From: Acidimicrobiia bacterium
GTDB taxonomy: Bacteria > Actinomycetota > Acidimicrobiia > Spongiisociales > UBA11373
Reading direction: 5' to 3'
Length of the DNA: 64,000 bases
Assembly (NCBI GenBank): GCA_036478235.1
Contig: JAZGDZ010000040.1
Span: 80,670-144,669 of the forward strand
Part shown: positions 1 to 64,000 of the stretch, one piece after another
How the letters are laid out: each line of letters opens with the position of its first letter
How positions within the stretch are numbered: the stretch's first letter is position 1
Notes under the pieces: generated by a model
The model's input: the letters and a program-made list of their open reading frames with translations, nothing else
Database searches by the model: none
Told to the model about the DNA's origin: nothing
Translations under genes and position numbers: made by a program

Positions 1-34
1 GCTCGGGCGCGCCAACACGCGGGCTGCGCCCGGC

Positions 35-1135
35 TCACTCCAAGGTCGGTAACCGGATACCGCCTTCGTGCACGGCCCGATGATGTCGGCGGCATAGGAG
101 TACGAGGTTGTCGGGGCTGGTCGATCCGCCGTCGGCCCAGTGCTGGAGGTCGTCGCACCAGCGATGGGGCCGCTCACACCCGGGGAACCGACAATGCCGA
201 TCTCTGATGATCAGCACCTTGCGGACCGCTGCAGGGATCGTGCGGGTAGAACGTCCCACGTCGAGGACCTCTGATTCGCCGCGAGTGATGATCCTGCTCA
301 CGGAGGAGTCACATGCGATGCGGCGTGCCATCTCCGCGGTGATCACTGCTCCGTCATCCAACTCACATGGCTCACCAGGCTCGCCCAGGAGTGCTTCCAG
401 GGAGACGATGACCGACACCTGAGGTCGAAGGGCGCCGGTGACCGGTGAATCTGTGTGGGTGAGATGATCCGAACAGATATCGACCAGAGCGTCGGCACGG
501 CGCTGCGGCGGAGTGCGGCCGTCTTCAGGGTCGAGTTGTTGCGGGTCGGTCAACGACCGCAGTGCGGTGAGGACGGTGTGGCCGCCTTCGGGGTCGAACT
601 CACCGTCGATACGGACCATCCCACCCAACGTCTCCGACACATGCAGCCGACGCCGGCCGTGGAGATGGTCGGCATCGGCTGCGGCGGCCTGCTGATCGGC
701 TGCCTGTCTCCAATAGTCGATCGCCCGGCGAGCATCGGTGTATCTCAGACCAGCCACCGTGTCGACCAGGAGCTTTTCGTCACGCCCAAACAACTCGGCA
801 GAAACCTTCGAAGCCGCCAGCAGCATCGCTACCCGAGGCCGATCCAAAACCGCATTCCCATACGCCTCACGAACCTGAGGATGCTGTGGGAGAGCCCGTG
901 CCTCTCCCACCCGCCGCGACGCCTCCCGCGGCGAATCTCCTTCGGCCCGCAGCAACGCTGCTGCGCTCAGGTACCCGGCGTCTTCGAACAGGCCGCCACG
1001 ATCGATCTCCGCCAACTCTTCAGCAGCCTCGGCTTCGATCATCGTCGCCTCACGACGCAGCCGAAAGTACCGATCGATTCGGCTCTCATCCCAGATGCCG
1101 TCGGTGTCGCCTCGGTCCGACTTCAGCGTCGTCAT
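35..1135 (-). CDS. HNH endonuclease, DUF222-type (actinobacterial 13E12-like family)
   Basis: 366-aa ORF. C-terminal HNH/Zn motif 'RDRHCRFPGCERP...HWADGGSTSPDNLVLLCRRHHRAVHEGG' follows a long helical N-domain, as in DUF222 HNH proteins. Confidence 0.8.
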   Translation of the reverse strand: MTTLKSDRGDTDGIWDESRIDRYFRLRREATMIEAEAAEELAEIDRGGLFEDAGYLSAAALLRAEGDSPREASRRVGEARALPQHPQVREAYGNAVLDRPRVAMLLAASKVSAELFGRDEKLLVDTVAGLRYTDARRAIDYWRQAADQQAAAADADHLHGRRRLHVSETLGGMVRIDGEFDPEGGHTVLTALRSLTDPQQLDPEDGRTPPQRRADALVDICSDHLTHTDSPVTGALRPQVSVIVSLEALLGEPGEPCELDDGAVITAEMARRIACDSSVSRIITRGESEVLDVGRSTRTIPAAVRKVLIIRDRHCRFPGCERPHRWCDDLQHWADGGSTSPDNLVLLCRRHHRAVHEGGIRLPTLE

Positions 1136-1364
1136 TCACCAAACATACGACCCGGGTATGACACGAACCCGGCGCGGCTCCGCGGTTCGAGGAAGTGTTT
1201 GCTGGCATCCCCCGGCGTTACGGAATGTTCCCAGAGCAATCGGGTGGGATCGCCGCACCCTGGGCAGCCAACTCCTAAGAACACCCTTTTCGGGGAGGTC
1301 GAGGGTCCCGAGGGGCCTGGGCCCCAGCCCGCCCGACACGTGCCGTTTTGTGCGGGTATCGACC

Positions 1365-2723
1365 TCAGCCTGGTGGGATGTTGTAGTTGCTGCTGAACAG
1401 GTTGGTGGGGTCCCACTGTTGCTTCAGTTCCACTAGCCGTGCGTAGTTGCTGCCGTATGCAGCGGGTATGCGGTCGGTCTCGTCGTCGGCGATGAGGTTG
1501 ACGTAGACGCCTCCGGTGGCGTGGGCTGCCATGGCCTGGTGGAACTCCGAAGCCCAGGCCAGTACTGACTCGTCTTCGCCGGGGTCCATCCAACCGGCGA
1601 TGCAGTGGAATCCGTATGTCGTATTTCTGCCTCCGTAGGGCGTGGCCGACGTGTCGACCCGGCCGATTGCCCCGCCCACCGGGTCGAAGTAGGCGGCGGT
1701 CAGAGCGCCGACCATGCGAGGCACGAACTCGACCATCGTGTCGATGGCCCCATCCGATAGCCCGTCGAGGTCATGTGCTTTCGAGATGTATCGCTGACCC
1801 TTGGGCATGTTGGCGTCGAAGCCCGTCTGAGCGTTCACGTAACGGCTGAGACGCGCCTCCTCCAGAATCGGTTCACCCAGCTCGGTTAAAGGCTGCACGA
1901 ACTCAACTGCTTCAGGGTCCTGGTGGTAGACGACGAAATCAAGAACCGGTTTCCCGTGAGTTTCCTCGGGAAACAAGTCGATGGGTGGAACACGGAAACA
2001 GAACGGATAACACTGGAATTCTTCCGGTGCCTCGGCCATGAAGTCCCGGAAAAAGCGCAGAAGCTCACCCGCACGGTCGAATGGGTAGATGATCTGCCCG
2101 GACAACACCTGAGGGCCAACCTCATGCAGCTCAAGATCCAAGGTCGTGACTACGCCAAAGTTCCCGCCTCCACCTCGGAGAGCCCAGAAGAGGTCGGCGT
2201 TCTCGTCAGATGCTGCTCGGAGCCGTCGTCCGTCTGCGGTCACCACTTCCGCTGAGATCACATTGTCGATCATCAGCCCGTACTTGCGGGAGAGGTACCC
2301 AGCACCGCCACCAAGCGCCGCACCGATCACCCCAACTGATGAGACCGTCGCCGTCGGAGTGGCGAGACCATGCTCTTGCGTGACGGCATCCATTTCTGCG
2401 CAAGTGACCCCTCCCTCGACCCTCACGGTCCTTGCATCGGCGTCCACACGGACCGCTTTCATCGGTGATAGATCGATGAGAAGGCCGCCGTCGGCGACGC
2501 TATTGGCGGCGTATGAGTGGCCTCCGCCCTTCACCGACAATCGCAACTCATGTTCCCGGGCGTAATCGATCGAAGCCTTGACATCACTGCTGCTCGTGCA
2601 CCGGACGATGAGGTCGGGTCGACGATCAAACCTCGTATTCCAAAGAGCCCGAGCCTCATCAAACGCAGCATCACCCGACTCCAGCACCCGTCCCACTACT
2701 GAACTCAGTTTGGAGGTGTCCAC
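1365..2723 (-). CDS. FAD-linked oxidase (VAO/PCMH, berberine-bridge-enzyme-like)
   Basis: 452-aa ORF with FAD-binding motifs 'LSVKGGGHSY', 'GAALGGGAGYLSRKYG', 'LFWALRGGGGNFGVVT' and a BBE-like C-terminus. Confidence 0.85.
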   Translation of the reverse strand: MDTSKLSSVVGRVLESGDAAFDEARALWNTRFDRRPDLIVRCTSSSDVKASIDYAREHELRLSVKGGGHSYAANSVADGGLLIDLSPMKAVRVDADARTVRVEGGVTCAEMDAVTQEHGLATPTATVSSVGVIGAALGGGAGYLSRKYGLMIDNVISAEVVTADGRRLRAASDENADLFWALRGGGGNFGVVTTLDLELHEVGPQVLSGQIIYPFDRAGELLRFFRDFMAEAPEEFQCYPFCFRVPPIDLFPEETHGKPVLDFVVYHQDPEAVEFVQPLTELGEPILEEARLSRYVNAQTGFDANMPKGQRYISKAHDLDGLSDGAIDTMVEFVPRMVGALTAAYFDPVGGAIGRVDTSATPYGGRNTTYGFHCIAGWMDPGEDESVLAWASEFHQAMAAHATGGVYVNLIADDETDRIPAAYGSNYARLVELKQQWDPTNLFSSNYNIPPG

Positions 2724-2932
2724 GAGAATCTCCCTTCATCAGTCGATCGCAGTGTCAGCGAACGCCAGAATCCAAACAACATCAAGATCACCAACACCAT
2801 GAAGATGATCGGAGAGATCATCCACCAACCACTTCCATCAAACATGTGACCATCACCATCGAACAACCAACCATTGACAACAACCACTGACCCGCCTCTC
2901 CAGCTCCATACGGCGACGGAGCCCCGTGACAT
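2705..2932 (-). CDS. possible small membrane protein (start uncertain; Met at 2845 would give 46 aa)
   Basis: One clear TM segment 'GWWMISPIIFMVLVILMLFGFW'. Its 3' end overlaps the oxidase start by 19 nt. No homology recognised. Confidence 0.3.
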   Translation of the reverse strand: MSRGSVAVWSWRGGSVVVVNGWLFDGDGHMFDGSGWWMISPIIFMVLVILMLFGFWRSLTLRSTDEGRFSWTPPN

Positions 2933-3298
2933 CCTCCACCGATGCCCTCCCCTCGGCAGCCCCTGTCGGATGAGGATCAGAATGGCCGGTGAGCCTTCGA
3001 TGCCACTAGGGGACTAAGACCCCTTGTGCGATTGTGAGACAGATCACACGACCCAGCATGAGCACTTCTCGGCTGGGGCGACGCCTGAGCCAGCCCCTGG
3101 ATTCGGTGAGTCCCGAGTCGGTCTTGATGCTGAATGCGAGGGCCGGATGATTCTGACAGGGGTCCCGAGGGAACCTCGGTCGCCACCGCCCGATACGTGC
3201 CGATCCAGCGCACTTCCCGCGCCCACTCGATATGGCGCCCGATCGGGTGATCTCGGTCGGCCGAGAAGCCGGCGAACTGGATGAGGTCTTGGGAGCGA

Positions 3299-4666
3299 TC
3301 AGGGTTGCACGGAGAGTTCCAGGAGGTGGGTGGCGCACAGCCGGTTGATGATGCCGATCACTCCGCCGGTGCTGAACCCACCGTGGCCCGGCTCCGGACC
3401 AAACCACTTCTCGAGGTTGAGCCGTAGCGCGCTCGTTTCTGCAAGGAGGTCGTCGCCCCTCGGTGAGGGAAGTCTGGTGGCGGCCGCCTCGATCTCTTTC
3501 AGGGCCGCCTCGATCTCTTCCAGACCGTCGGTGAGCCACTGCATGTCCGGATCGGCTAGGCCCACAGCCGCGTCGACTGCCGCGTCGCAGAACGCAAGGA
3601 CGGCAGATGCTTCACGGGCGTCGAGGATCTCGTAGGTCACAAGCAACGCAAGGGTGCCTTCCGCTGCACCTGTCGGTCCCGTCGCCGGGTCGACGTCACG
3701 CCAGTATGAGATCGGCACACTGATCACATAAATGCCGGGAGCGGGACCCGTTGACAGCCGCGGCGCCAGCACGAGCTGCAACCCGATCGATCCACCGGAC
3801 TGGATGACCGTGGGTCGAACATCCGCCGGTGCACCCGTCCCCGGGTCGGAAACCCTACGGCTGTCGAGCACATGTCGGTGCGGTGACGGGGCGATGGCCA
3901 TCGGAGTACGCCATTCGGAGACGATCGTGAGTTGCTGCGTCGCCCAAGCATCGTCCACACCCTCGGCCGTAACCACCGGGCCGGCGGTCACATAGAACGG
4001 AGGCCCTGGCGCGTGGCCGTCGACCGTGAACGCGAACAAGGTCGACTCGGCTGGCGCTGGATCGGGAGAGGCGAGCTGTTCAGACGGTTCGCAGTCCTCC
4101 ACCTGACTGCCACGGGGCTGGTGCCCGGCACAAACGCGGCGGAACCATGCCTGGGGGCCAAAGGCATCACGGGCCATATCCGAGAAAGCCTCTTCTCGCC
4201 CGTCGGGCAGCAAACGCCGGATCACGAGGACCGGATCGCCTTCCAAAGTCCAAGAGATCTCGATCATCTCGACCGGCAAGCCAGCCTCGGCGCGCCGTCG
4301 GTAGCAGTCGCCTGCGTCGTTGATCACCTCAATACCTTTGAACGGATTCGCGCTCGACGGAAACACCAAGGCAGCACCGCAATACGGCAGTGGCGTGCGC
4401 TCGACGACCACGTCAGGCGCCCCGGACGGCACCGGACCCCCAAGGGGAAGGTCAGTATCAATCGCAACAGTATCCCCGGACGGCTCTGACGAACCCGTCG
4501 CCGAGACCGTCGTTGCGCCGACCGTCGGATCACTCGTCGGCTGCGACGTGGCTGCAACGGTCGGTGCCGCTGATGTCGAAGACCCCGACGTCGAGTCGTC
4601 GCTCGAAGAGCATGCGGCAGCGACCGCCATGAACACAACGCTGGCGATCAGCAGACGAGAGCGCAT
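3299..4666 (-). CDS. secreted lipoprotein, unknown function
   Basis: Internal ATG at 4666 of the 599-aa ORF gives 'MRSRLLIASVVFMAVAAAC|SSSDD' (signal peptide plus lipobox Cys) followed by a Ser/Thr-rich linker. The upstream 144 codons look non-coding. Confidence 0.6.
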   Translation of the reverse strand: MRSRLLIASVVFMAVAAACSSSDDSTSGSSTSAAPTVAATSQPTSDPTVGATTVSATGSSEPSGDTVAIDTDLPLGGPVPSGAPDVVVERTPLPYCGAALVFPSSANPFKGIEVINDAGDCYRRRAEAGLPVEMIEISWTLEGDPVLVIRRLLPDGREEAFSDMARDAFGPQAWFRRVCAGHQPRGSQVEDCEPSEQLASPDPAPAESTLFAFTVDGHAPGPPFYVTAGPVVTAEGVDDAWATQQLTIVSEWRTPMAIAPSPHRHVLDSRRVSDPGTGAPADVRPTVIQSGGSIGLQLVLAPRLSTGPAPGIYVISVPISYWRDVDPATGPTGAAEGTLALLVTYEILDAREASAVLAFCDAAVDAAVGLADPDMQWLTDGLEEIEAALKEIEAAATRLPSPRGDDLLAETSALRLNLEKWFGPEPGHGGFSTGGVIGIINRLCATHLLELSVQP

Positions 4667-4990
4667 ACTCCAATCAGACGTCGAAGTCTCCACCTCGGTT
4701 CCCGACCCAACCTCCCCGAGTGTTCCCCTCAACAACCGGCAATCGGTGCGACCCCCCTTGGCCCAGCGCCAGCCTGGGGCGAAGTTTCTCTCCCTAACGG
4801 CGCATACGCAGTGATCTGGTCGGTGTCCTTCGGTGAGCCCATGCGCAACCCTTGGTGTCCCATCCCGTACGACTGAGAGGAGAGAGGAGGAACGGCATAG
4901 AACGGCGAACCGGACGCACACCGCCTCCGTCACGACCAGAATGGATGCCGACTGCTCCCGGAGACCACACTGCCCGAATCCGACACCACG

Positions 4991-5878
4991 ATGCCCCTCG
5001 TCGACCCCACCATCCTCTGGACCAGGGGCGAGCACTGCCGGGAGCTGGCCGGCATCCTTTCGCCGACCGCGAGCCACGTGGAAGGCGACCTCACCCAAGC
5101 GTGCATCGAGACCAGGGCCGATCTACTGGTCACCGCCCGAGCATCGACCTTTGGCCTGGTGAGCACTGCGGTGCCGCACGCGATCGATCCGGACCGCAAG
5201 ATTCCGGCCGTCGTGGGTGCGGTTGGAACCGGACCGCATTCGCCCCTGGTCGCCAATCTGACGAGCCTCATCGCGGCCGGCCTCGGCACCGATGCCGTGC
5301 TCGTCACCGTGTCCCGCTCAGACGCCGAAGACGAGCAGGCAGTGGCGACCCTTGGATCTCTGGATCCCCTGGCGCCGGGAGCCGGCACAAAGGTCGTACG
5401 CGCCGACACCGCGGCCGGGCTGGTCGACTCGCTGCCTGCCGACGCCCTACTGGTGCTCGGCGCCCCCGGCGGATCGTGGTGGCAACGCCAGTTCTTCGGT
5501 CCCGGACGCCGCCTCATCCATCGGGCTCCGGCGGGAGCCGTGGTTGCCAAAGCCTCACCCCGCAGGTGTTTCCAGGCCATGCACGACATCGCTCCACTCG
5601 GTCGACACATGCAGGCTCGCGACGCACTGGCGGTCATGGCACATCCCGTGACGGCGGTCGCCGATGAGGGAATCCTGATCGGCGTCGTACGGCGCTCCGC
5701 CCTCGAACGGACGCCCACCGGGACCGTCGGCAGCCTCATGGAGTCGGTGGCGTCGGTCATGGCCGGCGACCCAATCGAGGTGGCCGCCGAACTCACAGGA
5801 TTCATGGAAGGCTCCCCGATTCCCGTCGTGGACGCCCAAGGAAGGCTGCTCGGCGGAGTCTCGACGCCGGGCACCTGA
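4991..5878 (+). CDS. universal-stress-protein-like domain fused to a CBS pair
   Basis: 295-aa ORF. USP-like 'LLVLGAPGGSWWQRQFFGPGRRLIHRAPAGAVVA' then CBS-like 'VTAVADEGILIGVVRRSAL...PIPVVDAQGRLLGGVS'. Start codon not verified. Confidence 0.55.
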   Translation: MPLVDPTILWTRGEHCRELAGILSPTASHVEGDLTQACIETRADLLVTARASTFGLVSTAVPHAIDPDRKIPAVVGAVGTGPHSPLVANLTSLIAAGLGTDAVLVTVSRSDAEDEQAVATLGSLDPLAPGAGTKVVRADTAAGLVDSLPADALLVLGAPGGSWWQRQFFGPGRRLIHRAPAGAVVAKASPRRCFQAMHDIAPLGRHMQARDALAVMAHPVTAVADEGILIGVVRRSALERTPTGTVGSLMESVASVMAGDPIEVAAELTGFMEGSPIPVVDAQGRLLGGVSTPGT

Positions 5879-6013
5879 CCTAAGAGCCCGCTGAGTAATG
5901 CCGCGACAGAAACCTCTGCGCTGTTCCGCCTGCCCAAGGCCCTCAGCCCTTCATCGATCCGACTCCCAAGGCTTGAGACGCCACCGGCCACTGCCGGTCG
6001 AGTAGGCCCCGCG

Positions 6014-7606
6014 CTACGCCGGGCGGTGGAGTCCGAACACGTCGGCCAGGGTGGAGGACACCTCTCCGAGTGTGGCCCCCCGGCCGAGCGACTCCTTCAT
6101 CGGAGGGAGAAGGTTGGTGTCGGAGTCGGTGGCGGCGACCCTCACCGCTTCGAGGGAAATCTCCACAGCCTCCGCATCTCGAGCGCGGCGGTGGTCGGTG
6201 AGACGGGCAACCTGGTCGCGCTCCAGGGACGGATCGATCGCCATGACCGGAACGTCCGCCGCCGAATCGTCCGTGAAGCGATTGACCCCCACGACGACCA
6301 ACTCGCCGCTCTCGACCCGCTTTGCCTCGCGGTATGCCGAGTCCTCGATCATCCCCTGCACCACGCCCGCTTCGATCGCGGCAACCGCTCCACCGGCCTC
6401 ATCTATCTGGCGGATGATGCGACGGGCTTCCTCTTCAACCCGATCGGTGAGCGACTCCACGAAGTACGACCCGGCGAGCGGGTCCACCGTGTCGGCCACT
6501 CCGGACTCATAACCGATGATTTGCTGGGTCCGCAGCGCTATGCGCGCCGAGCGGTCGGTCGGAAGCCCCAGTGCCTCGTCGAACGCGTTCGTGTGGAGTG
6601 ACTGTGTCCCACCCAGCACGGCCGACAGCGCCTGCAGCGTCGTCCGCACGATGTTGTTCTCGGGTTGCTGGGCCGTCAGCGAAGAACCAGCCGTCTGAGT
6701 GTGGAAGCGCATCAGCCACGACTCGGGCTCCTTCGCTCCGATGCGATTGCGCATCAGGTCGGCCCAGATCCGGCGGGCCGCCCGGTACTTGGCGATCTCC
6801 TCGAAGAAGTCGACGTGGCCGTTCCAAAAGAACGAGAGCCTGGGCGCGAACTCGTCGACGGCCAGCCCTGCCCCCACCGCAGCCTGCACGTAGGCGATGC
6901 CGTTGGAGAGGGTCAACGCGATCTCCTCGGCGGCGGTGGCCCCGGCCTCGCGGACGTGATATCCGCTGATGGAGATCGTGTTCCAGGCCGGAAGATGGTC
7001 CCGGCAGTAGGCGAGCAGATCGGTGACCAGCCGCATCGAGGGTCTCGGGGGATACACGTACGTGCCCCGGGCGGCGTACTCCTTGAGGATGTCGTTTTGC
7101 ACCGTGCCCCGGATGTCTTCTGCCGAGACACCCTGCTTCTCGGCGACCAGCTCGTACAGCAGCAGCAGGATGGCCGCCGTCGAGTTGATGGTCATCGAGG
7201 TGGATACCTCGCCGAGGGGAATGCCGTCGAAGAGCCTCCGCATGTCGTCGAGGGTGTCGATGGCCACCCCCACCTTGCCGACCTCGCCCGCGGCGAGCGG
7301 GTCGTCACTGTCGAGACCCATCTGAGTCGGTAGGTCGAACGCGACGGACAGCCCGGTCTGCCCGGCGCTCAGCAACGACCGAAATCGCTCATTCGTCGCC
7401 TCTGCGGTGCCGAAACCTGCGTATTGACGCATGGTCCACAGCCGACCCCGGTACATGGACCGGTACGGGCCCCGCGTGTACGGGTATTCGCCTGGGGCTC
7501 CGAGTGCTTCATCGGGCTCCCATCCGTCGAGAGCGGATGGGCCGTAGACGGCATCGATTTCGATGCCGCTCGAGGTGCGACGGGGGGTTTCGGAAGATTC
7601 GGCCAT
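6014..7606 (-). CDS. acyl-CoA mutase catalytic (large) subunit, methylmalonyl-CoA-mutase-like, without B12-binding domain
   Basis: 530 aa with '[24 protein letters not shown]', '[13 protein letters not shown]', '[17 protein letters not shown]', '[14 protein letters not shown]', '[24 protein letters not shown]'. It ends before any DxHxxG cobalamin domain. Confidence 0.9.
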
Positions 7607-7698
7607 CGGTACACTGCGTGGTCGGACGGATGCTAACCGGGGAACTACCCCGCTCCTAGAGACGTCAAATACCCGGCTGAAGAAGACGGGAAAGCGCC

Positions 7699-10167
7699 AT
7701 GGAATTCTCCATCCACGAGGCAGAGCGCATCGAAAGACGGGGACGACGGCTGATGTCGGGGGCGATCTTGGCGGCCATCGCCTTGATCTCGGCGACCTGG
7801 CTGGGCCTGTTCGCGTTCCTCGGCGCCAACACGGCCCACGGCACCCTCCAGGACCTCAGGGACTACTGGCTGCCGGATGTCGAAGCGATGACGCTCGAGC
7901 TTCCCGACCTCTCACGCCTTTCGACCGTGTACACCGCCGACGGCGTCGTCCTCGGGCAGCTCACCGAGCGCAACAGCCAGCCGACGCCGCTCGACGATAT
8001 CCCCAACCTCGTCCTCGGTGCGGTTCTCAGCGCCGAGGACGCCGACTTCATGACCCACGGCGGGATCGACTACCAGGCCATCGCCCGGGCACTCATCGAG
8101 GACCTCGGCGGGGGCCCGACCCAGGGCGGCTCGACAATCACCCAGCAGGTGGTCAAACAGAACTTCATCGGAAGAGAGCCCTCGCTGGAGCGCAAGGTGG
8201 CGGAGGCAGCAATCGCCATCGAGTTGGAGCGCCGCTTCACCAAAGAGCAGATCCTGGAGTTCTATCTCAGCTCCGTCTTCTTCGGCAGCAACGCCTACGG
8301 GGTCAAGGCGGCCGCCGAGGAGTACTTCGACAAGAGGCTCGACGAGCTGACGATCGCCCAGGCTGCGGCCCTCCCGGTGCCGATCCGCAACCCGTCTCTC
8401 TATAACCTCCGCAACGACAGCGAGATCCCATTGCGGGCACGCAACGCCGTCATCGATCAGATGGTCGAGGAGGGCTACATAACGGCTGCGGAGGGGGCGG
8501 TGGCCCGGGCCGAGCCTCTCCGGACTGTGGAAAAGGAGGAGTTCCAGGATCCGGCTCCCCAGGTGCTGCTGGCCGCCAAGGACACGGTGCTCAACGACGC
8601 TCGCTACGGCATCGGGGCAACCTACCTGCAACGCACCAGGGCACTCTTCGGATGCCCGGCCGATGCCACCGACTGTGCAGGCGGCGGGGGCCTCAAGATC
8701 TTCACGACCGTCGACTTCGGGCTCCAGCAGGAGGCCCGGCGGATACTGCAGGAATGGTTCCCACAGGGATCCGACGGCCCGACCGGCGCCATCGCCATGG
8801 TCGACAACCGTACCGGCGCCCAGGTGGTGATCGCATCGGGCCTCGACTTCGGAACCGACCTCGAGGCCGGGCAGCGCCAGTACGACATCGCTACCAAGGG
8901 CAGGCGAAACCCGGGGTCGGCCTTCAAACCGTTCGGCCTCATCGCCGCCCTGGAGCAGGGCATCCCCCTGGGGTCGTACTGGGACTACTCGACCCCGCAG
9001 ATCATCGACTTCGGCGGAATCGAACCATGGAAGTGCGCCAACGCCGGCAGGAACGACCCCGGAATCCGCTCGCTGGAAGAAGGACTGTATCTCTCCATCA
9101 ACACCGTCTTCTGCCAGGTGTCGGTGGCGGTCGGCGCCGAGAACATCGTCGACGTGGCCCATCGCATGGGGATCAAGTCACCGCTGGGAGCGATCCCGTC
9201 CATCGTCCTGGGGACGCAGGCGGTCAGCCCGCTCGACATGGCTGCGGCCTTCTCGACCATCTCCAACCATGGGAGCCGGGTGGACACGTACCTCATAGAG
9301 CGGATCGAAGATGCCGACGGCAACGTCATCTACCAGCACGAGGTGACCCGCACCCAGGTCCTCGAGCCGGCCCTCGCCGCCGCAGTCGTCAACACGATGG
9401 AGAAGGTCGTGACAATCGGAACCGGGCGGCGGGCTCGCCTGGACGACGAACGGCCCCAGGCCGGCAAGACCGGGACCCACGAGAACAACACCGAATCCTG
9501 GTTCGTGGGGTATGTCCCCCAATACACGGCGGCGGTCTGGGTTGGTTTCCCCGACAGCCAGGTCGAGATGAAGAACATCACCGTCAACGGAGAGTTCTAC
9601 CGCTTCATCTACGGATCGACGCTCGCCGCACCGATCTGGAAAGAGTTCATGACCTTGGTCACCGCAGACCTCCTGATCGGGGACTTCCCCCCCGACCCGC
9701 CCGGCATCGGCGTCTACTACCAGACGCCGCGCGTCGAGATACCGGACGTCACGGGCATGGAATTCGAGGAGGCCCAAGGGGCGATGTTCAAGGCCGGTTT
9801 GGACGTGGAGGCCAAGCCGATCAACTCCAACGCCCCGAAAGACACGGTCGTCGGCACCATACCGCCACCGGGAACTCGCTTCGAACAGGGCAAAGTCGTC
9901 GAGCTGGAAGTGTCCAACGGGCTCTCGCCGACGACCGTGATGCCCAATCTCCTCGGACGAACCGAGGCCGAGGTCAACCAGATCCTGCTCGCGCTGCAGC
10001 AGAACAGCAATATCGGGTTTGCCTGGATCATCCAGCAGGCCCCCACGGCGGACGCCGGTCAGCACGGACTCGTCACCGCCACCAATCCCGGACCCGGTGC
10101 GCCCGTCGACGAGGCCACGGTGATCACCGTCACCGTCGGCGTCTTCACCCCGCCCCCGGATCCCTAG
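7699..10167 (+). CDS. class A penicillin-binding protein (glycosyltransferase/transpeptidase) with C-terminal PASTA-like repeats
   Basis: 822 aa. N-terminal TM, GT51 motifs '[16 protein letters not shown]' and '[11 protein letters not shown]', transpeptidase 'SAFKPF' and 'KTGT', and two PASTA-like repeats ('[13 protein letters not shown]...', '[13 protein letters not shown]...'). Confidence 0.9.
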
Positions 10168-10168
10168 A

Positions 10169-10269
10169 CGATCTTTCGCGCTCTCGTTCGCGGCCTTGCG
10201 CGTAACTACAGTTACTTGATATCACTTGGGTATGGTCGCTGCGGTGCCCGAATCACTCCGTCGAGATGC
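10169..10269 (+). repeat. ~100-bp duplicated 5' module, copy 1 (promoter-like region, palindromes, ATG plus 13 shared codons)
   Basis: About 95% identical to 11003-11104. Contains GTAACT-AC-AGTTAC and GATATC palindromes and 'ATGGTCGCTGCGGTGCCCGAATCACTCCGTCGAGATGC'. Here that ATG opens a 24-codon uORF (10232-10306). Confidence 0.8.
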
Positions 10270-10472
10270 TGGCTGGGCGGGGACCCGGGATTCTGTGCGT
10301 GCGTAATCGGCGCAACCGCGAGACGACACTGTCTCTCGCGGCGCTGCCACCACGAGTATGGTCGGCGCATCGACGGACCGGCGCTCGGCCCCGGGTCCCG
10401 TTGAGGGACGGCGGGTTGCCTCGTCGAGTTCGGCGTTCATCCGGGGAAGGATCATCGGCAGGGAGGCACGCC

Positions 10473-10895
10473 GTGCAGAAACGTATCGCAAGCTTGATGG
10501 CTGTCGGGTTGTTGCTAATGGCAGCTTGCGGCACAGGGGACGAGGTAGAACCCGGCCCGGTAACGTCCTTTGAGGACATCGCCGGGACCTACGAACGCCA
10601 AGGCCCCGGTGGACCGGGCTTTATGCAGTTCTTTGAGGATGAGACCTTTTGGCACTCTTCCGCGAACCGAGACTTGGTCGAGGACCGCCCAACGGAAATC
10701 ATGGGGGCCAGGTTCGAGGGGACGAGGGTGCTTGTGAAGAATAGTAAGGGCCGTTGCGTCGACAAAGATGCCATCGCCGGCGCCATCTATGAGATTCACC
10801 TGCTGGAGAACGGCAACCTGCAGTTCGTCCTCATCGAGGATACGTGCGCGTGGCGTTCGACCCAGCTCCAAGCAGAATACGCCCCCGTTCCGTAA
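10473..10895 (+). CDS. small lipoprotein, unknown function
   Basis: GTG at 10473 lies 6 nt after 'GGGAGG'. 'VQKRIASLMAVGLLLMAAC|GTGDE' gives a lipobox. 140 aa. Confidence 0.6.
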   Translation: MQKRIASLMAVGLLLMAACGTGDEVEPGPVTSFEDIAGTYERQGPGGPGFMQFFEDETFWHSSANRDLVEDRPTEIMGARFEGTRVLVKNSKGRCVDKDAIAGAIYEIHLLENGNLQFVLIEDTCAWRSTQLQAEYAPVP

Positions 10896-11002
10896 CGCCC
10901 CCCGAGCAGTCGATTTCGACGATTCGGCGCCAGTCTCGGAGGTCGGATGACGACCCCGGGTCAGTCTGATAGACGAGCTGCGTCCGGGTGCACTAGCCAC
11001 GC

Positions 11003-11104
11003 CGATCTTTCGCGCTCTCGTTCGCGGCCCTTGCGCGCAACTGCAATTACTTGATATCACTTGGGCATGGTCGCTGCGGTGCCCGAATCACTCCGTCGAG
11101 ATGC
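11003..11104 (+). repeat. ~100-bp duplicated 5' module, copy 2
   Basis: Differs from 10169-10269 by 4 substitutions and a 1-nt indel. Here the shared ATG (11067) continues into a 142-aa ORF. Confidence 0.8.
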
Positions 11105-11495
11105 CCGTCCTCCCATGTCGATGGATGCCGCGCCAGCTTCGGGCACTGCGGCGGCCGTCAGGCCCACCGCCCGCAGCCGCCGGTGGGTCACACCACTGCT
11201 GTTCGATCGCCAGGCACAAGGGCATCGACCCGATGATCCTGCAGTACGCAGGTTCTGGACGGCGGTCGTGGGACCCGGCGCGGTGGCGGACCTGCTTCGG
11301 CTCACGGCGGCAGCGCATGCGGGGATCCGGATCCGAGAGCCCCTCAGGCTCGCCCGGCTCGCCGCCGAGGGCCTGATCGACCGTTCGGGACCTCTCGTGC
11401 TGGTGCGCCCCCGCATCCCGTTCCTGGCCCGACGGCATCTGCGCCTGCTCACCCCGGCACTCCGGGCCGAGTACCGCCAGCTGCTCGACTCCTGA
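11067..11495 (+). CDS. hypothetical protein (N-terminal 13 codons supplied by the duplicated module)
   Basis: ORF 'MVAAVPESLRRDA...WVTPLLFDRQAQG...LLTPALRAEYRQLLDS'. The C-terminal two-thirds has protein-like composition. No family recognised. Confidence 0.35.
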   Translation: MVAAVPESLRRDARPPMSMDAAPASGTAAAVRPTARSRRWVTPLLFDRQAQGHRPDDPAVRRFWTAVVGPGAVADLLRLTAAAHAGIRIREPLRLARLAAEGLIDRSGPLVLVRPRIPFLARRHLRLLTPALRAEYRQLLDS

Positions 11496-11668
11496 GAGGG
11501 CGCGCCGATAGGCGCGAACTCGGCGGCCTGGGGCTGGGGCCCCCGGGTCGTAGCACACAGCGCCGCCCGCAGGGCGGCACGAACGTGCGGAGGGGTTCGA
11601 GGCCGAGTAGGACTCGAACACCGGAGCCAAGACCTGCGATGAGCCGTGAGGCGAAGAGCCATTGACAA
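11494..11668 (-). repeat. ~175-bp GC-rich intergenic repeat (family A), inverted copy
   Basis: The reverse complement aligns end to end with 14620-14793 and 58538-58709 ('...atggctcttcgcc.yacggctcatcgc.ggtcttggctccggtgttcgagtcct...gccgccctgcgggcggc...cccgggggccccagcccc...'). Confidence 0.85.
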
Positions 11669-12437
11669 TGCCAATACCATCGGTCGGGTGACGATCGACC
11701 TGGCCATCGACCTGCTGGCTACGAAGGAGGCGATCCTCGTCTTCACCGGAGCCGGGATCTCCACCGAGTCGGGCATCCCCGACTTCAGGGGACCAGACGG
11801 CGTTTGGACGAAAGTCGACCCCGCCGATTTCACCATTCAGCGGTACCTGGAGAGTCCCGAGACCCGGAGGCGCTCGTGGTCGATGCGGGCCCACAGCGGC
11901 GTCCTCGACGCAGTTCCCAACGAGGGGCACGCCGCCGTGGTCGAGCTCTGGCGCGCCGACCGCTTGTCGGGATGTGTGACGCAGAACATCGACGGCCTGC
12001 ATTCGGCAGCCGGACTTCCCCCCGATGTCATCGTCGAACTGCACGGCAACGCGCATAACACCCGCTGCCTCGAATGTGGCGAGGTCACCGACACCGCGGC
12101 GGTGCTCTCCCGTGTCGAATCCGGGGAAGACGACCCGAGATGCGAACGGTGTGGCGGGATCCTCAAGGTGGACGTCGTCTTCTTCGGTGAAGCGATGCCC
12201 GAACGCGAGATGATGCGAGCGATGGCCATGGCCGGCGCCGCCGATGCCGTGATCGCAGTCGGATCCACGCTGTCGGTGTACCCCGCCTCGGACATCCCCC
12301 TCATCGCCGTCGAGGACGGAGCTCCCCTCATAATCGTCAACCGGGGCCCGACCGAACTCAACCACGCCGCGGATGTGAAGATCGACGGTCCGGCAGGAGC
12401 CACCCTGACCGCCATCGTCGCCGCTCTGAAGGATTAG
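11646..12437 (+). CDS. NAD-dependent protein deacylase, Sir2 family
   Basis: 'GAGISTESGIPDFRGPDG', 'QNIDGLH', Zn ribbon 'CLECG...CERCGG', 'VDVVFFGE'. The start may lie downstream, since the first ~8 codons overlap the family-A repeat. Confidence 0.85.
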   Translation: MRRRAIDNANTIGRVTIDLAIDLLATKEAILVFTGAGISTESGIPDFRGPDGVWTKVDPADFTIQRYLESPETRRRSWSMRAHSGVLDAVPNEGHAAVVELWRADRLSGCVTQNIDGLHSAAGLPPDVIVELHGNAHNTRCLECGEVTDTAAVLSRVESGEDDPRCERCGGILKVDVVFFGEAMPEREMMRAMAMAGAADAVIAVGSTLSVYPASDIPLIAVEDGAPLIIVNRGPTELNHAADVKIDGPAGATLTAIVAALKD

Positions 12438-12441
12438 CCGA

Positions 12442-12455
12442 CGGGACTAGTCCCG
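12442..12455 (+). terminator. short perfect palindrome after the Sir2 gene
   Basis: 'CGGGACTAGTCCCG' lies 5 nt after the stop. No U-tract. Confidence 0.3.
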
Positions 12456-12508
12456 ATGGGAGAGAAGAAAGTAGTCAATCCGGGCCCGCATCGCACCGAT
12501 GCGGAAGT

Positions 12509-14611
12509 ATGCAGATTGGCCACTGGGTGCGCTCCGGGATCCTCTCCGTCAGGGGAATCGCCGCCGCGACATCAGCAGCGGTCGTCTTGGCGCTGCTCCC
12601 CGCACCTCCGGCGAACGCCGACGGTGCATCGTTCACCTTCGACGGCGGTGGCTGGGGGCACTCCGTCGGCATGAGCCAGTACGGCGCCCTGGGAATGTCG
12701 CAAGAGGGCTTCACCTGGCAGGAGATCGTCACCCACTACTTCACAGGCACCTCCCCAACCACCGTCGCCCAGTCCCTCTCGGAGCAACCGGTCTGGGTCA
12801 ACCTCACCATGGAGAGTTCCTCGCTCACATTCAACGTCCGCTCAATCGGTCCGGACTCGGTCGCGGTGACCTTCGTCATCAGTGGCCAATCGGTGGCGGT
12901 GTCACCCGGCCAGTCCGCGACCGTGACCCGGCTTGGCAACGGAGGGTGCAGCTTGGCAACGCCGTCGGGAACCTTGACCGGGGATTGCTTCATCGACGGC
13001 GAGTGGGACGGATGGGCCGAGACCCCTACAACCGCGATCGAAGTCACCGGATGCTTCCTCACCAACTGGAACGCCCCCGGTGGGTCGCAGTCGCAGCCGT
13101 GCACCTACGCCCGTGGCACCCTGCACGTTCGCCCCGACAACAACACCAACACGGTCGATTCCTCGATCGAGATCGACGTCGACGACTACGTCCTCGGGAT
13201 CTCGGAGATGCCCTACCGGTGGGCCGACAACGGCGGAGTCGCCGCCCTCCAGGCCCAGGCAGTGGCGGCACGTTCCTACGCGTACGCACGGGCACGCATT
13301 CGGCCGGATCCGGCGGCCCGTCCCTGGTGCTGGTGCCAGCTCTACGACACCCACTACGACCAGAACTACGTCGGGTACGGCCACGGGACCCAGGCCTGGA
13401 TCGATATCGTCCGCTCGACGACGGACCAGGTGCTCACCCACCCCGACGTCACCGTGAACGGAGAGCCCGTTCCGATCTCCACGTTCTACTCGTCGAGCAC
13501 TTTCGGCATGACGGAAAACAGCGAGAACGCATTCACGGCCCCGGTCCCCTACCTGAAGTCGGTCGACGACCACTGGAGCCAGCTCGATTCGGTCGAAAAC
13601 CCCTTCGCCTCGTGGTCCCGCCAGTTCAGCGGATCCCAACTCGCCTCGCGCCTCCCGGGAATGAGCACCGTCACCGACGTCCTGATCGCCACCTGTTCCA
13701 CCACCGGCGCCGCTCTCGAGATCACCTTCTTCGGATCCGGTGGGCCGCGTACGTTCCACACCCGCGACCTGCGGGGCCGGCTCGGCCTGAGATCGCAGCA
13801 GATCATCACGGTGCACCGTCCCGGTGATGACACGACATGCGCCGGTGCGAGTGCGCCCACCACCACCACGACCACTACGACCACTACGACCACGGTGCCG
13901 CCCACCACCACTACGACCACTACGACCACGGTGCCGCCCACCACCACCACCACCACCACGGTGCCGCCCACCACCACCACCACCACGGTGCCGCCCACCA
14001 CCACCACCACCACCACGGTGCCGCCCACCACCACCACCACGGTGCCGCCCACCACTACCACCACGGTGCCGCCGCCACCGCAGTCGTGCCCCGATCTCAC
14101 GTTCTCGATCGACGCTCTCCTCAGCCAGCAGCGAATCCTGCGCTTCGGGTCGCAGGGCGCCGACGTCAGCGACGTCCAGCGAATGCTCGAGGCGCTGGCC
14201 CTCTACGACGGGGCAATCGACGGGATCTTCGGCCAGCGGACGACGGCTGCGGTGCGATCGTTCCAGGATGCCCGCGGGCTCGCGGTCGACGGAATCGTCG
14301 GGAGCAGGACGCGCGGCGAGATCGCCGTCCTGCACCGCGCCGCTCAGCAACGAATGGTGCTGGCGTCGGACGGCAGCCTGCTGCGCCGCGGCATCAGCGG
14401 AAACACCGTCAGGGCGCTGCAGATCATCCTGGACCTGCTCGGTTTCACCCCGGGTCCGGTCGACGGACAGTTCGGCCCGCTAACCTCTGACGCCGTCATC
14501 CACTTCCAGCAGCAACAAAACTTGACCGTCGACGGGATCGTGGGAGTCCAGAGCCGGGCTGCGCTCACCCAGGCTCTCGGCCTGGAGGCCTTGGCCGACT
14601 GCGACGGATAA
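12509..14611 (+). CDS. secreted SpoIID/LytB-domain protein with Thr/Pro linker and two peptidoglycan-binding (PG_binding_1) domains
   Basis: 700 aa. Signal peptide, 'GGGWGHSVGMSQYGALGM' (SpoIID), a (T)nVPP linker, then 'LRFGSQGADVSDVQRML...DGIFGQRT' and 'LRRGISGNTVRALQIIL...DGQFGPLT'. Confidence 0.85.
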   Translation: MQIGHWVRSGILSVRGIAAATSAAVVLALLPAPPANADGASFTFDGGGWGHSVGMSQYGALGMSQEGFTWQEIVTHYFTGTSPTTVAQSLSEQPVWVNLTMESSSLTFNVRSIGPDSVAVTFVISGQSVAVSPGQSATVTRLGNGGCSLATPSGTLTGDCFIDGEWDGWAETPTTAIEVTGCFLTNWNAPGGSQSQPCTYARGTLHVRPDNNTNTVDSSIEIDVDDYVLGISEMPYRWADNGGVAALQAQAVAARSYAYARARIRPDPAARPWCWCQLYDTHYDQNYVGYGHGTQAWIDIVRSTTDQVLTHPDVTVNGEPVPISTFYSSSTFGMTENSENAFTAPVPYLKSVDDHWSQLDSVENPFASWSRQFSGSQLASRLPGMSTVTDVLIATCSTTGAALEITFFGSGGPRTFHTRDLRGRLGLRSQQIITVHRPGDDTTCAGASAPTTTTTTTTTTTTVPPTTTTTTTTTVPPTTTTTTTVPPTTTTTTVPPTTTTTTTVPPTTTTTVPPTTTTTVPPPPQSCPDLTFSIDALLSQQRILRFGSQGADVSDVQRMLEALALYDGAIDGIFGQRTTAAVRSFQDARGLAVDGIVGSRTRGEIAVLHRAAQQRMVLASDGSLLRRGISGNTVRALQIILDLLGFTPGPVDGQFGPLTSDAVIHFQQQQNLTVDGIVGVQSRAALTQALGLEALADCDG
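13857..14080 (+). repeat. in-frame degenerate tandem repeat encoding the TTTTT(T)VPP linker
   Basis: Repeated 'accaccac(c/g/t)...acggtgccgcccacc' units lie inside the SpoIID-family CDS. Confidence 0.8.
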
Positions 14612-14619
14612 CGGCCCTC

Positions 14620-14793
14620 TGTGTTGATGGCTCTTCGCCTTACGGCTCATCGCTGGTCTTGGCTCCGGTGTTCGAGTCCTACTCGGCCTCGAACCCCTCC
14701 GCATGGCTGTGCCGCCCTGCGGGCGGCGCTGTGTCGTACGGCCCGGGGGCCCCAGCCCCAGACCGCCGAGTCCGCGCCCATGGCGCGCCCTCC
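14620..14793 (+). repeat. ~175-bp GC-rich intergenic repeat (family A), direct copy
   Basis: Fills the convergent gap between the SpoIID-family stop (14611) and the pepA stop (14793). Contains hairpins 'gccgccctgcgggcggc' and 'gcgcccatggcgcgc'. Confidence 0.85.
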
Positions 14794-16238
14794 TAGACGC
14801 CGGACATGCGCCGGGCGAGCTCGACGATCGTCCGAACTCCGAAGCCGGTGCCGCCCTTGGGCAGGTAGCCCTCGGTCTCGGCGGCCCGGGCGGGACCGGA
14901 GATGTCGAGATGGGCCCAGGCCCCCTCTCCGGCGAACTCCTTGAGCAGCAGCCCCGCCGTGATCGCCGCTCCCCAGCGCTCGCTGGTGTTCTTCATGTCG
15001 GCGATATCCGAATCGATCTGCTTTCGGTAGTCGTCCGGCAACGGCATATGCCATACCCGCTCGCCGGCGGCCTCGGCGGCCGGCGACACCATCTGGACCG
15101 CCTCCTCCGTCCCGAAGAGTCCGGCGATCTTCTTCCCCAGTGCGACCACGCAAGCTCCGGTGAGCGTCGCCAGGTCGACAATGAGATCGGGGGACCGCTC
15201 GGCGGCCAGGGCCAGTCCGTCGGCGAGGACCAACCGACCTTCGGCGTCCGTGTTGAGCACCTCGATGGTCTTGCCGTTGCGGGTGTAAAGCACGTCGCCG
15301 GGGCGCAACGCGGCCCCTCCCGGCATGTTCTCGGTCAACGGTGTGATTCCCACGACGTTGATCGGCAGGGCGAGACGGGCGATCGCCTTCATAGCACCGA
15401 ACACGGCCGCGGCGCCCGACATGTCGGTCTTCATCTCCTCCATCGAGGCGGCCGGCTTGAGGGATAGGCCTCCCGAGTCGAAGACGATCCCCTTGCCCAC
15501 AATCGCCAGAAGCGTCTCCGCCCCCTCCGGCTCGTACCTGAGCTCGACGAGCCGCGGCGGGTTGGCGGCACCGAGCGACACCCCGCGCAGCCCCCCGAGC
15601 CGTTCCGCCTCGATCTCGGCCTCGTCCAGTACCCGGATCTCCAGTCCGTGCTCGGCCGCCATCCCAGCTGCCATCCGAGCCAGGGTCTCCGGGGACTTGT
15701 ACATCGCAGGCTCGTTCACGAGGTCGCGCGCCATGATCACCGCCTCGGCGATTATGAGCGCCTCTCGCGCCCCGGCCGTGTCGTCGCCGGAGCCATCGAC
15801 GAACAGCAACGTCTCGGTCTTGGACGGTTTCGGCTCGCTCTTGTGCTTGTCGAACGAGTACGCCCCCAGGACCATCCCCATGGCGGAAGCGCCCGCTCCA
15901 CCCGAACAGGCTTCGTGCAGCGTGGTCGCGACCGTCTCCACCGCCCGAAGCGATCGTGCCGCCGCCCCGGCGGCACTGCGCACCGCCTCAGCATCCGGTT
16001 CGTCCCCCAGGCCGACGAAGACGACTTCTCGGTACGGGAAATCCTCACCAACACCGACGCTCATGAGTTCGCCCGACTCTCCGGTGAAGTCTTTTGCGTC
16101 GAACCGCTCGGCGAGCCACGGGAGACTCTCCACGACCCAGGCCGCTCCCCTGTCGAAAGCGAGCCCGGTCACAACACCCACGAGCAGCGCCGCTGCCGGC
16201 CCCTCCTCGATGCCTCCTCCTGCTCGAGCTTCGATCAT
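14793..16238 (-). CDS. pepA: leucyl aminopeptidase (M17)
   Basis: 481 aa with the M17 signature 'NTDAEGRLVLAD', plus 'VGKGIVFDSGGLSLKP' and 'DMKNTS'. Confidence 0.9.
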   Translation of the reverse strand: MIEARAGGGIEEGPAAALLVGVVTGLAFDRGAAWVVESLPWLAERFDAKDFTGESGELMSVGVGEDFPYREVVFVGLGDEPDAEAVRSAAGAAARSLRAVETVATTLHEACSGGAGASAMGMVLGAYSFDKHKSEPKPSKTETLLFVDGSGDDTAGAREALIIAEAVIMARDLVNEPAMYKSPETLARMAAGMAAEHGLEIRVLDEAEIEAERLGGLRGVSLGAANPPRLVELRYEPEGAETLLAIVGKGIVFDSGGLSLKPAASMEEMKTDMSGAAAVFGAMKAIARLALPINVVGITPLTENMPGGAALRPGDVLYTRNGKTIEVLNTDAEGRLVLADGLALAAERSPDLIVDLATLTGACVVALGKKIAGLFGTEEAVQMVSPAAEAAGERVWHMPLPDDYRKQIDSDIADMKNTSERWGAAITAGLLLKEFAGEGAWAHLDISGPARAAETEGYLPKGGTGFGVRTIVELARRMSGV

Positions 16239-16804
16239 CCGCGCTCCTTGGTCGGAGTCCAGGCCGTCTCGGCGGATCGAGCCAAGACGTACAGGTAATC
16301 GGCAAGCCGGTTGAGGTACGGAACGGTGTGGGAGCCGGACACCTCTGCGGCCCGGAGGTGGGCCACAGCCCGCCGTTCGGCTCGCCGCACGATCGTCCGG
16401 GCGACGTCGAGCGCCGCGGCGAGGGAAGATCCCCCCGGAACGACGAACTCGGCGGGGAGGCCGGATTCGGAAGTAACGGCGTCGATGTGCTGCTCGAGCG
16501 CCGTGACCATCTCCTCCGTGGCCAAACTCTCACCCTCGACGAGCTTCGAGCGGTTCCCCACTCCGGTGGCCAACTCGGCGGCCACCACGAACAGGTCTCG
16601 TTGCACCGCCAGGATCGCCTCTGCCAGCGCTCCCGAGGCGTGAACCCGAGCCACCCCCAATACCGACACCGCCTCGTCGATCGCGCCGTATGCCTCCGGT
16701 CCGGATCCATCCTTGCCGACCCTCCCACCGTGGAACAGCCCGGTCGAACCGTCGTCACCCTTGCGCGTGTAGATCTTCACAGCCGATGATTGTAAAGAGC
16801 ACAC
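16235..16804 (-). CDS. ATP:cob(I)alamin adenosyltransferase, PduO type
   Basis: 'KIYTRKGDDGSTGLFHGGRVGKD' N-terminus and a helical bundle. 189 aa. 4-nt overlap with pepA. Confidence 0.85.
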   Translation of the reverse strand: MCSLQSSAVKIYTRKGDDGSTGLFHGGRVGKDGSGPEAYGAIDEAVSVLGVARVHASGALAEAILAVQRDLFVVAAELATGVGNRSKLVEGESLATEEMVTALEQHIDAVTSESGLPAEFVVPGGSSLAAALDVARTIVRRAERRAVAHLRAAEVSGSHTVPYLNRLADYLYVLARSAETAWTPTKERG

Positions 16805-16816
16805 GACGCCGGCCGA

Positions 16817-17497
16817 TCACAGCAACACCGCGCCGTCGAGCACCAGCCGGCCCACCACGACCGCTCCGATCGCGGTGAGAAGTGCGAGGTACGACAAACC
16901 CGTCGCCGCCATGACGCCCGAGTAGCTCTCCTCGCGCAACGAAGCGATCACGGCCATCAGCAAGACGAGCGAGGCGACCGCGAGCACGGCGAACCCGATG
17001 CCGAGCGCGGCATCGCCGGGGGTCCAGGGAAACACTCCGAGGAGGGCCAGCGCGATCGCATCGGCGGCGGCACCCGCCGCAGCGATCACCGCGAGACGGC
17101 GCAGCGCCCACCAGGGCAGCGTCGGATCCACCAGATACCAGTGTCCCAAGAGCATCTCGACGGTGACGCCGCCGAGGAACAGTGCCCCCGTCACCGCGAT
17201 GGCGGGGTGACCCTCTATCCCGGCAAAGATGCCAAAGAACAGAGCAGCCGACGCACCGAGGAGCGAGGCGACGCCTCCGCGGCGCCCCGTTGTGATGACG
17301 CCGGCGGCAAGAGCGCAACCCGTCCACACCAGGAGCCCTCCCCCGGCGAGTGCGGCCGGAATCCCGAGGAGGAGCGTCACGCCTCCGGCCAGCCAGATGT
17401 ACCCGGGACCTACGATCGCCCACCGCGCTACCAGCGCGGCTCCGGCGGCGACGCCGCCGGCCCACATCGAGAGCACGAGCGAAGGAGACAGATCCAC
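16817..17497 (-). CDS. integral membrane protein, unknown function (start uncertain: GTG 17497 or ATG 17467)
   Basis: About 7 hydrophobic segments rich in A/G/L/V. The annotated 281-aa ORF would overlap the divergent sat start, so an internal start is assumed. Confidence 0.5.
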   Translation of the reverse strand: MDLSPSLVLSMWAGGVAAGAALVARWAIVGPGYIWLAGGVTLLLGIPAALAGGGLLVWTGCALAAGVITTGRRGGVASLLGASAALFFGIFAGIEGHPAIAVTGALFLGGVTVEMLLGHWYLVDPTLPWWALRRLAVIAAAGAAADAIALALLGVFPWTPGDAALGIGFAVLAVASLVLLMAVIASLREESYSGVMAATGLSYLALLTAIGAVVVGRLVLDGAVLL

Positions 17498-17605
17498 GAG
17501 CCCGGCGAGTATACGAACGGGGGTTCGGCGACCGGCCTTGCCCTCGGTACACTCGGCTCTCGGCCCGTCGCGGGCCGAGTTCCCGGTCGCTACGGAGGAC
17601 CAACC

Positions 17606-19333
17606 GTGCCCGACAGCCTCATCCGCCCTCATGGCGGAGACCTGATCGACCTCGTCGTCCATGACACCAGGGCCAAGGAGCTGAGGTCGGCCTCGGTCGC
17701 CTATCCCTCATGGGATCTGACCGACCGTCAGATGTGCGACTTCGAGCTACTTGCCACCGGCGGATTCTCTCCGCTGCGGGGGTTCTTGACGGAGGCGGAG
17801 TACGCCGGCGTGATCGACGAGATGCGGCTCCCCGATGGAACGATATGGCCGATCCCGGTGAACCTCGACGTCGACGAAGCCACCGCCGAGAGGCTCGAGA
17901 CGGGCTCGATACTCGCCTTGCGCGATCCCGAGGGCGTCATGCTCGGATCGCTGCACGTGACCGATGTGTGGCAGCCCGACAAGGAGCGGGAGGCCCAGCA
18001 GGTCTACGGCACGACCGATCCAGAGCATCGCGGCGTCCGCTATCTCTTCGAGACGATCGGTTCCCACTACCTGGGCGGTGCCCTCGAGGTCGTCGAGCTT
18101 CCCCGCCACTACGACTTCTCCACTCTGCGGATGACCCCACGCGAGATCAGGGCCCGGTTCGCCAAGCGAGGCTGGCGTCGGGTGGTCGCCTTCCAGACCC
18201 GCAACCCGATGCACCGGGCCCACCTCGAACTCACCGTGCGCGCCGCCAAGAGCGTCAAGGCGAACGTACTGATCCACCCCGCCGTGGGGATGACCAAGGC
18301 CGGCGACGTCGATCACTACACAAGGGTCCGCGCCTACCAGGCGATCATGCCCCGCTACCCGGCGAACACGGCAGAACTGTCACTGCTGCCCCTGGCGATG
18401 CGCCTGGCCGGACCGCGGGAGGCGGTGTGGCACGCCATCATCCGCAGGAACTACGGCTGCACCCACCTCATCGTCGGCCGCGACCACGCCGGACCCGGCG
18501 ACGACGGGAACGGCGCGCCCTTCTACGGACCGTACGAGGCCCAGGAGCTGCTGGCGGCCTACCAGGAGGAGCTGGGCATGGAGATGGTGCCGTTCAAGAT
18601 GATGGCTTACGTGCCCGACACCGACGCCTACGCCCCGGTCGACGAGGTCGCCGCGGAGACCAAGACGCTGTCGATCTCAGGCACCGAGCTGCGGGAGCGA
18701 CTCGCCGACGGACGGGAGATACCCGAGTGGTTCACCTTTCCCCGGGTGGCGGAGGAGCTGCACCGCACCCATCCGCCGCGCAGCAGACAAGGGTTCACGG
18801 TGTTGTTCACCGGACTCTCTGGATCGGGCAAATCGACCGTCGCCAACGTCCTGCGCGTCAAGCTGCTCGAAATGGGGGGCCGCCCGGTGACCCTGCTCGA
18901 CGGGGACATCGTCCGCAAGAACCTGTCTTCCGAGCTCGGGTTCTCCAAGGAACACCGCGATATCAACATCCTTCGGATCGGATTCGTCGCTTCCGAGATC
19001 ACCAAGAACGGCGGCATCGCCATCTGCGCCCCGATCGCGCCATACGACGACGTTCGCAAGCAGGTACGCGGCATGATCGAGCCGTTCGGCGGGTTCAGCC
19101 TGGCCCACATCGCCACCCCGCTCGAGGTCTGTGAACAGCGAGATCGCAAGGGGCTCTACGCCAAGGCGCGAGCAGGGACCATCGAGGAATTCACCGGGAT
19201 CTCGGACCCGTACGAAGAACCCGACGATGCCGAGTTGGTGATAGACACATCGGACGTCAGTCCGGAAGAGGCCGCACAGCGGATCATCCTCCACCTCGAG
19301 TCCGAGGGGTTCATCGAGGCGGTGCGAGACTGA
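17606..19333 (+). CDS. bifunctional sulfate adenylyltransferase / adenylylsulfate kinase (Sat-CysC fusion)
   Basis: GTG 17606 lies 6 nt after 'GGAGGA'. 'LIRPHGGDLIDL', 'QTRNPMHRAHLEL', 'VGRDHAGPG', then APS-kinase P-loop 'FTGLSGSGKSTVA'. The 155 codons upstream in the ORF track look non-coding. Confidence 0.9.
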   Translation: MPDSLIRPHGGDLIDLVVHDTRAKELRSASVAYPSWDLTDRQMCDFELLATGGFSPLRGFLTEAEYAGVIDEMRLPDGTIWPIPVNLDVDEATAERLETGSILALRDPEGVMLGSLHVTDVWQPDKEREAQQVYGTTDPEHRGVRYLFETIGSHYLGGALEVVELPRHYDFSTLRMTPREIRARFAKRGWRRVVAFQTRNPMHRAHLELTVRAAKSVKANVLIHPAVGMTKAGDVDHYTRVRAYQAIMPRYPANTAELSLLPLAMRLAGPREAVWHAIIRRNYGCTHLIVGRDHAGPGDDGNGAPFYGPYEAQELLAAYQEELGMEMVPFKMMAYVPDTDAYAPVDEVAAETKTLSISGTELRERLADGREIPEWFTFPRVAEELHRTHPPRSRQGFTVLFTGLSGSGKSTVANVLRVKLLEMGGRPVTLLDGDIVRKNLSSELGFSKEHRDINILRIGFVASEITKNGGIAICAPIAPYDDVRKQVRGMIEPFGGFSLAHIATPLEVCEQRDRKGLYAKARAGTIEEFTGISDPYEEPDDAELVIDTSDVSPEEAAQRIILHLESEGFIEAVRD

Positions 19334-19363
19334 ACCTCAGTCGGTGGCGGGAAGAGGGGACGT

Positions 19364-21322
19364 CTACTCGAACCGGGCGAGCCAGTCCCGAATCCGTTCG
19401 GCAATGGCCGGCCCTGTGAAGCCCCACTCCTCGGCGAGACGCTTCCAGGGTGCCGACGCCCCGAAGTGATCGATCCCGATCGTGAGCCCGGTGGTCCCGG
19501 TGAACCGGTGCCAGCCCTGGGTCGCACCCGCCTCGAGTGACGCCACCGGCATGCCCTCGCCGAGCACAGAGCGTCGATACACCTCGTCCTGGGCCTCGAA
19601 GGCCTCGACACACGGCATCGAGACCACCCGTAGGGAGACATCCTCGGCCTCGAGAATGTCCGCTGCTTCGAGGGCGAGGTGCACCTCGGAACCGGTGGCG
19701 ATCAGGACGGCGGCATCGCCGTCCTGCATCACATAGCCGCCGCGATGGGCCAGGCCGGCGGTGGAGGACCGGTCCAGGACCGGGATCCCCTGTCGCGTCA
19801 GCACGATGCACGACGGTCCGTCGGTGCGGCCCAGTGCCATCTCCCAGGCCTCGGCCGTCTCGGTGGCATCGCCCGGCCTGATCACCCACATGTTGGGCAT
19901 GGCCCGCAGCGTTGCCAGGTGCTCGATCGGCTGGTGGGTGGGCCCATCCTCTCCGAGAAAGATGGAGTCGTGGGTATACACGAAGATGCTCGGTGCCCCC
20001 ATCAACGCCGCCAGCCTCGTAGCCGGCCGCATGTAGTCGTTGAAGACGAGAAATGTCGCCCCGAACGGACGCAGACCACCGTGCACCGCCATCCCGTTCA
20101 CCGCGGCGCCCATGGCGTGCTCGCGGACCCCAAAGCGAATGTTGCGCCCACCGGGATCGTCTTGCAGCTCGGCCTCACCGGCGATGAGCGTGTTGGTGGA
20201 GGGCGCCAGGTCGGCCGAGCCACCGAGCAGCGCCGGCACCTTCGGCGCCAAGGCATTGATCGCCTTCTCCGAGGCCTTCCTGGTGGCCACGGCCTCGCCC
20301 ACCTCGTACCCGAGCGAACCCACCTCCGCGGTGGAGGGACCGTGGAAGGCCTCCCAGAGGGCCGCCAGGTCCCCGTCGGCGGCAAACACGGTGTCCCGCC
20401 TCGCCTCCCACCCCTTCCTGGCGGCGGTCCCCGCCTCCATGGCCTCGGCAAAGAGGCCGTACACATCATCGGGTACCCGGAAGAACGCATCGGCGGGCCA
20501 GCCCATGGCTTCCTTGGTGGCGGCGATCTCGTCCTCGCCCAGCGGGCTTCCGTGCGACTTAGAGGTGTCCTGCAGGTTCGGAGCGCCGTGGGCGATGTGG
20601 GTGTGACAGACGATCAACGACGGTCGGTCGTCGCTGGCACGGGCCGCCGATATCGCCTCGTCGATGGCGGGGCGGTCGTGTCCATCGATATCGAGCACGT
20701 GCCAGCCGAACGCCTTGAATCGGGTCGGAACATCCTCGGTGAAGGTGAGATCTGTGCTTCCCCCGATCGAGATCTCGTTGTCGTCGTATAGGTAGACGAT
20801 CTTGCCCAGCCCGAGGTGGCCGGCGAACGAAGCGGCCTCCGAGGAGATGCCCTCCATCAGATCGCCGTCGCTGACGAATGCGTACGTCATGTGATCGACG
20901 AGGTCAGCTCCCAAGCGGGCGCGCAAGTGCGCCTCGGCGATGGCCATGCCGACGGCCATGCCGAATCCCTGGCCGAGCGGACCGGTGGTCGTCTCGATGC
21001 CGAGGTGGACGTCCCGCTCGGGATGGCCGGCGGTAGGCGACCCGAACTGCCGGAAGTTCTTCAGGTCGTCGAGGGTGATCGGGAAGCCGGCCAGGTGCAA
21101 CAGCGAGTAGAGGAGCATCGACCCGTGGCCGTTCGACACCACGAAACGATCCCGGTCCGGCCAGCCCGGCATCGTTGGATCGACGCGGAGGTGCTTCGTC
21201 CACAGCACGATGGCGATGTCGGCCATGCCCATCGGCATCCCGGGATGGCCCGAGCCGGCCCGCTGGACGGCGTCCATGGCCAGGGTCTTGATCGTGTCGA
21301 CGGCGAGCTGCTCGGTGGTCAT
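19364..21322 (-). CDS. tkt: transketolase
   Basis: 652 aa with 'GSGHPGMPMGMADIA', 'GDGDLMEGIS', 'THDSIFLGEDGPTHQPIEHL'. Confidence 0.95.
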   Translation of the reverse strand: MTTEQLAVDTIKTLAMDAVQRAGSGHPGMPMGMADIAIVLWTKHLRVDPTMPGWPDRDRFVVSNGHGSMLLYSLLHLAGFPITLDDLKNFRQFGSPTAGHPERDVHLGIETTTGPLGQGFGMAVGMAIAEAHLRARLGADLVDHMTYAFVSDGDLMEGISSEAASFAGHLGLGKIVYLYDDNEISIGGSTDLTFTEDVPTRFKAFGWHVLDIDGHDRPAIDEAISAARASDDRPSLIVCHTHIAHGAPNLQDTSKSHGSPLGEDEIAATKEAMGWPADAFFRVPDDVYGLFAEAMEAGTAARKGWEARRDTVFAADGDLAALWEAFHGPSTAEVGSLGYEVGEAVATRKASEKAINALAPKVPALLGGSADLAPSTNTLIAGEAELQDDPGGRNIRFGVREHAMGAAVNGMAVHGGLRPFGATFLVFNDYMRPATRLAALMGAPSIFVYTHDSIFLGEDGPTHQPIEHLATLRAMPNMWVIRPGDATETAEAWEMALGRTDGPSCIVLTRQGIPVLDRSSTAGLAHRGGYVMQDGDAAVLIATGSEVHLALEAADILEAEDVSLRVVSMPCVEAFEAQDEVYRRSVLGEGMPVASLEAGATQGWHRFTGTTGLTIGIDHFGASAPWKRLAEEWGFTGPAIAERIRDWLARFE

Positions 21323-21544
21323 CGGTCCTTTTCGGAGCGGGGACGGTCAGGGTAACGACCGGGGGCGGCCGCCTCTTCCAAGTCATGCCTTGGCAGGCGA
21401 CCTTTGTGGTGTCGATGCCGAGTCAGGGGCGTCGTTCGGAAGGACGCAGGACGAAGGCGTAGTCGTGCACTACGTCGAGGACGAGGACGCCGCGAGCGGC
21501 GTTCCTGGCCGGCAGAACGGCGCAGGAGGTTGCCTGTCGAGGCA

Positions 21545-22645
21545 CTAACCCACGATGCGGAGGTGACGACCGGAATTGTTGAGCTCGTCGACCCCCGACT
21601 CGCCGCAGACGACTATGTCCTCGATCCTCAATCCCCACCTCCCCGGTGTGTAGATGCCGGGTTCGATCGAGAACACCATGCCCCGTTCGAGCAGCAGGTC
21701 GTTGCCGGCGACCAGGTAGGGGTGCTCGTGACCCTCGAGGCCTATGCCGTGACCGGTGCGGTGGATGAAGCGGTCTCCGAATCCGGCGTCGTCGAGGACG
21801 GTGCGAGCCGCTTCATCGACCGTCGAGGCCCTGACCCCCGGGGCGACCGCAGCCCGGGCGGCCGCCTGGGCGGTCTCGAGGACGGAGTGAGCGTCCATCA
21901 CCTCGGAGGAAGGCTCCCCGATCGAAAAGGTGCGCGTGGTGTCCGACCAGTACCCGAAGTGACGTCCGCCGAAGTCGACGACGACGGCGTCGCCGGTCTG
22001 CATGATCCGATCCGTCGGTTCGTGATGCGGGCTGGCGCTGTTCGGCCCGGAGGCGATGATGCCCAAGGTGGCCATATCGTGGCCTTCCTCCACGGTCATC
22101 TCACGGACCGTGGCGGCCATGGCCGACTCGGAGACACCGGCGAACGGAACCGATTCCAGCCTCGTCACAACCCGGTCTGTAGCCGCCGCCGCCTCGCCCA
22201 GGAATCGGATTTCTTCGGGCTCCTTGCGCATCCTTAGTCTCCGAGTCAGAGGGGAGGCATCCTCGAACGACGAACCCGGCCGGTCCGCCTGCAAGCCGAG
22301 AAGGAAGGTGGACCAGGTGGTGTCGCCCAACGCGATATGGGCGGCGTCCCCTGCAAGTCCGGAGACGATCGCCACCGGATCGTCGGTCTCGTCCCAGGGG
22401 CGCGTCACAAAGGCTCCCCGATCCTCCACCCGGGGAGCCTCGAGCCGGGGGACGACGAGCGTCGCACGTCCCTCGGCCGGAACGACCAGCATGGTGAGCC
22501 GCTCCAGCGGCATGGCCTCGTACCCGGTGAAGTAGGGGAGGTCGGCGCCGACGGAGAGCATGAGCGCATCGATGCCGCGCTCCATCATCAACACCTGGAT
22601 CTGCTGGATTCGGCCGGCGTAGTCGAAGTCCGGAAACGGGCTCAT
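21545..22645 (-). CDS. Xaa-Pro aminopeptidase / M24B family peptidase
   Basis: 366 aa with 'VVDFGGRHFGYWSDTTRT', 'HRTGHGIGLEGHEHPY', 'GMVFSIEPGIY'. Confidence 0.85.
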   Translation of the reverse strand: MSPFPDFDYAGRIQQIQVLMMERGIDALMLSVGADLPYFTGYEAMPLERLTMLVVPAEGRATLVVPRLEAPRVEDRGAFVTRPWDETDDPVAIVSGLAGDAAHIALGDTTWSTFLLGLQADRPGSSFEDASPLTRRLRMRKEPEEIRFLGEAAAATDRVVTRLESVPFAGVSESAMAATVREMTVEEGHDMATLGIIASGPNSASPHHEPTDRIMQTGDAVVVDFGGRHFGYWSDTTRTFSIGEPSSEVMDAHSVLETAQAAARAAVAPGVRASTVDEAARTVLDDAGFGDRFIHRTGHGIGLEGHEHPYLVAGNDLLLERGMVFSIEPGIYTPGRWGLRIEDIVVCGESGVDELNNSGRHLRIVG

Positions 22646-24279
22646 CCGACGGCTGCCACGGCGTCCTTGGCGTGGTAGGAGGAGCGGACCAGCGGACCGC
22701 TCTCCACGTGGGGCAGTCCTATCGATCCGCCGAAGTCGGCGTACTCGTCGAACTCACGGGGAGGGACGTAGCGATGCACCCTGCGGTGCCGTGCCGTCGG
22801 CCGCAGATATTGGCCGATCGTAACGATGTCGACCCCCACCGCTCGCAGATCGGCCAGCGCTCCGAGCACCTCGGCGCCGGTCTCCCCCATCCCGACTATC
22901 AGGCCCGACTTGACCAGGCGCTCCGGCGCCGCTTGCTTCGCCCGGCCGAGCAGCGCCAATGATCGGCCGTAGCTGGCCCCCGTTCGAATCTCCCGCTGTA
23001 ACCGGGCCACCGTCTCGGTGTTGTGATTGAGGACGTCGGGCGCCGCCTCCATCACGGTCGCCAGCGCGGACCGATCCCCCTTGAAGTCCGGGATCAGAAC
23101 CTCGACGTCGCAGTCCGGCAGACGGGACCTGATCTCGTGAATCACGGTCGCAAAGACGGCAGCGCCTCCATCCTCCAGGTCGTCGCGATTGACCGATGTC
23201 AGCACCGCGTGAGACAGGCCCATCTCGGTGACGGCCTCGGCCACCCGCTTCGGCTCATCCCAATCCACCGCCCCCGGCTTGCCGGTCTTGACGTCGCAGA
23301 AGCTGCAGGCCCGCGTGCAGACGTCGCCGAGCATCATGAATGTGCCGGTACCCGAAGCCCAGCACTCGTAGATGTTCGGGCACGAGGCCTCCTCGCAGAC
23401 CGTGTTGAGGTCGAGACCGTCTACGAGGCGCTTCAGATCGCGGTAGCCGGGCCCGAGATCGAGCCGGACCTTCATCCACTCGGGCTTCTCGGGCTCCCCC
23501 GGAAGCCGGCCCCGCCTGGTGATCGGAATCAGATCGCGTCTCTCGGAGGAGAACGCCCCACCCGCCACCAGGGAGTCGATCTCGTACTCCGCCCGAGTGC
23601 GCCCCGTTCCGCGGGCGAACGCCGAACGCTGCTCCTCGACGGCATCGGCGCCGAACACTCCGGCGAACCGGGGGACGAGCAGGTCGACGATCTCCTCCAC
23701 GCTCACCCGGCGCCCGAGGAGCTCGGAGACCGACGTCACCGGGCGGTCCGGTATGCCACAGGGCACTATGTGACCGAAGTAGTCGAGGTCGGTCGCGACG
23801 TTGAAGCCGAACCCGTGCATCGTGACGCGATGCGAGGTTCGCACACCGATCGCCGCGACCTTTCCGCCACCCGTCCACACCCCGGTGAATCCATCCTCTC
23901 GCCAGGATTCGACGCCCAGATCTGCAAGTACCCCGATCAGCACTTCCTCCAGCCGGCGAACGTGGCCGACCACGTCGGGCTTCGATCCGAGGTGGACGAT
24001 CGGGTAGCCCACGAGTTGCCCGGGCCCGTGATAGGTGACGTCGCCGCCGCGATCCACTCGATGGACCTCGGCCCCCACCGCCATCGCCGCCTCGGGAGTA
24101 AGCAGGACGTTGGCTCCGTCGGAGAAGCGCCCGATCGTGTAGGTGTGAGGATGCTCGAGCAGCAACAGGTAATCGTCCTCATGGCGACCCGAGACGCGGC
24201 CGTCATGGATGGCCCGCTGCAGGTCCCAGGACTCTTCGTAGGGCAGCCGGCCGAGCCAGCGAACCCGCAGCAGGCTCAT
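22642..24279 (-). CDS. fused octanoyltransferase LipB and lipoyl synthase LipA
   Basis: Single 545-aa ORF. The N-half has 'LLLLEHPHTYTIGR', 'RGGDVTYHGPGQLVGYPI', 'KVAAIGV'. The C-half has 'CEEASCPNIYECW', radical-SAM 'CTRACSFCDV' and 'SGLIVGMGE'. No stop between the halves. Confidence 0.85.
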   Translation of the reverse strand: MSLLRVRWLGRLPYEESWDLQRAIHDGRVSGRHEDDYLLLLEHPHTYTIGRFSDGANVLLTPEAAMAVGAEVHRVDRGGDVTYHGPGQLVGYPIVHLGSKPDVVGHVRRLEEVLIGVLADLGVESWREDGFTGVWTGGGKVAAIGVRTSHRVTMHGFGFNVATDLDYFGHIVPCGIPDRPVTSVSELLGRRVSVEEIVDLLVPRFAGVFGADAVEEQRSAFARGTGRTRAEYEIDSLVAGGAFSSERRDLIPITRRGRLPGEPEKPEWMKVRLDLGPGYRDLKRLVDGLDLNTVCEEASCPNIYECWASGTGTFMMLGDVCTRACSFCDVKTGKPGAVDWDEPKRVAEAVTEMGLSHAVLTSVNRDDLEDGGAAVFATVIHEIRSRLPDCDVEVLIPDFKGDRSALATVMEAAPDVLNHNTETVARLQREIRTGASYGRSLALLGRAKQAAPERLVKSGLIVGMGETGAEVLGALADLRAVGVDIVTIGQYLRPTARHRRVHRYVPPREFDEYADFGGSIGLPHVESGPLVRSSYHAKDAVAAVG

Positions 24280-25679
24280 GCCAGCTCGTGCTCCCAGTCC
24301 CAGGTCTCGATGTTGTCCTTGATCCGCTTCAGGAAGAGCACAGCCGTCGACCCGTCGAAGGCGCGGTGATCCCAGGTGAGCCCCAGGTACCCGATGTGAT
24401 GGATGGCTATGGCGTCGTTCCCGTCGTCGTCGGAGATCACCACCGGCCGCTTCTTGATTCCGTCGGTGGAGAGAATCGCCACGTTGGGGACGTTGATGAT
24501 CGGTGCCGACATGAAGGAGCCGTACGGCCCGGGGTTGGTAACGGTGAACGTGCTGCCGGCGAGGTCGTCGGGCTCCATGCTTCCCTCTCGGGCCTTGTCG
24601 GCGAGCCGCCTCACCTCACGGGCTAAGCCGCGGAGCCGGAGACCGTCGGCACCGCGAACGGTCATTACGACGAGGCCCTCCTGGTCGAGATCGACCCCGA
24701 TGCCGAGGTTGACAGCACCGTGGAAGGTGCGGGTCCCGGCCTCCAGGTCGAGCGACGAGTTGACGACGGGGAAGGCGCTCAACGCATCCATCGTCGCTCG
24801 CGAGATGAACGGCAGATAGGTGAGGCTGAAGCCCTCGCGCTCCTTGAACGAGGCCTTGTGACGCTGGCGGACCCGCTCGACGTGCTCGAAATCGACCTCC
24901 ATCGAGGTCCACACGTGGGCCGCAGTCTGTTTGGCCTTCACCATGTTGGTCGCGATCCGGGTGCGGAGCCGCTCCAGAGGCTCGACCGTGTCCCCGGCGG
25001 GTGCGGGCTGGGTCGACGGGGCTGCGGGCATCGCCGGAGCGGCCGGCGCTGCGGCGGCCTCCACCGTCACCGGTTCGGTCGCGGCGACCTCCGCGGGCGG
25101 AAGTTGAGGCACCGGCTCGACGGGTGCGGCGGCCGTCGGAACCACGGCGGCGCCCGATGCGACAAAGGCTTCGACGTCGCGCCGGGTGATGCGCCCTCCC
25201 CGGCCGGTGCCGGCCACGGAGCCGAGATCGACACCGTGCTCGGAGGCGAGGCGGCGCACCACGGGCGACAGCACTCCGAGGTCCGAGGTGGACGGCGCTG
25301 GGGCAGGCTCGGGAGAGGCGGGAGCAGCCGGAACGGGCTCAGGCTCGGCGGTTGACGGGGCCGGCTCGAGAGGGGCGGGAGCAGCCGGAACGGGCTCGGC
25401 GGCCGTCGCGGCAGGCTCCGCACCGGCGTCGACCGACTCCCCCGGCTCCCCGATGATGGCAAGCGCCGTCCCCACGTCCACGGTCTCGCCTTCGGGCACC
25501 AGCACCTCCAGCAGAGTCCCGGCAAAGGGAGATGGAACCTCGGTATCGACCTTGTCGGTAGAGATCTCGAGCAGGACCTCGTCCTCCGCCACCGTGTCTC
25601 CCGGCTGCTTCGCCCAGCGCAGGATCGTGCCCTCGGTGACCGTCTCACCCAGCTGTGGCATCGTGACCGTGAACGACAT
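24276..25679 (-). CDS. dihydrolipoamide acyltransferase (E2) of a 2-oxoacid dehydrogenase complex
   Basis: Lipoyl domain '...EISTDKVDTEVPSP', A/P-rich linkers, PSBD 'SPVVRRLASEHGVDL', catalytic 'LGLTWDHRAFDG'. Confidence 0.9.
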   Translation of the reverse strand: MSFTVTMPQLGETVTEGTILRWAKQPGDTVAEDEVLLEISTDKVDTEVPSPFAGTLLEVLVPEGETVDVGTALAIIGEPGESVDAGAEPAATAAEPVPAAPAPLEPAPSTAEPEPVPAAPASPEPAPAPSTSDLGVLSPVVRRLASEHGVDLGSVAGTGRGGRITRRDVEAFVASGAAVVPTAAAPVEPVPQLPPAEVAATEPVTVEAAAAPAAPAMPAAPSTQPAPAGDTVEPLERLRTRIATNMVKAKQTAAHVWTSMEVDFEHVERVRQRHKASFKEREGFSLTYLPFISRATMDALSAFPVVNSSLDLEAGTRTFHGAVNLGIGVDLDQEGLVVMTVRGADGLRLRGLAREVRRLADKAREGSMEPDDLAGSTFTVTNPGPYGSFMSAPIINVPNVAILSTDGIKKRPVVISDDDGNDAIAIHHIGYLGLTWDHRAFDGSTAVLFLKRIKDNIETWDWEHELA

Positions 25680-25687
25680 GGATCCTC

Positions 25688-27679
25688 CTAGTCAGAGAGC
25701 CGGCGGACCGCTTCGAGCACATCGTCGACCTGGGGGACGAACGCATCTTCGAGGGCGGCCGCGAACGGAATGTGAGTGTGCGGCGGCGTGACCCGGACCA
25801 CCGGTGCGTCGAGATCCCAGAATGCCTCGTCGGCCACCCGCGCCGCGACCTCGGAGGACACGCTGGCGAAGGGGACGTCCTCCTGAACGACAACGAGATG
25901 CGACGTCTTGGCAACCGACGCGAACACCGCTTCCCAATCGAGGGGGACGATCGACTGGAGGTCCAACACCTCCACCGATATCGCGGCGGAGGCCAACTGC
26001 TCGGCGGCTTCGAGCGAGGTGTGCACCATGGCCCCCCATGTGACGATCGTGATGTCGTCGCCCGCTCTGGCGACCCGGGCGGTCCCGAGCGGGATCTCGT
26101 AGTCCCCGGCGGGGATCGCTTCTTTGATGCTGCGATAGAGCCTCTTGTGTTCGAGGAACACGACCGGGTTCGGATCACGGATGGCCGCCAGGAGAAGTCC
26201 CTTGGCTGCCGTCGGCGTGCTCGGCACGACGACCTTGATCCCGGGGTGATGAGCGAGAAGACCCTCGGGGCTCATCGAATGGAACGGTCCGGCGCGCAGG
26301 CCGGCACCCGACGGGCCCCGCACCACGATCGGCACACTCCGCCCGCTCTTCCACAGATACTTGGCGGCCTCGTTGACCAGCTGGTCAAGCCCCGGATAGA
26401 TGAAGTCGATGTACTGGAGCTCGGCGATCGGGATCTGACCCTGGAGCGCGGCGCCCACCGCGGCACCGATGATCGTCGACTCGGCGATCGGCATGTCTAT
26501 CACGCGATGTGGCCCGTACTTGTCGTGAAGCCCTTTGGTGACCTTGAAGGCACCGCCGAACGGACCGATGTCCTCACCAAGGAGAAACACCCTCTCGTCC
26601 CTCGCCATCTCCTCGTCGAGCGCCTGGGCGATCGAGTCGAGCATCGTCGTCGGATCACCCGCGGGCTCTCCGGGCTCAGTGGGAGACACCTCCCTCTCGG
26701 CGAAGAGGTCGGCTGCGACCATGTCGGGGGTGGGATCGGACTGCTGCTGGGCCCACTCCATCGTCTTACGGATCTTCTCCTCGATGCGCTCCGTGATCGC
26801 CTGCTTGCGATCTTCGTCCAGCAATCCACGAGCGGTGAGGAACTCCTCGAAGCGGGGAATCGGGTCCTTCGCCATCCAGGCGTCCCGCTCGTCCGGCTTG
26901 ACATAGTCCGCCGGGTCGTGGCCGGCATGGCCGAAGTGGCGAAAGGTGACCGCCTCGATGAGAGTCGGGCCATCGCCTCGCCGAGCCCGTTCCACAGCCT
27001 GGCGCGCCGCGGCATAGCACTCGAGGACGTCGTTGCCGTCCACGACCACGCCGGGTATCGCGTACCCGTCGGCGCGGTGGGCGACATACGCCAGGCTGAA
27101 TTCGCCCTCGTTCGGAGTCGAATATGCGTACTGGTTGTTCTGAACCGTGAAGACGATCGGAAGCTTGAGCACCGCGGCCGTGTTGACCGCCTCGTGCCAG
27201 GTCCCCGTTGCCGTGGCTCCCTCACCGCAGTCGGCCATCGCCACCCGCGGCTCACCGCGCTGATCGAACGCCATGGCACACCCCACCGCCACGGCATAGG
27301 CGTCGGGAAGGGGTGAGATCACCATCAGTGTGCCCTTGTCGATCACCCCGAAGTGGCTGTTTCCGTCCCGTCCCGAGGTCGGCGCGGCCGCCTTCCCGTA
27401 GAAGTTGAGCATGGTCTCCTCGAGGGTTACGCCCTTGGTGAGCTGGGCGAGCAGGTCGCGATGGGTGCCTCCGAAGATGTCCCGCTCCTCGAGCGCGAAC
27501 GTAAGCCCGACCTGAGCGGCTTCCTGGCCGACCCCGGGATACACCGCGCCTCCGAGGCGTCCACTCCGGTACAAGTTGTGCAGCCGTGTCTCGAGCAGGC
27601 GGCCGGTCATCATCAGCTCGTACATGGCGAGCAGCTGCGCCTCGCTCAACTCGGCGGCGTGACCCTGGGCTTCTAGCAA
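25688..27679 (-). CDS. 2-oxoacid dehydrogenase E1 component, fused alpha and beta subunits
   Basis: TTG 27679 comes right after 'TGAGGAGACGAGG' (lpd stop plus SD). The alpha part has 'GEGATATGTWHEAVN' (TPP motif). The beta part has 'VFLLGEDIGPFGGAFKVTKGL' and 'PIAESTIIGAAVGAA'. 663 aa in one frame. Confidence 0.85.
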   Translation of the reverse strand: MLEAQGHAAELSEAQLLAMYELMMTGRLLETRLHNLYRSGRLGGAVYPGVGQEAAQVGLTFALEERDIFGGTHRDLLAQLTKGVTLEETMLNFYGKAAAPTSGRDGNSHFGVIDKGTLMVISPLPDAYAVAVGCAMAFDQRGEPRVAMADCGEGATATGTWHEAVNTAAVLKLPIVFTVQNNQYAYSTPNEGEFSLAYVAHRADGYAIPGVVVDGNDVLECYAAARQAVERARRGDGPTLIEAVTFRHFGHAGHDPADYVKPDERDAWMAKDPIPRFEEFLTARGLLDEDRKQAITERIEEKIRKTMEWAQQQSDPTPDMVAADLFAEREVSPTEPGEPAGDPTTMLDSIAQALDEEMARDERVFLLGEDIGPFGGAFKVTKGLHDKYGPHRVIDMPIAESTIIGAAVGAALQGQIPIAELQYIDFIYPGLDQLVNEAAKYLWKSGRSVPIVVRGPSGAGLRAGPFHSMSPEGLLAHHPGIKVVVPSTPTAAKGLLLAAIRDPNPVVFLEHKRLYRSIKEAIPAGDYEIPLGTARVARAGDDITIVTWGAMVHTSLEAAEQLASAAISVEVLDLQSIVPLDWEAVFASVAKTSHLVVVQEDVPFASVSSEVAARVADEAFWDLDAPVVRVTPPHTHIPFAAALEDAFVPQVDDVLEAVRRLSD

Positions 27680-27692
27680 CCTCGTCTCCTCA

Positions 27693-29066
27693 TCAATGCA
27701 AGCTCTTGCCGCTGGCCGCCAGCAACGTCTCTCCCACGGCCTCGGAGAGCGTCGGATGGGCGTGAACGAACGCCGCGGCCTCGGAGGGGAGTGCCTCCCA
27801 GCCGACCGCGTACATGAGCTCGTGGATGAGCTCCCCGGCCAACGGCCCGACGACGGTCGCTCCAAGGATCGGGCCGTCCCTCTGCACGACCACCTTCACC
27901 ATCCCCTGGGTCTGACCCTTGATGATGGCGCGGCCCACCCCGCCAAGGCCATGGTCGTGTGTCTCCACCTCATAGCCGCCGTCCTTGGCCTGCTGTTCCG
28001 TGAGCCCCACCGAGGCGAGCTCCGGGTGCGTGTACACGACCAGCGGAATGGCTCGATAGTCCACCGGAGCCGCGGTGCCGGTTGCAATGTGGGTGATGGC
28101 GGCGATGCCCTCGGCAAAGCCGGCGTGGGCCAGCTGGGGCGTACCCGCCACGATGTCGCCGACCGCATACAGCCCGGGCTCGGCGGTCCGCATTGTCTCC
28201 GGATCCACCACCACAAACCCCTCGTCGACATGAGACGCGGTCGACTCCAGTCCCACTCCGCCGGTGGCGGGGGCTCGTCCCACCGCGACGAGAACCACGT
28301 CGACCTCCACCGATTCCTCAGCAAATGGCACCACCACGCTGTCCGCCGTGATTTGGGGAGCAGCGACGCCCGTCCCGGTGTGAACCTGCACGCCGCGCCC
28401 GGCGAGGGCTCGCTCCAACACCCGCGCCGCCCGCGGCTCGGCGCCCGGCACCACCTGATCCAAGACCTCGAAGAGGTGCACTTCGGATCCGAGATCGATG
28501 AGCATCGAAGCGAACTCCGCGCCGATCGCCCCGGCACCGATCACGGCGACGCGATCGGGGAGCTCGGACCAGTCGAGTGCGTGATCCGAGGTCACGATTC
28601 GCACCCCATCGATGTCGTATCCCGGAATCGAGCGAGGCACCGATCCGGTGGCCACGATGACCGACCTTGCCTCGATCCGCTGCTGCGAGCCGTCCGCTCC
28701 CACCACGTCGACAATTCCCGGTGCCGCCAGGCGGCCCTCGCCCTGCACCACCTCGACCTTGCGCTGCTTCATGAGGCCGGAGAGACCGGTGTGGAGCTGA
28801 TCGACGACACCGTTCTTGCGCTCGAGAGCCTTGCTCCAGTCCAGTACCGGCTCTGATGTCTTCACTCCGAAGTCCGCGGCGGCGGCCACCTCGGTGAACA
28901 CCTCGGCCGTGTGCAAGAACGCCTTGGCCGGGATGCAGCCCCTATGCAGGCACGTGCCTCCGACCTTGTCCTTCTCGACGAGGGTGACCGAAAGCCCGAA
29001 ATTGTGGGCGTAGAGAGCAGCCGCATAGCCACCGGGGCCGCCGCCGATAATCGCCACGTCCTGCAC
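27693..29066 (-). CDS. lpd: dihydrolipoyl dehydrogenase (E3)
   Basis: 'GGGPGGYAAA', redox disulfide 'GGTCLHRGCIPAK', 'HAHPTLSE'. 457 aa. Confidence 0.95.
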   Translation of the reverse strand: MQDVAIIGGGPGGYAAALYAHNFGLSVTLVEKDKVGGTCLHRGCIPAKAFLHTAEVFTEVAAAADFGVKTSEPVLDWSKALERKNGVVDQLHTGLSGLMKQRKVEVVQGEGRLAAPGIVDVVGADGSQQRIEARSVIVATGSVPRSIPGYDIDGVRIVTSDHALDWSELPDRVAVIGAGAIGAEFASMLIDLGSEVHLFEVLDQVVPGAEPRAARVLERALAGRGVQVHTGTGVAAPQITADSVVVPFAEESVEVDVVLVAVGRAPATGGVGLESTASHVDEGFVVVDPETMRTAEPGLYAVGDIVAGTPQLAHAGFAEGIAAITHIATGTAAPVDYRAIPLVVYTHPELASVGLTEQQAKDGGYEVETHDHGLGGVGRAIIKGQTQGMVKVVVQRDGPILGATVVGPLAGELIHELMYAVGWEALPSEAAAFVHAHPTLSEAVGETLLAASGKSLH

Positions 29067-29148
29067 GAATCCTCCGGAAGCTCGCCGACCGGTGAGGTTA
29101 GCCGAGGGGGGATTCCACCCCCGTGGCCGGGTTACCCTGATCCGGCTC

Positions 29149-29241
29149 GTGCAGACCCGCTATCTCCTCATCGCCTCCCTGGTGACAGCGCTCGTAATCC
29201 TGGTCGCCTCGCTCGTGTGGTTGGCGGTGACGCTGGCGTGA
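29149..29241 (+). CDS. possible 30-aa single-TM peptide translationally coupled to the downstream hydrolase
   Basis: 'VQTRYLLIASLVTALVILVASLVWLAVTLA*'. Its TGA overlaps the hydrolase GTG (GTGA). Not in the ORF track because it is under 60 aa. Confidence 0.25.
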   Translation: MQTRYLLIASLVTALVILVASLVWLAVTLA

Positions 29242-29870
29242 CCGTCATCCGCACCGAGGACGAACTGGCGCTGGAGGCGCAATGGGACGATGCCCACGAT
29301 CCCGCAGTCGGAGTGGTGATCCTGTGCCACCCCCACCCACTCGAAGGCGGCACGATGAACGCTCCGCTCATGAGGGCCGTGGCCCAATCGCTCGCCGCCG
29401 CCGGCCTCCACGTCCTGCGGTTCAACTTCCGCAGCGTGGGCCAGTCGGAAGGCGAATGGGGTGCGGGCATCGGCGAGGTGGGCGATGTTGCCGCAGCGGT
29501 GGAGGCGGCGGGCCTCGCCTTCCCCGAAGAAACCGTTTCTCTGGCCGGTTGGTCCTTTGGCGCCACGACGTCGCTGCGGTGGCAGACCGAGTCCGAATCT
29601 ACTCACGCATGGGTCGGGATCGCCCCCGGGATCAAGCCCTACAGAGGAACCGATCCGCCGGATACGAACCGGCTTCAGCCCGCCGCCCGCCTTGTCATAG
29701 CCGGGGACCGCGACCAGTTCGCTTCGGTCGACGCCATCCGAGACTTCGCCGATCGCATCGGGGCTCGGGTCGAGATCATGCCGGGCTCCGACCACTTCTT
29801 CTACTTCCGCGAGGCCAAGGTCGGAGAGATGGTGGCGCAGTTTCTCGGAGGCCGGGCGGCTGCCCCCTAG
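29238..29870 (+). CDS. alpha/beta hydrolase fold protein
   Basis: 'VVILCHPHPLEGGTMN', 'LRFNFRSVGQSEG', nucleophile-elbow-like 'LAGWSFGA'. Start GTG 29238 (29217 also possible). Confidence 0.6.
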   Translation: MTVIRTEDELALEAQWDDAHDPAVGVVILCHPHPLEGGTMNAPLMRAVAQSLAAAGLHVLRFNFRSVGQSEGEWGAGIGEVGDVAAAVEAAGLAFPEETVSLAGWSFGATTSLRWQTESESTHAWVGIAPGIKPYRGTDPPDTNRLQPAARLVIAGDRDQFASVDAIRDFADRIGARVEIMPGSDHFFYFREAKVGEMVAQFLGGRAAAP

Positions 29871-30101
29871 AGAGGGCGCGCCGCAGGGCGCGGGCCGATC
29901 AGCGAGGGCGAAAACCGCGGTTGCGAGCCTCGGCGAGGGTGTCCGGCCCGAAGGTGCTCACCATGTTCTGAGCGACCAAATCTTCAAGCTCGACACGCTC
30001 TTCGAGAACGGCGTAGTCCTCGGCGTCATCGCAGTCGTGGACGATCATGTCGTCGCGAGTCCCGACGAAGCGGTGCTCGGGGAAACGGCGCAGCCGGGGA
30101 C

Positions 30102-30548
30102 TCACGAGGTGTTCACGCTCACGACGGCGGCGCTGATCTCGGGACTCGGCGACGTGATGAAAACCGTCCCGGTGAGGGTTCCGTCGCTGAACCGCAACGT
30201 CCACTCCGCCGCGGTTCCATCGGAGGAGTCGACCACGTAGCCCTTGTTGACCAGACCAACCTGGAAGAACTGGATCGTCGCCGTGATGTCGGCCTGAAGG
30301 GTCAGTCGAAACTCGGTCCGGTTGTTGATCTTGTCGACGAGCGTGGTCCCGACGACGGCATTCGCCGGTATGGGGAAGTCGTCAGGGACCGATTCCGGGA
30401 TCACCCCCTCGCCAAAGACAATCGCCTCGATCGATTCGCTGCCGCCGTCGTCTCCACAGGCGGCCACGACCACAACGAGAGCCAACGCGATGAGGGCAAG
30501 GCGACGCCCACCGGCCTCCATACTCATGCCGTGGATGCTAGGAGGCAC
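30102..30548 (-). CDS. lipoprotein, unknown function
   Basis: '...RRLALIALALVVVVAAC|GDDGG' lipobox. About 140 aa. Several in-frame Met starts (30548/30527/30521). Confidence 0.6.
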   Translation of the reverse strand: MPPSIHGMSMEAGGRRLALIALALVVVVAACGDDGGSESIEAIVFGEGVIPESVPDDFPIPANAVVGTTLVDKINNRTEFRLTLQADITATIQFFQVGLVNKGYVVDSSDGTAAEWTLRFSDGTLTGTVFITSPSPEISAAVVSVNTS

Positions 30549-30556
30549 GGGCCCCC

Positions 30557-32194
30557 TCAGACGCGGGGAGGCTCACGGTAACCCCCGAAAACGACCTTCA
30601 TCGAGTCGGCGATCTCGCCCTCGGTGGCCCGGGCCCGGGCCGCATCGACGATGAGGCCCATGAGGTTGGCGTCGCCCGCAGCACCCTCGGTCAACGCCTC
30701 GAGTGCCGTGGTGACCGCAGTCTCGTCGCGCCCGGAGCGCACGAAGGCCACCCGGCGGCACTGGGCTTCCTCGACCTCGGTGCCGATACGCAGGATGTCC
30801 AACTCGTCCTCGTCGTCGGAGGCAAACTTGTTGACGCCGACGATGACACGTTCCCCGGACCCCAGCGCCTTCTCGAACTCGTAGGCGGAATCGACCAGCG
30901 AGCTCTGGAACCAGCCCTCCTCTATGCCCCGCAGCACGCCGTCCAGCATGGAACCCGAGCCCATTCGATCGATCTGGCCGAGGATGTCGAGAACCCGAGC
31001 CTCCATCCGGTCGGTCATCTCCTCGACGAACCACGATCCGCCCAGCGGGTCGATGACGTCGCCGGCGCCCGTCTCTTCGGCGATGACCTGCTGGGTACGC
31101 AGCGCGATCTCCGCGGCACGCTCCGTCGGGAGGGCGTAGACCTCGTCGAGAGCGTTCGTGTGCAGGCTCTGGGTTCCTCCCAAGACCGCGGCCAGCGCTT
31201 CGATGGTGGTCCTGACCACGTTGTTGTCGGGCTGCGGGGCGGCCAGCGACACCCCCGCGGTCTGGGTGTGGAACCTCAGCTTGAGCGACCGCTCGTCCCT
31301 TGCCTGATAGCGATCGCGCATCCAGGTGGCCCATATGCGGCGGGCCGCCCTGAACTTGGCTATCTCCTCGAAGAAGTCGATATGAGAGTCGAAGAAGAAC
31401 GACAGCCGGGGGGTGAATACATCCACGTCGAGACCGCGCCGCACGCCCGCCTCGACGTAGGCGAAGCCGTCGGCGAGCGTAAAGGCGAGTTCCTGCTGTG
31501 CGGTCGCCCCAGCCTCGCGGATGTGATACCCGCTGACCGAAATCGTGTTCCACTGGGGCACCTCGGCGGCGCAGAACTCCATCATGTCAACGATGAGCCG
31601 CAGATGGGGCTCGGGCGGGAAGATCCACTCCTTCTGAGCGATGTATTCCTTCAGGATGTCGTTCTGCAGGGTCCCCCGCAGCCCGTCCCATTGGACGCCC
31701 TGCTCTTCCGCCGCCACGAGGAGGAAGGCGAACAGGATCTGGGCGGGGCCGTTGATCGTCATCGACACCGACACGTCCCCAAGTGGGATGCCGGCGAATA
31801 GCTCGGCCATGTCGTCTGCGGTGTCCACCGCCACGCCGCAGTGACCGACCTCACCCAGCGCCATCGGGCTGTCGGAGTCGAGGCCCATGAGCGTGGGCAT
31901 GTCGAAAGCGACGGACAGGCCGTGCTGACCCTCGTCGAGCAGGTGGCGAAATCGGGCGTTCGTGTCGGAGACACCGGCGAACCCGGCAAACTGGCGGATC
32001 GTCCACTGCTTGCCGCGGTACCCGGTGGGGTGTATTCCCCTGGTGTATGGGAAATCGCCGGGGTAGCCGATCTGCTCCGGTGCTTCGACCGCGGGAAACC
32101 CCGTCGCCGGCAGGTCCTCGAAGGAGAGCGTCACCCAGCGATCGCGGCGCTTCTCGCCTGCGGCGTACCTCTCTTCCCAGAGTTCCCGGCTCAC
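30557..32194 (-). CDS. second acyl-CoA mutase catalytic subunit paralog, without B12-binding domain
   Basis: 545 aa with 'FPYTRGIHPTGYRGKQWTIRQFAGFAG', 'GLSVAFDMPTLMG', 'NDILKEYIAQKEWIFPP', 'ISVSGYHIREAGAT', '[24 protein letters not shown]'. Confidence 0.9.
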   Translation of the reverse strand: MSRELWEERYAAGEKRRDRWVTLSFEDLPATGFPAVEAPEQIGYPGDFPYTRGIHPTGYRGKQWTIRQFAGFAGVSDTNARFRHLLDEGQHGLSVAFDMPTLMGLDSDSPMALGEVGHCGVAVDTADDMAELFAGIPLGDVSVSMTINGPAQILFAFLLVAAEEQGVQWDGLRGTLQNDILKEYIAQKEWIFPPEPHLRLIVDMMEFCAAEVPQWNTISVSGYHIREAGATAQQELAFTLADGFAYVEAGVRRGLDVDVFTPRLSFFFDSHIDFFEEIAKFRAARRIWATWMRDRYQARDERSLKLRFHTQTAGVSLAAPQPDNNVVRTTIEALAAVLGGTQSLHTNALDEVYALPTERAAEIALRTQQVIAEETGAGDVIDPLGGSWFVEEMTDRMEARVLDILGQIDRMGSGSMLDGVLRGIEEGWFQSSLVDSAYEFEKALGSGERVIVGVNKFASDDEDELDILRIGTEVEEAQCRRVAFVRSGRDETAVTTALEALTEGAAGDANLMGLIVDAARARATEGEIADSMKVVFGGYREPPRV

Positions 32195-32490
32195 GCATCT
32201 CCTTCCGGCATGGAGACGGTAACCGTCATCCCGCAGTTGGGGCAGGGAACCTCATCGACTCGGCCGACTATGAACGAGAACCCGCAGCTCGAGCACTCGA
32301 CCCGCGGGGATGGCGGCTCGGGGGCCGGTGGAGGCGGAGGCGCCAGCAACCCGCCATCGTCGGAGGCATCATCGGGGGCATCGTTGGGAGGCGTCTTGAC
32401 GTCGTTGGCTGTACCGCATGCCGGGCAGGCGTACCGGCCGGGTCCGGGGACATCGAACCCGCGCTGGCACCTTCCGCAGCGGACCATCAT
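32191..32490 (-). CDS. double zinc-ribbon protein
   Basis: ATG 32490. 'MMVRCGRCQRGF...YACPACG' and 'VECSSCGF...VPCPNCG' separated by a Pro/Asp-rich linker. 4-nt overlaps with both neighbours. Confidence 0.5.
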   Translation of the reverse strand: MMVRCGRCQRGFDVPGPGRYACPACGTANDVKTPPNDAPDDASDDGGLLAPPPPPAPEPPSPRVECSSCGFSFIVGRVDEVPCPNCGMTVTVSMPEGDA

Positions 32491-32906
32491 GCGGGATCTT
32501 CCTCCACCGGGGCCCCTACGGCGCCGATCTCGACGAGGTAGTCCGTCTCGATGGCCATCACCTCGGCGATGTCGAGCGGTTCGATGGAGAGACCTACCTC
32601 CGCGGCTCGATGCATCACATATTCGATGCCGTCTCCGGATCCGATGACCGGAGCATGCCCCAGCGCCCGCGGGGCCTCTACCTGGGTGAAGTGGAGGTTC
32701 CACTCCAGGATGCGGCGCACGTCGTCGGGGTCGAGCGACAGCAACGCCCGGTCCGACAGCCGGTCGTAGACGAACGAAGCCGCCTCGTGCACCAGGTATT
32801 CGGCGTGGTCGGTCACCGGCGACCGGCGCGCCGACTGCAGTAGAAACCCGGCGACGATCACGAGCACGACGGCGAGGAGGACAGCGCCGACTGCAACTGC
32901 TCCCAT
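32487..32906 (-). CDS. membrane-anchored hypothetical protein
   Basis: ATG 32906. N-terminal TM 'MGAVAVGAVLLAVVLVIVAGFLL' then a soluble acidic domain. 139 aa. The longer 249-aa ORF upstream is Arg/Pro-rich and looks like noise. Confidence 0.5.
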   Translation of the reverse strand: MGAVAVGAVLLAVVLVIVAGFLLQSARRSPVTDHAEYLVHEAASFVYDRLSDRALLSLDPDDVRRILEWNLHFTQVEAPRALGHAPVIGSGDGIEYVMHRAAEVGLSIEPLDIAEVMAIETDYLVEIGAVGAPVEEDPA

Positions 32907-33036
32907 GGTCCAATTGTACCGGGACCGTGCCGGCCCGAACCACGGGCGGCATTGCCCCGAGCGACCTCGACAACGCGGTGGCAACGCTCCAGGCGCAGGG
33001 GCAGGCTGACTGGTTCCTCGACAGACAACCTTAGGG

Positions 33037-34176
33037 TCAAAGGCCGAGACGCTCCGCCAGCACGGCCCGATGGTTGGCCGGCGTCCCGAACAGCAGCTCG
33101 TCGGTCTTCGCCCGCTTGAAGTACAGGTGAGCGTCGTGCTCCCAGGTGAAGCCGATGCCGCCGTGCACCTGGATGTTCTCCCCGGCGCAGAAGAAGTACG
33201 CCTCGGAGCAGTACGACTTGGCAAGTGGGGCGGCAACGGCGAGATCTTCGTCCCCGCCGGAAGCGGACCACCCGGCGTAGTAGGCCGCCGACTTGGCCGA
33301 CTCGACTTCGACCAGCATGTCGGCGCACTTGTGCTTGATCGCCTGAAACGAGCCGATCGGGCGACCGAACTGCACCCGAACCTTGGCGTACTCGACCGAC
33401 ATGTCGAGGCACTGCTGGGCGCCTCCGACCTGCTCGAAGGCGAGCGCCACGACCGCCCTGGTCAGGGTCTCCTGCAACGCCACCCAACCGGCACCCGGAT
33501 CACCAAGGATCGCCGAGGCCGGAACCCGCACGTCGGAGAACTCGATCTCGGCCTGCTTGCGAGTCTGATCCATCGTTTCCAGCCGCCGCCGACCGATCCC
33601 GGCTGTGTCTGCAGGAACCAAGACGAGACTGATACCCCCTTCACCCTCGGACCCGTCTTCGGTGCGCGCCACCACGATGAGGGTGTGCGCCGTATGACCG
33701 TCGAGCACGAACGACTTCGTGCCGTTCAACACCAGGTCCGACCCGTCGCGCTTTGCCGCCATTTTCACGCCGGTGGCATCCCAGCGCCCGTTGTGCTCGA
33801 GGTGGGCCAGGGCCAGCCGAACCTCTCCGGAAGCAACGTCGGGGAGAATCGCCTGTTTCTGCTCCTCGGTGCCGGCGGTTAGCACGAGGTCGGCCCCGAG
33901 CACGATCGAAGACAGATACGGCGCCGGGAAGAGCGACCTCCCCATCTCTTCCATCAAGATTGCCTGCTCTATGAAGGAAAACCCTGCTCCCCCGTACTCC
34001 TCGGGAATGGCCATCGCTTGCCACCCCAGTACCGCGATCTCCTTCCACACGCCTTCGTCGAACCCCTCTTCGGACTCCATGAGACGCCGCACGACCTCGG
34101 AGCCCGCCTTGTCGTCGAGAAAGCGCCTGGCAGTCTCCCGGAGCATCTCCTGCTCTTCGCTGAAGGCGAAGTTCAC
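33037..34176 (-). CDS. acyl-CoA dehydrogenase
   Basis: GTG 34176 after 'GGAGG'. 'FAFSEEQEMLRETARRFL', 'FGRPIGSFQAIKHKCADM', 'QVHGGIGFTWEHD'. Confidence 0.9.
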   Translation of the reverse strand: MNFAFSEEQEMLRETARRFLDDKAGSEVVRRLMESEEGFDEGVWKEIAVLGWQAMAIPEEYGGAGFSFIEQAILMEEMGRSLFPAPYLSSIVLGADLVLTAGTEEQKQAILPDVASGEVRLALAHLEHNGRWDATGVKMAAKRDGSDLVLNGTKSFVLDGHTAHTLIVVARTEDGSEGEGGISLVLVPADTAGIGRRRLETMDQTRKQAEIEFSDVRVPASAILGDPGAGWVALQETLTRAVVALAFEQVGGAQQCLDMSVEYAKVRVQFGRPIGSFQAIKHKCADMLVEVESAKSAAYYAGWSASGGDEDLAVAAPLAKSYCSEAYFFCAGENIQVHGGIGFTWEHDAHLYFKRAKTDELLFGTPANHRAVLAERLGL

Positions 34177-34289
34177 GCTGTGCCTCCATCTCGGGCCGGA
34201 TCGCAGCGTAGTGCCGCCCGGCACGACCTCGGCCGGTCGCCTTCAACCGTGGCAGAGTGGCGATTACGCCTAGGCGAGAGGAGCCCCTA

Positions 34290-35225
34290 GTGGAGTTCGG
34301 ACTGATGACCGAGCCGCAGCTCGGCATGTCGTACGACACCCTGCTCGAACTGGCCACGTGGGCCGACTCCAACGGGCTCGATGCCTTTGCGCGCTCGGAT
34401 CACTATTCGTTCATGGACGTCGACGGTCCTCATGCCACCGACGCCTTTGCCACCCTCGGAGGCCTGGCCCGAGAAACATCGAATGTGGAGCTAGTGGTCC
34501 TGGTGAGCCCGATCACCTTCCGCCATCCCGGGGTGATCGCCAAGTCGGCGGCGACCATCGACGAGATGTCGGGCGGCAGGTTTCGTCTCGGCCTGGGCAC
34601 CGGGTGGATGGCGCTGGAGCACGAGAACTTCGGACTGGAGTTCTTCGACCAGGGCGAACGGTTCGAACGGCTCGAGGATGCGCTCGCCTACCTGCATCAC
34701 GCGTTCGGGCGATCAGAAGGTCCCTATCGGGGCCGGTATTACACGCTCGAGGAGACGGAGGTGAGGCCCCTCCCCACGGGCCCGCTGCCGATCATCGTCG
34801 GGGGTCAGGGCCCCAAGCGGACCCCGCGGCTGGCCGGGACCTACGCCGACGAATTCAACATGATGATCAGACCGTCCGAGGAGATGGGGCTCCGGATCGA
34901 AAACGCTCGGACGGCGGCCGAGCAAGCGGGCCGCGACCCCGACGCGCTGACCATCAGCATCATGACGGCCGTAATCGCCGGGACCGACAGAGCAAACTTC
35001 CAGGAAAACCTGCAACGAATGGCAACCGCCGATCCCTTTGGGCGTTCGGCCGACGACCTGGAGAGGCGATACCGGGAGCGGGGACTTCCTGTAGGCACCG
35101 CCGACGAAGTGCAATCGCGAATCGCCGAGCTGGCCGAGGTCGGGTTCGACCGAATCTACGTGCAGCACTTCGGCCCGTACGAAACGGACCTGCTCGACGA
35201 CGTCTTTGCCGCGCTGCGCGAATAG
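34290..35225 (+). CDS. LLM-class (luciferase-like) flavin/F420-dependent oxidoreductase
   Basis: GTG 34290 lies 6 nt after 'GAGAGGAG'. 'FARSDHYSF', 'EMSGGRFRLGLGTGW', 'RIYVQHF'. Confidence 0.8.
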   Translation: MEFGLMTEPQLGMSYDTLLELATWADSNGLDAFARSDHYSFMDVDGPHATDAFATLGGLARETSNVELVVLVSPITFRHPGVIAKSAATIDEMSGGRFRLGLGTGWMALEHENFGLEFFDQGERFERLEDALAYLHHAFGRSEGPYRGRYYTLEETEVRPLPTGPLPIIVGGQGPKRTPRLAGTYADEFNMMIRPSEEMGLRIENARTAAEQAGRDPDALTISIMTAVIAGTDRANFQENLQRMATADPFGRSADDLERRYRERGLPVGTADEVQSRIAELAEVGFDRIYVQHFGPYETDLLDDVFAALRE

Positions 35226-35228
35226 CGT

Positions 35229-35256
35229 TTAGCGATTGGCGATTAGCGATTGGCAA
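35229..35256 (+). repeat. heptanucleotide tandem array (TTAGCGA/TTGGCGA/TTAGCGA/TTGGCAA)
   Basis: Four 7-nt units start 4 nt after the LLM stop. The 3' flank 'GAATCACTCCCCC' is shared with the 55069 array. Confidence 0.9.
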
Positions 35257-35261
35257 GAATC

Positions 35262-35283
35262 ACTCCCCCCTCCGAGGGGGAGT
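35262..35283 (+). terminator. GC hairpin after the LLM gene
   Basis: 'ACTCCCCC-ctccga-GGGGGAGT', an 8-bp perfect stem with no U-tract. Confidence 0.45.
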
Positions 35284-35404
35284 CAAACACCGAAGGCGTT
35301 TGGAGGGGGGCCCTCCGACTCCGAGCCCCTGGCCTCGGGGCCATCGGGAAACGACAGAGGGAAACACCTTTTGGTAGGGACGTGGCCACCGATATCCTCG
35401 CCCC

Positions 35405-36154
35405 ATGCCCGACCTGCTCGTCGTCGACGATCTGCGCGCCTCGGCCGAGGGAGTGGAGATCCTCAAGGGGGTCTCGCTGACCGTCGCCCGGGGTGAAATC
35501 CACGCGCTGATGGGTCCCAATGGATCGGGCAAGTCGACCCTGGCCAACGTCTTGATGGGCCATCCCGACTACAAGGTCACGGGCGGCTCCGTGCTGTTCG
35601 ACGGCCAGGACGTCACCAAGCTGCTCCCCGAGCAGAGGGGCCGCCTCGGCATGTTCCTCGCCTTCCAGTACCCCGAGGAGATCCCGGGCGTGTCGGTCGT
35701 CAACTTTCTGCGGGCGGCCCTGTCCAACCGCACCGGTACCGAATACACGGTGCTGGAGCTCCGGCTCAAGGTCACCGACGCAATGCGCGACCTCGGCATG
35801 GACGTCACGTTTGCCGATCGCAATCTCAACGAAGGTTTCTCGGGTGGGGAGCGCAAGCGCAACGAGGTGCTGCAGATGGCGGTGCTGGAGCCGATCCTGG
35901 CGATCCTCGATGAAACCGACTCCGGCCTCGACATCGACGCACTCAAGATCGTCGCCGAGGGGGTCGAGCGGCTTTCTGGCCCCGACCGCGGCTTCCTGAT
36001 AATCACCCACTACCAGCGGATGCTGGACTACATCACGCCCGACGTAGTCCACGTGTTCGTCGACGGCCGCGTCGTCGAGACAGGCGATGCCGATCTCGCC
36101 AAGCGGATCGAAGAAGACGGCTACGACGCATTTCGCGTTGGAGCACCATCGTGA
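35405..36154 (+). CDS. sufC: Fe-S cluster assembly ATPase SufC (copy 1)
   Basis: 'GEIHALMGPNGSGKSTL', 'FLAFQYPEEIPGV', 'NEGFSGGERKRNEVLQM', 'ILDETDSGLDIDAL', 'ITHYQR'. Confidence 0.9.
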   Translation: MPDLLVVDDLRASAEGVEILKGVSLTVARGEIHALMGPNGSGKSTLANVLMGHPDYKVTGGSVLFDGQDVTKLLPEQRGRLGMFLAFQYPEEIPGVSVVNFLRAALSNRTGTEYTVLELRLKVTDAMRDLGMDVTFADRNLNEGFSGGERKRNEVLQMAVLEPILAILDETDSGLDIDALKIVAEGVERLSGPDRGFLIITHYQRMLDYITPDVVHVFVDGRVVETGDADLAKRIEEDGYDAFRVGAPS

Positions 36155-36182
36155 GGCTCAAACCCAATGCGCCGGCCGATTG

Positions 36183-36203
36183 TTGTCCGTTGTCCGTTGT
36201 CCG
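36183..36203 (+). repeat. heptanucleotide array TTGTCCG x3 inside the sufC-sufS spacer
   Basis: Three perfect units, 6/7-complementary per unit to the array at 36275-36295. Confidence 0.9.
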
Positions 36204-36274
36204 TCCCCCGAACCACGCCTCATGATCGGCCCAACGTGTCGAGTGCCCTCTCCGGCAGTCGCGGCCAGGAGAAA

Positions 36275-36295
36275 CGGAAGACGGAAAACGGAAAA
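36275..36295 (+). repeat. heptanucleotide array CGGAAGA/CGGAAAA/CGGAAAA (inverted partner)
   Basis: Pairs with 36183-36203 at 18 of 21 positions counting one G-U (17 Watson-Crick), leaving a G/A mismatch in each heptad. Loop is about 71 nt. Confidence 0.85.
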
Positions 36296-36316
36296 CGAGA
36301 CACCAAAGAGCATCAG

Positions 36317-37549
36317 ATGACGCTCGACACAGCCCGGATACGCGCCGACTTCCCCATCCTCGAGCGCCGGATCAAGGGAAAGCCGCTGGTCTACCTGGAC
36401 AGCGCATCGACTACCCAGAAGCCGGTCCAAGTGCTCGACGCCGTCGACGAGTACTACCGGGTACACAACGCCAACGTGCATCGGGGGGCGTATGCGCTCG
36501 CCGAGGAGGCCACCGAGCTGTACGAGGGCGCCCGGGCCAAGGTGGCGCGGTTCATCGACGCCGGCTCCCCCAGCGAGGTCGTGTTCACCCGGGGTACCAC
36601 GAGCGCCATCAACTTGGTCGCATACGGTTGGGGGCTCTACAAATTGAAGCCCGGGGACAAGATCGTGCTCACCATGATGGAGCACCACGCCAACGTCGTC
36701 CCCTGGCAGCTGATCACCCGCCATACCGGTGCCGAGCTGGTCTACCTACCGATCACCGACGACTACATGGTCGATACCTCGCAGCTCCCCGAGCTGGTCG
36801 ACGAAACCGTCAAGGTCATCGGGTTCTCCGGTATGTCGAACGTGCTCGGGTCGATAGGTCCGCTGCAGGAGGCGATCGCCGCCGCCGCCGAGGTCGGGGC
36901 GATCACGGTGGTGGACGGGGCCCAGCTGATCCCTCACATGCCGACCAGCGTCCGCGACCTCGGAGTCGACTTCGTCGCCTTCGGGGCCCACAAGATGTTG
37001 GGGCCGACCGGCATCGGCGCCCTGTGGGGCAGACCCGAGCTGCTCGAGGAGATGGAGCCGGCCGAGGGCGGTGGTGAGATGATCCGCGACGTGCAGCTGT
37101 ACGAGTCGACCTGGGCCGAGGTCCCTCACAAGTTCGAGGCGGGCACTCCCCCGATCGCTCAGGCAGTCGGGTTCGGTGCCGCCGTCGACTACCTGCAAGA
37201 CCTCGGCATGGAGAACGTGCGCCGGCACGAGGTCGAGATCACCGGGTATGCACTCGGCCGGCTGGCCGAGATCCCCGACCTGACGGTGTACGGGCCTGAG
37301 GACACCGCGGCGCGCGGCGGGGCCGTGTCGTTCACCCTGGCCGACATCCACCCCCACGATCTGTCCACCATCCTCGATCAGCAGGGCATTGCGATCCGGG
37401 CAGGCCACCACTGCGCCAAACCCCTCATGCGCGTTCTCGACGTGCCCGCCACCGCCCGGGCCTCGTTCTACGTCTACAACACCATCGAAGAGGTCGATGC
37501 CCTGGTCGAGGCACTCCACGGGGCGCGGAGGATCTTCGGTGTCGCTTGA
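36317..37549 (+). CDS. sufS: cysteine desulfurase SufS
   Basis: ATG 36317. 'VYLDSASTTQKP', PLP-Lys 'FGAHKMLGPTGIG', 'RAGHHCAKP'. The 50 upstream codons in the ORF track cross the heptamer arrays and are rejected. Confidence 0.9.
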   Translation: MTLDTARIRADFPILERRIKGKPLVYLDSASTTQKPVQVLDAVDEYYRVHNANVHRGAYALAEEATELYEGARAKVARFIDAGSPSEVVFTRGTTSAINLVAYGWGLYKLKPGDKIVLTMMEHHANVVPWQLITRHTGAELVYLPITDDYMVDTSQLPELVDETVKVIGFSGMSNVLGSIGPLQEAIAAAAEVGAITVVDGAQLIPHMPTSVRDLGVDFVAFGAHKMLGPTGIGALWGRPELLEEMEPAEGGGEMIRDVQLYESTWAEVPHKFEAGTPPIAQAVGFGAAVDYLQDLGMENVRRHEVEITGYALGRLAEIPDLTVYGPEDTAARGGAVSFTLADIHPHDLSTILDQQGIAIRAGHHCAKPLMRVLDVPATARASFYVYNTIEEVDALVEALHGARRIFGVA

Positions 37550-37982
37550 GGAGCTCTACCGCCAGGTCATACTCGACCACTACCGCAATCCGCGGCGCTC
37601 CGGCTCGATCGAAAACCCCGATGCCACGGCCGAGGGCTACAACCCGCTGTGCGGCGACGAGGTGACGATCGAGGTCGATCTGGAGGACGGTGTGGTCGCC
37701 GACGTCGCGGTGCGAGGGCGAGGCTGTTCGATCAGCCAGGCGTCGGCCTCGATGATGGCCGAGACGATCGTCGGCAAGACGGTGGACGACGTGATCGAGC
37801 TGACCCACCAGGTGAAGTCGATGCTCGACATAGAGGAAGGCGACCCGGGCCTCGACCCCGATCGCCCCGGAGCAGTCCTGGGCGATCTGGAGGCCCTCGC
37901 CGGGGTCAAGAATTTCCCGGTGCGGATCAAGTGCGCCGACCTGCCATGGACGACGCTGGAGGAAGCACTCTCGAACAGTTAG
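37539..37982 (+). CDS. sufU: SufU/IscU-like Fe-S scaffold / sulfur acceptor
   Basis: GTG 37539 overlaps the sufS end. 'LYRQVILDHYRNPR', 'NPLCGDEVT', 'GCSISQASASMM', 'FPVRIKCADLPW'. Confidence 0.85.
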   Translation: MSLEELYRQVILDHYRNPRRSGSIENPDATAEGYNPLCGDEVTIEVDLEDGVVADVAVRGRGCSISQASASMMAETIVGKTVDDVIELTHQVKSMLDIEEGDPGLDPDRPGAVLGDLEALAGVKNFPVRIKCADLPWTTLEEALSNS

Positions 37983-38006
37983 CCGTTGGCCGTTGGCCAT
38001 TGGCCC
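37979..38006 (+). repeat. heptanucleotide array TTAGCCG/TTGGCCG/TTGGCCA/TTGGCCC
   Basis: Four units. They contain the sufU stop codon (37980-37982) and encode the last ~9 codons ('GQWPTANG*') of the convergent minus-strand ORF. Confidence 0.9.
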
Positions 38007-38575
38007 GACGCTCGACCGACGGATTCGGCGTGGGCCAGGATTTGTGCTGCAGCCTCATCCGGCGCCATCGCAGTGATGTCGAGCGTCAGCGTGTTCGGGT
38101 GGCCCGGATCGTAGGGCGGACCGGCCGTCGCCAGACGGTGCGGCTCCTCGGGATCGGCGGACTTCATCCTTTTGCGGCGCTCGGATGAGACGATACGACG
38201 TGCGATCTCTTCGGGGTCACACAGCAGCCTGACGGGCACCACGATCGCCCCACGCGCCGACGCCAGCCGCTCCAGCCGGGGAACCCAGCCGGTGTCGGTG
38301 ACGCCGTCGAGGTAGGCGGTGAAGATGAGCTGCCACGAGGGCGGCGTGAACTCCTCGGCGGTTCGAATCACCGCATCGGCCACCTCCCCGACCCTCTCCC
38401 ATACGCCCTGCGGCAAGGGAGTGATCCCGTCCTGATCGATCAGTCCGAGGATCGGGTTGTTGATCCAGTGGTTGTCGACGACCCGCACCGTCTCACCGTC
38501 CGCTTCGAGCAGGTCGCGCAACGCCGTTCCCACGGTGAGCTTCCCCGTCCCGGGAAACCCCGTCAGGAGGAACAC
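37979..38575 (-). CDS. P-loop kinase-like ATPase (AAA_33 / chloramphenicol-phosphotransferase-like)
   Basis: 'MFLLTGFPGTGKLTVG' Walker A at the N-terminus. 198 aa. The C-terminal tail is encoded by the heptamer array. Confidence 0.55.
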   Translation of the reverse strand: MFLLTGFPGTGKLTVGTALRDLLEADGETVRVVDNHWINNPILGLIDQDGITPLPQGVWERVGEVADAVIRTAEEFTPPSWQLIFTAYLDGVTDTGWVPRLERLASARGAIVVPVRLLCDPEEIARRIVSSERRKRMKSADPEEPHRLATAGPPYDPGHPNTLTLDITAMAPDEAAAQILAHAESVGRASGQWPTANG

Positions 38576-38604
38576 ACCCGGACGCCTCGACCGGACACCC
38601 CCGG

Positions 38605-38632
38605 CTGGAGACTGGTGACTGGAGACTGGAGA
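38605..38632 (+). repeat. heptanucleotide array CTGGAGA/CTGGTGA/CTGGAGA/CTGGAGA
   Basis: Four units between the ATPase start (38575) and the aspartase-family stop (38636). Confidence 0.9.
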
Positions 38633-38635
38633 CTC

Positions 38636-40024
38636 CTATTCAGCTATCCCGCCCTCGGTCATCGGGTAGAGGTCGAGGGCACGATCGAGCTCGTCCTCGG
38701 GAAGCACCTCCATCTCCAGGGCCACCTCCCGCACTCCCCGACCGGTGGCAAAGGCCTCCTTGGCCACCTCGGCGGCCTTGTCGTACCCGATCTTCGGAGT
38801 GAGGGCGGTGATGATGATGATGTTCTTGGAGAGCAGCGCGGCGGCCCGCTCCTCGTTGGCCTCGATGCCCTCGACACACTTCTCCCGGAATGCGTCAGAG
38901 ACCGCACCGATCAGCTCCGCCGACTCGAGAAGGTTGTGGGCCAGCACCGGCATCATCACGTTGAGCTCGAAGTTGCCGCTGGCGTTCGACCAGGCGACGG
39001 CCGCGTCGTTGCCCACCACCTGGGCGGAAACCTGCATGACCGACTCCGCCATCACCGGGTTGACCTTGCCCGGCATGATCGACGACCCCGGCTGGGTAGC
39101 CGGAAGCGCCAACTCGCCGATCGCAGTGCGCGGACCCGAACCAAGCCAACGAATGTCGTTGGCAATCTTGAACAGTGCCGTCGCCACCGTCTTGAGCGCC
39201 CCGGATGCAAACACCGCGGCATCCTTGGCGCCCTGGGCCTCGAAGTGATCGTCGGCCTCGCGGAACGCGTAACCGGTTCGCTCGGCGATCTTGGCGATCG
39301 TGTCGCCGGCAAAGCCCTCGGGAGCGTTGATGCCGGTACCGACCGCGGTTCCGCCCAGCGCAAGCTCCTCGAGTCCTGGCAGCGTCGCCTCGATCCGCTC
39401 GATCCCCTTGCGCACTTGAGCGGCGTACCCGGCGAACTCCTGACCGAGCCGCACCGGGGTCGCATCCATCAGATGGGTTCGCCCCGACTTCACGATCCCG
39501 TCGAATTCCGAAGCCTTGGCCTCGAGCGCACCAGCGAGCCGGTCGAGCGCCGGGATCGTCGTCTCCCGCAGAGTGGCCACGGCAGCAACGTGAATCGCGG
39601 TAGGGATCACGTCGTTCGAAGACTGGCTGGCGTTGACGTGGTCGTTGGGGTGCACCAGCGTGTCGCCGCGCTTTCCGCCGAGCAGTTCCGTGGCCCGGTT
39701 GGCAATCACCTCGTTGGCGTTCATGTTGGAGGAGGTCCCCGACCCCGTCTGAAAGATATCGACCACGAACTGATCGTCGTGCACCCCTTCGATGACTTCC
39801 TCGGCGGCGCGGGCGATGGCGTCGGCCTGCTCCTGGGTCATGAGTCCGAGCCCGAAGTTGACGGTTGCGGCACTCCCCTTGATCAGCCCGAGTGCCTCGA
39901 TCATCCGTCGCTTGAACCGCAGGTCGGAGATCGGGAAGTTGTCCACGGCCCTCTGGGTGGAAGCTCCGTAGTAGGCGTCGTCCGGGACCTGGACCTCGCC
40001 CATCGAATCCTTCTCGGTCCTCAT
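38636..40024 (-). CDS. aspartate ammonia-lyase / class II fumarase family (aspartase-like signature)
   Basis: ATG 40024 after 'AAGGAA'. 'MRTEKDSMGEVQVPDDAYYGASTQRA', signature 'GSSIMPGKVNPVMAE'. The PV..E after KVNP resembles aspartases more than FumC. Assignment is tentative. Confidence 0.85.
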   Translation of the reverse strand: MRTEKDSMGEVQVPDDAYYGASTQRAVDNFPISDLRFKRRMIEALGLIKGSAATVNFGLGLMTQEQADAIARAAEEVIEGVHDDQFVVDIFQTGSGTSSNMNANEVIANRATELLGGKRGDTLVHPNDHVNASQSSNDVIPTAIHVAAVATLRETTIPALDRLAGALEAKASEFDGIVKSGRTHLMDATPVRLGQEFAGYAAQVRKGIERIEATLPGLEELALGGTAVGTGINAPEGFAGDTIAKIAERTGYAFREADDHFEAQGAKDAAVFASGALKTVATALFKIANDIRWLGSGPRTAIGELALPATQPGSSIMPGKVNPVMAESVMQVSAQVVGNDAAVAWSNASGNFELNVMMPVLAHNLLESAELIGAVSDAFREKCVEGIEANEERAAALLSKNIIIITALTPKIGYDKAAEVAKEAFATGRGVREVALEMEVLPEDELDRALDLYPMTEGGIAE

Positions 40025-40049
40025 GGATGTTCCTTTCAGGCCTCGGCGG

Positions 40050-40808
40050 TTACCCGCCAAGCGTAGGCAGTCGATCGAGGGCGTCCACCAGGGTCGATAG
40101 ATAGGTGTCGTACTGGTCGTCGTCCCGGTGGAAGGAATGAGAGGAGTTGGAGATGACCACGTACTCGATCCAGGGCGACTCGGCCAGCCACTCGCCGAAC
40201 GTGACGGGGAGGATTCCGCCGGCGACCGGGTCCGAGCCGATGATCACCGTCGGTACCTCGAGAGCGTTCGCCTCCTCGAGCACCATCCAGTTCCAGTTCG
40301 ACTCGGTCGTCGATCTCACGATCTCGGCACTCGAACGGTGCAGCGCCTCCACCTTGGCTGCGACGTCTTCGGGATGCCAGCGAGGATTGGCGGCGGCGAT
40401 CCGATCGGGGTCGAGGCCCAATTCGTACTCCTCGAGCAGCCAGCCGAGCACCTCCGACATCGGCTCAGGAAGCATCAACGCCGGGTCCTGGAGCACCAGC
40501 CCGGCCGTCCACCTCGGCTCCTCGGTTGCCGCCAAGACCGAGATCGTCCCGCCCATCGAGTGCCCCAAGACCGCGTCCCAGCCGGTTCCCAGGGCGAGGA
40601 CATCGGCGACGTGCTCGGCGAACAAGTAGGAACCCGGCTTGGGGCTGTCACCGTGGCCGCGCAGGTCGGTCGCCACCACCTCCCAGCCGCGCTCTGCGAG
40701 ATCCGGTCCGACCCGCCACCAACCAGCGGCGTTTGCGGTGATGCCGTGCAGCAGCAGGATGCGACGAGCGCCGCTGCCCCAACCGATCGTGTGTAGCGGA
40801 ACCGGCAC
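40050..40808 (-). CDS. alpha/beta hydrolase
   Basis: GTG 40808 after 'TAGGAGCCCCA'. 'LLLHGITANAAGW', nucleophile 'GHSMGG', 'SHSFH'. The upstream 213 codons of the 465-aa ORF are out-of-frame shadow of sufC copy 2. Confidence 0.75.
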   Translation of the reverse strand: MPVPLHTIGWGSGARRILLLHGITANAAGWWRVGPDLAERGWEVVATDLRGHGDSPKPGSYLFAEHVADVLALGTGWDAVLGHSMGGTISVLAATEEPRWTAGLVLQDPALMLPEPMSEVLGWLLEEYELGLDPDRIAAANPRWHPEDVAAKVEALHRSSAEIVRSTTESNWNWMVLEEANALEVPTVIIGSDPVAGGILPVTFGEWLAESPWIEYVVISNSSHSFHRDDDQYDTYLSTLVDALDRLPTLGG

Positions 40809-40816
40809 TGGGGCTC

Positions 40817-41584
40817 CTAAAGCCCGTCGAGGAACGACTCGGAGACGACCGGTTCCTGTGGGGCGCGGTGCTCTTTGATCAGCCGGTCGTACCCCGACTC
40901 CTCCAACTCCTCGGCGAGCTCGCTCTCCCCGGACTGGACAATCCGTCCGCCGACCATGACGTGGATCCTGTCGATGCTCAGGTAGCGCAGGATCCGGCTG
41001 TAGTGGGTGATCACCAGCACCCCCCGGCCGGGACCGCGCATCGCCTCCACCAACTCGGCGACCTCTCGCACCGCGTCGATGTCGAGTCCGGAGTCGATCT
41101 CGTCGAGGATCGCGATCTTCGGCCCCACGGCGCTCAGCTGGAGCATCTCGGAGCGCTTCTTCTCCCCTCCGGACAGGCCCGCGTTCACCGGCCTCTCCAG
41201 GAAGCGCTGCATGTCGAGGGCCGACGCCGCGGCGTCCGCCCGCTCCGTGATCTCGGACCCGCCGACCGCCGCCATCTCCTCGAGAAGCTCGCGCAGGGTG
41301 ACCCCCGGTATGTCCACCGGGTACTGGAAGCCCTCGAAGAGTCCCAGGCCGGCGCGCTCGTCGACGGGGAGTCCCAGCACGTCGGTGCCGTCCACCTCCG
41401 CGGAGCCCTCTGCCTCGTATCCGGGCTTGCCCATCAGCACGTGGCACAACGTCGATTTACCGGAGCCGTTCGGACCCATGAGAGCATGAATCTCGCCGAA
41501 CGGGACCTCCAGGTCGACACCGCGCAGGATGCGGAGATCGCCCAGCCTTGCCTCGAGTCGTTGAACCCGAAGAGCGGCCTTCAC
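40817..41584 (-). CDS. sufC: SufC-type ABC ATPase (copy 2, divergent paralog)
   Basis: GTG 41584 (GTGA overlap with the Rieske gene). 'GEIHALMGPNGSGKSTL', 'FEGFQYPVDIPGV', 'LSGGEKKRSEMLQL', 'ILDEIDSGLDIDAV', 'ITHYSR'. By eye only roughly half its residues match copy 1. Confidence 0.85.
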   Translation of the reverse strand: MKAALRVQRLEARLGDLRILRGVDLEVPFGEIHALMGPNGSGKSTLCHVLMGKPGYEAEGSAEVDGTDVLGLPVDERAGLGLFEGFQYPVDIPGVTLRELLEEMAAVGGSEITERADAAASALDMQRFLERPVNAGLSGGEKKRSEMLQLSAVGPKIAILDEIDSGLDIDAVREVAELVEAMRGPGRGVLVITHYSRILRYLSIDRIHVMVGGRIVQSGESELAEELEESGYDRLIKEHRAPQEPVVSESFLDGL

Positions 41585-41916
41585 CGGTCCGACTCCTCGA
41601 TCGCCTCTACGGTCACGAAGACGTCGGAGCCGTCCACCTCCACCTCGTACACCCCGACGGGTCTCGTCGCCGGCAGCGATGCCGGCTCGCCGGTGCGGAT
41701 GTCGAACTCGGAACCGTGGCGCGGGCACTCCACGGCGTCATCGAAGACCTCACCCTCGGCCAGCGACGCCTCGGCATGACTGCAGCGGTCGCCGATCGCA
41801 AAGACACCATCTCCCAGACGGAAGAGGGCGATGCTATGACCGGCGACATCCACTCGATGACCTCGACCCTCGGGGAGCTGGTCGATCGTGGCCACACGGC
41901 GCCGCTCAATTTTCAT
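41581..41916 (-). CDS. Rieske [2Fe-2S] ferredoxin-type protein (suf-associated)
   Basis: 111 aa with 'CSHAEASLAEGEV...CPRHGSEFD'. Sits between sufD and sufC as in Streptomyces-type suf operons. Confidence 0.85.
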   Translation of the reverse strand: MKIERRRVATIDQLPEGRGHRVDVAGHSIALFRLGDGVFAIGDRCSHAEASLAEGEVFDDAVECPRHGSEFDIRTGEPASLPATRPVGVYEVEVDGSDVFVTVEAIEESDR

Positions 41917-43148
41917 GCGACCACTTCGTCGTACTTGGCCATGGCGGCCGCCCGCAGTATCGGCACGAGCTCCTGGCGGGGAAATCGCAGCAGCGCTTCC
42001 TGGAAGAACCCGAGCACCTGCAGCCGGTCGGCTCGCGGCTCGGGGAGACCGCGGCTCATCAGGTAGTAACGCTGCTCCTCGTCCAGCGGGCCGACTGCCG
42101 AGCCATGACCGCAGCGCACGTCGTTGGCGAGGATCTCCAGGTTGGGAACGGAGTGGGCCTCGGCGTCGTCCGACAGCACGAGGTTGCGGTTGGTCTGGTG
42201 AGCGTTGCTGCCCTGCCCTTCGGGCTCGATCCTGATCAGCCCGGTGAAAACCGACCTGGCATCGCCGGCGACCGCACCCTTCAAGAACATCTCGGACGTC
42301 GTGTCGGGGCCCTGGTGATTCATGAAGTAGCGGTAGTCGAGCGTTTGCTCGGCATCACCGAAATAGACACCGAGAATCCTCGCACCGGAACCCCTTCCGG
42401 CGAGGTCGACGGTGAGGTGCAGCCGGGAGAAGGCCCCGCCGAGACCGGCCTCGGCGAGTTCGACGAAACCATCACGCCCGGCTCCCAGGTGATGTCTGCC
42501 GACGGCGACCGTTGCATCGCCCCAGGTCTGGACGACGGTCACCGACACCCGTGCAGCCCGGCCGGCGACCACGGCGATGTCGGGGAGGACCAGCGCGGCT
42601 AGATCGTCGGCCGATCGCTGCTCGACCACCACGGAGAGCGCCGAAGCCTCGGCAGCAGATACCAGAAGCCGGGGAACGCTCACCGAGTCCGGTGTGGCAA
42701 CCTCCATCGACACGAACAGGGGCTGTTCGACCACGTCTCCCTTCGCCGCAAATGCCACAACGCCCGAGCCGCCAAAGGCGGCGGCGGCGGCGGCGAACCG
42801 ATCCGCAGGCGCCCTCAACTCGAATGCCTCGGCCTCGCCTGCCTCCGCCAGCAGTGCGAGGTTCGGCCCCGCGATTCCGGTCACATGACCATCCACGATG
42901 TCGGCTCGGCCCGCCAGGTCGCCGAACGCGGACTCGACTGCGCTCGGAGTCGCAACCGCTCCCGGGGCCTCGGGGATGGCGAACTGCGACGGCTCCTCGG
43001 GGATCTCCACGTACCGCCAATCCTCCTGAGAAGGATCCGGCATCGGCATCGATTCGAACGCCGAATACGCCTCCTCTGCCGCTCGGCGCAAGGGTGAGGG
43101 CAGGCCGCCGGTCAGCAGTCGGTGGGTGAATTGATCGAGTGCGAGCAC
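41913..43148 (-). CDS. sufD: Fe-S cluster assembly protein SufD
   Basis: 'FLKGAVAGDARSVFTGLIRI', 'NRNLVLSDDAEAHSVPNLEILANDVRCGHGSAVGPLDEEQRYYLMSRG'. The start is set at GTG 43148 without a clear SD, so it is uncertain. Confidence 0.8.
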   Translation of the reverse strand: MLALDQFTHRLLTGGLPSPLRRAAEEAYSAFESMPMPDPSQEDWRYVEIPEEPSQFAIPEAPGAVATPSAVESAFGDLAGRADIVDGHVTGIAGPNLALLAEAGEAEAFELRAPADRFAAAAAAFGGSGVVAFAAKGDVVEQPLFVSMEVATPDSVSVPRLLVSAAEASALSVVVEQRSADDLAALVLPDIAVVAGRAARVSVTVVQTWGDATVAVGRHHLGAGRDGFVELAEAGLGGAFSRLHLTVDLAGRGSGARILGVYFGDAEQTLDYRYFMNHQGPDTTSEMFLKGAVAGDARSVFTGLIRIEPEGQGSNAHQTNRNLVLSDDAEAHSVPNLEILANDVRCGHGSAVGPLDEEQRYYLMSRGLPEPRADRLQVLGFFQEALLRFPRQELVPILRAAAMAKYDEVVA

Positions 43149-43201
43149 GGTGTCGGGTATCCGTCGATTTGGCTTGCGGGACTCTATTGACGGGGGTGGT
43201 G

Positions 43202-43885
43202 CTATCCAACACCCAGCAGTTCGCAGGCCCGGGCGAATACCGAGTCGAACATGGCCTCGGTGAGCCGGCCCGTGAACGTGTTCTGCTGGCTGGGGTGATA
43301 GCAGCCGATCAGGACGGCGCCCGACGTGGCCGACTCGGACCCGTGACCGAAGCGGGGCCGGGGACGGATCACCGTCACACCCCGAGACTCCAGGGCGCGA
43401 TGCATTGCCGCCCACGCAAACCCTCCGAGACAGACGATGACCTCCACTCGCTCCAACAGCGCCAGCTCCCTGTCCAGCCAGGGGGAGCAGCGGTCCCGCT
43501 CCGCCGAAGTCGGCCTGTTGTCGGGCGGGGCGCAGCGGACCGGGGCCGTGATCCAGGCGTCGCTGAGCCGCATCCCGTCGTCGCGGGCCTCCGACTCGGG
43601 CTGCGAGGCGAAGCCCGCCCGATGCAGCGCCCTGTACAGCCAATCCCCGGACCGGTCGCCGGTGAACATTCGGCCCGTCCGGTTGGCCCCGTGGGCCGCC
43701 GGGGCCAGCCCGACGACGAGCAGCCGGGCCTCGGGGTCGCCGAATCCGGGGACCGGCCTCCCCCAGTATTCCTCGTCCGAATAGGAGGCCCGCTTCTCGC
43801 AAGCCACCCGCTCCCGCCACTCCACGAGCCGCGGGCACTTGCGGCACCCGTAGATCTCGTCGGCGAGCAGCTCGAGGCGGGACAC
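43202..43885 (-). CDS. udgB: uracil-DNA glycosylase, family 5 (UdgB-like)
   Basis: '[12 protein letters not shown]', '[30 protein letters not shown]', 'GCYHPSQQN'. Confidence 0.8.
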
Positions 43886-44063
43886 GACCCGACCCTAGAG
43901 GTGCGACGCACCACTAGGCCTGTGGAGTACTCGACCAAAGACTTGTGGACAACTCTCCACAGGCGGTGCACAGAACACCCGAATAGCCCTTGGCCCAGGG
44001 GTTTGATGGCGTCCGCGTTCTCCACAGGAGCTGTGGACACCCTTTGCGGCGAACCTGACCCGG

Positions 44064-45041
44064 GTGATACGGTGCTCGCCCGCCACCGGGACGAAAGGGG
44101 GTGCGCGGGTGGTCAAGCGCTTGCGGGATGCTCCACCGCTGTCCGACAGCGTCGGCCTGTATCTCGACTCGGTGGCCGAGCACGGATTGCTGACCGCCGA
44201 GGACGAGGTTCGCCTCGCCAGGGCCATGGAAGCGGGCCACAAGGCGCAGCGGAAGCTCGACGACAGCGGACGCCTCACCCCGACCGAACGCGCCAAGCTC
44301 TTCAGGGCGATCCATCAGGCCGACGAGGCCAAGGCGGATTTCATCCGTTCGAACCTCCGGCTCGTGATCTCCATCGCCAAGCGATACTCGGGGCGCGGCC
44401 TCGACCTGCTCGACCTCGTCCAGGAGGGCAACCTCGGCCTGATCAGAGCGGTCGAGAAGTTCGACTGGCGCAAAGGCTTCAAGTTCTCCACCTATGCGAC
44501 GTGGTGGATCCGCCAGGCGATCACCCGGGGCCTGGGCAACCAGGGCCGCACGATCAGGCTTCCGGTGCACATGGTCGACGTAGTTCGCACCGTTCAGGAG
44601 ACCGCGCTGACGCTGGCCGAGAAGCTGCGCCGCCGACCCACCTTCGAGGAGATCTCCCGCGCCAGCGGATTGGACGCGGAACGGGTGGAGTTGGCACTCA
44701 CGGCGCCGGCGGACACGGTCTCACTGGACAGGCCGGTCGGCTTTGAAGGCGACGCACACCTCGGCGACTTCGTCGAAGACGCCGACGCCCCCGACCCGTT
44801 CGACTTGGCCGCCGAGGCGTCCGCCCGCCGCCACCTGGAGCAGGCGATGTGCCTGCTCGATGACCGTGAGCGCGAGATCATCATCCTCCGCTACGGCCTC
44901 GACGGCACCAGCCCGCGGACCCTGTCGGACGTGGGGGACCGCTTCGATCTGACGCGGGAACGGATTCGCCAGATCGAGGGTCGAGCATTGGCCAAGCTAC
45001 GGCACCCGTCGTGCGGGTTCGATCTGGAGAGTCTTCTCTGA
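44064..45041 (+). CDS. RNA polymerase sigma-70 factor, principal-like group 2
   Basis: Regions 1.2-4 present: 'DSVGLYLDSVAEHGLLTAEDE', 'LDLVQEGNLGLIRAVEKFD', 'FSTYATWWIRQAITR', 'LSDVGDRFDLTRERIRQIE'. Exact start not verified. Confidence 0.9.
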   Translation: MIRCSPATGTKGGARVVKRLRDAPPLSDSVGLYLDSVAEHGLLTAEDEVRLARAMEAGHKAQRKLDDSGRLTPTERAKLFRAIHQADEAKADFIRSNLRLVISIAKRYSGRGLDLLDLVQEGNLGLIRAVEKFDWRKGFKFSTYATWWIRQAITRGLGNQGRTIRLPVHMVDVVRTVQETALTLAEKLRRRPTFEEISRASGLDAERVELALTAPADTVSLDRPVGFEGDAHLGDFVEDADAPDPFDLAAEASARRHLEQAMCLLDDREREIIILRYGLDGTSPRTLSDVGDRFDLTRERIRQIEGRALAKLRHPSCGFDLESLL

Positions 45042-45058
45042 CGGCAGAGCCGTCAGAG
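45036..45058 (+). terminator. hairpin overlapping the sigma-factor stop codon
   Basis: 'CTCTGACGG-cagag-CCGTCAGAG', a 9-bp perfect stem, immediately followed by a heptamer array. Confidence 0.55.
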
Positions 45059-45059
45059 G

Positions 45060-45094
45060 TTATCCGTTATCCGTTATCGGTTATCCGTTGTCCG
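45060..45094 (+). repeat. heptanucleotide array TTATCCG x2 / TTATCGG / TTATCCG / TTGTCCG
   Basis: Five units. Complementary 'AACGGACAA' segments occur downstream at 45121-45129 and 45198-45206. Confidence 0.9.
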
Positions 45095-45224
45095 TCTGGA
45101 CGAGGATTGCGCCTACGGGGAACGGACAACTCGAGCACACCCCAGGGGCCGATGTCGGTCAAACGCGTCACAACGCCGCAGCAGGACGCCCGCTGAGAAC
45201 GGACAACGGCTCCGCAGGAGCCTC

Positions 45225-45744
45225 TCAGAGTTCGAACAACCGCGGCGTCGTCCCCTCCAGCCCGCGCAGGAAGTCGTAGTCGACCTCGACGCAACCGATC
45301 CCTCGATCCGCCGCCAGGATCCCTCGCCTGGGGTGTGATCGACTGGGCGGCGAGAATTCCCCGCACCGGAGCCAACGCCGAGTCCTTGTTGAGGAACTCC
45401 AGGTATCTGGTTAGCTGCTCGACCCCGGTCAACTCCCCTTTCCTCTTGATCTCGACGGCGACCACCTGGCCCCCCGAGTCCCGGCACAGCAGGTCGACGG
45501 GTCCGAGGTCGGTCATGTACTCGCGTTCGAGCATCTCCAGACCCTCCTCGATCGTCGCCGGGCGCTCGGCCAGGAGCGCCTGAAGGGTCTTCTCCACCCC
45601 ATCCTTGGAAAGCCCCGGATCGTCGCCCAGATCGTGGGTGATGTCGGACAACACCTCTTCCACGTGGATGGTGAGGGTCTCGCCTTTCTGGTTGGTCACC
45701 ACCCACTCGTGTTCGGACTCGACGAGGTGGTTGGGGGCGTTCAT
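45225..45744 (-). pseudogene. nucS: nucS (EndoMS) 3' portion: codons ~50-221, separated from its 5' end by the island and carrying a +1 frameshift
   Basis: '[16 protein letters not shown]...[61 protein letters not shown]'. Removing one C from the CCC run at 45321-45323 continues '[31 protein letters not shown]' (stop 45225-45227), the canonical NucS C-terminus. As assembled, the frame reads '[10 protein letters not shown]...' instead. Confidence 0.85.
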
Positions 45745-45755
45745 CCAATTGAAAG
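45739..45755. repeat. island junction 1 (att core region)
   Basis: 'gttcatCCAattgaaag' matches 54897-54913 'attcaaCCAgttgaggg' at 12 of 17 positions. The shared CCA is the nucS Trp49 codon on the minus strand. Confidence 0.75.
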
Positions 45756-45807
45756 CACTTTAAGTATACAATGGTTCTCGACGGCCAACCGGGGAAGGAG
45801 GCAACGG

Positions 45808-47319
45808 ATGAAGGTGGCCCTGTACCTCAGGATCTCGACCGAGGGCGAGGACGCCCACTCACTCGATAACCACGAGAAGGACCTACGTGCCTGGGCGGCC
45901 GAGGAGGGCTGGACGGTCGTCGAGTCCTACCGCGAGCAGAAGTCGGCCAAGCTCGGCTCGGAGCGACTCGTCCTCGAGGCGGCGGTGCAGGACGCCGAGG
46001 CGGGTAACTACGAGGGACTGCTGGTGTGGGCGGTCGACCGGTTCGGCCGGGGGCTCGACTCGGCGACGGCGTGGGTCCGGTTGCAACAGGCCGAGGTGGA
46101 CGTCTACGACCGATCCGAGAAGCGCCCACTGACCGAGGTCGAGTTCGCCGGTGCACTGTTCGCCTCCATCAGCGAGCGGAAGAAGAGCACGACACGGATG
46201 CGCCTCGGCCGGCAGGCCAAGGCTGAGGCCGGAAGGTGGCCGGGTGGGCACTTCCCGTTCGGCGTCGTGACCGACGACGACAACGTGCTCATCGAGAATC
46301 CGTCCCAGGCCGACGAGCTGCGGTCGATGGCGCAGGCCATCCTCACGGGACAATCGCCCGCACAGGTGGCGGGCGACCTCGATGCGCGAGGCGTCCGGTC
46401 GTCCACACGAGGAGGCCGCTGGTCGCCGGGCCGGGTCCGGCGCCTCCTCCGGCAGCCTCGGCTCAGCGAGGGGTACACGGAGTTTTGGGACGTGCGCCTC
46501 CCCCATCCGGTCATCCTCGACCCCGGACTGCACCAGCGCGTGCTCGACCGGCTGGACGCCAACCGGTTGAAGTTCACCCGTGTCCGGACCGGACCCAACC
46601 CGTATCCGCTGACCGGCCGGATCACCGATCCCGAGGGTCATCCCTGGACCGGACTCCCTCGTCGCTACAAGGGCAGGGTCATCCGGTACTACCGGTGCTC
46701 CCACTACCTGACGGACCCGGCGTGCGGCTGGCGGACGGCGCGGCTCATCCGGGCCGAGGAGGTCGAGGACGCCGTGTGGGACCAGCTGATGTACGTCCTG
46801 GGCGGAGGCAGCGCCGATGACCGGCCGCCGGGCGAGCGACGGTTCGCCCACTTGCACGAGGCGATCGTCGCCGAGATGACGAAGGTCGAGGCTCCCTCGG
46901 ACCAGACGGTCAAGGCCAAGGCGAAGGAGGTCCGGCGCCTCGAGGACGCACTGGCCGACGCGGACGTCGAGCGCCGGGTGTCGGACGACCCGGGCCGGGT
47001 GAGCAAGGCGGACAGGAAGCTCGAACAGCGGCTGGCGAACGCACGGCAGAAGCTGCGCGACCTGGAGGCGCTGAAGGCGATGGCCGACGAGGAACGATCC
47101 GTCTGGGAGGCGGTCGAGGAAGCGGCCCAGCGGGTCACCGCCCTCCGGGACGAGACCGACCCGGTGGCAAGGGGTCGCGTGTTCGCCGAGCTGGACATCA
47201 GCGTCCGACTTGATGAGCCCACGGTCTGGGAGGGGGCCGACTACGACGAGGGCCGGTATGGCATCCGGCTGAACGGCCGACTGGGCGAGGTCCCGTGGGA
47301 GTCGATGCGGCGGGGCTGA
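45808..47319 (+). CDS. large serine recombinase (integrase)
   Basis: ATG 45808 after 'GGAAGGAGG'. Resolvase domain 'MKVALYLRISTEGED...LLVWAVDRFGR', recombinase domain 'RWSPGRVRRLLRQPRLSEGY', Zn ribbon 'YYRCSHYLTDPACGW', coiled-coil C-terminus. 503 aa. Confidence 0.9.
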   Translation: MKVALYLRISTEGEDAHSLDNHEKDLRAWAAEEGWTVVESYREQKSAKLGSERLVLEAAVQDAEAGNYEGLLVWAVDRFGRGLDSATAWVRLQQAEVDVYDRSEKRPLTEVEFAGALFASISERKKSTTRMRLGRQAKAEAGRWPGGHFPFGVVTDDDNVLIENPSQADELRSMAQAILTGQSPAQVAGDLDARGVRSSTRGGRWSPGRVRRLLRQPRLSEGYTEFWDVRLPHPVILDPGLHQRVLDRLDANRLKFTRVRTGPNPYPLTGRITDPEGHPWTGLPRRYKGRVIRYYRCSHYLTDPACGWRTARLIRAEEVEDAVWDQLMYVLGGGSADDRPPGERRFAHLHEAIVAEMTKVEAPSDQTVKAKAKEVRRLEDALADADVERRVSDDPGRVSKADRKLEQRLANARQKLRDLEALKAMADEERSVWEAVEEAAQRVTALRDETDPVARGRVFAELDISVRLDEPTVWEGADYDEGRYGIRLNGRLGEVPWESMRRG

Positions 47320-47353
47320 CCCTTACTTCCGCGTTCTGGGACCCTCTCCGTAG

Positions 47354-48034
47354 TTACGGAGTCACCGAGTACGTTTCGCACCGGTCCAGACACCGGTGCA
47401 GCCAACTCGCAAGTCCAAGGAGCTCGAGTACCGCCGCCTCTTCCTGATCCGGCTCCCAGTCGTCGTCGTGTGAACGTGGGTTGCGGATACCGTGAATCGC
47501 GCCCTGCATCAGGAACCGCAGCCCTTCGTGCTCGTCCTTCTCCGACGTCGTGGTCAGGTCGGTCATTTGGAGCTGCTGATCGGGGGGATCTCTGAATGCC
47601 GAGCCCATCAGACCCTTGCCGTCCGCGGTGCTGTGGGTCAGCCTCTTCACCCTGTTGTTCACGCTCTGGAACGCCTTCCTAACGGCTTCCGTCCGAAGGC
47701 CACTCGTGAACGCCAGGCGGCTACTGCGCACGACCCGGTCGTGGAGGTCGCGAGCGGCAAACTTCTGCGCAGGTGTAACCGGAAGGGAAGTTGTGGAGGT
47801 CGTTGCACCCGTTATCGCACTCGGTGGCGGAGCACCAGCCTCGGAAGATCCGGCGGCGATTGCTCGGACCAGCGAGCCAACCTCGATGAGAGTCGCGTCG
47901 TCCACGCCATACCGCTCGAGGGGAATGCCGTGCTGATTCGCGAGCACATAGAGCGCATGGCGCCGCGACATCAGATGATGATCATTGATCAGTCGCGTGA
48001 CACGGTTCGTCAGATTCTGAGCGCTCCAACTCAT
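47354..48034 (-). CDS. TIGR02391 / Ymh-family (Abi_C-like) protein
   Basis: The C-terminal 'LRTEAVRKAFQSVNNRVKRL...GLMGSAF...GLRFLMQGAIHGIRNPRSHDD' fits the Ymh pattern (RNPxxH). Start set at ATG 48034 to avoid overlapping the upstream gene (48097 also possible). Confidence 0.6.
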   Translation of the reverse strand: MSWSAQNLTNRVTRLINDHHLMSRRHALYVLANQHGIPLERYGVDDATLIEVGSLVRAIAAGSSEAGAPPPSAITGATTSTTSLPVTPAQKFAARDLHDRVVRSSRLAFTSGLRTEAVRKAFQSVNNRVKRLTHSTADGKGLMGSAFRDPPDQQLQMTDLTTTSEKDEHEGLRFLMQGAIHGIRNPRSHDDDWEPDQEEAAVLELLGLASWLHRCLDRCETYSVTP

Positions 48035-48068
48035 CTTTCGCTTGAGGGCGGCCCGGACAGCGGTGTCG

Positions 48069-48299
48069 TCAGCCACCTCTGGCCTTCTTTGCCGCATTGA
48101 CCGCGTTGCGAACGGAGGAGGGCGGCGCGTTGAGTATCTGAGAAATCCGAGGATTCTCGAACCCGGCCTCCGACATCTCGACCGCAAGCTGTGCCTGTGT
48201 CTCGACGTCTCGAGCCAGCGCTATAGCGAGCAGCCTGGTGGTGTCAAGCTGTAGCTCGATGAGTCTCTCCAGCTGTTCTTCCATTCTCTTCTCGGTCAT
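48069..48299 (-). CDS. small HTH protein, paralog 3 of 3
   Basis: 76 aa with '...LLAIALARDVETQAQLAVEMSEAGFENPRISQILNAPPSSVRNAVNAAKKA'. Same layout as the two upstream genes. Confidence 0.5.
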   Translation of the reverse strand: MTEKRMEEQLERLIELQLDTTRLLAIALARDVETQAQLAVEMSEAGFENPRISQILNAPPSSVRNAVNAAKKARGG

Positions 48300-48307
48300 C
48301 TGTATGC

Positions 48308-48502
48308 CTATCCCTTCTTCGCCCTCGCCAAGGTCACGTTCACCGTGTTCGGGGTCGTGCCCAGAAGCGTTGCGATCCTCGACCGCGAGATACCCGCTCG
48401 CCTTAGCTCCCGTATGGCATCCGCCTGCGTCGGAACCTGCAATCGAACGAGCACCGCCAGCAGCCGCGCGATGTCATCCCCGTACTGGTCATTGTTGGTC
48501 AT
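48308..48502 (-). CDS. small HTH protein, paralog 2 of 3
   Basis: 64 aa with 'IARLLAVLVRLQVPTQADAIRELRRAGISRSRIATLLGTTPNTVNVTLARAKKG'. Confidence 0.5.
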   Translation of the reverse strand: MTNNDQYGDDIARLLAVLVRLQVPTQADAIRELRRAGISRSRIATLLGTTPNTVNVTLARAKKG

Positions 48503-48505
48503 TAC

Positions 48506-48733
48506 TCATCCCTTCGCGATCATCTGCGACACCGCCTGGACGGATTTCCCGAGGATCGCCCCAATCTCCGCTTGCGTCAGCCCAGCGTCAGAGAGCAACT
48601 TGTCGATCGAGCGAGGACGCGGCCGCGCAAGCTCCGCATCCTCGATCAGAACTCGGTGCGTTTGGAGCGCCACAAGCGCGGACAGCTTGGCGTCCATCGA
48701 CTTGAGCAGCGCCCCGGTCTCTTCGTTCATCAC
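48506..48733 (-). CDS. small HTH protein, paralog 1 of 3
   Basis: 75 aa with 'LSALVALQTHRVL...SIDKLLSDAGLTQAEIGAILGKSVQAVSQMIAKG'. Confidence 0.5.
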   Translation of the reverse strand: MMNEETGALLKSMDAKLSALVALQTHRVLIEDAELARPRPRSIDKLLSDAGLTQAEIGAILGKSVQAVSQMIAKG

Positions 48734-49264
48734 TTGAACTCCCTAGGTTGAATTGATGAAGCGGCGCATCTTAGCTCCAGAATCCCACAATCACAAGGCC
48801 AGTGCGCTTATCTGTTCACTGGCCGCAGGCGTGATTCAAGGTGTGCCGATCGCCTGGTCGGTCTGATGTCACTAAAACACCAGCTCACAGCGCTATCAAG
48901 GACATGAGCGCGGTTTAACAGCGGCAGGCGCTTTCAGAGCAGAAAGGCCAAGCTTTAGCGAACGCATGTACCCTCCACTACATCCGGCCCGTTCAGCGAG
49001 GCCCGAACCCGCTGACCCAGACCGAAGGAGCACCCCTTGTGATCGTAGGAGGGCCCCCGTGCACCAGACACGGGGGCCTCAGGTCTTGCGTCGTTCAGGA
49101 ATCAGGACTGTTCATCGTTCCCACCTGTGAGAGCCCCATGATTCGTGCGACCTCAACGGCGGAGGACCGCTGGTGCTTCACCGAGGAAGGTGGGTGGGAC
49201 CCATGCTGATGGGTAGGGTCGCGGCATGGGTGAACTCCGTTACCCAACTCACCGGGAGTGAATT

Positions 49265-50020
49265 GTGGCGGCGTTGTGGTACGTCAAATCGACGGTGCTC
49301 TTGTTGTGGCTCGCCGTTCGCCCTTTGGGAAAGGTGCTGCCTTCGCTTGCGGAGATCCCCTTGACCGCGGCCATCTATTTCGGGTTGTGGCGGAATACTT
49401 TCTCGGGGTCGACCCCAACGGTGGAGTGGCAGCGCGACCTGTTCGATTGGATGCACGACCACCGTTGGGAGGTTGTGCTGGGAACTGCTGTGGTCCTCAT
49501 TCTTATCGTCGCGCTTCGTAAGGAGTTCAAATTCAATCCGCCTTTCGGCGTTGCCCTGAAAGTACTTTCCCCCGAAGTGACTTCGAGACTCTATGGCTCG
49601 CGAGTCATGGTGCGAATCGAGGTCACAACGCGGAGAAGCGGCAGATTCCGCGCCTATCTCGCCGACACGGATGGCGGACGGGCCTCAACGTCGCGGATTC
49701 CCTTGGAGTGGACGAATGAGGACGCTCCCGAAATTGACCTGATTCCGCATCAGCCCCAACAGATAACGGTGGGGCGATTGGACTACTGGACAAAGGATGA
49801 TGAGTTGAGCGAATTCCAATTGGTTCCCAGAAGTCCCGGCCTGGACCGCCACCCCATTATCGCGGTAGACGGTGTTGATCCCTTCAACGTTCGGGTCGAT
49901 GTGGTGGACGTCAAGACATTCCAGTCGGGCACCGTGTGCACCCGTGTGTGGGTCGAAACTCTCGGTGACCGCCATTTCGTCCCCCGCTCGGAGGAGATTC
50001 CCGAGTTTGCTGGTTCTTGA
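49265..50020 (+). CDS. membrane protein (3 N-terminal TM segments plus a beta-rich C-domain), unknown function
   Basis: 251 aa from a GTG start. 'STVLLLWLAV', 'PLTAAIYFGLW' and 'VVLGTAVVLILIVAL', then a soluble domain. No family recognised. Confidence 0.5.
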   Translation: MAALWYVKSTVLLLWLAVRPLGKVLPSLAEIPLTAAIYFGLWRNTFSGSTPTVEWQRDLFDWMHDHRWEVVLGTAVVLILIVALRKEFKFNPPFGVALKVLSPEVTSRLYGSRVMVRIEVTTRRSGRFRAYLADTDGGRASTSRIPLEWTNEDAPEIDLIPHQPQQITVGRLDYWTKDDELSEFQLVPRSPGLDRHPIIAVDGVDPFNVRVDVVDVKTFQSGTVCTRVWVETLGDRHFVPRSEEIPEFAGS

Positions 50021-50275
50021 TGAGTTCCTGGTAAGTGTCAGGGTCCGACACCGGCCCGTTCGGGGCCCTGTTCGACCGGTTCGATCCCGATATGCGGCCC
50101 TCAGGATGACCCGAGACAGGTTTGCGACCTCATCCCGTATGGATTCGACCCGGGAATAGCCCTAGTGAGACAGGAGGGCCCCCGGCACACTACGACGAAC
50201 ACCGGGAGCCTCCTGCATCGGGACGGGATCCCGTGGGGTCGACACGAACCTCACGAGGACCCATGCAAGATCTTC

Positions 50276-50692
50276 CTACGGCTCGACCAAGGGCCCTCCT
50301 TCGGTGAGCGAACTGACGTCGTCCGGAACGAGCACATCGAGGTCGTCGATTGCCTTCTCGACCGTCAGGGTCGATCCGACGTCGGCCAGTGCCAGCGCGG
50401 CGACGCACCGCCAGAAGTGCCTCACGGCGGGCGGCGAGTCGTTGTCGAAGGACTGCCCGGTGTCCAGGTTTCCTATCTCGCCCTCGAAGGAAAGCAGCTC
50501 GGCGAGGTCCACGACGTCGGGGGCGCTGCGCAGCTTGACGGCCGTGCCCGGCGTCGAGAGGGCCAAGAGCAGCGACTCGGCGACGTCGAGGAGCTGTGCG
50601 TCGCACTGGAAGGATGCCAGGTCGCGCCAGGCCACCATGATGTGACCCAGGCCCAGCCGTTCCTCGTCGGTGAGGGTGACCGTGTGGTTCAT
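50276..50692 (-). CDS. hypothetical protein (island operon gene 4)
   Basis: 138 aa, acidic with protein-like composition. ATGA overlap with the 42-codon ORF upstream. Confidence 0.5.
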   Translation of the reverse strand: MNHTVTLTDEERLGLGHIMVAWRDLASFQCDAQLLDVAESLLLALSTPGTAVKLRSAPDVVDLAELLSFEGEIGNLDTGQSFDNDSPPAVRHFWRCVAALALADVGSTLTVEKAIDDLDVLVPDDVSSLTEGGPLVEP

Positions 50693-50817
50693 TTGGTGCT
50701 TACCTCACCCTCGCTCAGTGTGATCGTGGTCTCCGACTCGGCCGGACGTTCCTGCTCGGCCTCCTCTAGGTATTCCTCGAACAGCGTCAGCAGCTTCCTG
50801 ATGAACGCCGTGAACAT
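50689..50817 (-). CDS. possible 42-aa protein (island operon gene 3)
   Basis: 'MFTAFIRKLLTLFEEYLEEAEQERPAESETTITLSEGEVSTK', a helical acidic peptide. ATG 50817. Stop overlaps the next start. Confidence 0.3.
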   Translation of the reverse strand: MFTAFIRKLLTLFEEYLEEAEQERPAESETTITLSEGEVSTK

Positions 50818-50837
50818 GCGCCGTTCGTCTGCGGCGG

Positions 50838-51122
50838 TCACGTGTCTACGTGGGGGGTCAGGAGGTACACCCGATCGTCCAGCACGTCGTTGATGATCGT
50901 CAGCTCCCCGGCGTTGACGTGCGCCTCGATCTTGGCCTCGATGATGCGCTCCGTGGCGCCGCACCCGTCGGCCATGAGATCGGGGATTCGCTTCTCCCCG
51001 CCCCACTGGTTCCGGATGATCAGCTCTTTGGGACGTCCTCGCTCGTCACGAGGTACGACCCAGTCGCCGGTCACCACCGTCGTCTTACTGTCGTTCATTC
51101 CTGTTCCTCCTTCAGTCGTCAC
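50838..51122 (-). CDS. hypothetical protein (island operon gene 2)
   Basis: 94 aa with '...GDWVVPRDERGRPKELIIRNQWGGEKRIPDLMADGCGATERIIEAKIEAHV...'. 4-nt overlap with gene 1. Confidence 0.5.
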   Translation of the reverse strand: MTTEGGTGMNDSKTTVVTGDWVVPRDERGRPKELIIRNQWGGEKRIPDLMADGCGATERIIEAKIEAHVNAGELTIINDVLDDRVYLLTPHVDT

Positions 51123-51763
51123 AGGCCTCGACCGCCGCTAGTCACCAACGCCTCATATCCGCCGGCCTTCTCAATGACCTCAGCGGCGTAGGCCATGAAG
51201 GTCCCGGGATCGACGTCGTCGTAGAAGCCTTCCATTCGGCCGTCTTCCCACGAGTCCTTCATGGCGCTTTGCCAAGTGCCTAGGTCCTCGAAGGCCTGTC
51301 CCTTCGCCAGGGACTTCACGTCGAGGTCGACGTAGACCCGCAGCTCAGATCGGACCACCTCGTGCCACTCCGGTTCCTCGTAGAGGTGGGGCTTGCAGTG
51401 ACCCACGTCGGGATCGACCAGCCGCCTGCACGAGCCACCGGCCCGTGTCTTACTGCCACAGAGAACGCGTTCCTTCTTGGCGGTGTCGTACTGTGAGGAC
51501 CGGTCTTCGGCTCTGACCTCGACGGCGACGACCTTCGTCAGGTCGTAGTCGGAGGTCGGCAACCCGTCGGCGCGCGTCATCTCGATCTTGGTGAAGCGAC
51601 CGTCGTCGTCCCGCTCGATGCTGTGCGACGTGACGATCGGGTCGTCGTAGTTCGTGTTGTCGTAGCGGACCCACAGGCAGTACCGCTCGGGCAGTGCGTC
51701 GTCGCCGAGGTCGGGCGTGACGTTGACCGTCTCGATGATGTCGGTGTCGGTGTCTGTGTTCAT
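51119..51763 (-). CDS. hypothetical protein with Cys/His knuckle (island operon gene 1)
   Basis: ATG 51763 after 'GAAAGGAAC'. 214 aa. 'CGSKTRAGGSCRRLVDPDVGHCKPH' looks like a zinc-binding motif. No family recognised. Confidence 0.55.
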   Translation of the reverse strand: MNTDTDTDIIETVNVTPDLGDDALPERYCLWVRYDNTNYDDPIVTSHSIERDDDGRFTKIEMTRADGLPTSDYDLTKVVAVEVRAEDRSSQYDTAKKERVLCGSKTRAGGSCRRLVDPDVGHCKPHLYEEPEWHEVVRSELRVYVDLDVKSLAKGQAFEDLGTWQSAMKDSWEDGRMEGFYDDVDPGTFMAYAAEVIEKAGGYEALVTSGGRGL

Positions 51764-52456
51764 GGTGTGTTCCTTTCTGATGTTGTCGTTCCGACTCCCG
51801 GGTTCCCCCAGCACATCTGGGACTGAACACGGACCCTGTGGGCGAACCCACGACCGGGGTCACCCGGTGGTCGGAATCCTCTGGTCGAAATTGTTTCAGG
51901 CCGTCTTGGGATAGTCGACGACTTTCTTGGGAAAACGAGCGGGACCCTGAGCGGACCTCTGTCGAGGTCCTAGTCCTCGACGGTTGGTTACCCGTGATCG
52001 GGTCGAAACCTCGTCTCGGGGCGGGCTGTCGACCGCTCGCCCGCCGTTTCCGCCCGCCGGGTAGACCGGTTCGGTCCCGCCTACGGCGGCAAACGGTCGT
52101 TCACGTGTCGGGCTCCGAATCCGCTCGTCTGGACTCATGTGCACCCAGGCAGGCAGGAGAAGGAGTTCACCCTCTGCCCAGGGCCGGAGCCCGACGCGTG
52201 ATCTGATCCGACCGCCGGATCCCAGAAGGAGGAGCGCGCGTGATGTGCTCCGACGGTCGGAAACCTGTGACCGACGCCGGTCCCGGAGGACGGGGACTCG
52301 TGTCTGCTACTCCTCCCGGGAGAGAGGAGCGACCTGCTGACGAAGCGAGTCGCTAGGAGGAAGCAGAACCGCAAAGTGCATGACCACCTCCTACGCCGCC
52401 GTCCGGTATTGACCCGGCGTCGGTGAATCTAGATTGTCAGTGTGCCTGTGGCTGGC

Positions 52457-53632
52457 CTACGAGGCCGCCATCTGCAACGTCTTGTATGAATCGTCGCCCG
52501 CACCTATGGGCCTCGCGTCCATACGCGAAAACGCAATCAGCGCCGTCTGGTTCAGTTCGGCATATCGTTCCTGAAGGCGTCTGACCGTGAACCCCTCGAC
52601 GTCACGGATGGCGTAGTTCTGCAAATCCCCGAACAAGATCGGAAGATTCGACGCTGCCACGGGAGCCATTTCGGCATCTACGAAAAGCGGATAGCCGAGC
52701 AGCGATTTGGGTCGCCGCTGACCGGCCACGCCCTCGTCGGTACCGAACAGCAGGGGCCTCTCGTCGAGGTCCTTCACCAGTCGGAGCTGCTTGACCGCGT
52801 CGGGTGAGACCACCCACACCGCGTCGTCCAGGAAGGCATCATCGAGCGAGGCCTCCATGCCCACCAGGTCGTCGTAAATGAACGACGTCGTCTGGCCGGT
52901 CGTGGTGGTGACTCCGACCGTTGCGTTGGTGATGATCCCCTCCGGCTGCGCCGACCCGGTCCCCGTGATCAGGAAGGGCGCCTGAACCCTGCCGATGCGT
53001 TCGCCCAACCTTGCGGCGAGCCAGGTGTCCAGCGAAACCCCGGTGTCCTGGAGCAGCTGGTTGGAGACACGGATCATCTTGGATGACCACGTGAACGCCT
53101 TCAGGACCGTCTGCCCGAAGGCGACGTCCTGCTCGGCCGCGGCGGTGTTCTCCGCCAGCAGCTCGCCCGTATTTCCAACGTCCGAACTGTTCGGGTAGGG
53201 GAGGTCGTTGCCGGTCGCCGTCGGGATGAACTCGATGCCCGATGCCCGGCGCAGCCCGCCGAACTTCTTCTGGGCCGTCTTGATCTTCGCGACGAACCCC
53301 TCCGGGACGGTGAACCCGCCCTCGCTACCGACGCCCACTCCCTGGGCGCGGGATTCGTTCTGGACCCACCGATCCTCGAGCAGGGCACGGTGATCCGACG
53401 GCATGCGCTCCATGCCGAACCGGACGTAGGTCTCGAATGCCTTCTCGTACTCCACGTCGTCGGCGCTCAACGTCTCGGGCTGCGAGTGCGGCTCGATCTT
53501 GAGCGGGTCGAGCTGGCGGCTGGCTAGCTCCTTGTTGACCAGACCCTCGATGTCCTTGGCTGCGGCGATGATGTTGTCCGCGGACATGCCGGTCAGGTCG
53601 AAGTCCTTTGTCTTCCTCATTCGATTCGTCAT
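52457..53632 (-). CDS. phage major capsid protein, HK97 fold/family
   Basis: 391 aa. Follows the HK97-family (TIGR01554-like) pattern: 'EGGFTVPEGFVAKI', 'AFTWSSKMIRVSNQLLQDTGV', 'PFLITGTGSAQPEGII', 'YDDLVGMEASLDDAFLDDAVWVVSPDAVKQLRLVKD', 'LLGYPLFVDAEM', 'ILFGDLQNYAIRD'. Confidence 0.9.
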   Translation of the reverse strand: MTNRMRKTKDFDLTGMSADNIIAAAKDIEGLVNKELASRQLDPLKIEPHSQPETLSADDVEYEKAFETYVRFGMERMPSDHRALLEDRWVQNESRAQGVGVGSEGGFTVPEGFVAKIKTAQKKFGGLRRASGIEFIPTATGNDLPYPNSSDVGNTGELLAENTAAAEQDVAFGQTVLKAFTWSSKMIRVSNQLLQDTGVSLDTWLAARLGERIGRVQAPFLITGTGSAQPEGIITNATVGVTTTTGQTTSFIYDDLVGMEASLDDAFLDDAVWVVSPDAVKQLRLVKDLDERPLLFGTDEGVAGQRRPKSLLGYPLFVDAEMAPVAASNLPILFGDLQNYAIRDVEGFTVRRLQERYAELNQTALIAFSRMDARPIGAGDDSYKTLQMAAS

Positions 53633-53707
53633 GTCGTAATCCTCTGTGGTGTGTAGGCGCGCGTGGTGATGACACGGCCTAGTGCTTGTGTCGGGTGGGG
53701 AGGAGGA

Positions 53708-53890
53708 GGGTGCGTTCTACGCGGCCCCGATATTCCCGAGGTTCCCGGCTTGGTTCGCTAGCGGGTGCAGGCTGTGCGGCCCGCCGCGTTGTCTCGACGG
53801 TGGAGGGAGGGTGACCCCCTCCTCGTTTCCTGGTCAGGTGCAGATCGTGCGGCCCGACCACGGGATCGGTGGGTGCGGGCTACGCGGCCC
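53708..53890 (+). repeat. four iteron-like 20-bp direct repeats upstream of the capsid gene
   Basis: 53708 'gggtgcgttctacgcggccc', 53763 'gggtgcaggctgtgcggccc', 53836 'aggtgcagatcgtgcggccc', 53871 'gggtgcgggctacgcggccc'. Shared core is GGTGC-N7-GCGGCCC. Confidence 0.75.
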
Positions 53891-54248
53891 ATCCGAGTCC
53901 AGTCGAACAATACCAGGCGAAAGCGGCCCCAAAACCCGGTCGGCGGTTGCGGCCGGTCGGGTGCCGGTTGCGTCACGTTGGGCGGCGGTCTGGCCCGGTC
54001 TCGTGAGGATCCAGGGCGGAAAATCGCGGAAAATCTCAGCTCCCAGTTTCGGGTGAATCGAATCGGCCAGGGGGAGGTCGATCGGAGGGGCCAGCAAAAT
54101 CGGGGTGCAAAGTCGGAAACAGACTGGAAACATCATCGAGAAACTGCCATCACTGCGTAGGTATTCGAGGAGCCACCAGATGGGGAACTTTCGTCGCAGG
54201 CCCGATCGGCTCCCGGTCGGCCGCCCCGGTCCCCAGTAGCGTGTCGAC

Positions 54249-54584
54249 GTGGATGCAACCGAGTTTGCCATCAGGTGGGTTGGGTTGTTGGTCGGTGCGC
54301 CCCTTGGGTTGCTGTTCATGTGGATGTTGCTCTCGCTCCCCTGGACGGAGAACCAGCGGTTCCCTGTCTGGTCTTTCAGGAAACTGCGGACCGCGATCAA
54401 AGAGAACCGTCGACGTGACTCCTTTTCCGCGTTCGGGAGACTGCTCGTCGATCTGATCGTCCTGCTCCTGACCGTCCTATGGACCCTTCTGTTGGTATTT
54501 GCTGTCGTCGCGTTTGTGTGGTTCATAGTGAACCAAGTGATCGTCACCCACGGCTTCACTAGACAAGCGCCACGCGGCTTCTAG
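54249..54584 (+). CDS. small membrane protein (2-3 TM)
   Basis: 111 aa. 'WVGLLVGAPLGLLFMWMLLSL' and 'LLVDLIVLLLTVLWTLLLVFAVVAFVWFIV' are strongly hydrophobic. Preferred over the overlapping 241-aa antisense ORF. Confidence 0.5.
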   Translation: MDATEFAIRWVGLLVGAPLGLLFMWMLLSLPWTENQRFPVWSFRKLRTAIKENRRRDSFSAFGRLLVDLIVLLLTVLWTLLLVFAVVAFVWFIVNQVIVTHGFTRQAPRGF

Positions 54585-54887
54585 GGCCGTTGAGTCTGAC
54601 CTCCCCTCCCCGATCTTCGACGTCCCGTTCCGTCCGGTCCGGCCTCCCCTGGTTTCCGGCCCGCCCTGTCTCCTTCCTGACCTCCAGAGGGCGCGCCCCT
54701 GTTTCGCACCGAGCGGAAACTGCGGGCGGCGCCCGTATAGGCTCTATCTCTCTATCTCTCTATACCAGTATGTGTGTCACACATCTAGACCTTGCGGCGA
54801 GGGTTCACCCCAGATACCCCAGATACACGTCAAAGTATCTGGGGTAGGTTTACCCCTGTCGTGTCGAGCCGACCAGCCGTGGATTAC

Positions 54888-55049
54888 TCAAGGTTCATTC
54901 AACCAGTTGAGGGGCTTGTAAGCGCCGCCGTCGGCGTGAATCGCCACGCAGCCGTCGGCCTTGATCATCAGGAGCCGAACGGCCGACGGAAGGTGAGCCG
55001 AAAGCCTTCCCGAGTAGTCGACCGAGCAGCGAGCCACGACGAGGCGCAT
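54888..55049 (-). pseudogene. nucS: nucS 5' fragment (codons 1-49 plus 4 island-derived codons and a stop)
   Basis: '[49 protein letters not shown]|LNEP*'. Matches my recollection of the mycobacterial NucS N-terminus ('[20 protein letters not shown]...[20 protein letters not shown]'). Under 60 aa, so absent from the ORF track. Confidence 0.85.
54897..54913. repeat. island junction 2 (att core region)
   Basis: 'attcaaCCAgttgaggg'. See 45739-45755. Confidence 0.75.
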
Positions 55050-55068
55050 GGGCGGCGAGCGTAGCGAA

Positions 55069-55103
55069 TTAGCAGTTGGCGATTAGCCATTAGCCGTTGG
55101 CAA
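55069..55103 (+). repeat. heptanucleotide array TTAGCAG/TTGGCGA/TTAGCCA/TTAGCCG/TTGGCAA
   Basis: Five units in the divergent nucS-galU spacer. The last unit plus 'GAATCACTCCCCC' is identical to 35250-35269. Confidence 0.9.
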
Positions 55104-55131
55104 GAATCACTCCCCCACTACCGTCTCGTAT

Positions 55132-55953
55132 GTGAACGTCGATGTCGCCGTTATCCCTTGCGCCGGTGCCGGTACCCGCATGCGCCCTGCCACCCGGGCC
55201 CTTCCCAAGCCGCTGCTCCCCGTAGTCGATCGGCCTGTGATCCAGTACGTGGTCGAGGAGGCGGTGGCCGCAAGCATCTCGGAGATCATCCTGGTGGTCG
55301 ACAAGCGTCCCGGGGACCCGGTCATGGCCCACTTCGTCGAACCTCCCGCGCTCGACGGGCTGGAGGAGGTCGTCTTCACCCGGGTCCTGCAGCCGGAACC
55401 GCGCGGTCTGGGCGACGCCGTGCTCCGTGCATCCGAGGCCGTAGGCGACCGGCCCTTCCTCTGCATGCTCTCCGACATGTTTCCGCGGCCGGGTCGCTCA
55501 TACGCCCGCCGTCTGGTCGAAGCGTTCGACGGTCGAACCGTGCTCGCGGTGCAGCCGGTGCCGGATGAGTACCTGCTCAGGTGGGGCTTCGTCGCCACCG
55601 GCGGCGATCCTCATGACGGAATCGTCGAGGTGACGGGCGCGGTCGAGAAGCCGGGACCAGATGCTCCGTCCAATCTGGGTCTGACGGGGCGATATGTGCT
55701 CACCGCGGAGATCTTCGAGTTGCTGGCATCCCAGGATCCGGGCCACGGCGGTGAGATCCAGCTCACCGATGCGATCGACGCCGTGGCCCGGGCCCGAGGG
55801 GCCACCGGCCTGATCGTCGGCGACGACCTGTTCGACACCGGGATCCCGGCCGGGGTTCTCGAAGCAACCGCGGCGGTGGGCTTGGCGCGGCCCGACCTGG
55901 CGAGCGGCTTCCGAGAGGTTCTGAGCCGAATGCTGGACGAGCCGGGGGGTTAG
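55132..55953 (+). CDS. galU: UTP--glucose-1-phosphate uridylyltransferase
   Basis: 'AVIPCAGAGTRMRPATRALPKPLLPVVDRPVIQYVVEEA', 'VEKP', 'GRYVLT', 'EIQLTDAI'. Confidence 0.85.
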   Translation: MNVDVAVIPCAGAGTRMRPATRALPKPLLPVVDRPVIQYVVEEAVAASISEIILVVDKRPGDPVMAHFVEPPALDGLEEVVFTRVLQPEPRGLGDAVLRASEAVGDRPFLCMLSDMFPRPGRSYARRLVEAFDGRTVLAVQPVPDEYLLRWGFVATGGDPHDGIVEVTGAVEKPGPDAPSNLGLTGRYVLTAEIFELLASQDPGHGGEIQLTDAIDAVARARGATGLIVGDDLFDTGIPAGVLEATAAVGLARPDLASGFREVLSRMLDEPGG

Positions 55954-56050
55954 GTGTCAGGTGTCGGGTGTCAGACATCAGACATCAGACATCAGACATC
56001 AGACATCAGACATCAGACATCAGACATCAGACATCAGACATCAGACATCG
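55953..56050 (+). repeat. 14-unit heptanucleotide array (GGTGTCR x3, GACATCA x10, GACATCG x1)
   Basis: Starts on the last base of the galU stop codon. Perfect 7-nt register over 98 nt. Confidence 0.95.
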
Positions 56051-56063
56051 AAAAGGATCCCAT

Positions 56064-56105
56064 TCTGAAGTCTGAAATCTGAGATCTGCATTCTGAAATC
56101 TGGTT
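56064..56105 (+). repeat. 6-unit heptanucleotide array TCTGAAG/TCTGAAA/TCTGAGA/TCTGCAT/TCTGAAA/TCTGGTT (imperfect inverted partner)
   Basis: The reverse complement of TCTGAAG is CTTCAGA, against CATCAGA in the upstream array (6/7 match). 13-nt spacer. Confidence 0.9.
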
Positions 56106-56161
56106 GTCGAGATGAGTGACATGTGTCGCTCAGCGGGCTCCTAGAGAAGTAGGTTCGGGCC

Positions 56162-56659
56162 ATGAGCACAGTGCGTCCGTACGAGCCGGGCGACCTCCAG
56201 GCTTGCCGCGATCTGTGGGTCGAGTTGACCGAGCACCATCGCCTGATCTACGGAGTCGACTCGATCGGCGGAGACGACCCGGGGAGCCAGTTCGACGACC
56301 ACCTGGCCGCCGTGGGCCCGACCCGCCTGTGGGTTGCAGAACACGACGGAGCGGTCGTGGGCCTCACCGGACTCATCGTCGACGGCACCTCCGCCGAGGT
56401 GGAGCCGGTCGTCGTGAGCAAAGCGGCCAGGGGACGCGGATTCGGCGTCGCCCTCGTCGAGAGGGTCGTTGCCGAGGCCCGGACACTCGGAATCGAGCTC
56501 CTCTCGGTGCGCCCGGTGGCCCGCAACACTTCGGCGCTGCGCTTCTTCCACGACGCCGGGTTCGATGTGCTCGGTCACATCGAGGCCTTCATGGACCTGA
56601 ACGGCGAACGTGACTGGGTGCCTGGAGAGACGATCGCGGGGCGAGAGTTCAGGGTGTAG
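56162..56659 (+). CDS. GNAT family N-acetyltransferase
   Basis: 165 aa. 'VVSKAARGRGFGVALV' (acetyl-CoA Q/RxxGxG/A motif) and 'ALRFFHDAGF'. Confidence 0.85.
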   Translation: MSTVRPYEPGDLQACRDLWVELTEHHRLIYGVDSIGGDDPGSQFDDHLAAVGPTRLWVAEHDGAVVGLTGLIVDGTSAEVEPVVVSKAARGRGFGVALVERVVAEARTLGIELLSVRPVARNTSALRFFHDAGFDVLGHIEAFMDLNGERDWVPGETIAGREFRV

Positions 56660-56665
56660 TCACCA

Positions 56666-56721
56666 GACATCAGACATCAGACATCAGACATCGGACATCG
56701 GACATCGGACATCGGACATCG
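56666..56721 (+). repeat. 8-unit heptanucleotide array (GACATCA x3, GACATCG x5)
   Basis: Starts 7 nt after the GNAT stop. Same unit and orientation as 55974-56050. Confidence 0.95.
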
Positions 56722-56734
56722 AGAGCGTGTCAGA

Positions 56735-56769
56735 TCTGGAATCTGAGATCTGAAATCTGAGATCTGACG
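56735..56769 (+). repeat. 5-unit heptanucleotide array TCTGGAA/TCTGAGA/TCTGAAA/TCTGAGA/TCTGACG
   Basis: Same unit family and orientation as 56064-56105. Confidence 0.9.
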
Positions 56770-56846
56770 ACTCGACCGCGTGCAGGCGAAGAGAAAAGTA
56801 GGCTCGTTGGCGGCCGACAACGAGACGACGCCTGGAACTGAAGACT

Positions 56847-56874
56847 GGTTCGGTGGGCTTCAGCCCACCGAACC
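56847..56874. terminator. 12-bp perfect hairpin at the sufB 3' end (candidate bidirectional terminator)
   Basis: 'GGTTCGGTGGGC-ttca-GCCCACCGAACC'. The sufB stop codon lies in the loop. Confidence 0.5.
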
Positions 56875-58275
56875 TACCATCTGCAGTTCGACCAGACGGT
56901 TCAGCTCGACGGCATACTCCATGGGGAGTTCCTTGACGATGGGCTCGATGAACCCGGCCACGATCATCGCCGTCGCCTCCTCCTCGGAGAGGCCCCGGCT
57001 CCTCAGGTAGAAGAGCTGGTTGTCGCCCACCTTGGAGATCGTGGCTTCATGCCCGATCTGGGCATTGGCCTCTTCGATCTCCATGTATGGATAGGTGTCG
57101 GACCGGCTGTCCTCGTCGAGGATGAGAGCATCGCAGCGAACGAACGACTTGACGTTTTCGGCGCCGTTCTCCACTCGGATGAGCCCGCGATACCCGGCCC
57201 GTCCTCCGTCCTTGGAGATCGACTTCGAGGTGATCAGCGACGTCGTGTTGGGGGCGGCATGGACGATCTTGGCACCGGCGTCCTGGTGCATGCCCTCGCC
57301 GGCGAAGGCGATCGAGAGCACCTCGCCGTGGGCTCCCTCCTCCATCAGCCAGACAGCGGGGTACTTCATCGTCAGCTTCGAGCCGAGGTTGCCGTCCACC
57401 CACTCCATCGTGGCGTTGCGGTAGGCAGCGGCACGCTTGGTCACCAGGTTGTACACGTTGTTCGACCAGTTCTGAATCGTGGTGTACCGGCACCGGCCAC
57501 CCTCTTTGACCACGATCTCGACCACAGCCGAGTGCAGCGAGTCGCTCGAGTAGACGGGTGCGGAGCACCCCTCGACGTAGTGCACGAACGCCCCTTCGTC
57601 GACGATTATCAGCGTCCGCTCGAACTGGCCCATGTTCTCGGCGTTGATGCGGAAGTAGGCCTGCAGCGGCTGGTCGACGTGAACGCCCGGCGGGACGTAG
57701 ATGAACGAGCCACCCGACCACACGGCTGAGTTGAGGGCGGCGAACTTGTTGTCGTTCGGCGGGATGATCGTCGCGAAGTACTTCTGGACGATCTCGGGGT
57801 AGTCGCGGAGCGCGGTGTCCATGTCGCAGAAGAGGACCCCCATCTCTTCGAGATCCTCCCGGTTGCGGTGGTAAACGACTTCGCTTTCGTACTGCGCGGT
57901 GACCCCGGCGAGGTACTTGCGCTCTGCCTCCGGGATACCCAGCTTCTCGTAGGTCTCCTTGATCGATTCCGGGACCATGTCCCAGTCGTTGGCCTGACCC
58001 TCGGTCGGCTTGATGTAGTAGTAGATGTTGTCGAAGTCGATATCTTCGAGCCGCCCCCCGCCTCCCCAGGTGGGAATCGGCTTACGGAGGAACCGCCGGT
58101 AGGCCTTCAGCCGGAAGTCGAGCATCCAGTCAGGCTCGCCCTTCATGGACGAAATCTCGCGGATGATCTCCTCGCTCAAGCCCTTACGCGGCTTGAACAC
58201 GTAATCCTCTTCGTCGGACCACCCGAGCTCGTATTTGCCGAGATCGAGATCGACTGTTGCCATGGAAACGATCAA
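56860..58275 (-). CDS. sufB: Fe-S cluster assembly protein SufB
   Basis: 471 aa. '[29 protein letters not shown]', '[23 protein letters not shown]', '[26 protein letters not shown]', ending '...VGSVG'. Confidence 0.95.
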
Positions 58276-58537
58276 CTCCTCGCGGGGAAACTCGTGGTGA
58301 GATGAGTGTATCGACCCCCAGCGCCGAGTCCAGGAGGAAATCTGGATAGCGGAAGGCGCCGGACCGGGATGGGGGAGTGGGGGAAGACCGACCCGCGTCC
58401 GGCACCTCCGCTGTGGCCATTACAACACCTTTGCGCCGCTATGCGTTCCCCATTTCCACCCCCGCTCTCCCGCCCTGCTCCCCAAGGACTGGGCCATGGC
58501 AATATGGCTGATCCGCTCCCGAATCGCCGGCCCACCG

Positions 58538-58709
58538 TGTTTATGGCTCTTCGCCTTACGGCTCATCGCTGGTCTTGGCTCCAGTGTTCGAGTCCTTCGG
58601 CCTCGAACCCCTCCGCATGGTTGTGCCGCCCTGCGGGCGGCGCCCTGTTCCACGGCCCGGGGGCCCCAGCCCCAGGCCGCCGAGTCCGCGCCTATCGGCG
58701 GGGCCTCTC
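58538..58709 (+). repeat. ~175-bp GC-rich intergenic repeat (family A), direct copy
   Basis: Aligns over its full length with 14620-14793. Confidence 0.85.
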
Positions 58710-58798
58710 TGTTGATGGCTCTTCGCCTTACGGCTCATCGCTATGCGGCCTGGGTCCCTTCCCAGGCCGCCGAGTCCGCGCCTATCGGCGCGGCCTCT
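58710..58798 (+). repeat. family-A repeat, internally deleted copy in tandem
   Basis: Keeps the first 33 nt ('tgttgatggctcttcgccttacggctcatcgct') and the last ~45 nt ('...caggccgccgagtccgcgcctatcggcgcggcctc'). The middle ~85 nt is missing. Confidence 0.8.
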
Positions 58799-58811
58799 TA
58801 TCCTCGGATCG

Positions 58812-59282
58812 ATGCCGGTCATCGTCGTCGGAGCAGATACCCCACTCGGAGAAGCCGTGGCAAATGCGCTGGGTGGTCGCAACGGTGACGTGCGAGCCTT
58901 CGTGACCGATTCGGAGGCCGCGGCGCGGCTGCGGCGGAGAGCGATCAAGGTCGCCGTCGGTGACGTCTCCGACGGCTCCCACATCGAAGCTGCGGCGCTG
59001 GGCTGCTTCACCGCCATCCTCATCGGGTTCGCAGCCGTCGATGACCGTGAAAGGTCGTTCAGCGACGGTCCGACGGCGATCGTCAGCGCCTGGCTCAAGG
59101 CCTTGGGCGACGCCGGAGTGAGACGTCTCATCTGGCTGGGAAACACCCGGCTCATCGATCTGGAGGCGGCGCGAGCCCTCATCGCCGAGGTGACGATGGT
59201 CGCCATCGAGGGCCGGGACAACTCCGAGATCTCCGCCGAGGTGGTGCGACTCGACGACCTGGGCCGGCTCGACGAGGTTTGA
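58812..59282 (+). CDS. NAD(P)-binding (NmrA/atypical SDR-like) protein
   Basis: ATG 58812. '[20 protein letters not shown]' is a Rossmann GxxxxG-type N-terminus. 156 aa. Confidence 0.55.
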
Positions 59283-59364
59283 CCTGGGCACCCCGCCCTG
59301 GTTGAGTGTCGCTGCGAGAACGACGGTTTTCGCGTCCCATCTCCGACCGGGAGAACACCGGAAC

Positions 59365-59592
59365 GTGGCCAAGCAAGACGACGTCGTACGGGTTCAGGGC
59401 ACCGTCCTGGAAACCCTGCCCAATGCGATGTTCAAGGTCGAGATCGAAGGCGGCATGGAGGTCCTGGCACGGGCTTCAGGCAAGATGCGCCGCGGCCGCT
59501 ACATCCGGATCCTCCCCGGAGACAAGGTCGACCTGGACCTCTCCGTCTACGACCCCACCCGCGGCCGCATCGTCTGGCGCTACAAGAACTGA
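59365..59592 (+). CDS. infA: translation initiation factor IF-1
   Basis: GTG 59365. '[73 protein letters not shown]'. Confidence 0.9.
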
Positions 59593-59774
59593 TCGAGTTT
59601 GGCGCGGGGCCGGTCCGTCTCCGGCCGCTGTTGGGAGCCTCCTGCCGGCCGGAAAGGTGCGGTCCACTTCCAGCATGGGTCGCGGCGAGGACGAACCCGG
59701 TGCCGTCACCCGACATCTTGTCGACTGCCCGGCGGCTATCGTCGCCGGGCAGTCGACTCATGGAGGGGTCTCTC

Positions 59775-60050
59775 ATGTACGTGGTAGCCATTCGGCACCC
59801 GGTGACGGATTACGACCAGTGGAAGGCCGTCTACGACAGTTTCCCGCCGACCACGGCGGGAGGGGCGAAGTTTTCTCGGGTCAACCGTTCGGTAGACGAT
59901 CCGAACACCGTCGTCGTGGTGGCAGGGTTCGAGTCGCTCGAAACCGCTAATGCGTTCCTGGGCAGTTCCGAGCTCAAGGACAAGATGGCCGAGGCCGGGG
60001 TCGTCGGTGAGCCGAGGATCGAGATTTACGAAGAGGTCGAAGTTATCTAA
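59775..60050 (+). CDS. small alpha+beta protein, unknown function
   Basis: ATG 59775 lies 6 nt after 'GGAGGGG'. 91 aa: 'MYVVAIRHPVTDYDQWKAVYDSF...VVVVAGFESLETANAFL...EPRIEIYEEVEVI'. Fold assignment is a guess. Confidence 0.45.
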   Translation: MYVVAIRHPVTDYDQWKAVYDSFPPTTAGGAKFSRVNRSVDDPNTVVVVAGFESLETANAFLGSSELKDKMAEAGVVGEPRIEIYEEVEVI

Positions 60051-60146
60051 GAGTCTGCCGAGTGATGCCTTGCTCAGCGGGCTCCTAGTACGTCTGTCAC
60101 GCCGGCAGTCGCCGGTGTGGGTCTCATCGCCGGATAACCTGGTCCC

Positions 60147-60629
60147 GTGTCGGGCCCCCGCGCCGTCGCCGATCGGCTCGTCGCCCGCCGGGCTCAACTG
60201 GCTGCCGAGCTCGAATGGCTGACCGCTCCCCCGGAGACGGGTTCCACCGTCGCCTTCGGCAAGCGAATCGGCGACGGAACCACCGAGGCGGTCGAGCGGC
60301 TCTCGACAACGGCCACCGCCAGATCGATCTCCGCGTCGCTGGCCGACATCGAGCGTGCACTCGCCAAGATCGACTCCGGCTCGTACGGGGAGTGCGACGA
60401 CTGTGGGCAGCCGATCGGAGAGACTCGGCTGCAAGCACTCCCCGCGACCTCACGCTGCATCGACTGCAGCCGGTGGGGATGGAGGCCGCCGGGCGGCCGC
60501 CGCCAGCAGCTGTGGCAGGCGACCGTCACTCGGGATTCCGACGGCAAGCCTGCGGCGCGCGGCCAGGTCCGGCTACAGAACCTCGACGATCTCGAAGCGA
60601 TCGGCGGAACCACTCCCGACGCTACCTGA
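60147..60629 (+). CDS. DksA/TraR-family C4 zinc-finger protein
   Basis: Coiled-coil N-part then 'GSYGECDDCGQPIGETRLQALPATSRCIDC'. The ~50-aa tail after the finger is unusually long, so the true C-terminus is unverified. Confidence 0.65.
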   Translation: MSGPRAVADRLVARRAQLAAELEWLTAPPETGSTVAFGKRIGDGTTEAVERLSTTATARSISASLADIERALAKIDSGSYGECDDCGQPIGETRLQALPATSRCIDCSRWGWRPPGGRRQQLWQATVTRDSDGKPAARGQVRLQNLDDLEAIGGTTPDAT

Positions 60630-61590
60630 GGTCCTCCAGCGCCCTGGCGACGAACACCGGCGCCATCCACTTGCGGTAGCGGGACCCGAGATCCACGTTG
60701 TCGTAGGGACGAACAGGCTCCGCGGCGAGTCGCGCGGCGCGCGCGACGACCTCGGGGCCAAGCCGGCTCCCGACGACGGCCTCCTCCGCATCCCGTGCCC
60801 GGATGGGAGCTGATGCAATCGCACCCAGCACCAGCCGTGCATCCTCGACGATGCCGTCGTCTGACACCTGCACCGCCGCAGCGACGCCGAGGATCGGAAA
60901 GTCGATCGAACCCCGGCGCCGCAGCTTGCGATACGTCGTCCGCCATCCGGGTCGGGGCGGGACCGTGAGTGTCGCCACGATCTCATCCTCGGATTTGCCG
61001 AGGTAGTCGATGCCGTCGGAGCGGTACAAGTCGGAGGCAGCCAGAGTGCGCGATACATCCGGACCGACGAGGCCGACCTCGGCGTCGAGAGCCACCACGA
61101 CCGGCGCCAGATCGGACGACGAAACCGCCACGCACTCCTCACCCTTGGGAGCCACCCAGCAGACGTCGCCGTCCGCCTTCAGGCAGAAGCCGGAGGCGAG
61201 CCGCCACGACTCGGTCATGTTGATGTACTCGCAGCGCGTGTCGACACACAGGTTCCCGCCCACCGTCGCCACGTTGCGGATCTGGGGAGAGGCGACCTCG
61301 GCAGCGGCCGAGGCGAGAGCGACGGGGACATCAGGTGAGGCCGCCAGATCACGCAACGACGTCAGGGCCCCGATCATCACCGCCCCGTCGTCGTCGATCT
61401 CGATCCCACGTAACCCCTCGATGGCGCCGAGCGCTATCACCGTTGCGGGGCTGACCTGGCGGCGCTTCATGTTCGGAAAGAGGTCCGTCCCTCCCCCGAC
61501 CACGACGGCCGACGGATGGTCGGCCAGCATCACCACCGCCTCGTCGAGCGTCTCGGGCACCAGGTACTCGAACGCGGGCAGCCGCATCAT
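60622..61590 (-). CDS. molybdenum hydroxylase FAD-binding (medium, CoxM-like) subunit
   Basis: 'AVVVGGGTDLFPNMKRR' and 'ATVGGNLC'. 322 aa. 4-nt overlap with the large subunit gene. Confidence 0.85.
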   Translation of the reverse strand: MMRLPAFEYLVPETLDEAVVMLADHPSAVVVGGGTDLFPNMKRRQVSPATVIALGAIEGLRGIEIDDDGAVMIGALTSLRDLAASPDVPVALASAAAEVASPQIRNVATVGGNLCVDTRCEYINMTESWRLASGFCLKADGDVCWVAPKGEECVAVSSSDLAPVVVALDAEVGLVGPDVSRTLAASDLYRSDGIDYLGKSEDEIVATLTVPPRPGWRTTYRKLRRRGSIDFPILGVAAAVQVSDDGIVEDARLVLGAIASAPIRARDAEEAVVGSRLGPEVVARAARLAAEPVRPYDNVDLGSRYRKWMAPVFVARALEDLR

Positions 61591-63950
61591 GAGAAGCCCT
61601 CCGGAATCTTCACCCTGGTGAGCCTGCCGAAGTCGAATTTGGGAACACCCTCGGGTCCGATGCGGCCGTTTCCGCCGCGGCTTGCTTCCCTCAAGGCCTT
61701 GACGACCCTGTCGGGCGTGATCGGCACCTCATCGGCCCTGATCCCGAGGGCGTCGTGGACCGCGTTGGCCACGGCAGGCACAACCGGAAGAAGCGGGCCC
61801 TGGCCGACCTCCTTGGCACCGAAGGGACCCTCGGGGTCATTGGTCTCCACCAGAATCGACTCGACCGGCGGCATTTCGAGGAAAGTCGGGGTCTTGTAGC
61901 CGAGCAACGACGGACCCTTGTGGAGCGCCCCGCGATAAGCCTGCTCCTCCATGAGGGCCTCGCCGAGTGCCATGTAGACCCCGCCCTCGATCTGCCCCTC
62001 GACGAGAAGAGGATTGAGCGCCCGGCCGATATCGTGCGCCAGCCACACCTTGGTCACCTTCACCTCGCCGGTCTCCGCGTCGCAGTCGACCTCCACCACC
62101 GCCACCGAATACGAGTAGGCGGGCGAGATCCCCACCCCGGCCCCCCGATAGGGCCCGGCGAGGTCGGGTGCCCGGTACGAGCCGGACGCGATGAGGGGGC
62201 CACCCCGGGCAATGGCCGCCCGGACCGCATCGGCCCACGACAGGGTCTTTTCCCCGTCGGCTTCGGCGCCGACCCTGCCCCCGGCGGCGGCAACGCCGTC
62301 CTCCGGCAGCCCTAACTCGTCGGCCACCGCCGCAGCCACCCGGTCCCGGATCCCTTCAGCCGCCTCTTTCGCGGCGTTGCCGGCCATGAAGGTCACCCGG
62401 CTCGAGTAGGAGCCAAGGTCCACCGGCGTCAGGTCGGTGTCGGCGGTGACCATCGTGATGTCGGCGGTGTCGAGTCCCAGCACCTCGGCCACGATCATCG
62501 CCAGCACCGAAGTGGAGCCCTGGCCGACGTCGGCCGCCATCGAGAACACAGTGACACCACCGCCCCGATCCACCTTGATCTCGACCTCGGACTGCGGCAT
62601 GTCGTTCCAATAGATGGGGAGCCCGGCACCCGAGAGGTAGGCCCCGACGGCGAGGCCGATCCCTTTGCCCTCGGGCAGGGTGCCGTGTTTGGCGAAGAAG
62701 CCCGAAGCCTCGACCACCCGGTCCAAGCATTCGGCGAGCCCGCAGCTGGTAATACGAAGGTGGTTGACTGTCATCGAGAAGGGCTCGACCAAGTTGCGCC
62801 TGCGGATGGTCACCGGGTCGAGGCCGAGGTCGGCCGCCGCTTCGTCCAACTGGCATTCGAGCGCAAACCGAGGCTGGGGCGTCCCGTGGCCTCGCTTGGG
62901 CCCACAGGGCGGCTTGTTGGTGAAGACCCGAACCCCCTCGAACTTGTAGTTGGGGATGCGATAGGTGGTGGTCTGCAGCGCCCCGGTGTAGAGGAGAGAG
63001 GCGGCCCCGTAGGAACCGTAGGCGCCTCCGTCGAGGAAGCTTCGGAAGTGCATGGCGGTGATGCGGCCCTCGGGGTCGAACCCGGTCTTGACCCACATCA
63101 GCACCGGGTGCCGACCGCGGTGGGCGTAGAACACCTGCTCCCGGGAGAGGACGATCTTGACCGGACGCCCGGTGACCATCGCCAGCTTGGCGGCGACTAT
63201 CTCGTGACTGAAGGGGTCGGTCTTGCCCCCGAATCCGCCGCCGACCGGCGTGGCGATGACCCGGATCCGGCCGGCGGGTATCTCGAGCACCTTCTCCAGC
63301 GTGCGGTGCACGTAGTGCGGCACCTGGGTGGAGGACCACAGCGTCAACCGCCCGTCGTGCCCGGCGGATGCCACCGCCGCATGCTGTTCGAGGGCAGCGT
63401 GATTGCTGCCCCGGAAGAAGTAGACGTTCTCCCGCACCGCATGGGCGGCCTCGAATCCCGACTCGACGTCTCCGAACTCAAGCGCCGCCCTGCGGTGCAC
63501 GTTGTCGCCCTCGACCTCGCCGTGTATCCGGGTGCCCGACGCCAGGGCCTCGTCGATGCTCGTCACTACATCGAGCGGCTCGTACTCGATGTCGATGAGA
63601 GCCAGCGCCTGTTCTGCCGTTTCGGCGTCCACCGCGGCCACTCCCGCCACCGGCTCGCCCACGTAGCGCACCTTGTCCACCGCCAGTGCGTGCTCGTCCT
63701 GGCTGACGGGGAGGATCCCGTAGGGAATCGGGAGATCGGCTCCGGTGATAACAGCACGGACCCCGGGAAGGGTTTCCGCCGCTGCGGTGTCGATGCGAAG
63801 GATGCGGGCATGGGCCTGGGACGACTGGAGCAGGCCTCCGACCAGCATCCCGGGAAGAGTGATGTCGCCGGCGTAGGTGGTGCGGCCGGTCACCTGCTCG
63901 GCGGCGTCGACCCGCGGGCCGGGGCGCCCCACCACCGCATGACCCATCAT
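61587..63950 (-). CDS. molybdopterin-binding large subunit of a xanthine dehydrogenase/aldehyde oxidase-family hydroxylase
   Basis: 787 aa. 'TGRTTYAGDI', 'GGGFGGK', 'GGAYGSYG' and 'GPFGAKEVGQGPL' are typical family blocks. The active-site loop is not the CO-dehydrogenase type. Confidence 0.9.
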   Translation of the reverse strand: MMGHAVVGRPGPRVDAAEQVTGRTTYAGDITLPGMLVGGLLQSSQAHARILRIDTAAAETLPGVRAVITGADLPIPYGILPVSQDEHALAVDKVRYVGEPVAGVAAVDAETAEQALALIDIEYEPLDVVTSIDEALASGTRIHGEVEGDNVHRRAALEFGDVESGFEAAHAVRENVYFFRGSNHAALEQHAAVASAGHDGRLTLWSSTQVPHYVHRTLEKVLEIPAGRIRVIATPVGGGFGGKTDPFSHEIVAAKLAMVTGRPVKIVLSREQVFYAHRGRHPVLMWVKTGFDPEGRITAMHFRSFLDGGAYGSYGAASLLYTGALQTTTYRIPNYKFEGVRVFTNKPPCGPKRGHGTPQPRFALECQLDEAAADLGLDPVTIRRRNLVEPFSMTVNHLRITSCGLAECLDRVVEASGFFAKHGTLPEGKGIGLAVGAYLSGAGLPIYWNDMPQSEVEIKVDRGGGVTVFSMAADVGQGSTSVLAMIVAEVLGLDTADITMVTADTDLTPVDLGSYSSRVTFMAGNAAKEAAEGIRDRVAAAVADELGLPEDGVAAAGGRVGAEADGEKTLSWADAVRAAIARGGPLIASGSYRAPDLAGPYRGAGVGISPAYSYSVAVVEVDCDAETGEVKVTKVWLAHDIGRALNPLLVEGQIEGGVYMALGEALMEEQAYRGALHKGPSLLGYKTPTFLEMPPVESILVETNDPEGPFGAKEVGQGPLLPVVPAVANAVHDALGIRADEVPITPDRVVKALREASRGGNGRIGPEGVPKFDFGRLTRVKIPEGFS

Positions 63951-64000
63951 CGGGCCCTCCGGGCAGCAAGGCTCACCGCATCCAGGATCTTGATGTATCC
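63947..64000 (-). CDS. C-terminal end of the [2Fe-2S] small subunit (partial, runs off the window)
   Basis: 'GYIKILDAVSLAARRAR*' with ATGA overlap onto the large-subunit start. Position matches CoxS-type subunits. Confidence 0.5.
   Translation of the reverse strand, partial: GYIKILDAVSLAARRAR

What the first reader, a model, noticed from the sequence alone, without database searches (positions are those of the whole stretch)
45739..55049. 9.2-kb serine-recombinase island inserted inside the mismatch-repair endonuclease gene nucS, with reconstructable att sites
Seen in sequence: the minus-strand ORF 55049-54888 encodes '[49 protein letters not shown]' followed by 'LNEP*'. This is the NucS/EndoMS N-terminus. 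The rest of NucS ('[16 protein letters not shown]...[24 protein letters not shown]...') begins 9.16 kb away at 45744. Joining 54903 to 45747 gives in-frame '[12 protein letters not shown]', which fits the mycobacterial 'YKPLNWMSPP' as I recall it, and a ~221-aa protein of normal NucS length. The junctions carry an imperfect 17-bp direct repeat (45739 'gttcatCCAattgaaag', 54897 'attcaaCCAgttgaggg'). Only CCA is identical and it is flanked by mismatches, so it is the candidate crossover. The inferred attP ('cattcaaCCAAttgaaag') has TTCAA-N4-TTGAA dyad symmetry, as expected for a serine-integrase site. A 503-aa large serine recombinase gene starts 60 bp inside junction 1. Established knowledge: NucS replaces MutS/MutL in most Actinobacteria, and its loss gives a hypermutator phenotype. 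Reversible gene-interrupting elements are known elsewhere: SpyCIM1 in mutL of Streptococcus pyogenes, skin in sigK, the Listeria comK prophage, and the Anabaena fdxN element with serine recombinase XisF. Inference: this could be a nucS-targeting element that either switches the mutation rate by excision and reintegration or simply knocks out mismatch repair. I am not aware of a described element that targets nucS.
Basis: partly seen in the sequence, partly recalled or inferred. Interest (0 to 1): 0.9.

Follow-up and report, generated by a model that had tools for sequence, protein, structure and literature searches.

The report
Mobile island splitting the nucS repair gene

Summary
nucS is split at codon W49/M50 by a 9,158-bp island. 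Deleting the island in silico gives a sequence that aligns without any gap to a 98.7%-identical island-free contig (L171). The island encodes an intact 503-aa large serine recombinase (LSR), an HK97-type capsid protein, small HTH proteins and a defence-like gene, but no terminase, portal or tail genes. It therefore resembles the integrase-plus-capsid "candidate PICI / phiRv1-like" elements.

First, LSRs only 34-42% identical to this one (L178; L175/L176) abut nucS at exactly the same TGG|ATG position, so nucS is a shared target of several lineages in this LSR clade. I found no description of this in the literature library. Second, nucS here also carries a 1-bp insertion that removes the last 31 residues, including the clamp-binding motif. 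The same insertion is present in island-free L171 and absent from the next relative, L172.

The most parsimonious order is frameshift first, then insertion into a dead gene. Insertion, then frameshift, then precise excision in L171 is the alternative. A working nucS on/off switch is not supported in this lineage and remains untested for the family. This is a new variant of a known kind.

The parts
54903..55049 (-). nucS 5' fragment, codons 1-49 (M1 to W49). The ORF then reads into the island as LNEP* down to 54888.
54880..54927 (.). attR (island arm | CCA 54903-54905 | nucS arm). The inferred crossover dinucleotide is CA at 54904-54905.
   Evidence: The host arm is identical to the empty sites L171 and L172.
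45748..54905 (.). The inserted island, 9,158 bp. The boundaries are ambiguous by the shared CCA. GC content dips to 0.57-0.62 in its middle, against 0.64-0.70 in the flanks.
45722..45770 (.). attL (nucS arm | CCA 45745-45747 | island arm). The inferred attP, GGTTCATTCAAC-CA-ATTGAAAGCAC, has imperfect dyad symmetry.
45225..45744 (-). nucS 3' fragment, codons 50-221 of the native frame, with the native stop at 45225-45227. A frameshift interrupts it, so the ORF as it stands runs on to 45067 (225 aa).
45321..45323 (-). +1 frameshift: CCC where all relatives have CC (coding strand AGGGAT versus AGGAT). It puts the last 31 residues ([31 protein letters not shown]), including the clamp-binding motif, out of frame.
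   Evidence: The same base is present in L171 and absent from L172 and from 8 more distant relatives.
45808..47319 (+). Large serine recombinase, 503 aa, intact. Ser10 lies in MKVALYLRIST. Domains are Resolvase, Recombinase and Zn-ribbon, followed by an Ala/Glu/Arg-rich stretch that looks like a coiled coil.
   Evidence: It is full length against the 73%-identical P0002.
47354..48187 (-). Hypoth_Ymh / TIGR02391-domain protein. It matches the PADLOC model PD-Lambda-3_B (E 7e-13) and is a candidate defence cargo gene. It is not present in the related element L081.
48069..48733 (-). Three small helix-turn-helix proteins (76, 64 and 75 aa). They are candidate regulators or a possible directionality factor, but this is untested.
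   Evidence: weak matches to Sigma70_r4, HTH_23 and HTH_7.
49265..50020 (+). 251-aa ORF with no family match.
50276..50841 (-). A 138-aa and a 50-aa gene pair. Apart from the LSR and the capsid gene, these are the only genes also conserved in the related element L081 (about 66% aa identity). Their function is unknown. Because they co-occur with the LSR, they are the best candidates for a cognate directionality factor; this is an inference.
50838..51814 (-). 94-aa and 231-aa ORFs of unknown function. They occupy the position where L081 carries an AAA_25 / phrog_6012 replicative helicase, which this island lacks.
52457..53632 (-). HK97-type major capsid protein, 391 aa, intact.
   Evidence: Pfam Phage_capsid E 1e-47, TIGR01554 E 2e-71, phrog_10. 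It is 69% identical to the L081 capsid.
53633..54226 (.). About 600 bp upstream of the capsid gene with no convincing ORF, conserved at 72% nucleotide identity with L081. It contains three copies of a 20-nt repeat, GGTGCrGnnnnnGCGGCCC, at 53764-53891.
   Evidence: No Rfam match.
54249..54584 (+). 111-aa hydrophobic ORF with no family match, lying in the island-specific right end.

Best explanation
**What it is.** A 9,158-bp integrative element has been inserted by its own large serine recombinase into nucS of an uncultured Acidimicrobiia bacterium. The element carries the integrase, an HK97 capsid gene, a few regulators and a defence-like cargo gene. It has no terminase, portal, tail or lysis genes.

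**How it inserted.** Recombination occurred at a 2-bp crossover (CA on the + strand, which is the TG of codon W49). It joined an element attP with imperfect dyad symmetry to an attB made of one of the most conserved stretches of nucS (…CTCAAC TGG ATGAACGCC…). That stretch is used by at least two other, distantly related LSRs at the same position, so it is the preferred landing site of several lineages in this LSR clade.

**What it means here.** In this lineage nucS also carries a +1 frameshift that removes the C-terminal 31 residues, including the beta-clamp-binding motif. The same lesion is present in an island-free relative 98.7% identical to this genome. The gene was therefore most likely already non-functional when the island arrived. 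On that reading the insertion is recent, probably selectively neutral, and not a working on/off switch here.

**Shown.** The split, the seamless junction, the empty sites, the shared frameshift, the LSR domains, and the same junction in distant LSR relatives.

**Inferred.** The order of events, the position of the crossover dinucleotide, the loss of NucS function, and satellite-like dependence on a helper phage.
For: **The split and the empty sites.**
- Split and reconstruction.
- The island-deleted window aligns to L171 over 4,096 bp with 53 mismatches and no indel. It aligns to L172 at 98.2%.
- Gene order is conserved with relatives: the NTP-transferase gene on one side of nucS and the sigma-factor gene on the other.

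**The recombinase and its sites.**
- LSR domains and the catalytic Ser.
- attP has a 14/22 dyad centred on CA.
- The exact 14-mer TGGATGAACGCNCC is present in 67 of 80 related nucS loci.

**Relatives at the same site.**
- In L178 an LSR 34% identical by BLASTP (36% by phmmer) ends in …CAAC TGG ATGA. The sequence continues as NucS residues 48-79 (59% identity, E 2e-8).
- In L175/L176 an LSR 42% identical by BLASTP (43% by phmmer) ends in …CTCAAC TGG ATGATCGCCCCCAA. This is 19/20 to the nucS core, and 0 of 200 shuffles gave a match.

**The frameshift.**
- It is present in the window and L171, and absent from L172 and from 8 further relatives.
- No other real gene in about 25 kb of syntenic flank shows a frame change.
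- The three-way comparison places the window and L171 as sisters.
- The C-terminal clamp motif is needed in vivo (PMC8228993).

**Timing.** The reconstructed NucS deviates at only 2 of 113 conserved columns, so inactivation is recent.
Against: - The order of events rests on parsimony (2 events against 3) and on three short contigs. Recombination between strains could have moved the frameshift allele.
- Differences between the window and L171 are not transition-dominated (32 ts: 21 tv). A long-standing NucS-null lineage would be expected to show such a bias. The differences are clustered, however, which suggests imported tracts.
- All six substitutions within nucS among the three haplotypes are synonymous. 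This is compatible with residual selection on the gene.
- The closest LSR relative (73% identical, L081) is not next to nucS.
- The nucS-side flank in L175 is only 21 nt.
- No reads were available, so neither junction nor the frameshift is verified at read level.
Confidence: 0.7

Rival explanations
1. The island is a reversible mutator switch. It excises (LSR plus a directionality factor) and reintegrates, turning nucS on and off in the way SpyCIM1 does for mutL.
For: - The junction is seamless and in frame.
- The LSR is intact.
- Occupied and empty sites coexist at about 99% identity.
- The target site is conserved across distant LSRs.
- The nucS codons are otherwise undecayed.
Against: - In this lineage the empty allele (L171) carries the same frameshift. 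Excision therefore yields a NucS lacking its last 31 residues, including the clamp motif (PMC8228993).
- No directionality factor was identified.
- Only one occupied site is known for this element.
- There is no excision evidence of any kind.
Confidence: 0.1
2. The island came first. It inserted into a functional nucS in the common ancestor of the window and L171, the dead gene then acquired the frameshift, and the island later excised precisely in the L171 lineage.
For: - The frameshift is shared by the occupied and the empty allele.
- LSR excision is precise and would leave exactly the attB seen in L171.
- The LSR is intact.
Against: - It needs three events instead of two.
- It requires a directionality factor that has not been identified.
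- No third genome carries the island.
Confidence: 0.17
3. The apparent insertion is an assembly artefact: a chimeric join of a mobile-element contig into the chromosome, or the frameshift is a consensus error.
For: The source is a metagenome assembly and no reads could be inspected.
Against: - Both junctions fall on the same codon and have the anatomy of an LSR att site.
- The flanks are colinear with two independent empty-site contigs without a gap.
- Independent assemblies show other LSRs at the same nucS position.
- The frameshift recurs in a different assembly accession (L171, GCA_030624285.1).
- Neighbouring genes show no frame errors.
Confidence: 0.03

Closest known systems
phiRv1 / phiRv2 of Mycobacterium tuberculosis and the 'candidate PICIs' of mycobacteria (integrase plus major capsid protein regions; PMC10654092)
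   Same: - It is a small integrated element in an actinobacterium of roughly 10 kb, the size I recall for these elements.
- It is mobilised by a large serine recombinase. phiRv1 integrase is a large serine recombinase, and one of the mycobacterial PICIs illustrated in the paper carries a serine integrase.
- It carries an HK97-type capsid gene but is not a complete phage.
- The relatives L081 and L183 add an AAA_25 helicase.
   Different: - There is no detectable sequence relationship beyond family level. The LSR is only about 25% identical to known actinophage integrases.
- No protease, terminase or primase gene was detected here.
- The target is a protein-coding repair gene, whereas phiRv1 uses a repetitive element (my recollection, not tested).
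- I did not compare directly with phiRv1 sequences.
SpyCIM1 in mutL of Streptococcus pyogenes (PMC3430984) and the mobile elements in mutS of Vibrio and other Beta-/Gammaproteobacteria (PMC5296598)
   Same: A phage-like chromosomal island sits at a fixed, conserved position in a mismatch-repair gene, and related elements use the identical site in different hosts (here).
   Different: - The target here is nucS, the non-canonical EndoMS pathway of Actinobacteria, not mutS or mutL.
- The recombinase is a serine recombinase.
- Growth-phase excision and a mutator phenotype are shown for SpyCI and for the Vibrio element, but nothing is shown here.
- In this genome the gene is frameshifted independently of the island.
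Gene-splitting elements moved by large serine recombinases (SPbeta/SprA in spsM, PMC5499854; skin/SpoIVCA in sigK and the A118-type comK prophage, from memory)
   Same: An LSR sits at the edge of the element. The insertion lies inside an ORF, and precise recombination can rebuild the coding frame across a short core.
   Different: - Those systems are developmentally or infection-regulated and have known directionality factors. None is identified here.
- This element is much smaller than those I recall and is not a complete prophage.

Membership tests
Large serine recombinase (serine integrase) | N-terminal resolvase-type catalytic domain with a serine nucleophile | tested here: met
   PF00239 E 7.8e-19 over residues 3-144. 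The protein aligns to the TP901-1 integrase catalytic domain, with Ser10 in the conserved R-x-S-T motif.
Large serine recombinase (serine integrase) | C-terminal Recombinase domain and zinc-ribbon domain | tested here: met
   PF07508 scores 21.6 bits against a cut-off of 21.1, which is marginal. PF13408 scores 28.5 bits against 25.3. phrog_95 integrase gives E 8e-58 over residues 1-452.
Large serine recombinase (serine integrase) | Short att sites with a non-palindromic 2-bp crossover, and an attP with imperfect dyad symmetry | tested here: met
   The identity shared at the junctions is CCA. The attP dyad is 14/22 and centred on CA. attB is identical to the empty sites.
Large serine recombinase (serine integrase) | Catalyses attP x attB recombination, with excision requiring a directionality factor | not testable with these tools
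   This needs an in vitro or in vivo recombination assay. No RDF homologue was found.
Phage satellite / PICI-like element (phiRv1-like) | Integrase plus major capsid protein in a region far smaller than a phage, without tail or lysis genes | tested here: met
   The 9,158-bp island has an LSR and an HK97 capsid gene. No terminase, portal, protease, tail or lysis family was detected in Pfam, PHROGs or NCBIfam. This matches the operational definition used in PMC10654092.
Phage satellite / PICI-like element (phiRv1-like) | Own replication module (primase / helicase) | tested here: not met
   None was detected in the window island. The related element L081 has an AAA_25 / phrog_6012 helicase at the equivalent position.
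Phage satellite / PICI-like element (phiRv1-like) | Induction and packaging by a helper phage | not testable with these tools
   No helper phage is known. IMG/VR scans with the LSR, the capsid and the att sequences gave no close relative.
Regulatory-switch ('active lysogeny') elements such as SpyCIM1/mutL | Insertion interrupts an otherwise functional host gene, and precise excision restores it | tested here: not met
   The junction itself is restored in silico. However, nucS carries an independent +1 frameshift that is also present in the empty-site allele L171.
Regulatory-switch ('active lysogeny') elements such as SpyCIM1/mutL | Related elements occupy the identical site in other strains or species | tested here: met
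   L178 and L175/L176 have LSRs 34-42% identical (BLASTP) at the same TGG|ATG position of nucS. L081 and L183 do not.
Regulatory-switch ('active lysogeny') elements such as SpyCIM1/mutL | Observed dynamic excision and reintegration, with a phenotype | not testable with these tools
   No reads and no culture are available.
NucS / EndoMS (the interrupted host gene) | NucS_N and NucS_C domains in one roughly 220-aa protein with a C-terminal clamp-binding motif | tested here: inconclusive
   Both domains are full length, and the motif PRLFEL is present, only after removing the island and one extra base. As encoded, the gene is split and frameshifted.

The most novel reading that the evidence does not exclude
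nucS is the dedicated attachment site of a clade of serine-recombinase-mobilised, capsid-bearing satellites of Actinobacteria. In hosts with an intact nucS these elements would act as reversible mutator switches. That would make them the counterpart, for the non-canonical EndoMS/NucS mismatch-repair pathway, of SpyCI in mutL and of the mobile elements in mutS. The frameshifted lineage seen here would then be a by-product: either a mutator allele fixed while the gene was interrupted, or a neutral landing pad.
Probability: 0.2. Interest if true: 0.85.

Novelty: new variant of a known kind. Interest (0 to 1): 0.62.

Why it matters
NucS replaces MutS/MutL in Actinobacteria, and losing it gives a transition-biased hypermutator (PMC8228993). 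Mobile elements at fixed sites in mutL and mutS are known modulators of mutation rate. I found no such element described for nucS.

Three LSR lineages, only 34-42% identical to one another, use the same nucS codon. This suggests that the third mismatch-repair system is also a recurrent target of mobile elements.

The finding also yields a defined attB/attP pair and an LSR far from those in use (about 25% identical to known phage integrases), which could be tested as a recombination tool.

Separately, a natural nucS frameshift shared by two assemblies points to nucS-defective Acidimicrobiia lineages in the environment.

Tried and rejected
**Close relatives of the LSR in the sequence collections.**
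- Scans of the metagenome and IMG/VR collections with the single LSR sequence found nothing.
- A two-sequence profile found only LSRs of 25-30% identity. None of their 80 loci carries a NucS fragment.

**IMG/VR scans with DNA patterns.**
- Scans for the attP sequence and for a conserved int-upstream pattern gave no hit.
- Scans for the nucS core gave three hits, all chance matches inside unrelated ORFs.
- The capsid profile in IMG/VR gave nothing closer than 41% identity, and then only over short segments.

**Known phages.** The phage database holds no close relative: the LSR is about 25% identical and the capsid about 35%. No phage carries the nucS attB. The few 'phage' records that encode a NucS are unannotated contigs from human faecal samples plus a distant haloarchaeal virus nuclease.

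**Other feature scans.** No Rfam family, no tRNA, and no informative promoter or terminator signal was found.

**Hypermutator signature.** I looked for a transition excess between the window and L171. The ratio was 32 ts to 21 tv, which shows no excess. The differences are clustered, suggesting recombination, so the test is inconclusive.

**Long-term decay of nucS.** I found none.

**A second copy of the island.**
- A capsid protein identical apart from its start codon (P0130) is recorded on a 145-kb NCBI contig, but that contig could not be retrieved.
- Exact look-ups of two other island proteins returned only the window's own contig.

**L081.** I considered and rejected the idea that its flank is a divergent nucS.

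**Provenance.** The source accessions appear in no paper in the library.

**Not attempted.** I did not try structure prediction of the unknown ORFs. Only single sequences could be submitted, which rarely gives usable models.

Full report
**1. The observation**

The window is part of a 173-kb metagenome contig, GCA_044345325.1 JAZHCF010887529.1. Its NucS relatives place it in the Acidimicrobiia.

On the minus strand, 55049..54903 encodes NucS residues 1-49. The ORF then runs into foreign sequence (LNEP*). Residues 50 onward resume 9.16 kb away at 45744.

Joining W49 (54903-54905) to M50 (45742-45744), and correcting a frameshift described in section 4, gives a 221-aa protein. It matches Pfam NucS_N and NucS_C over their full lengths. 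It aligns end to end at up to 83% identity with uninterrupted nucS in 80 genomes.

At the DNA level the joined sequence AAGCCCCTCAAC-TGG-ATGAACGCC is the same as in relatives. No second nucS copy lies in the window.

Three details need correcting. The stated join duplicates the W codon. The two 17-mers share 12 of 17 positions. A frameshift in the 3' fragment was missed.

**2. Empty sites**

An exact-sequence cluster look-up with the window's own 3' fragment ORF returned near-identical NucS proteins. Their contigs could be fetched.

- **L171** (GCA_030624285.1, 4,096 bp) carries an uninterrupted nucS. It aligns to the island-deleted window over its whole length with 53 mismatches and no indel.
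- **L172** (GCA_044232415.1, whose contig prefix JAZHCE is adjacent to the window's JAZHCF, so I take it to be a sibling metagenome assembly) is also uninterrupted. It aligns at 98.2% identity by BLAST.

Gene order around nucS is the same in all three, with the NTP-transferase gene on one side and the sigma-factor gene on the other. The island is therefore a genuine insertion of 9,158 bp. Its presence is polymorphic among genomes about 1-2% apart. A chimeric assembly is very unlikely.

**3. The island**

- **Recombinase.** The island begins 60 nt inside the left junction with an intact 503-aa large serine recombinase. It has Resolvase, Recombinase and Zn-ribbon domains and phrog_95. Ser10 aligns to the TP901-1 catalytic region.
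- **Other genes.** It also encodes the following:
  - a Hypoth_Ymh protein that matches the defence model PD-Lambda-3_B;
  - three small HTH proteins;
  - several ORFs with no family match;
  - an intact HK97-type major capsid protein.
- **Absent functions.** No terminase, portal, protease, tail, lysis or replication gene was detected. There is also no tRNA and no Rfam match.
- **att sites.** The inferred attP (GGTTCATTCAAC-CA-ATTGAAAGCAC) has its best dyad, 14 of 22 positions, centred on the CA of the shared CCA. This is the geometry expected for a serine integrase with a 2-bp non-palindromic crossover.
- **Closest relative.** The only close relative is an 8-kb contig, L081. Its LSR is 73% identical and its capsid 69% identical. 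It shares three things with the island: the 138-aa plus 50-aa gene pair, the capsid gene, and about 600 bp of conserved non-coding DNA upstream of the capsid. At the position where the window has two unknown ORFs, L081 carries an AAA_25 / phrog_6012 helicase.
- **Classification.** By the operational definition used for mycobacteria (integrase plus major capsid protein; phiRv1 and phiRv2 are of this kind), this is a PICI-like or satellite-like element (PMC10654092). It lacks a recognisable replication module, and helper dependence cannot be tested.

**4. The frameshift**

Relative to 8 related nucS genes, the window has one extra base (coding strand AGGGAT versus AGGAT; an extra C within window 45321-45323 on the + strand). 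It shifts the frame after codon 190.

The last 31 residues, which include the clamp-binding motif (PRLFEL), are perfectly preserved but out of frame. According to the review PMC8228993:

- the C-terminal clamp-binding residues are required for a low mutation rate in vivo;
- loss of nucS raises transitions but not indels.

The same extra base is present in island-free L171 and absent from L172. It is therefore seen in two different assembly accessions. No other real gene in about 25 kb of syntenic flank shows a frame change. I take it to be a real mutation.

In the three-way comparison the window and L171 are sisters: 32 sites separate L172 from both, against 5 and 11 private sites. The frameshift is thus a shared derived character, and the island is private to the window.

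The parsimonious history is frameshift first, then insertion into an already defective gene. The alternative is insertion, then frameshift, then precise excision in L171. It needs one more event and cannot be excluded.

Either way both lesions are recent. The reconstructed protein deviates at only 2 of 113 columns that are at least 95% conserved, within the normal range of functional homologues. All six substitutions within nucS among the three haplotypes are synonymous.

A transition excess expected of a NucS-null lineage is not seen (32 ts: 21 tv between the window and L171). The differences are clustered, which suggests recombination, so this test is inconclusive.

**5. Do relatives target nucS?**

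The word-index search found only one close LSR relative. The exhaustive search found five representatives at E <= 1e-30. Percent identities below are phmmer values from that search. BLASTP values for the same pairs are 2-3 points lower.

| Locus | LSR protein | Identity to window LSR | What lies next to the LSR |
|---|---|---|---|
| L178 | P0138 | 36% | The LSR gene runs straight into nucS: …GGCCAAC TGG ATG AAC GCT CCC AAC…, encoding NWMNAPNTLVEGEGRWEVSNSRGERLLILMDE (NucS residues 48-79, 59% identity, E 2e-8) |
| L175 / L176 (two sequencing runs) | P0136 | 43% | The LSR gene ends in …CACTCAAC TGG ATGATCGCCCCCAA, then the contig ends. This is 19/20 to the nucS core, with no match in 200 shuffles |
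| L081 | P0002 | 74% | The flank shares only CATCCA with nucS and does not encode NucS |
| L183 | P0141 | 34% | An analogous capsid + helicase + LSR element lies next to a 78-aa ChlI/ComM-like fragment |
| L177, L179 | P0137, P0139 | 41%, 34% | No junction on the contig |

In both L178 and L175 the LSR's last codons (…T-G-stop) are read from the att core. In the window and L081 the LSR faces the opposite way.

These three LSRs (window, P0136, P0138) are only 34-42% identical to one another by BLASTP. The W49/M50 site of nucS is therefore a target shared by several lineages of the clade, although not by all of them.

The site is nearly invariant. The exact 14-mer TGGATGAACGCNCC is present in 67 of 80 related nucS loci. 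That is the kind of sequence a site-specific element would be expected to exploit.

**6. Comparison with known systems and novelty**

Phage-like islands at fixed sites in mismatch-repair genes are known. Examples are SpyCI in mutL (PMC3430984) and the mobile elements in mutS across Beta- and Gammaproteobacteria (PMC5296598). LSR elements that split genes are also known, such as SPbeta/SprA in spsM (PMC5499854).

Four searches of the paper library found no element described in nucS. I therefore class this as a new variant of a known kind.

The 'switch' reading fails its defining test in this genome. It stays open for the family, because whether occupied nucS genes elsewhere are otherwise intact is unknown.

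**7. Verdict**

Interest is moderate to high.

- In favour: a new and apparently recurrent mobile-element target in the NucS repair pathway, with a defined att pair and a divergent integrase.
- Against: the organisms are uncultured, there is a single occupied locus for this element, the supporting contigs are short, and the evidence suggests the island is not what inactivated nucS here.

Noticed in passing
window 45059-45095, 55952-56102, 56666-56767: The host intergenic regions around nucS and the GNAT gene hold perfect or near-perfect heptamer tandem arrays: GTTATCC x5, TCAGACA x11, TCTGAAA x6 and GACATCG x8. Between the window and the 98%-identical contig L172, two of these arrays differ by exactly 7 bp and 42 bp, that is, by 1 and 6 units. 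The arrays are therefore hypervariable between strains.
   Followed up: partly
L175 1087-1100 and L178 about 50-64: Besides the nucS junction at the 3' end of the LSR gene, L175 has a second nucS-core-like 14-mer (TGGATGAACGCTCC) 18 nt upstream of the LSR start codon. L178 has GAGATGAACGATCTC about 55 nt upstream. The LSR gene thus looks bracketed by direct nucS-like repeats. This could be a mini-element, tandem integration or an operator. It is unexplained and the contigs are too short to resolve it.
   Followed up: partly
window 53633-54226 (repeats at 53705-53891): About 600 bp upstream of the capsid gene has no convincing ORF yet is 72% identical to the related element L081. It contains three copies of a 20-nt motif, GGTGCrGnnnnnGCGGCCC. 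It could be an origin, a packaging site or a regulatory region. There is no Rfam match.
   Followed up: no
window 47354-48187 (-): The island carries a Hypoth_Ymh / TIGR02391 protein that matches the PADLOC model PD-Lambda-3_B (E 7e-13) and more weakly a HEPN model. No PD-Lambda-3 partner gene was recognised next to it. It may be anti-phage cargo.
   Followed up: partly
L183 1-10131: A more distant LSR (34% identical by phmmer) sits at the edge of an analogous element (HK97 capsid, AAA_25 helicase and small ORFs). Its 3' end overlaps a 78-aa ChlI/ComM-like gene fragment next to a UPF0102 gene. The same element architecture therefore seems to use a different conserved gene as its target.
   Followed up: partly
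window 54742-54830: Near the right end of the island there are short perfect repeats (CTCTATCT x2.8 and ACCCCAGAT x2.2). There is also an inverted repeat, CCCCAGATAC…GTATCTGGGG, about 80 nt from attR. L081 has a similar CTATCTC and GTGTGTCACA arrangement. These may be protein-binding sites.
   Followed up: no
protein P0130: A capsid protein identical to the island's, apart from a later start codon, is recorded on a different NCBI contig of 145,300 bp. This would be a second assembly carrying the island. The contig could not be retrieved, so it is unknown whether it too lies in nucS.
   Followed up: partly
window 41916-43170 and 56860-58275: Two sets of SUF iron-sulfur assembly genes (SufB/SufD-type) flank the nucS region on either side, together with a UDG gene next to the sigma-factor gene. 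This arrangement is conserved in relatives.
   Followed up: no
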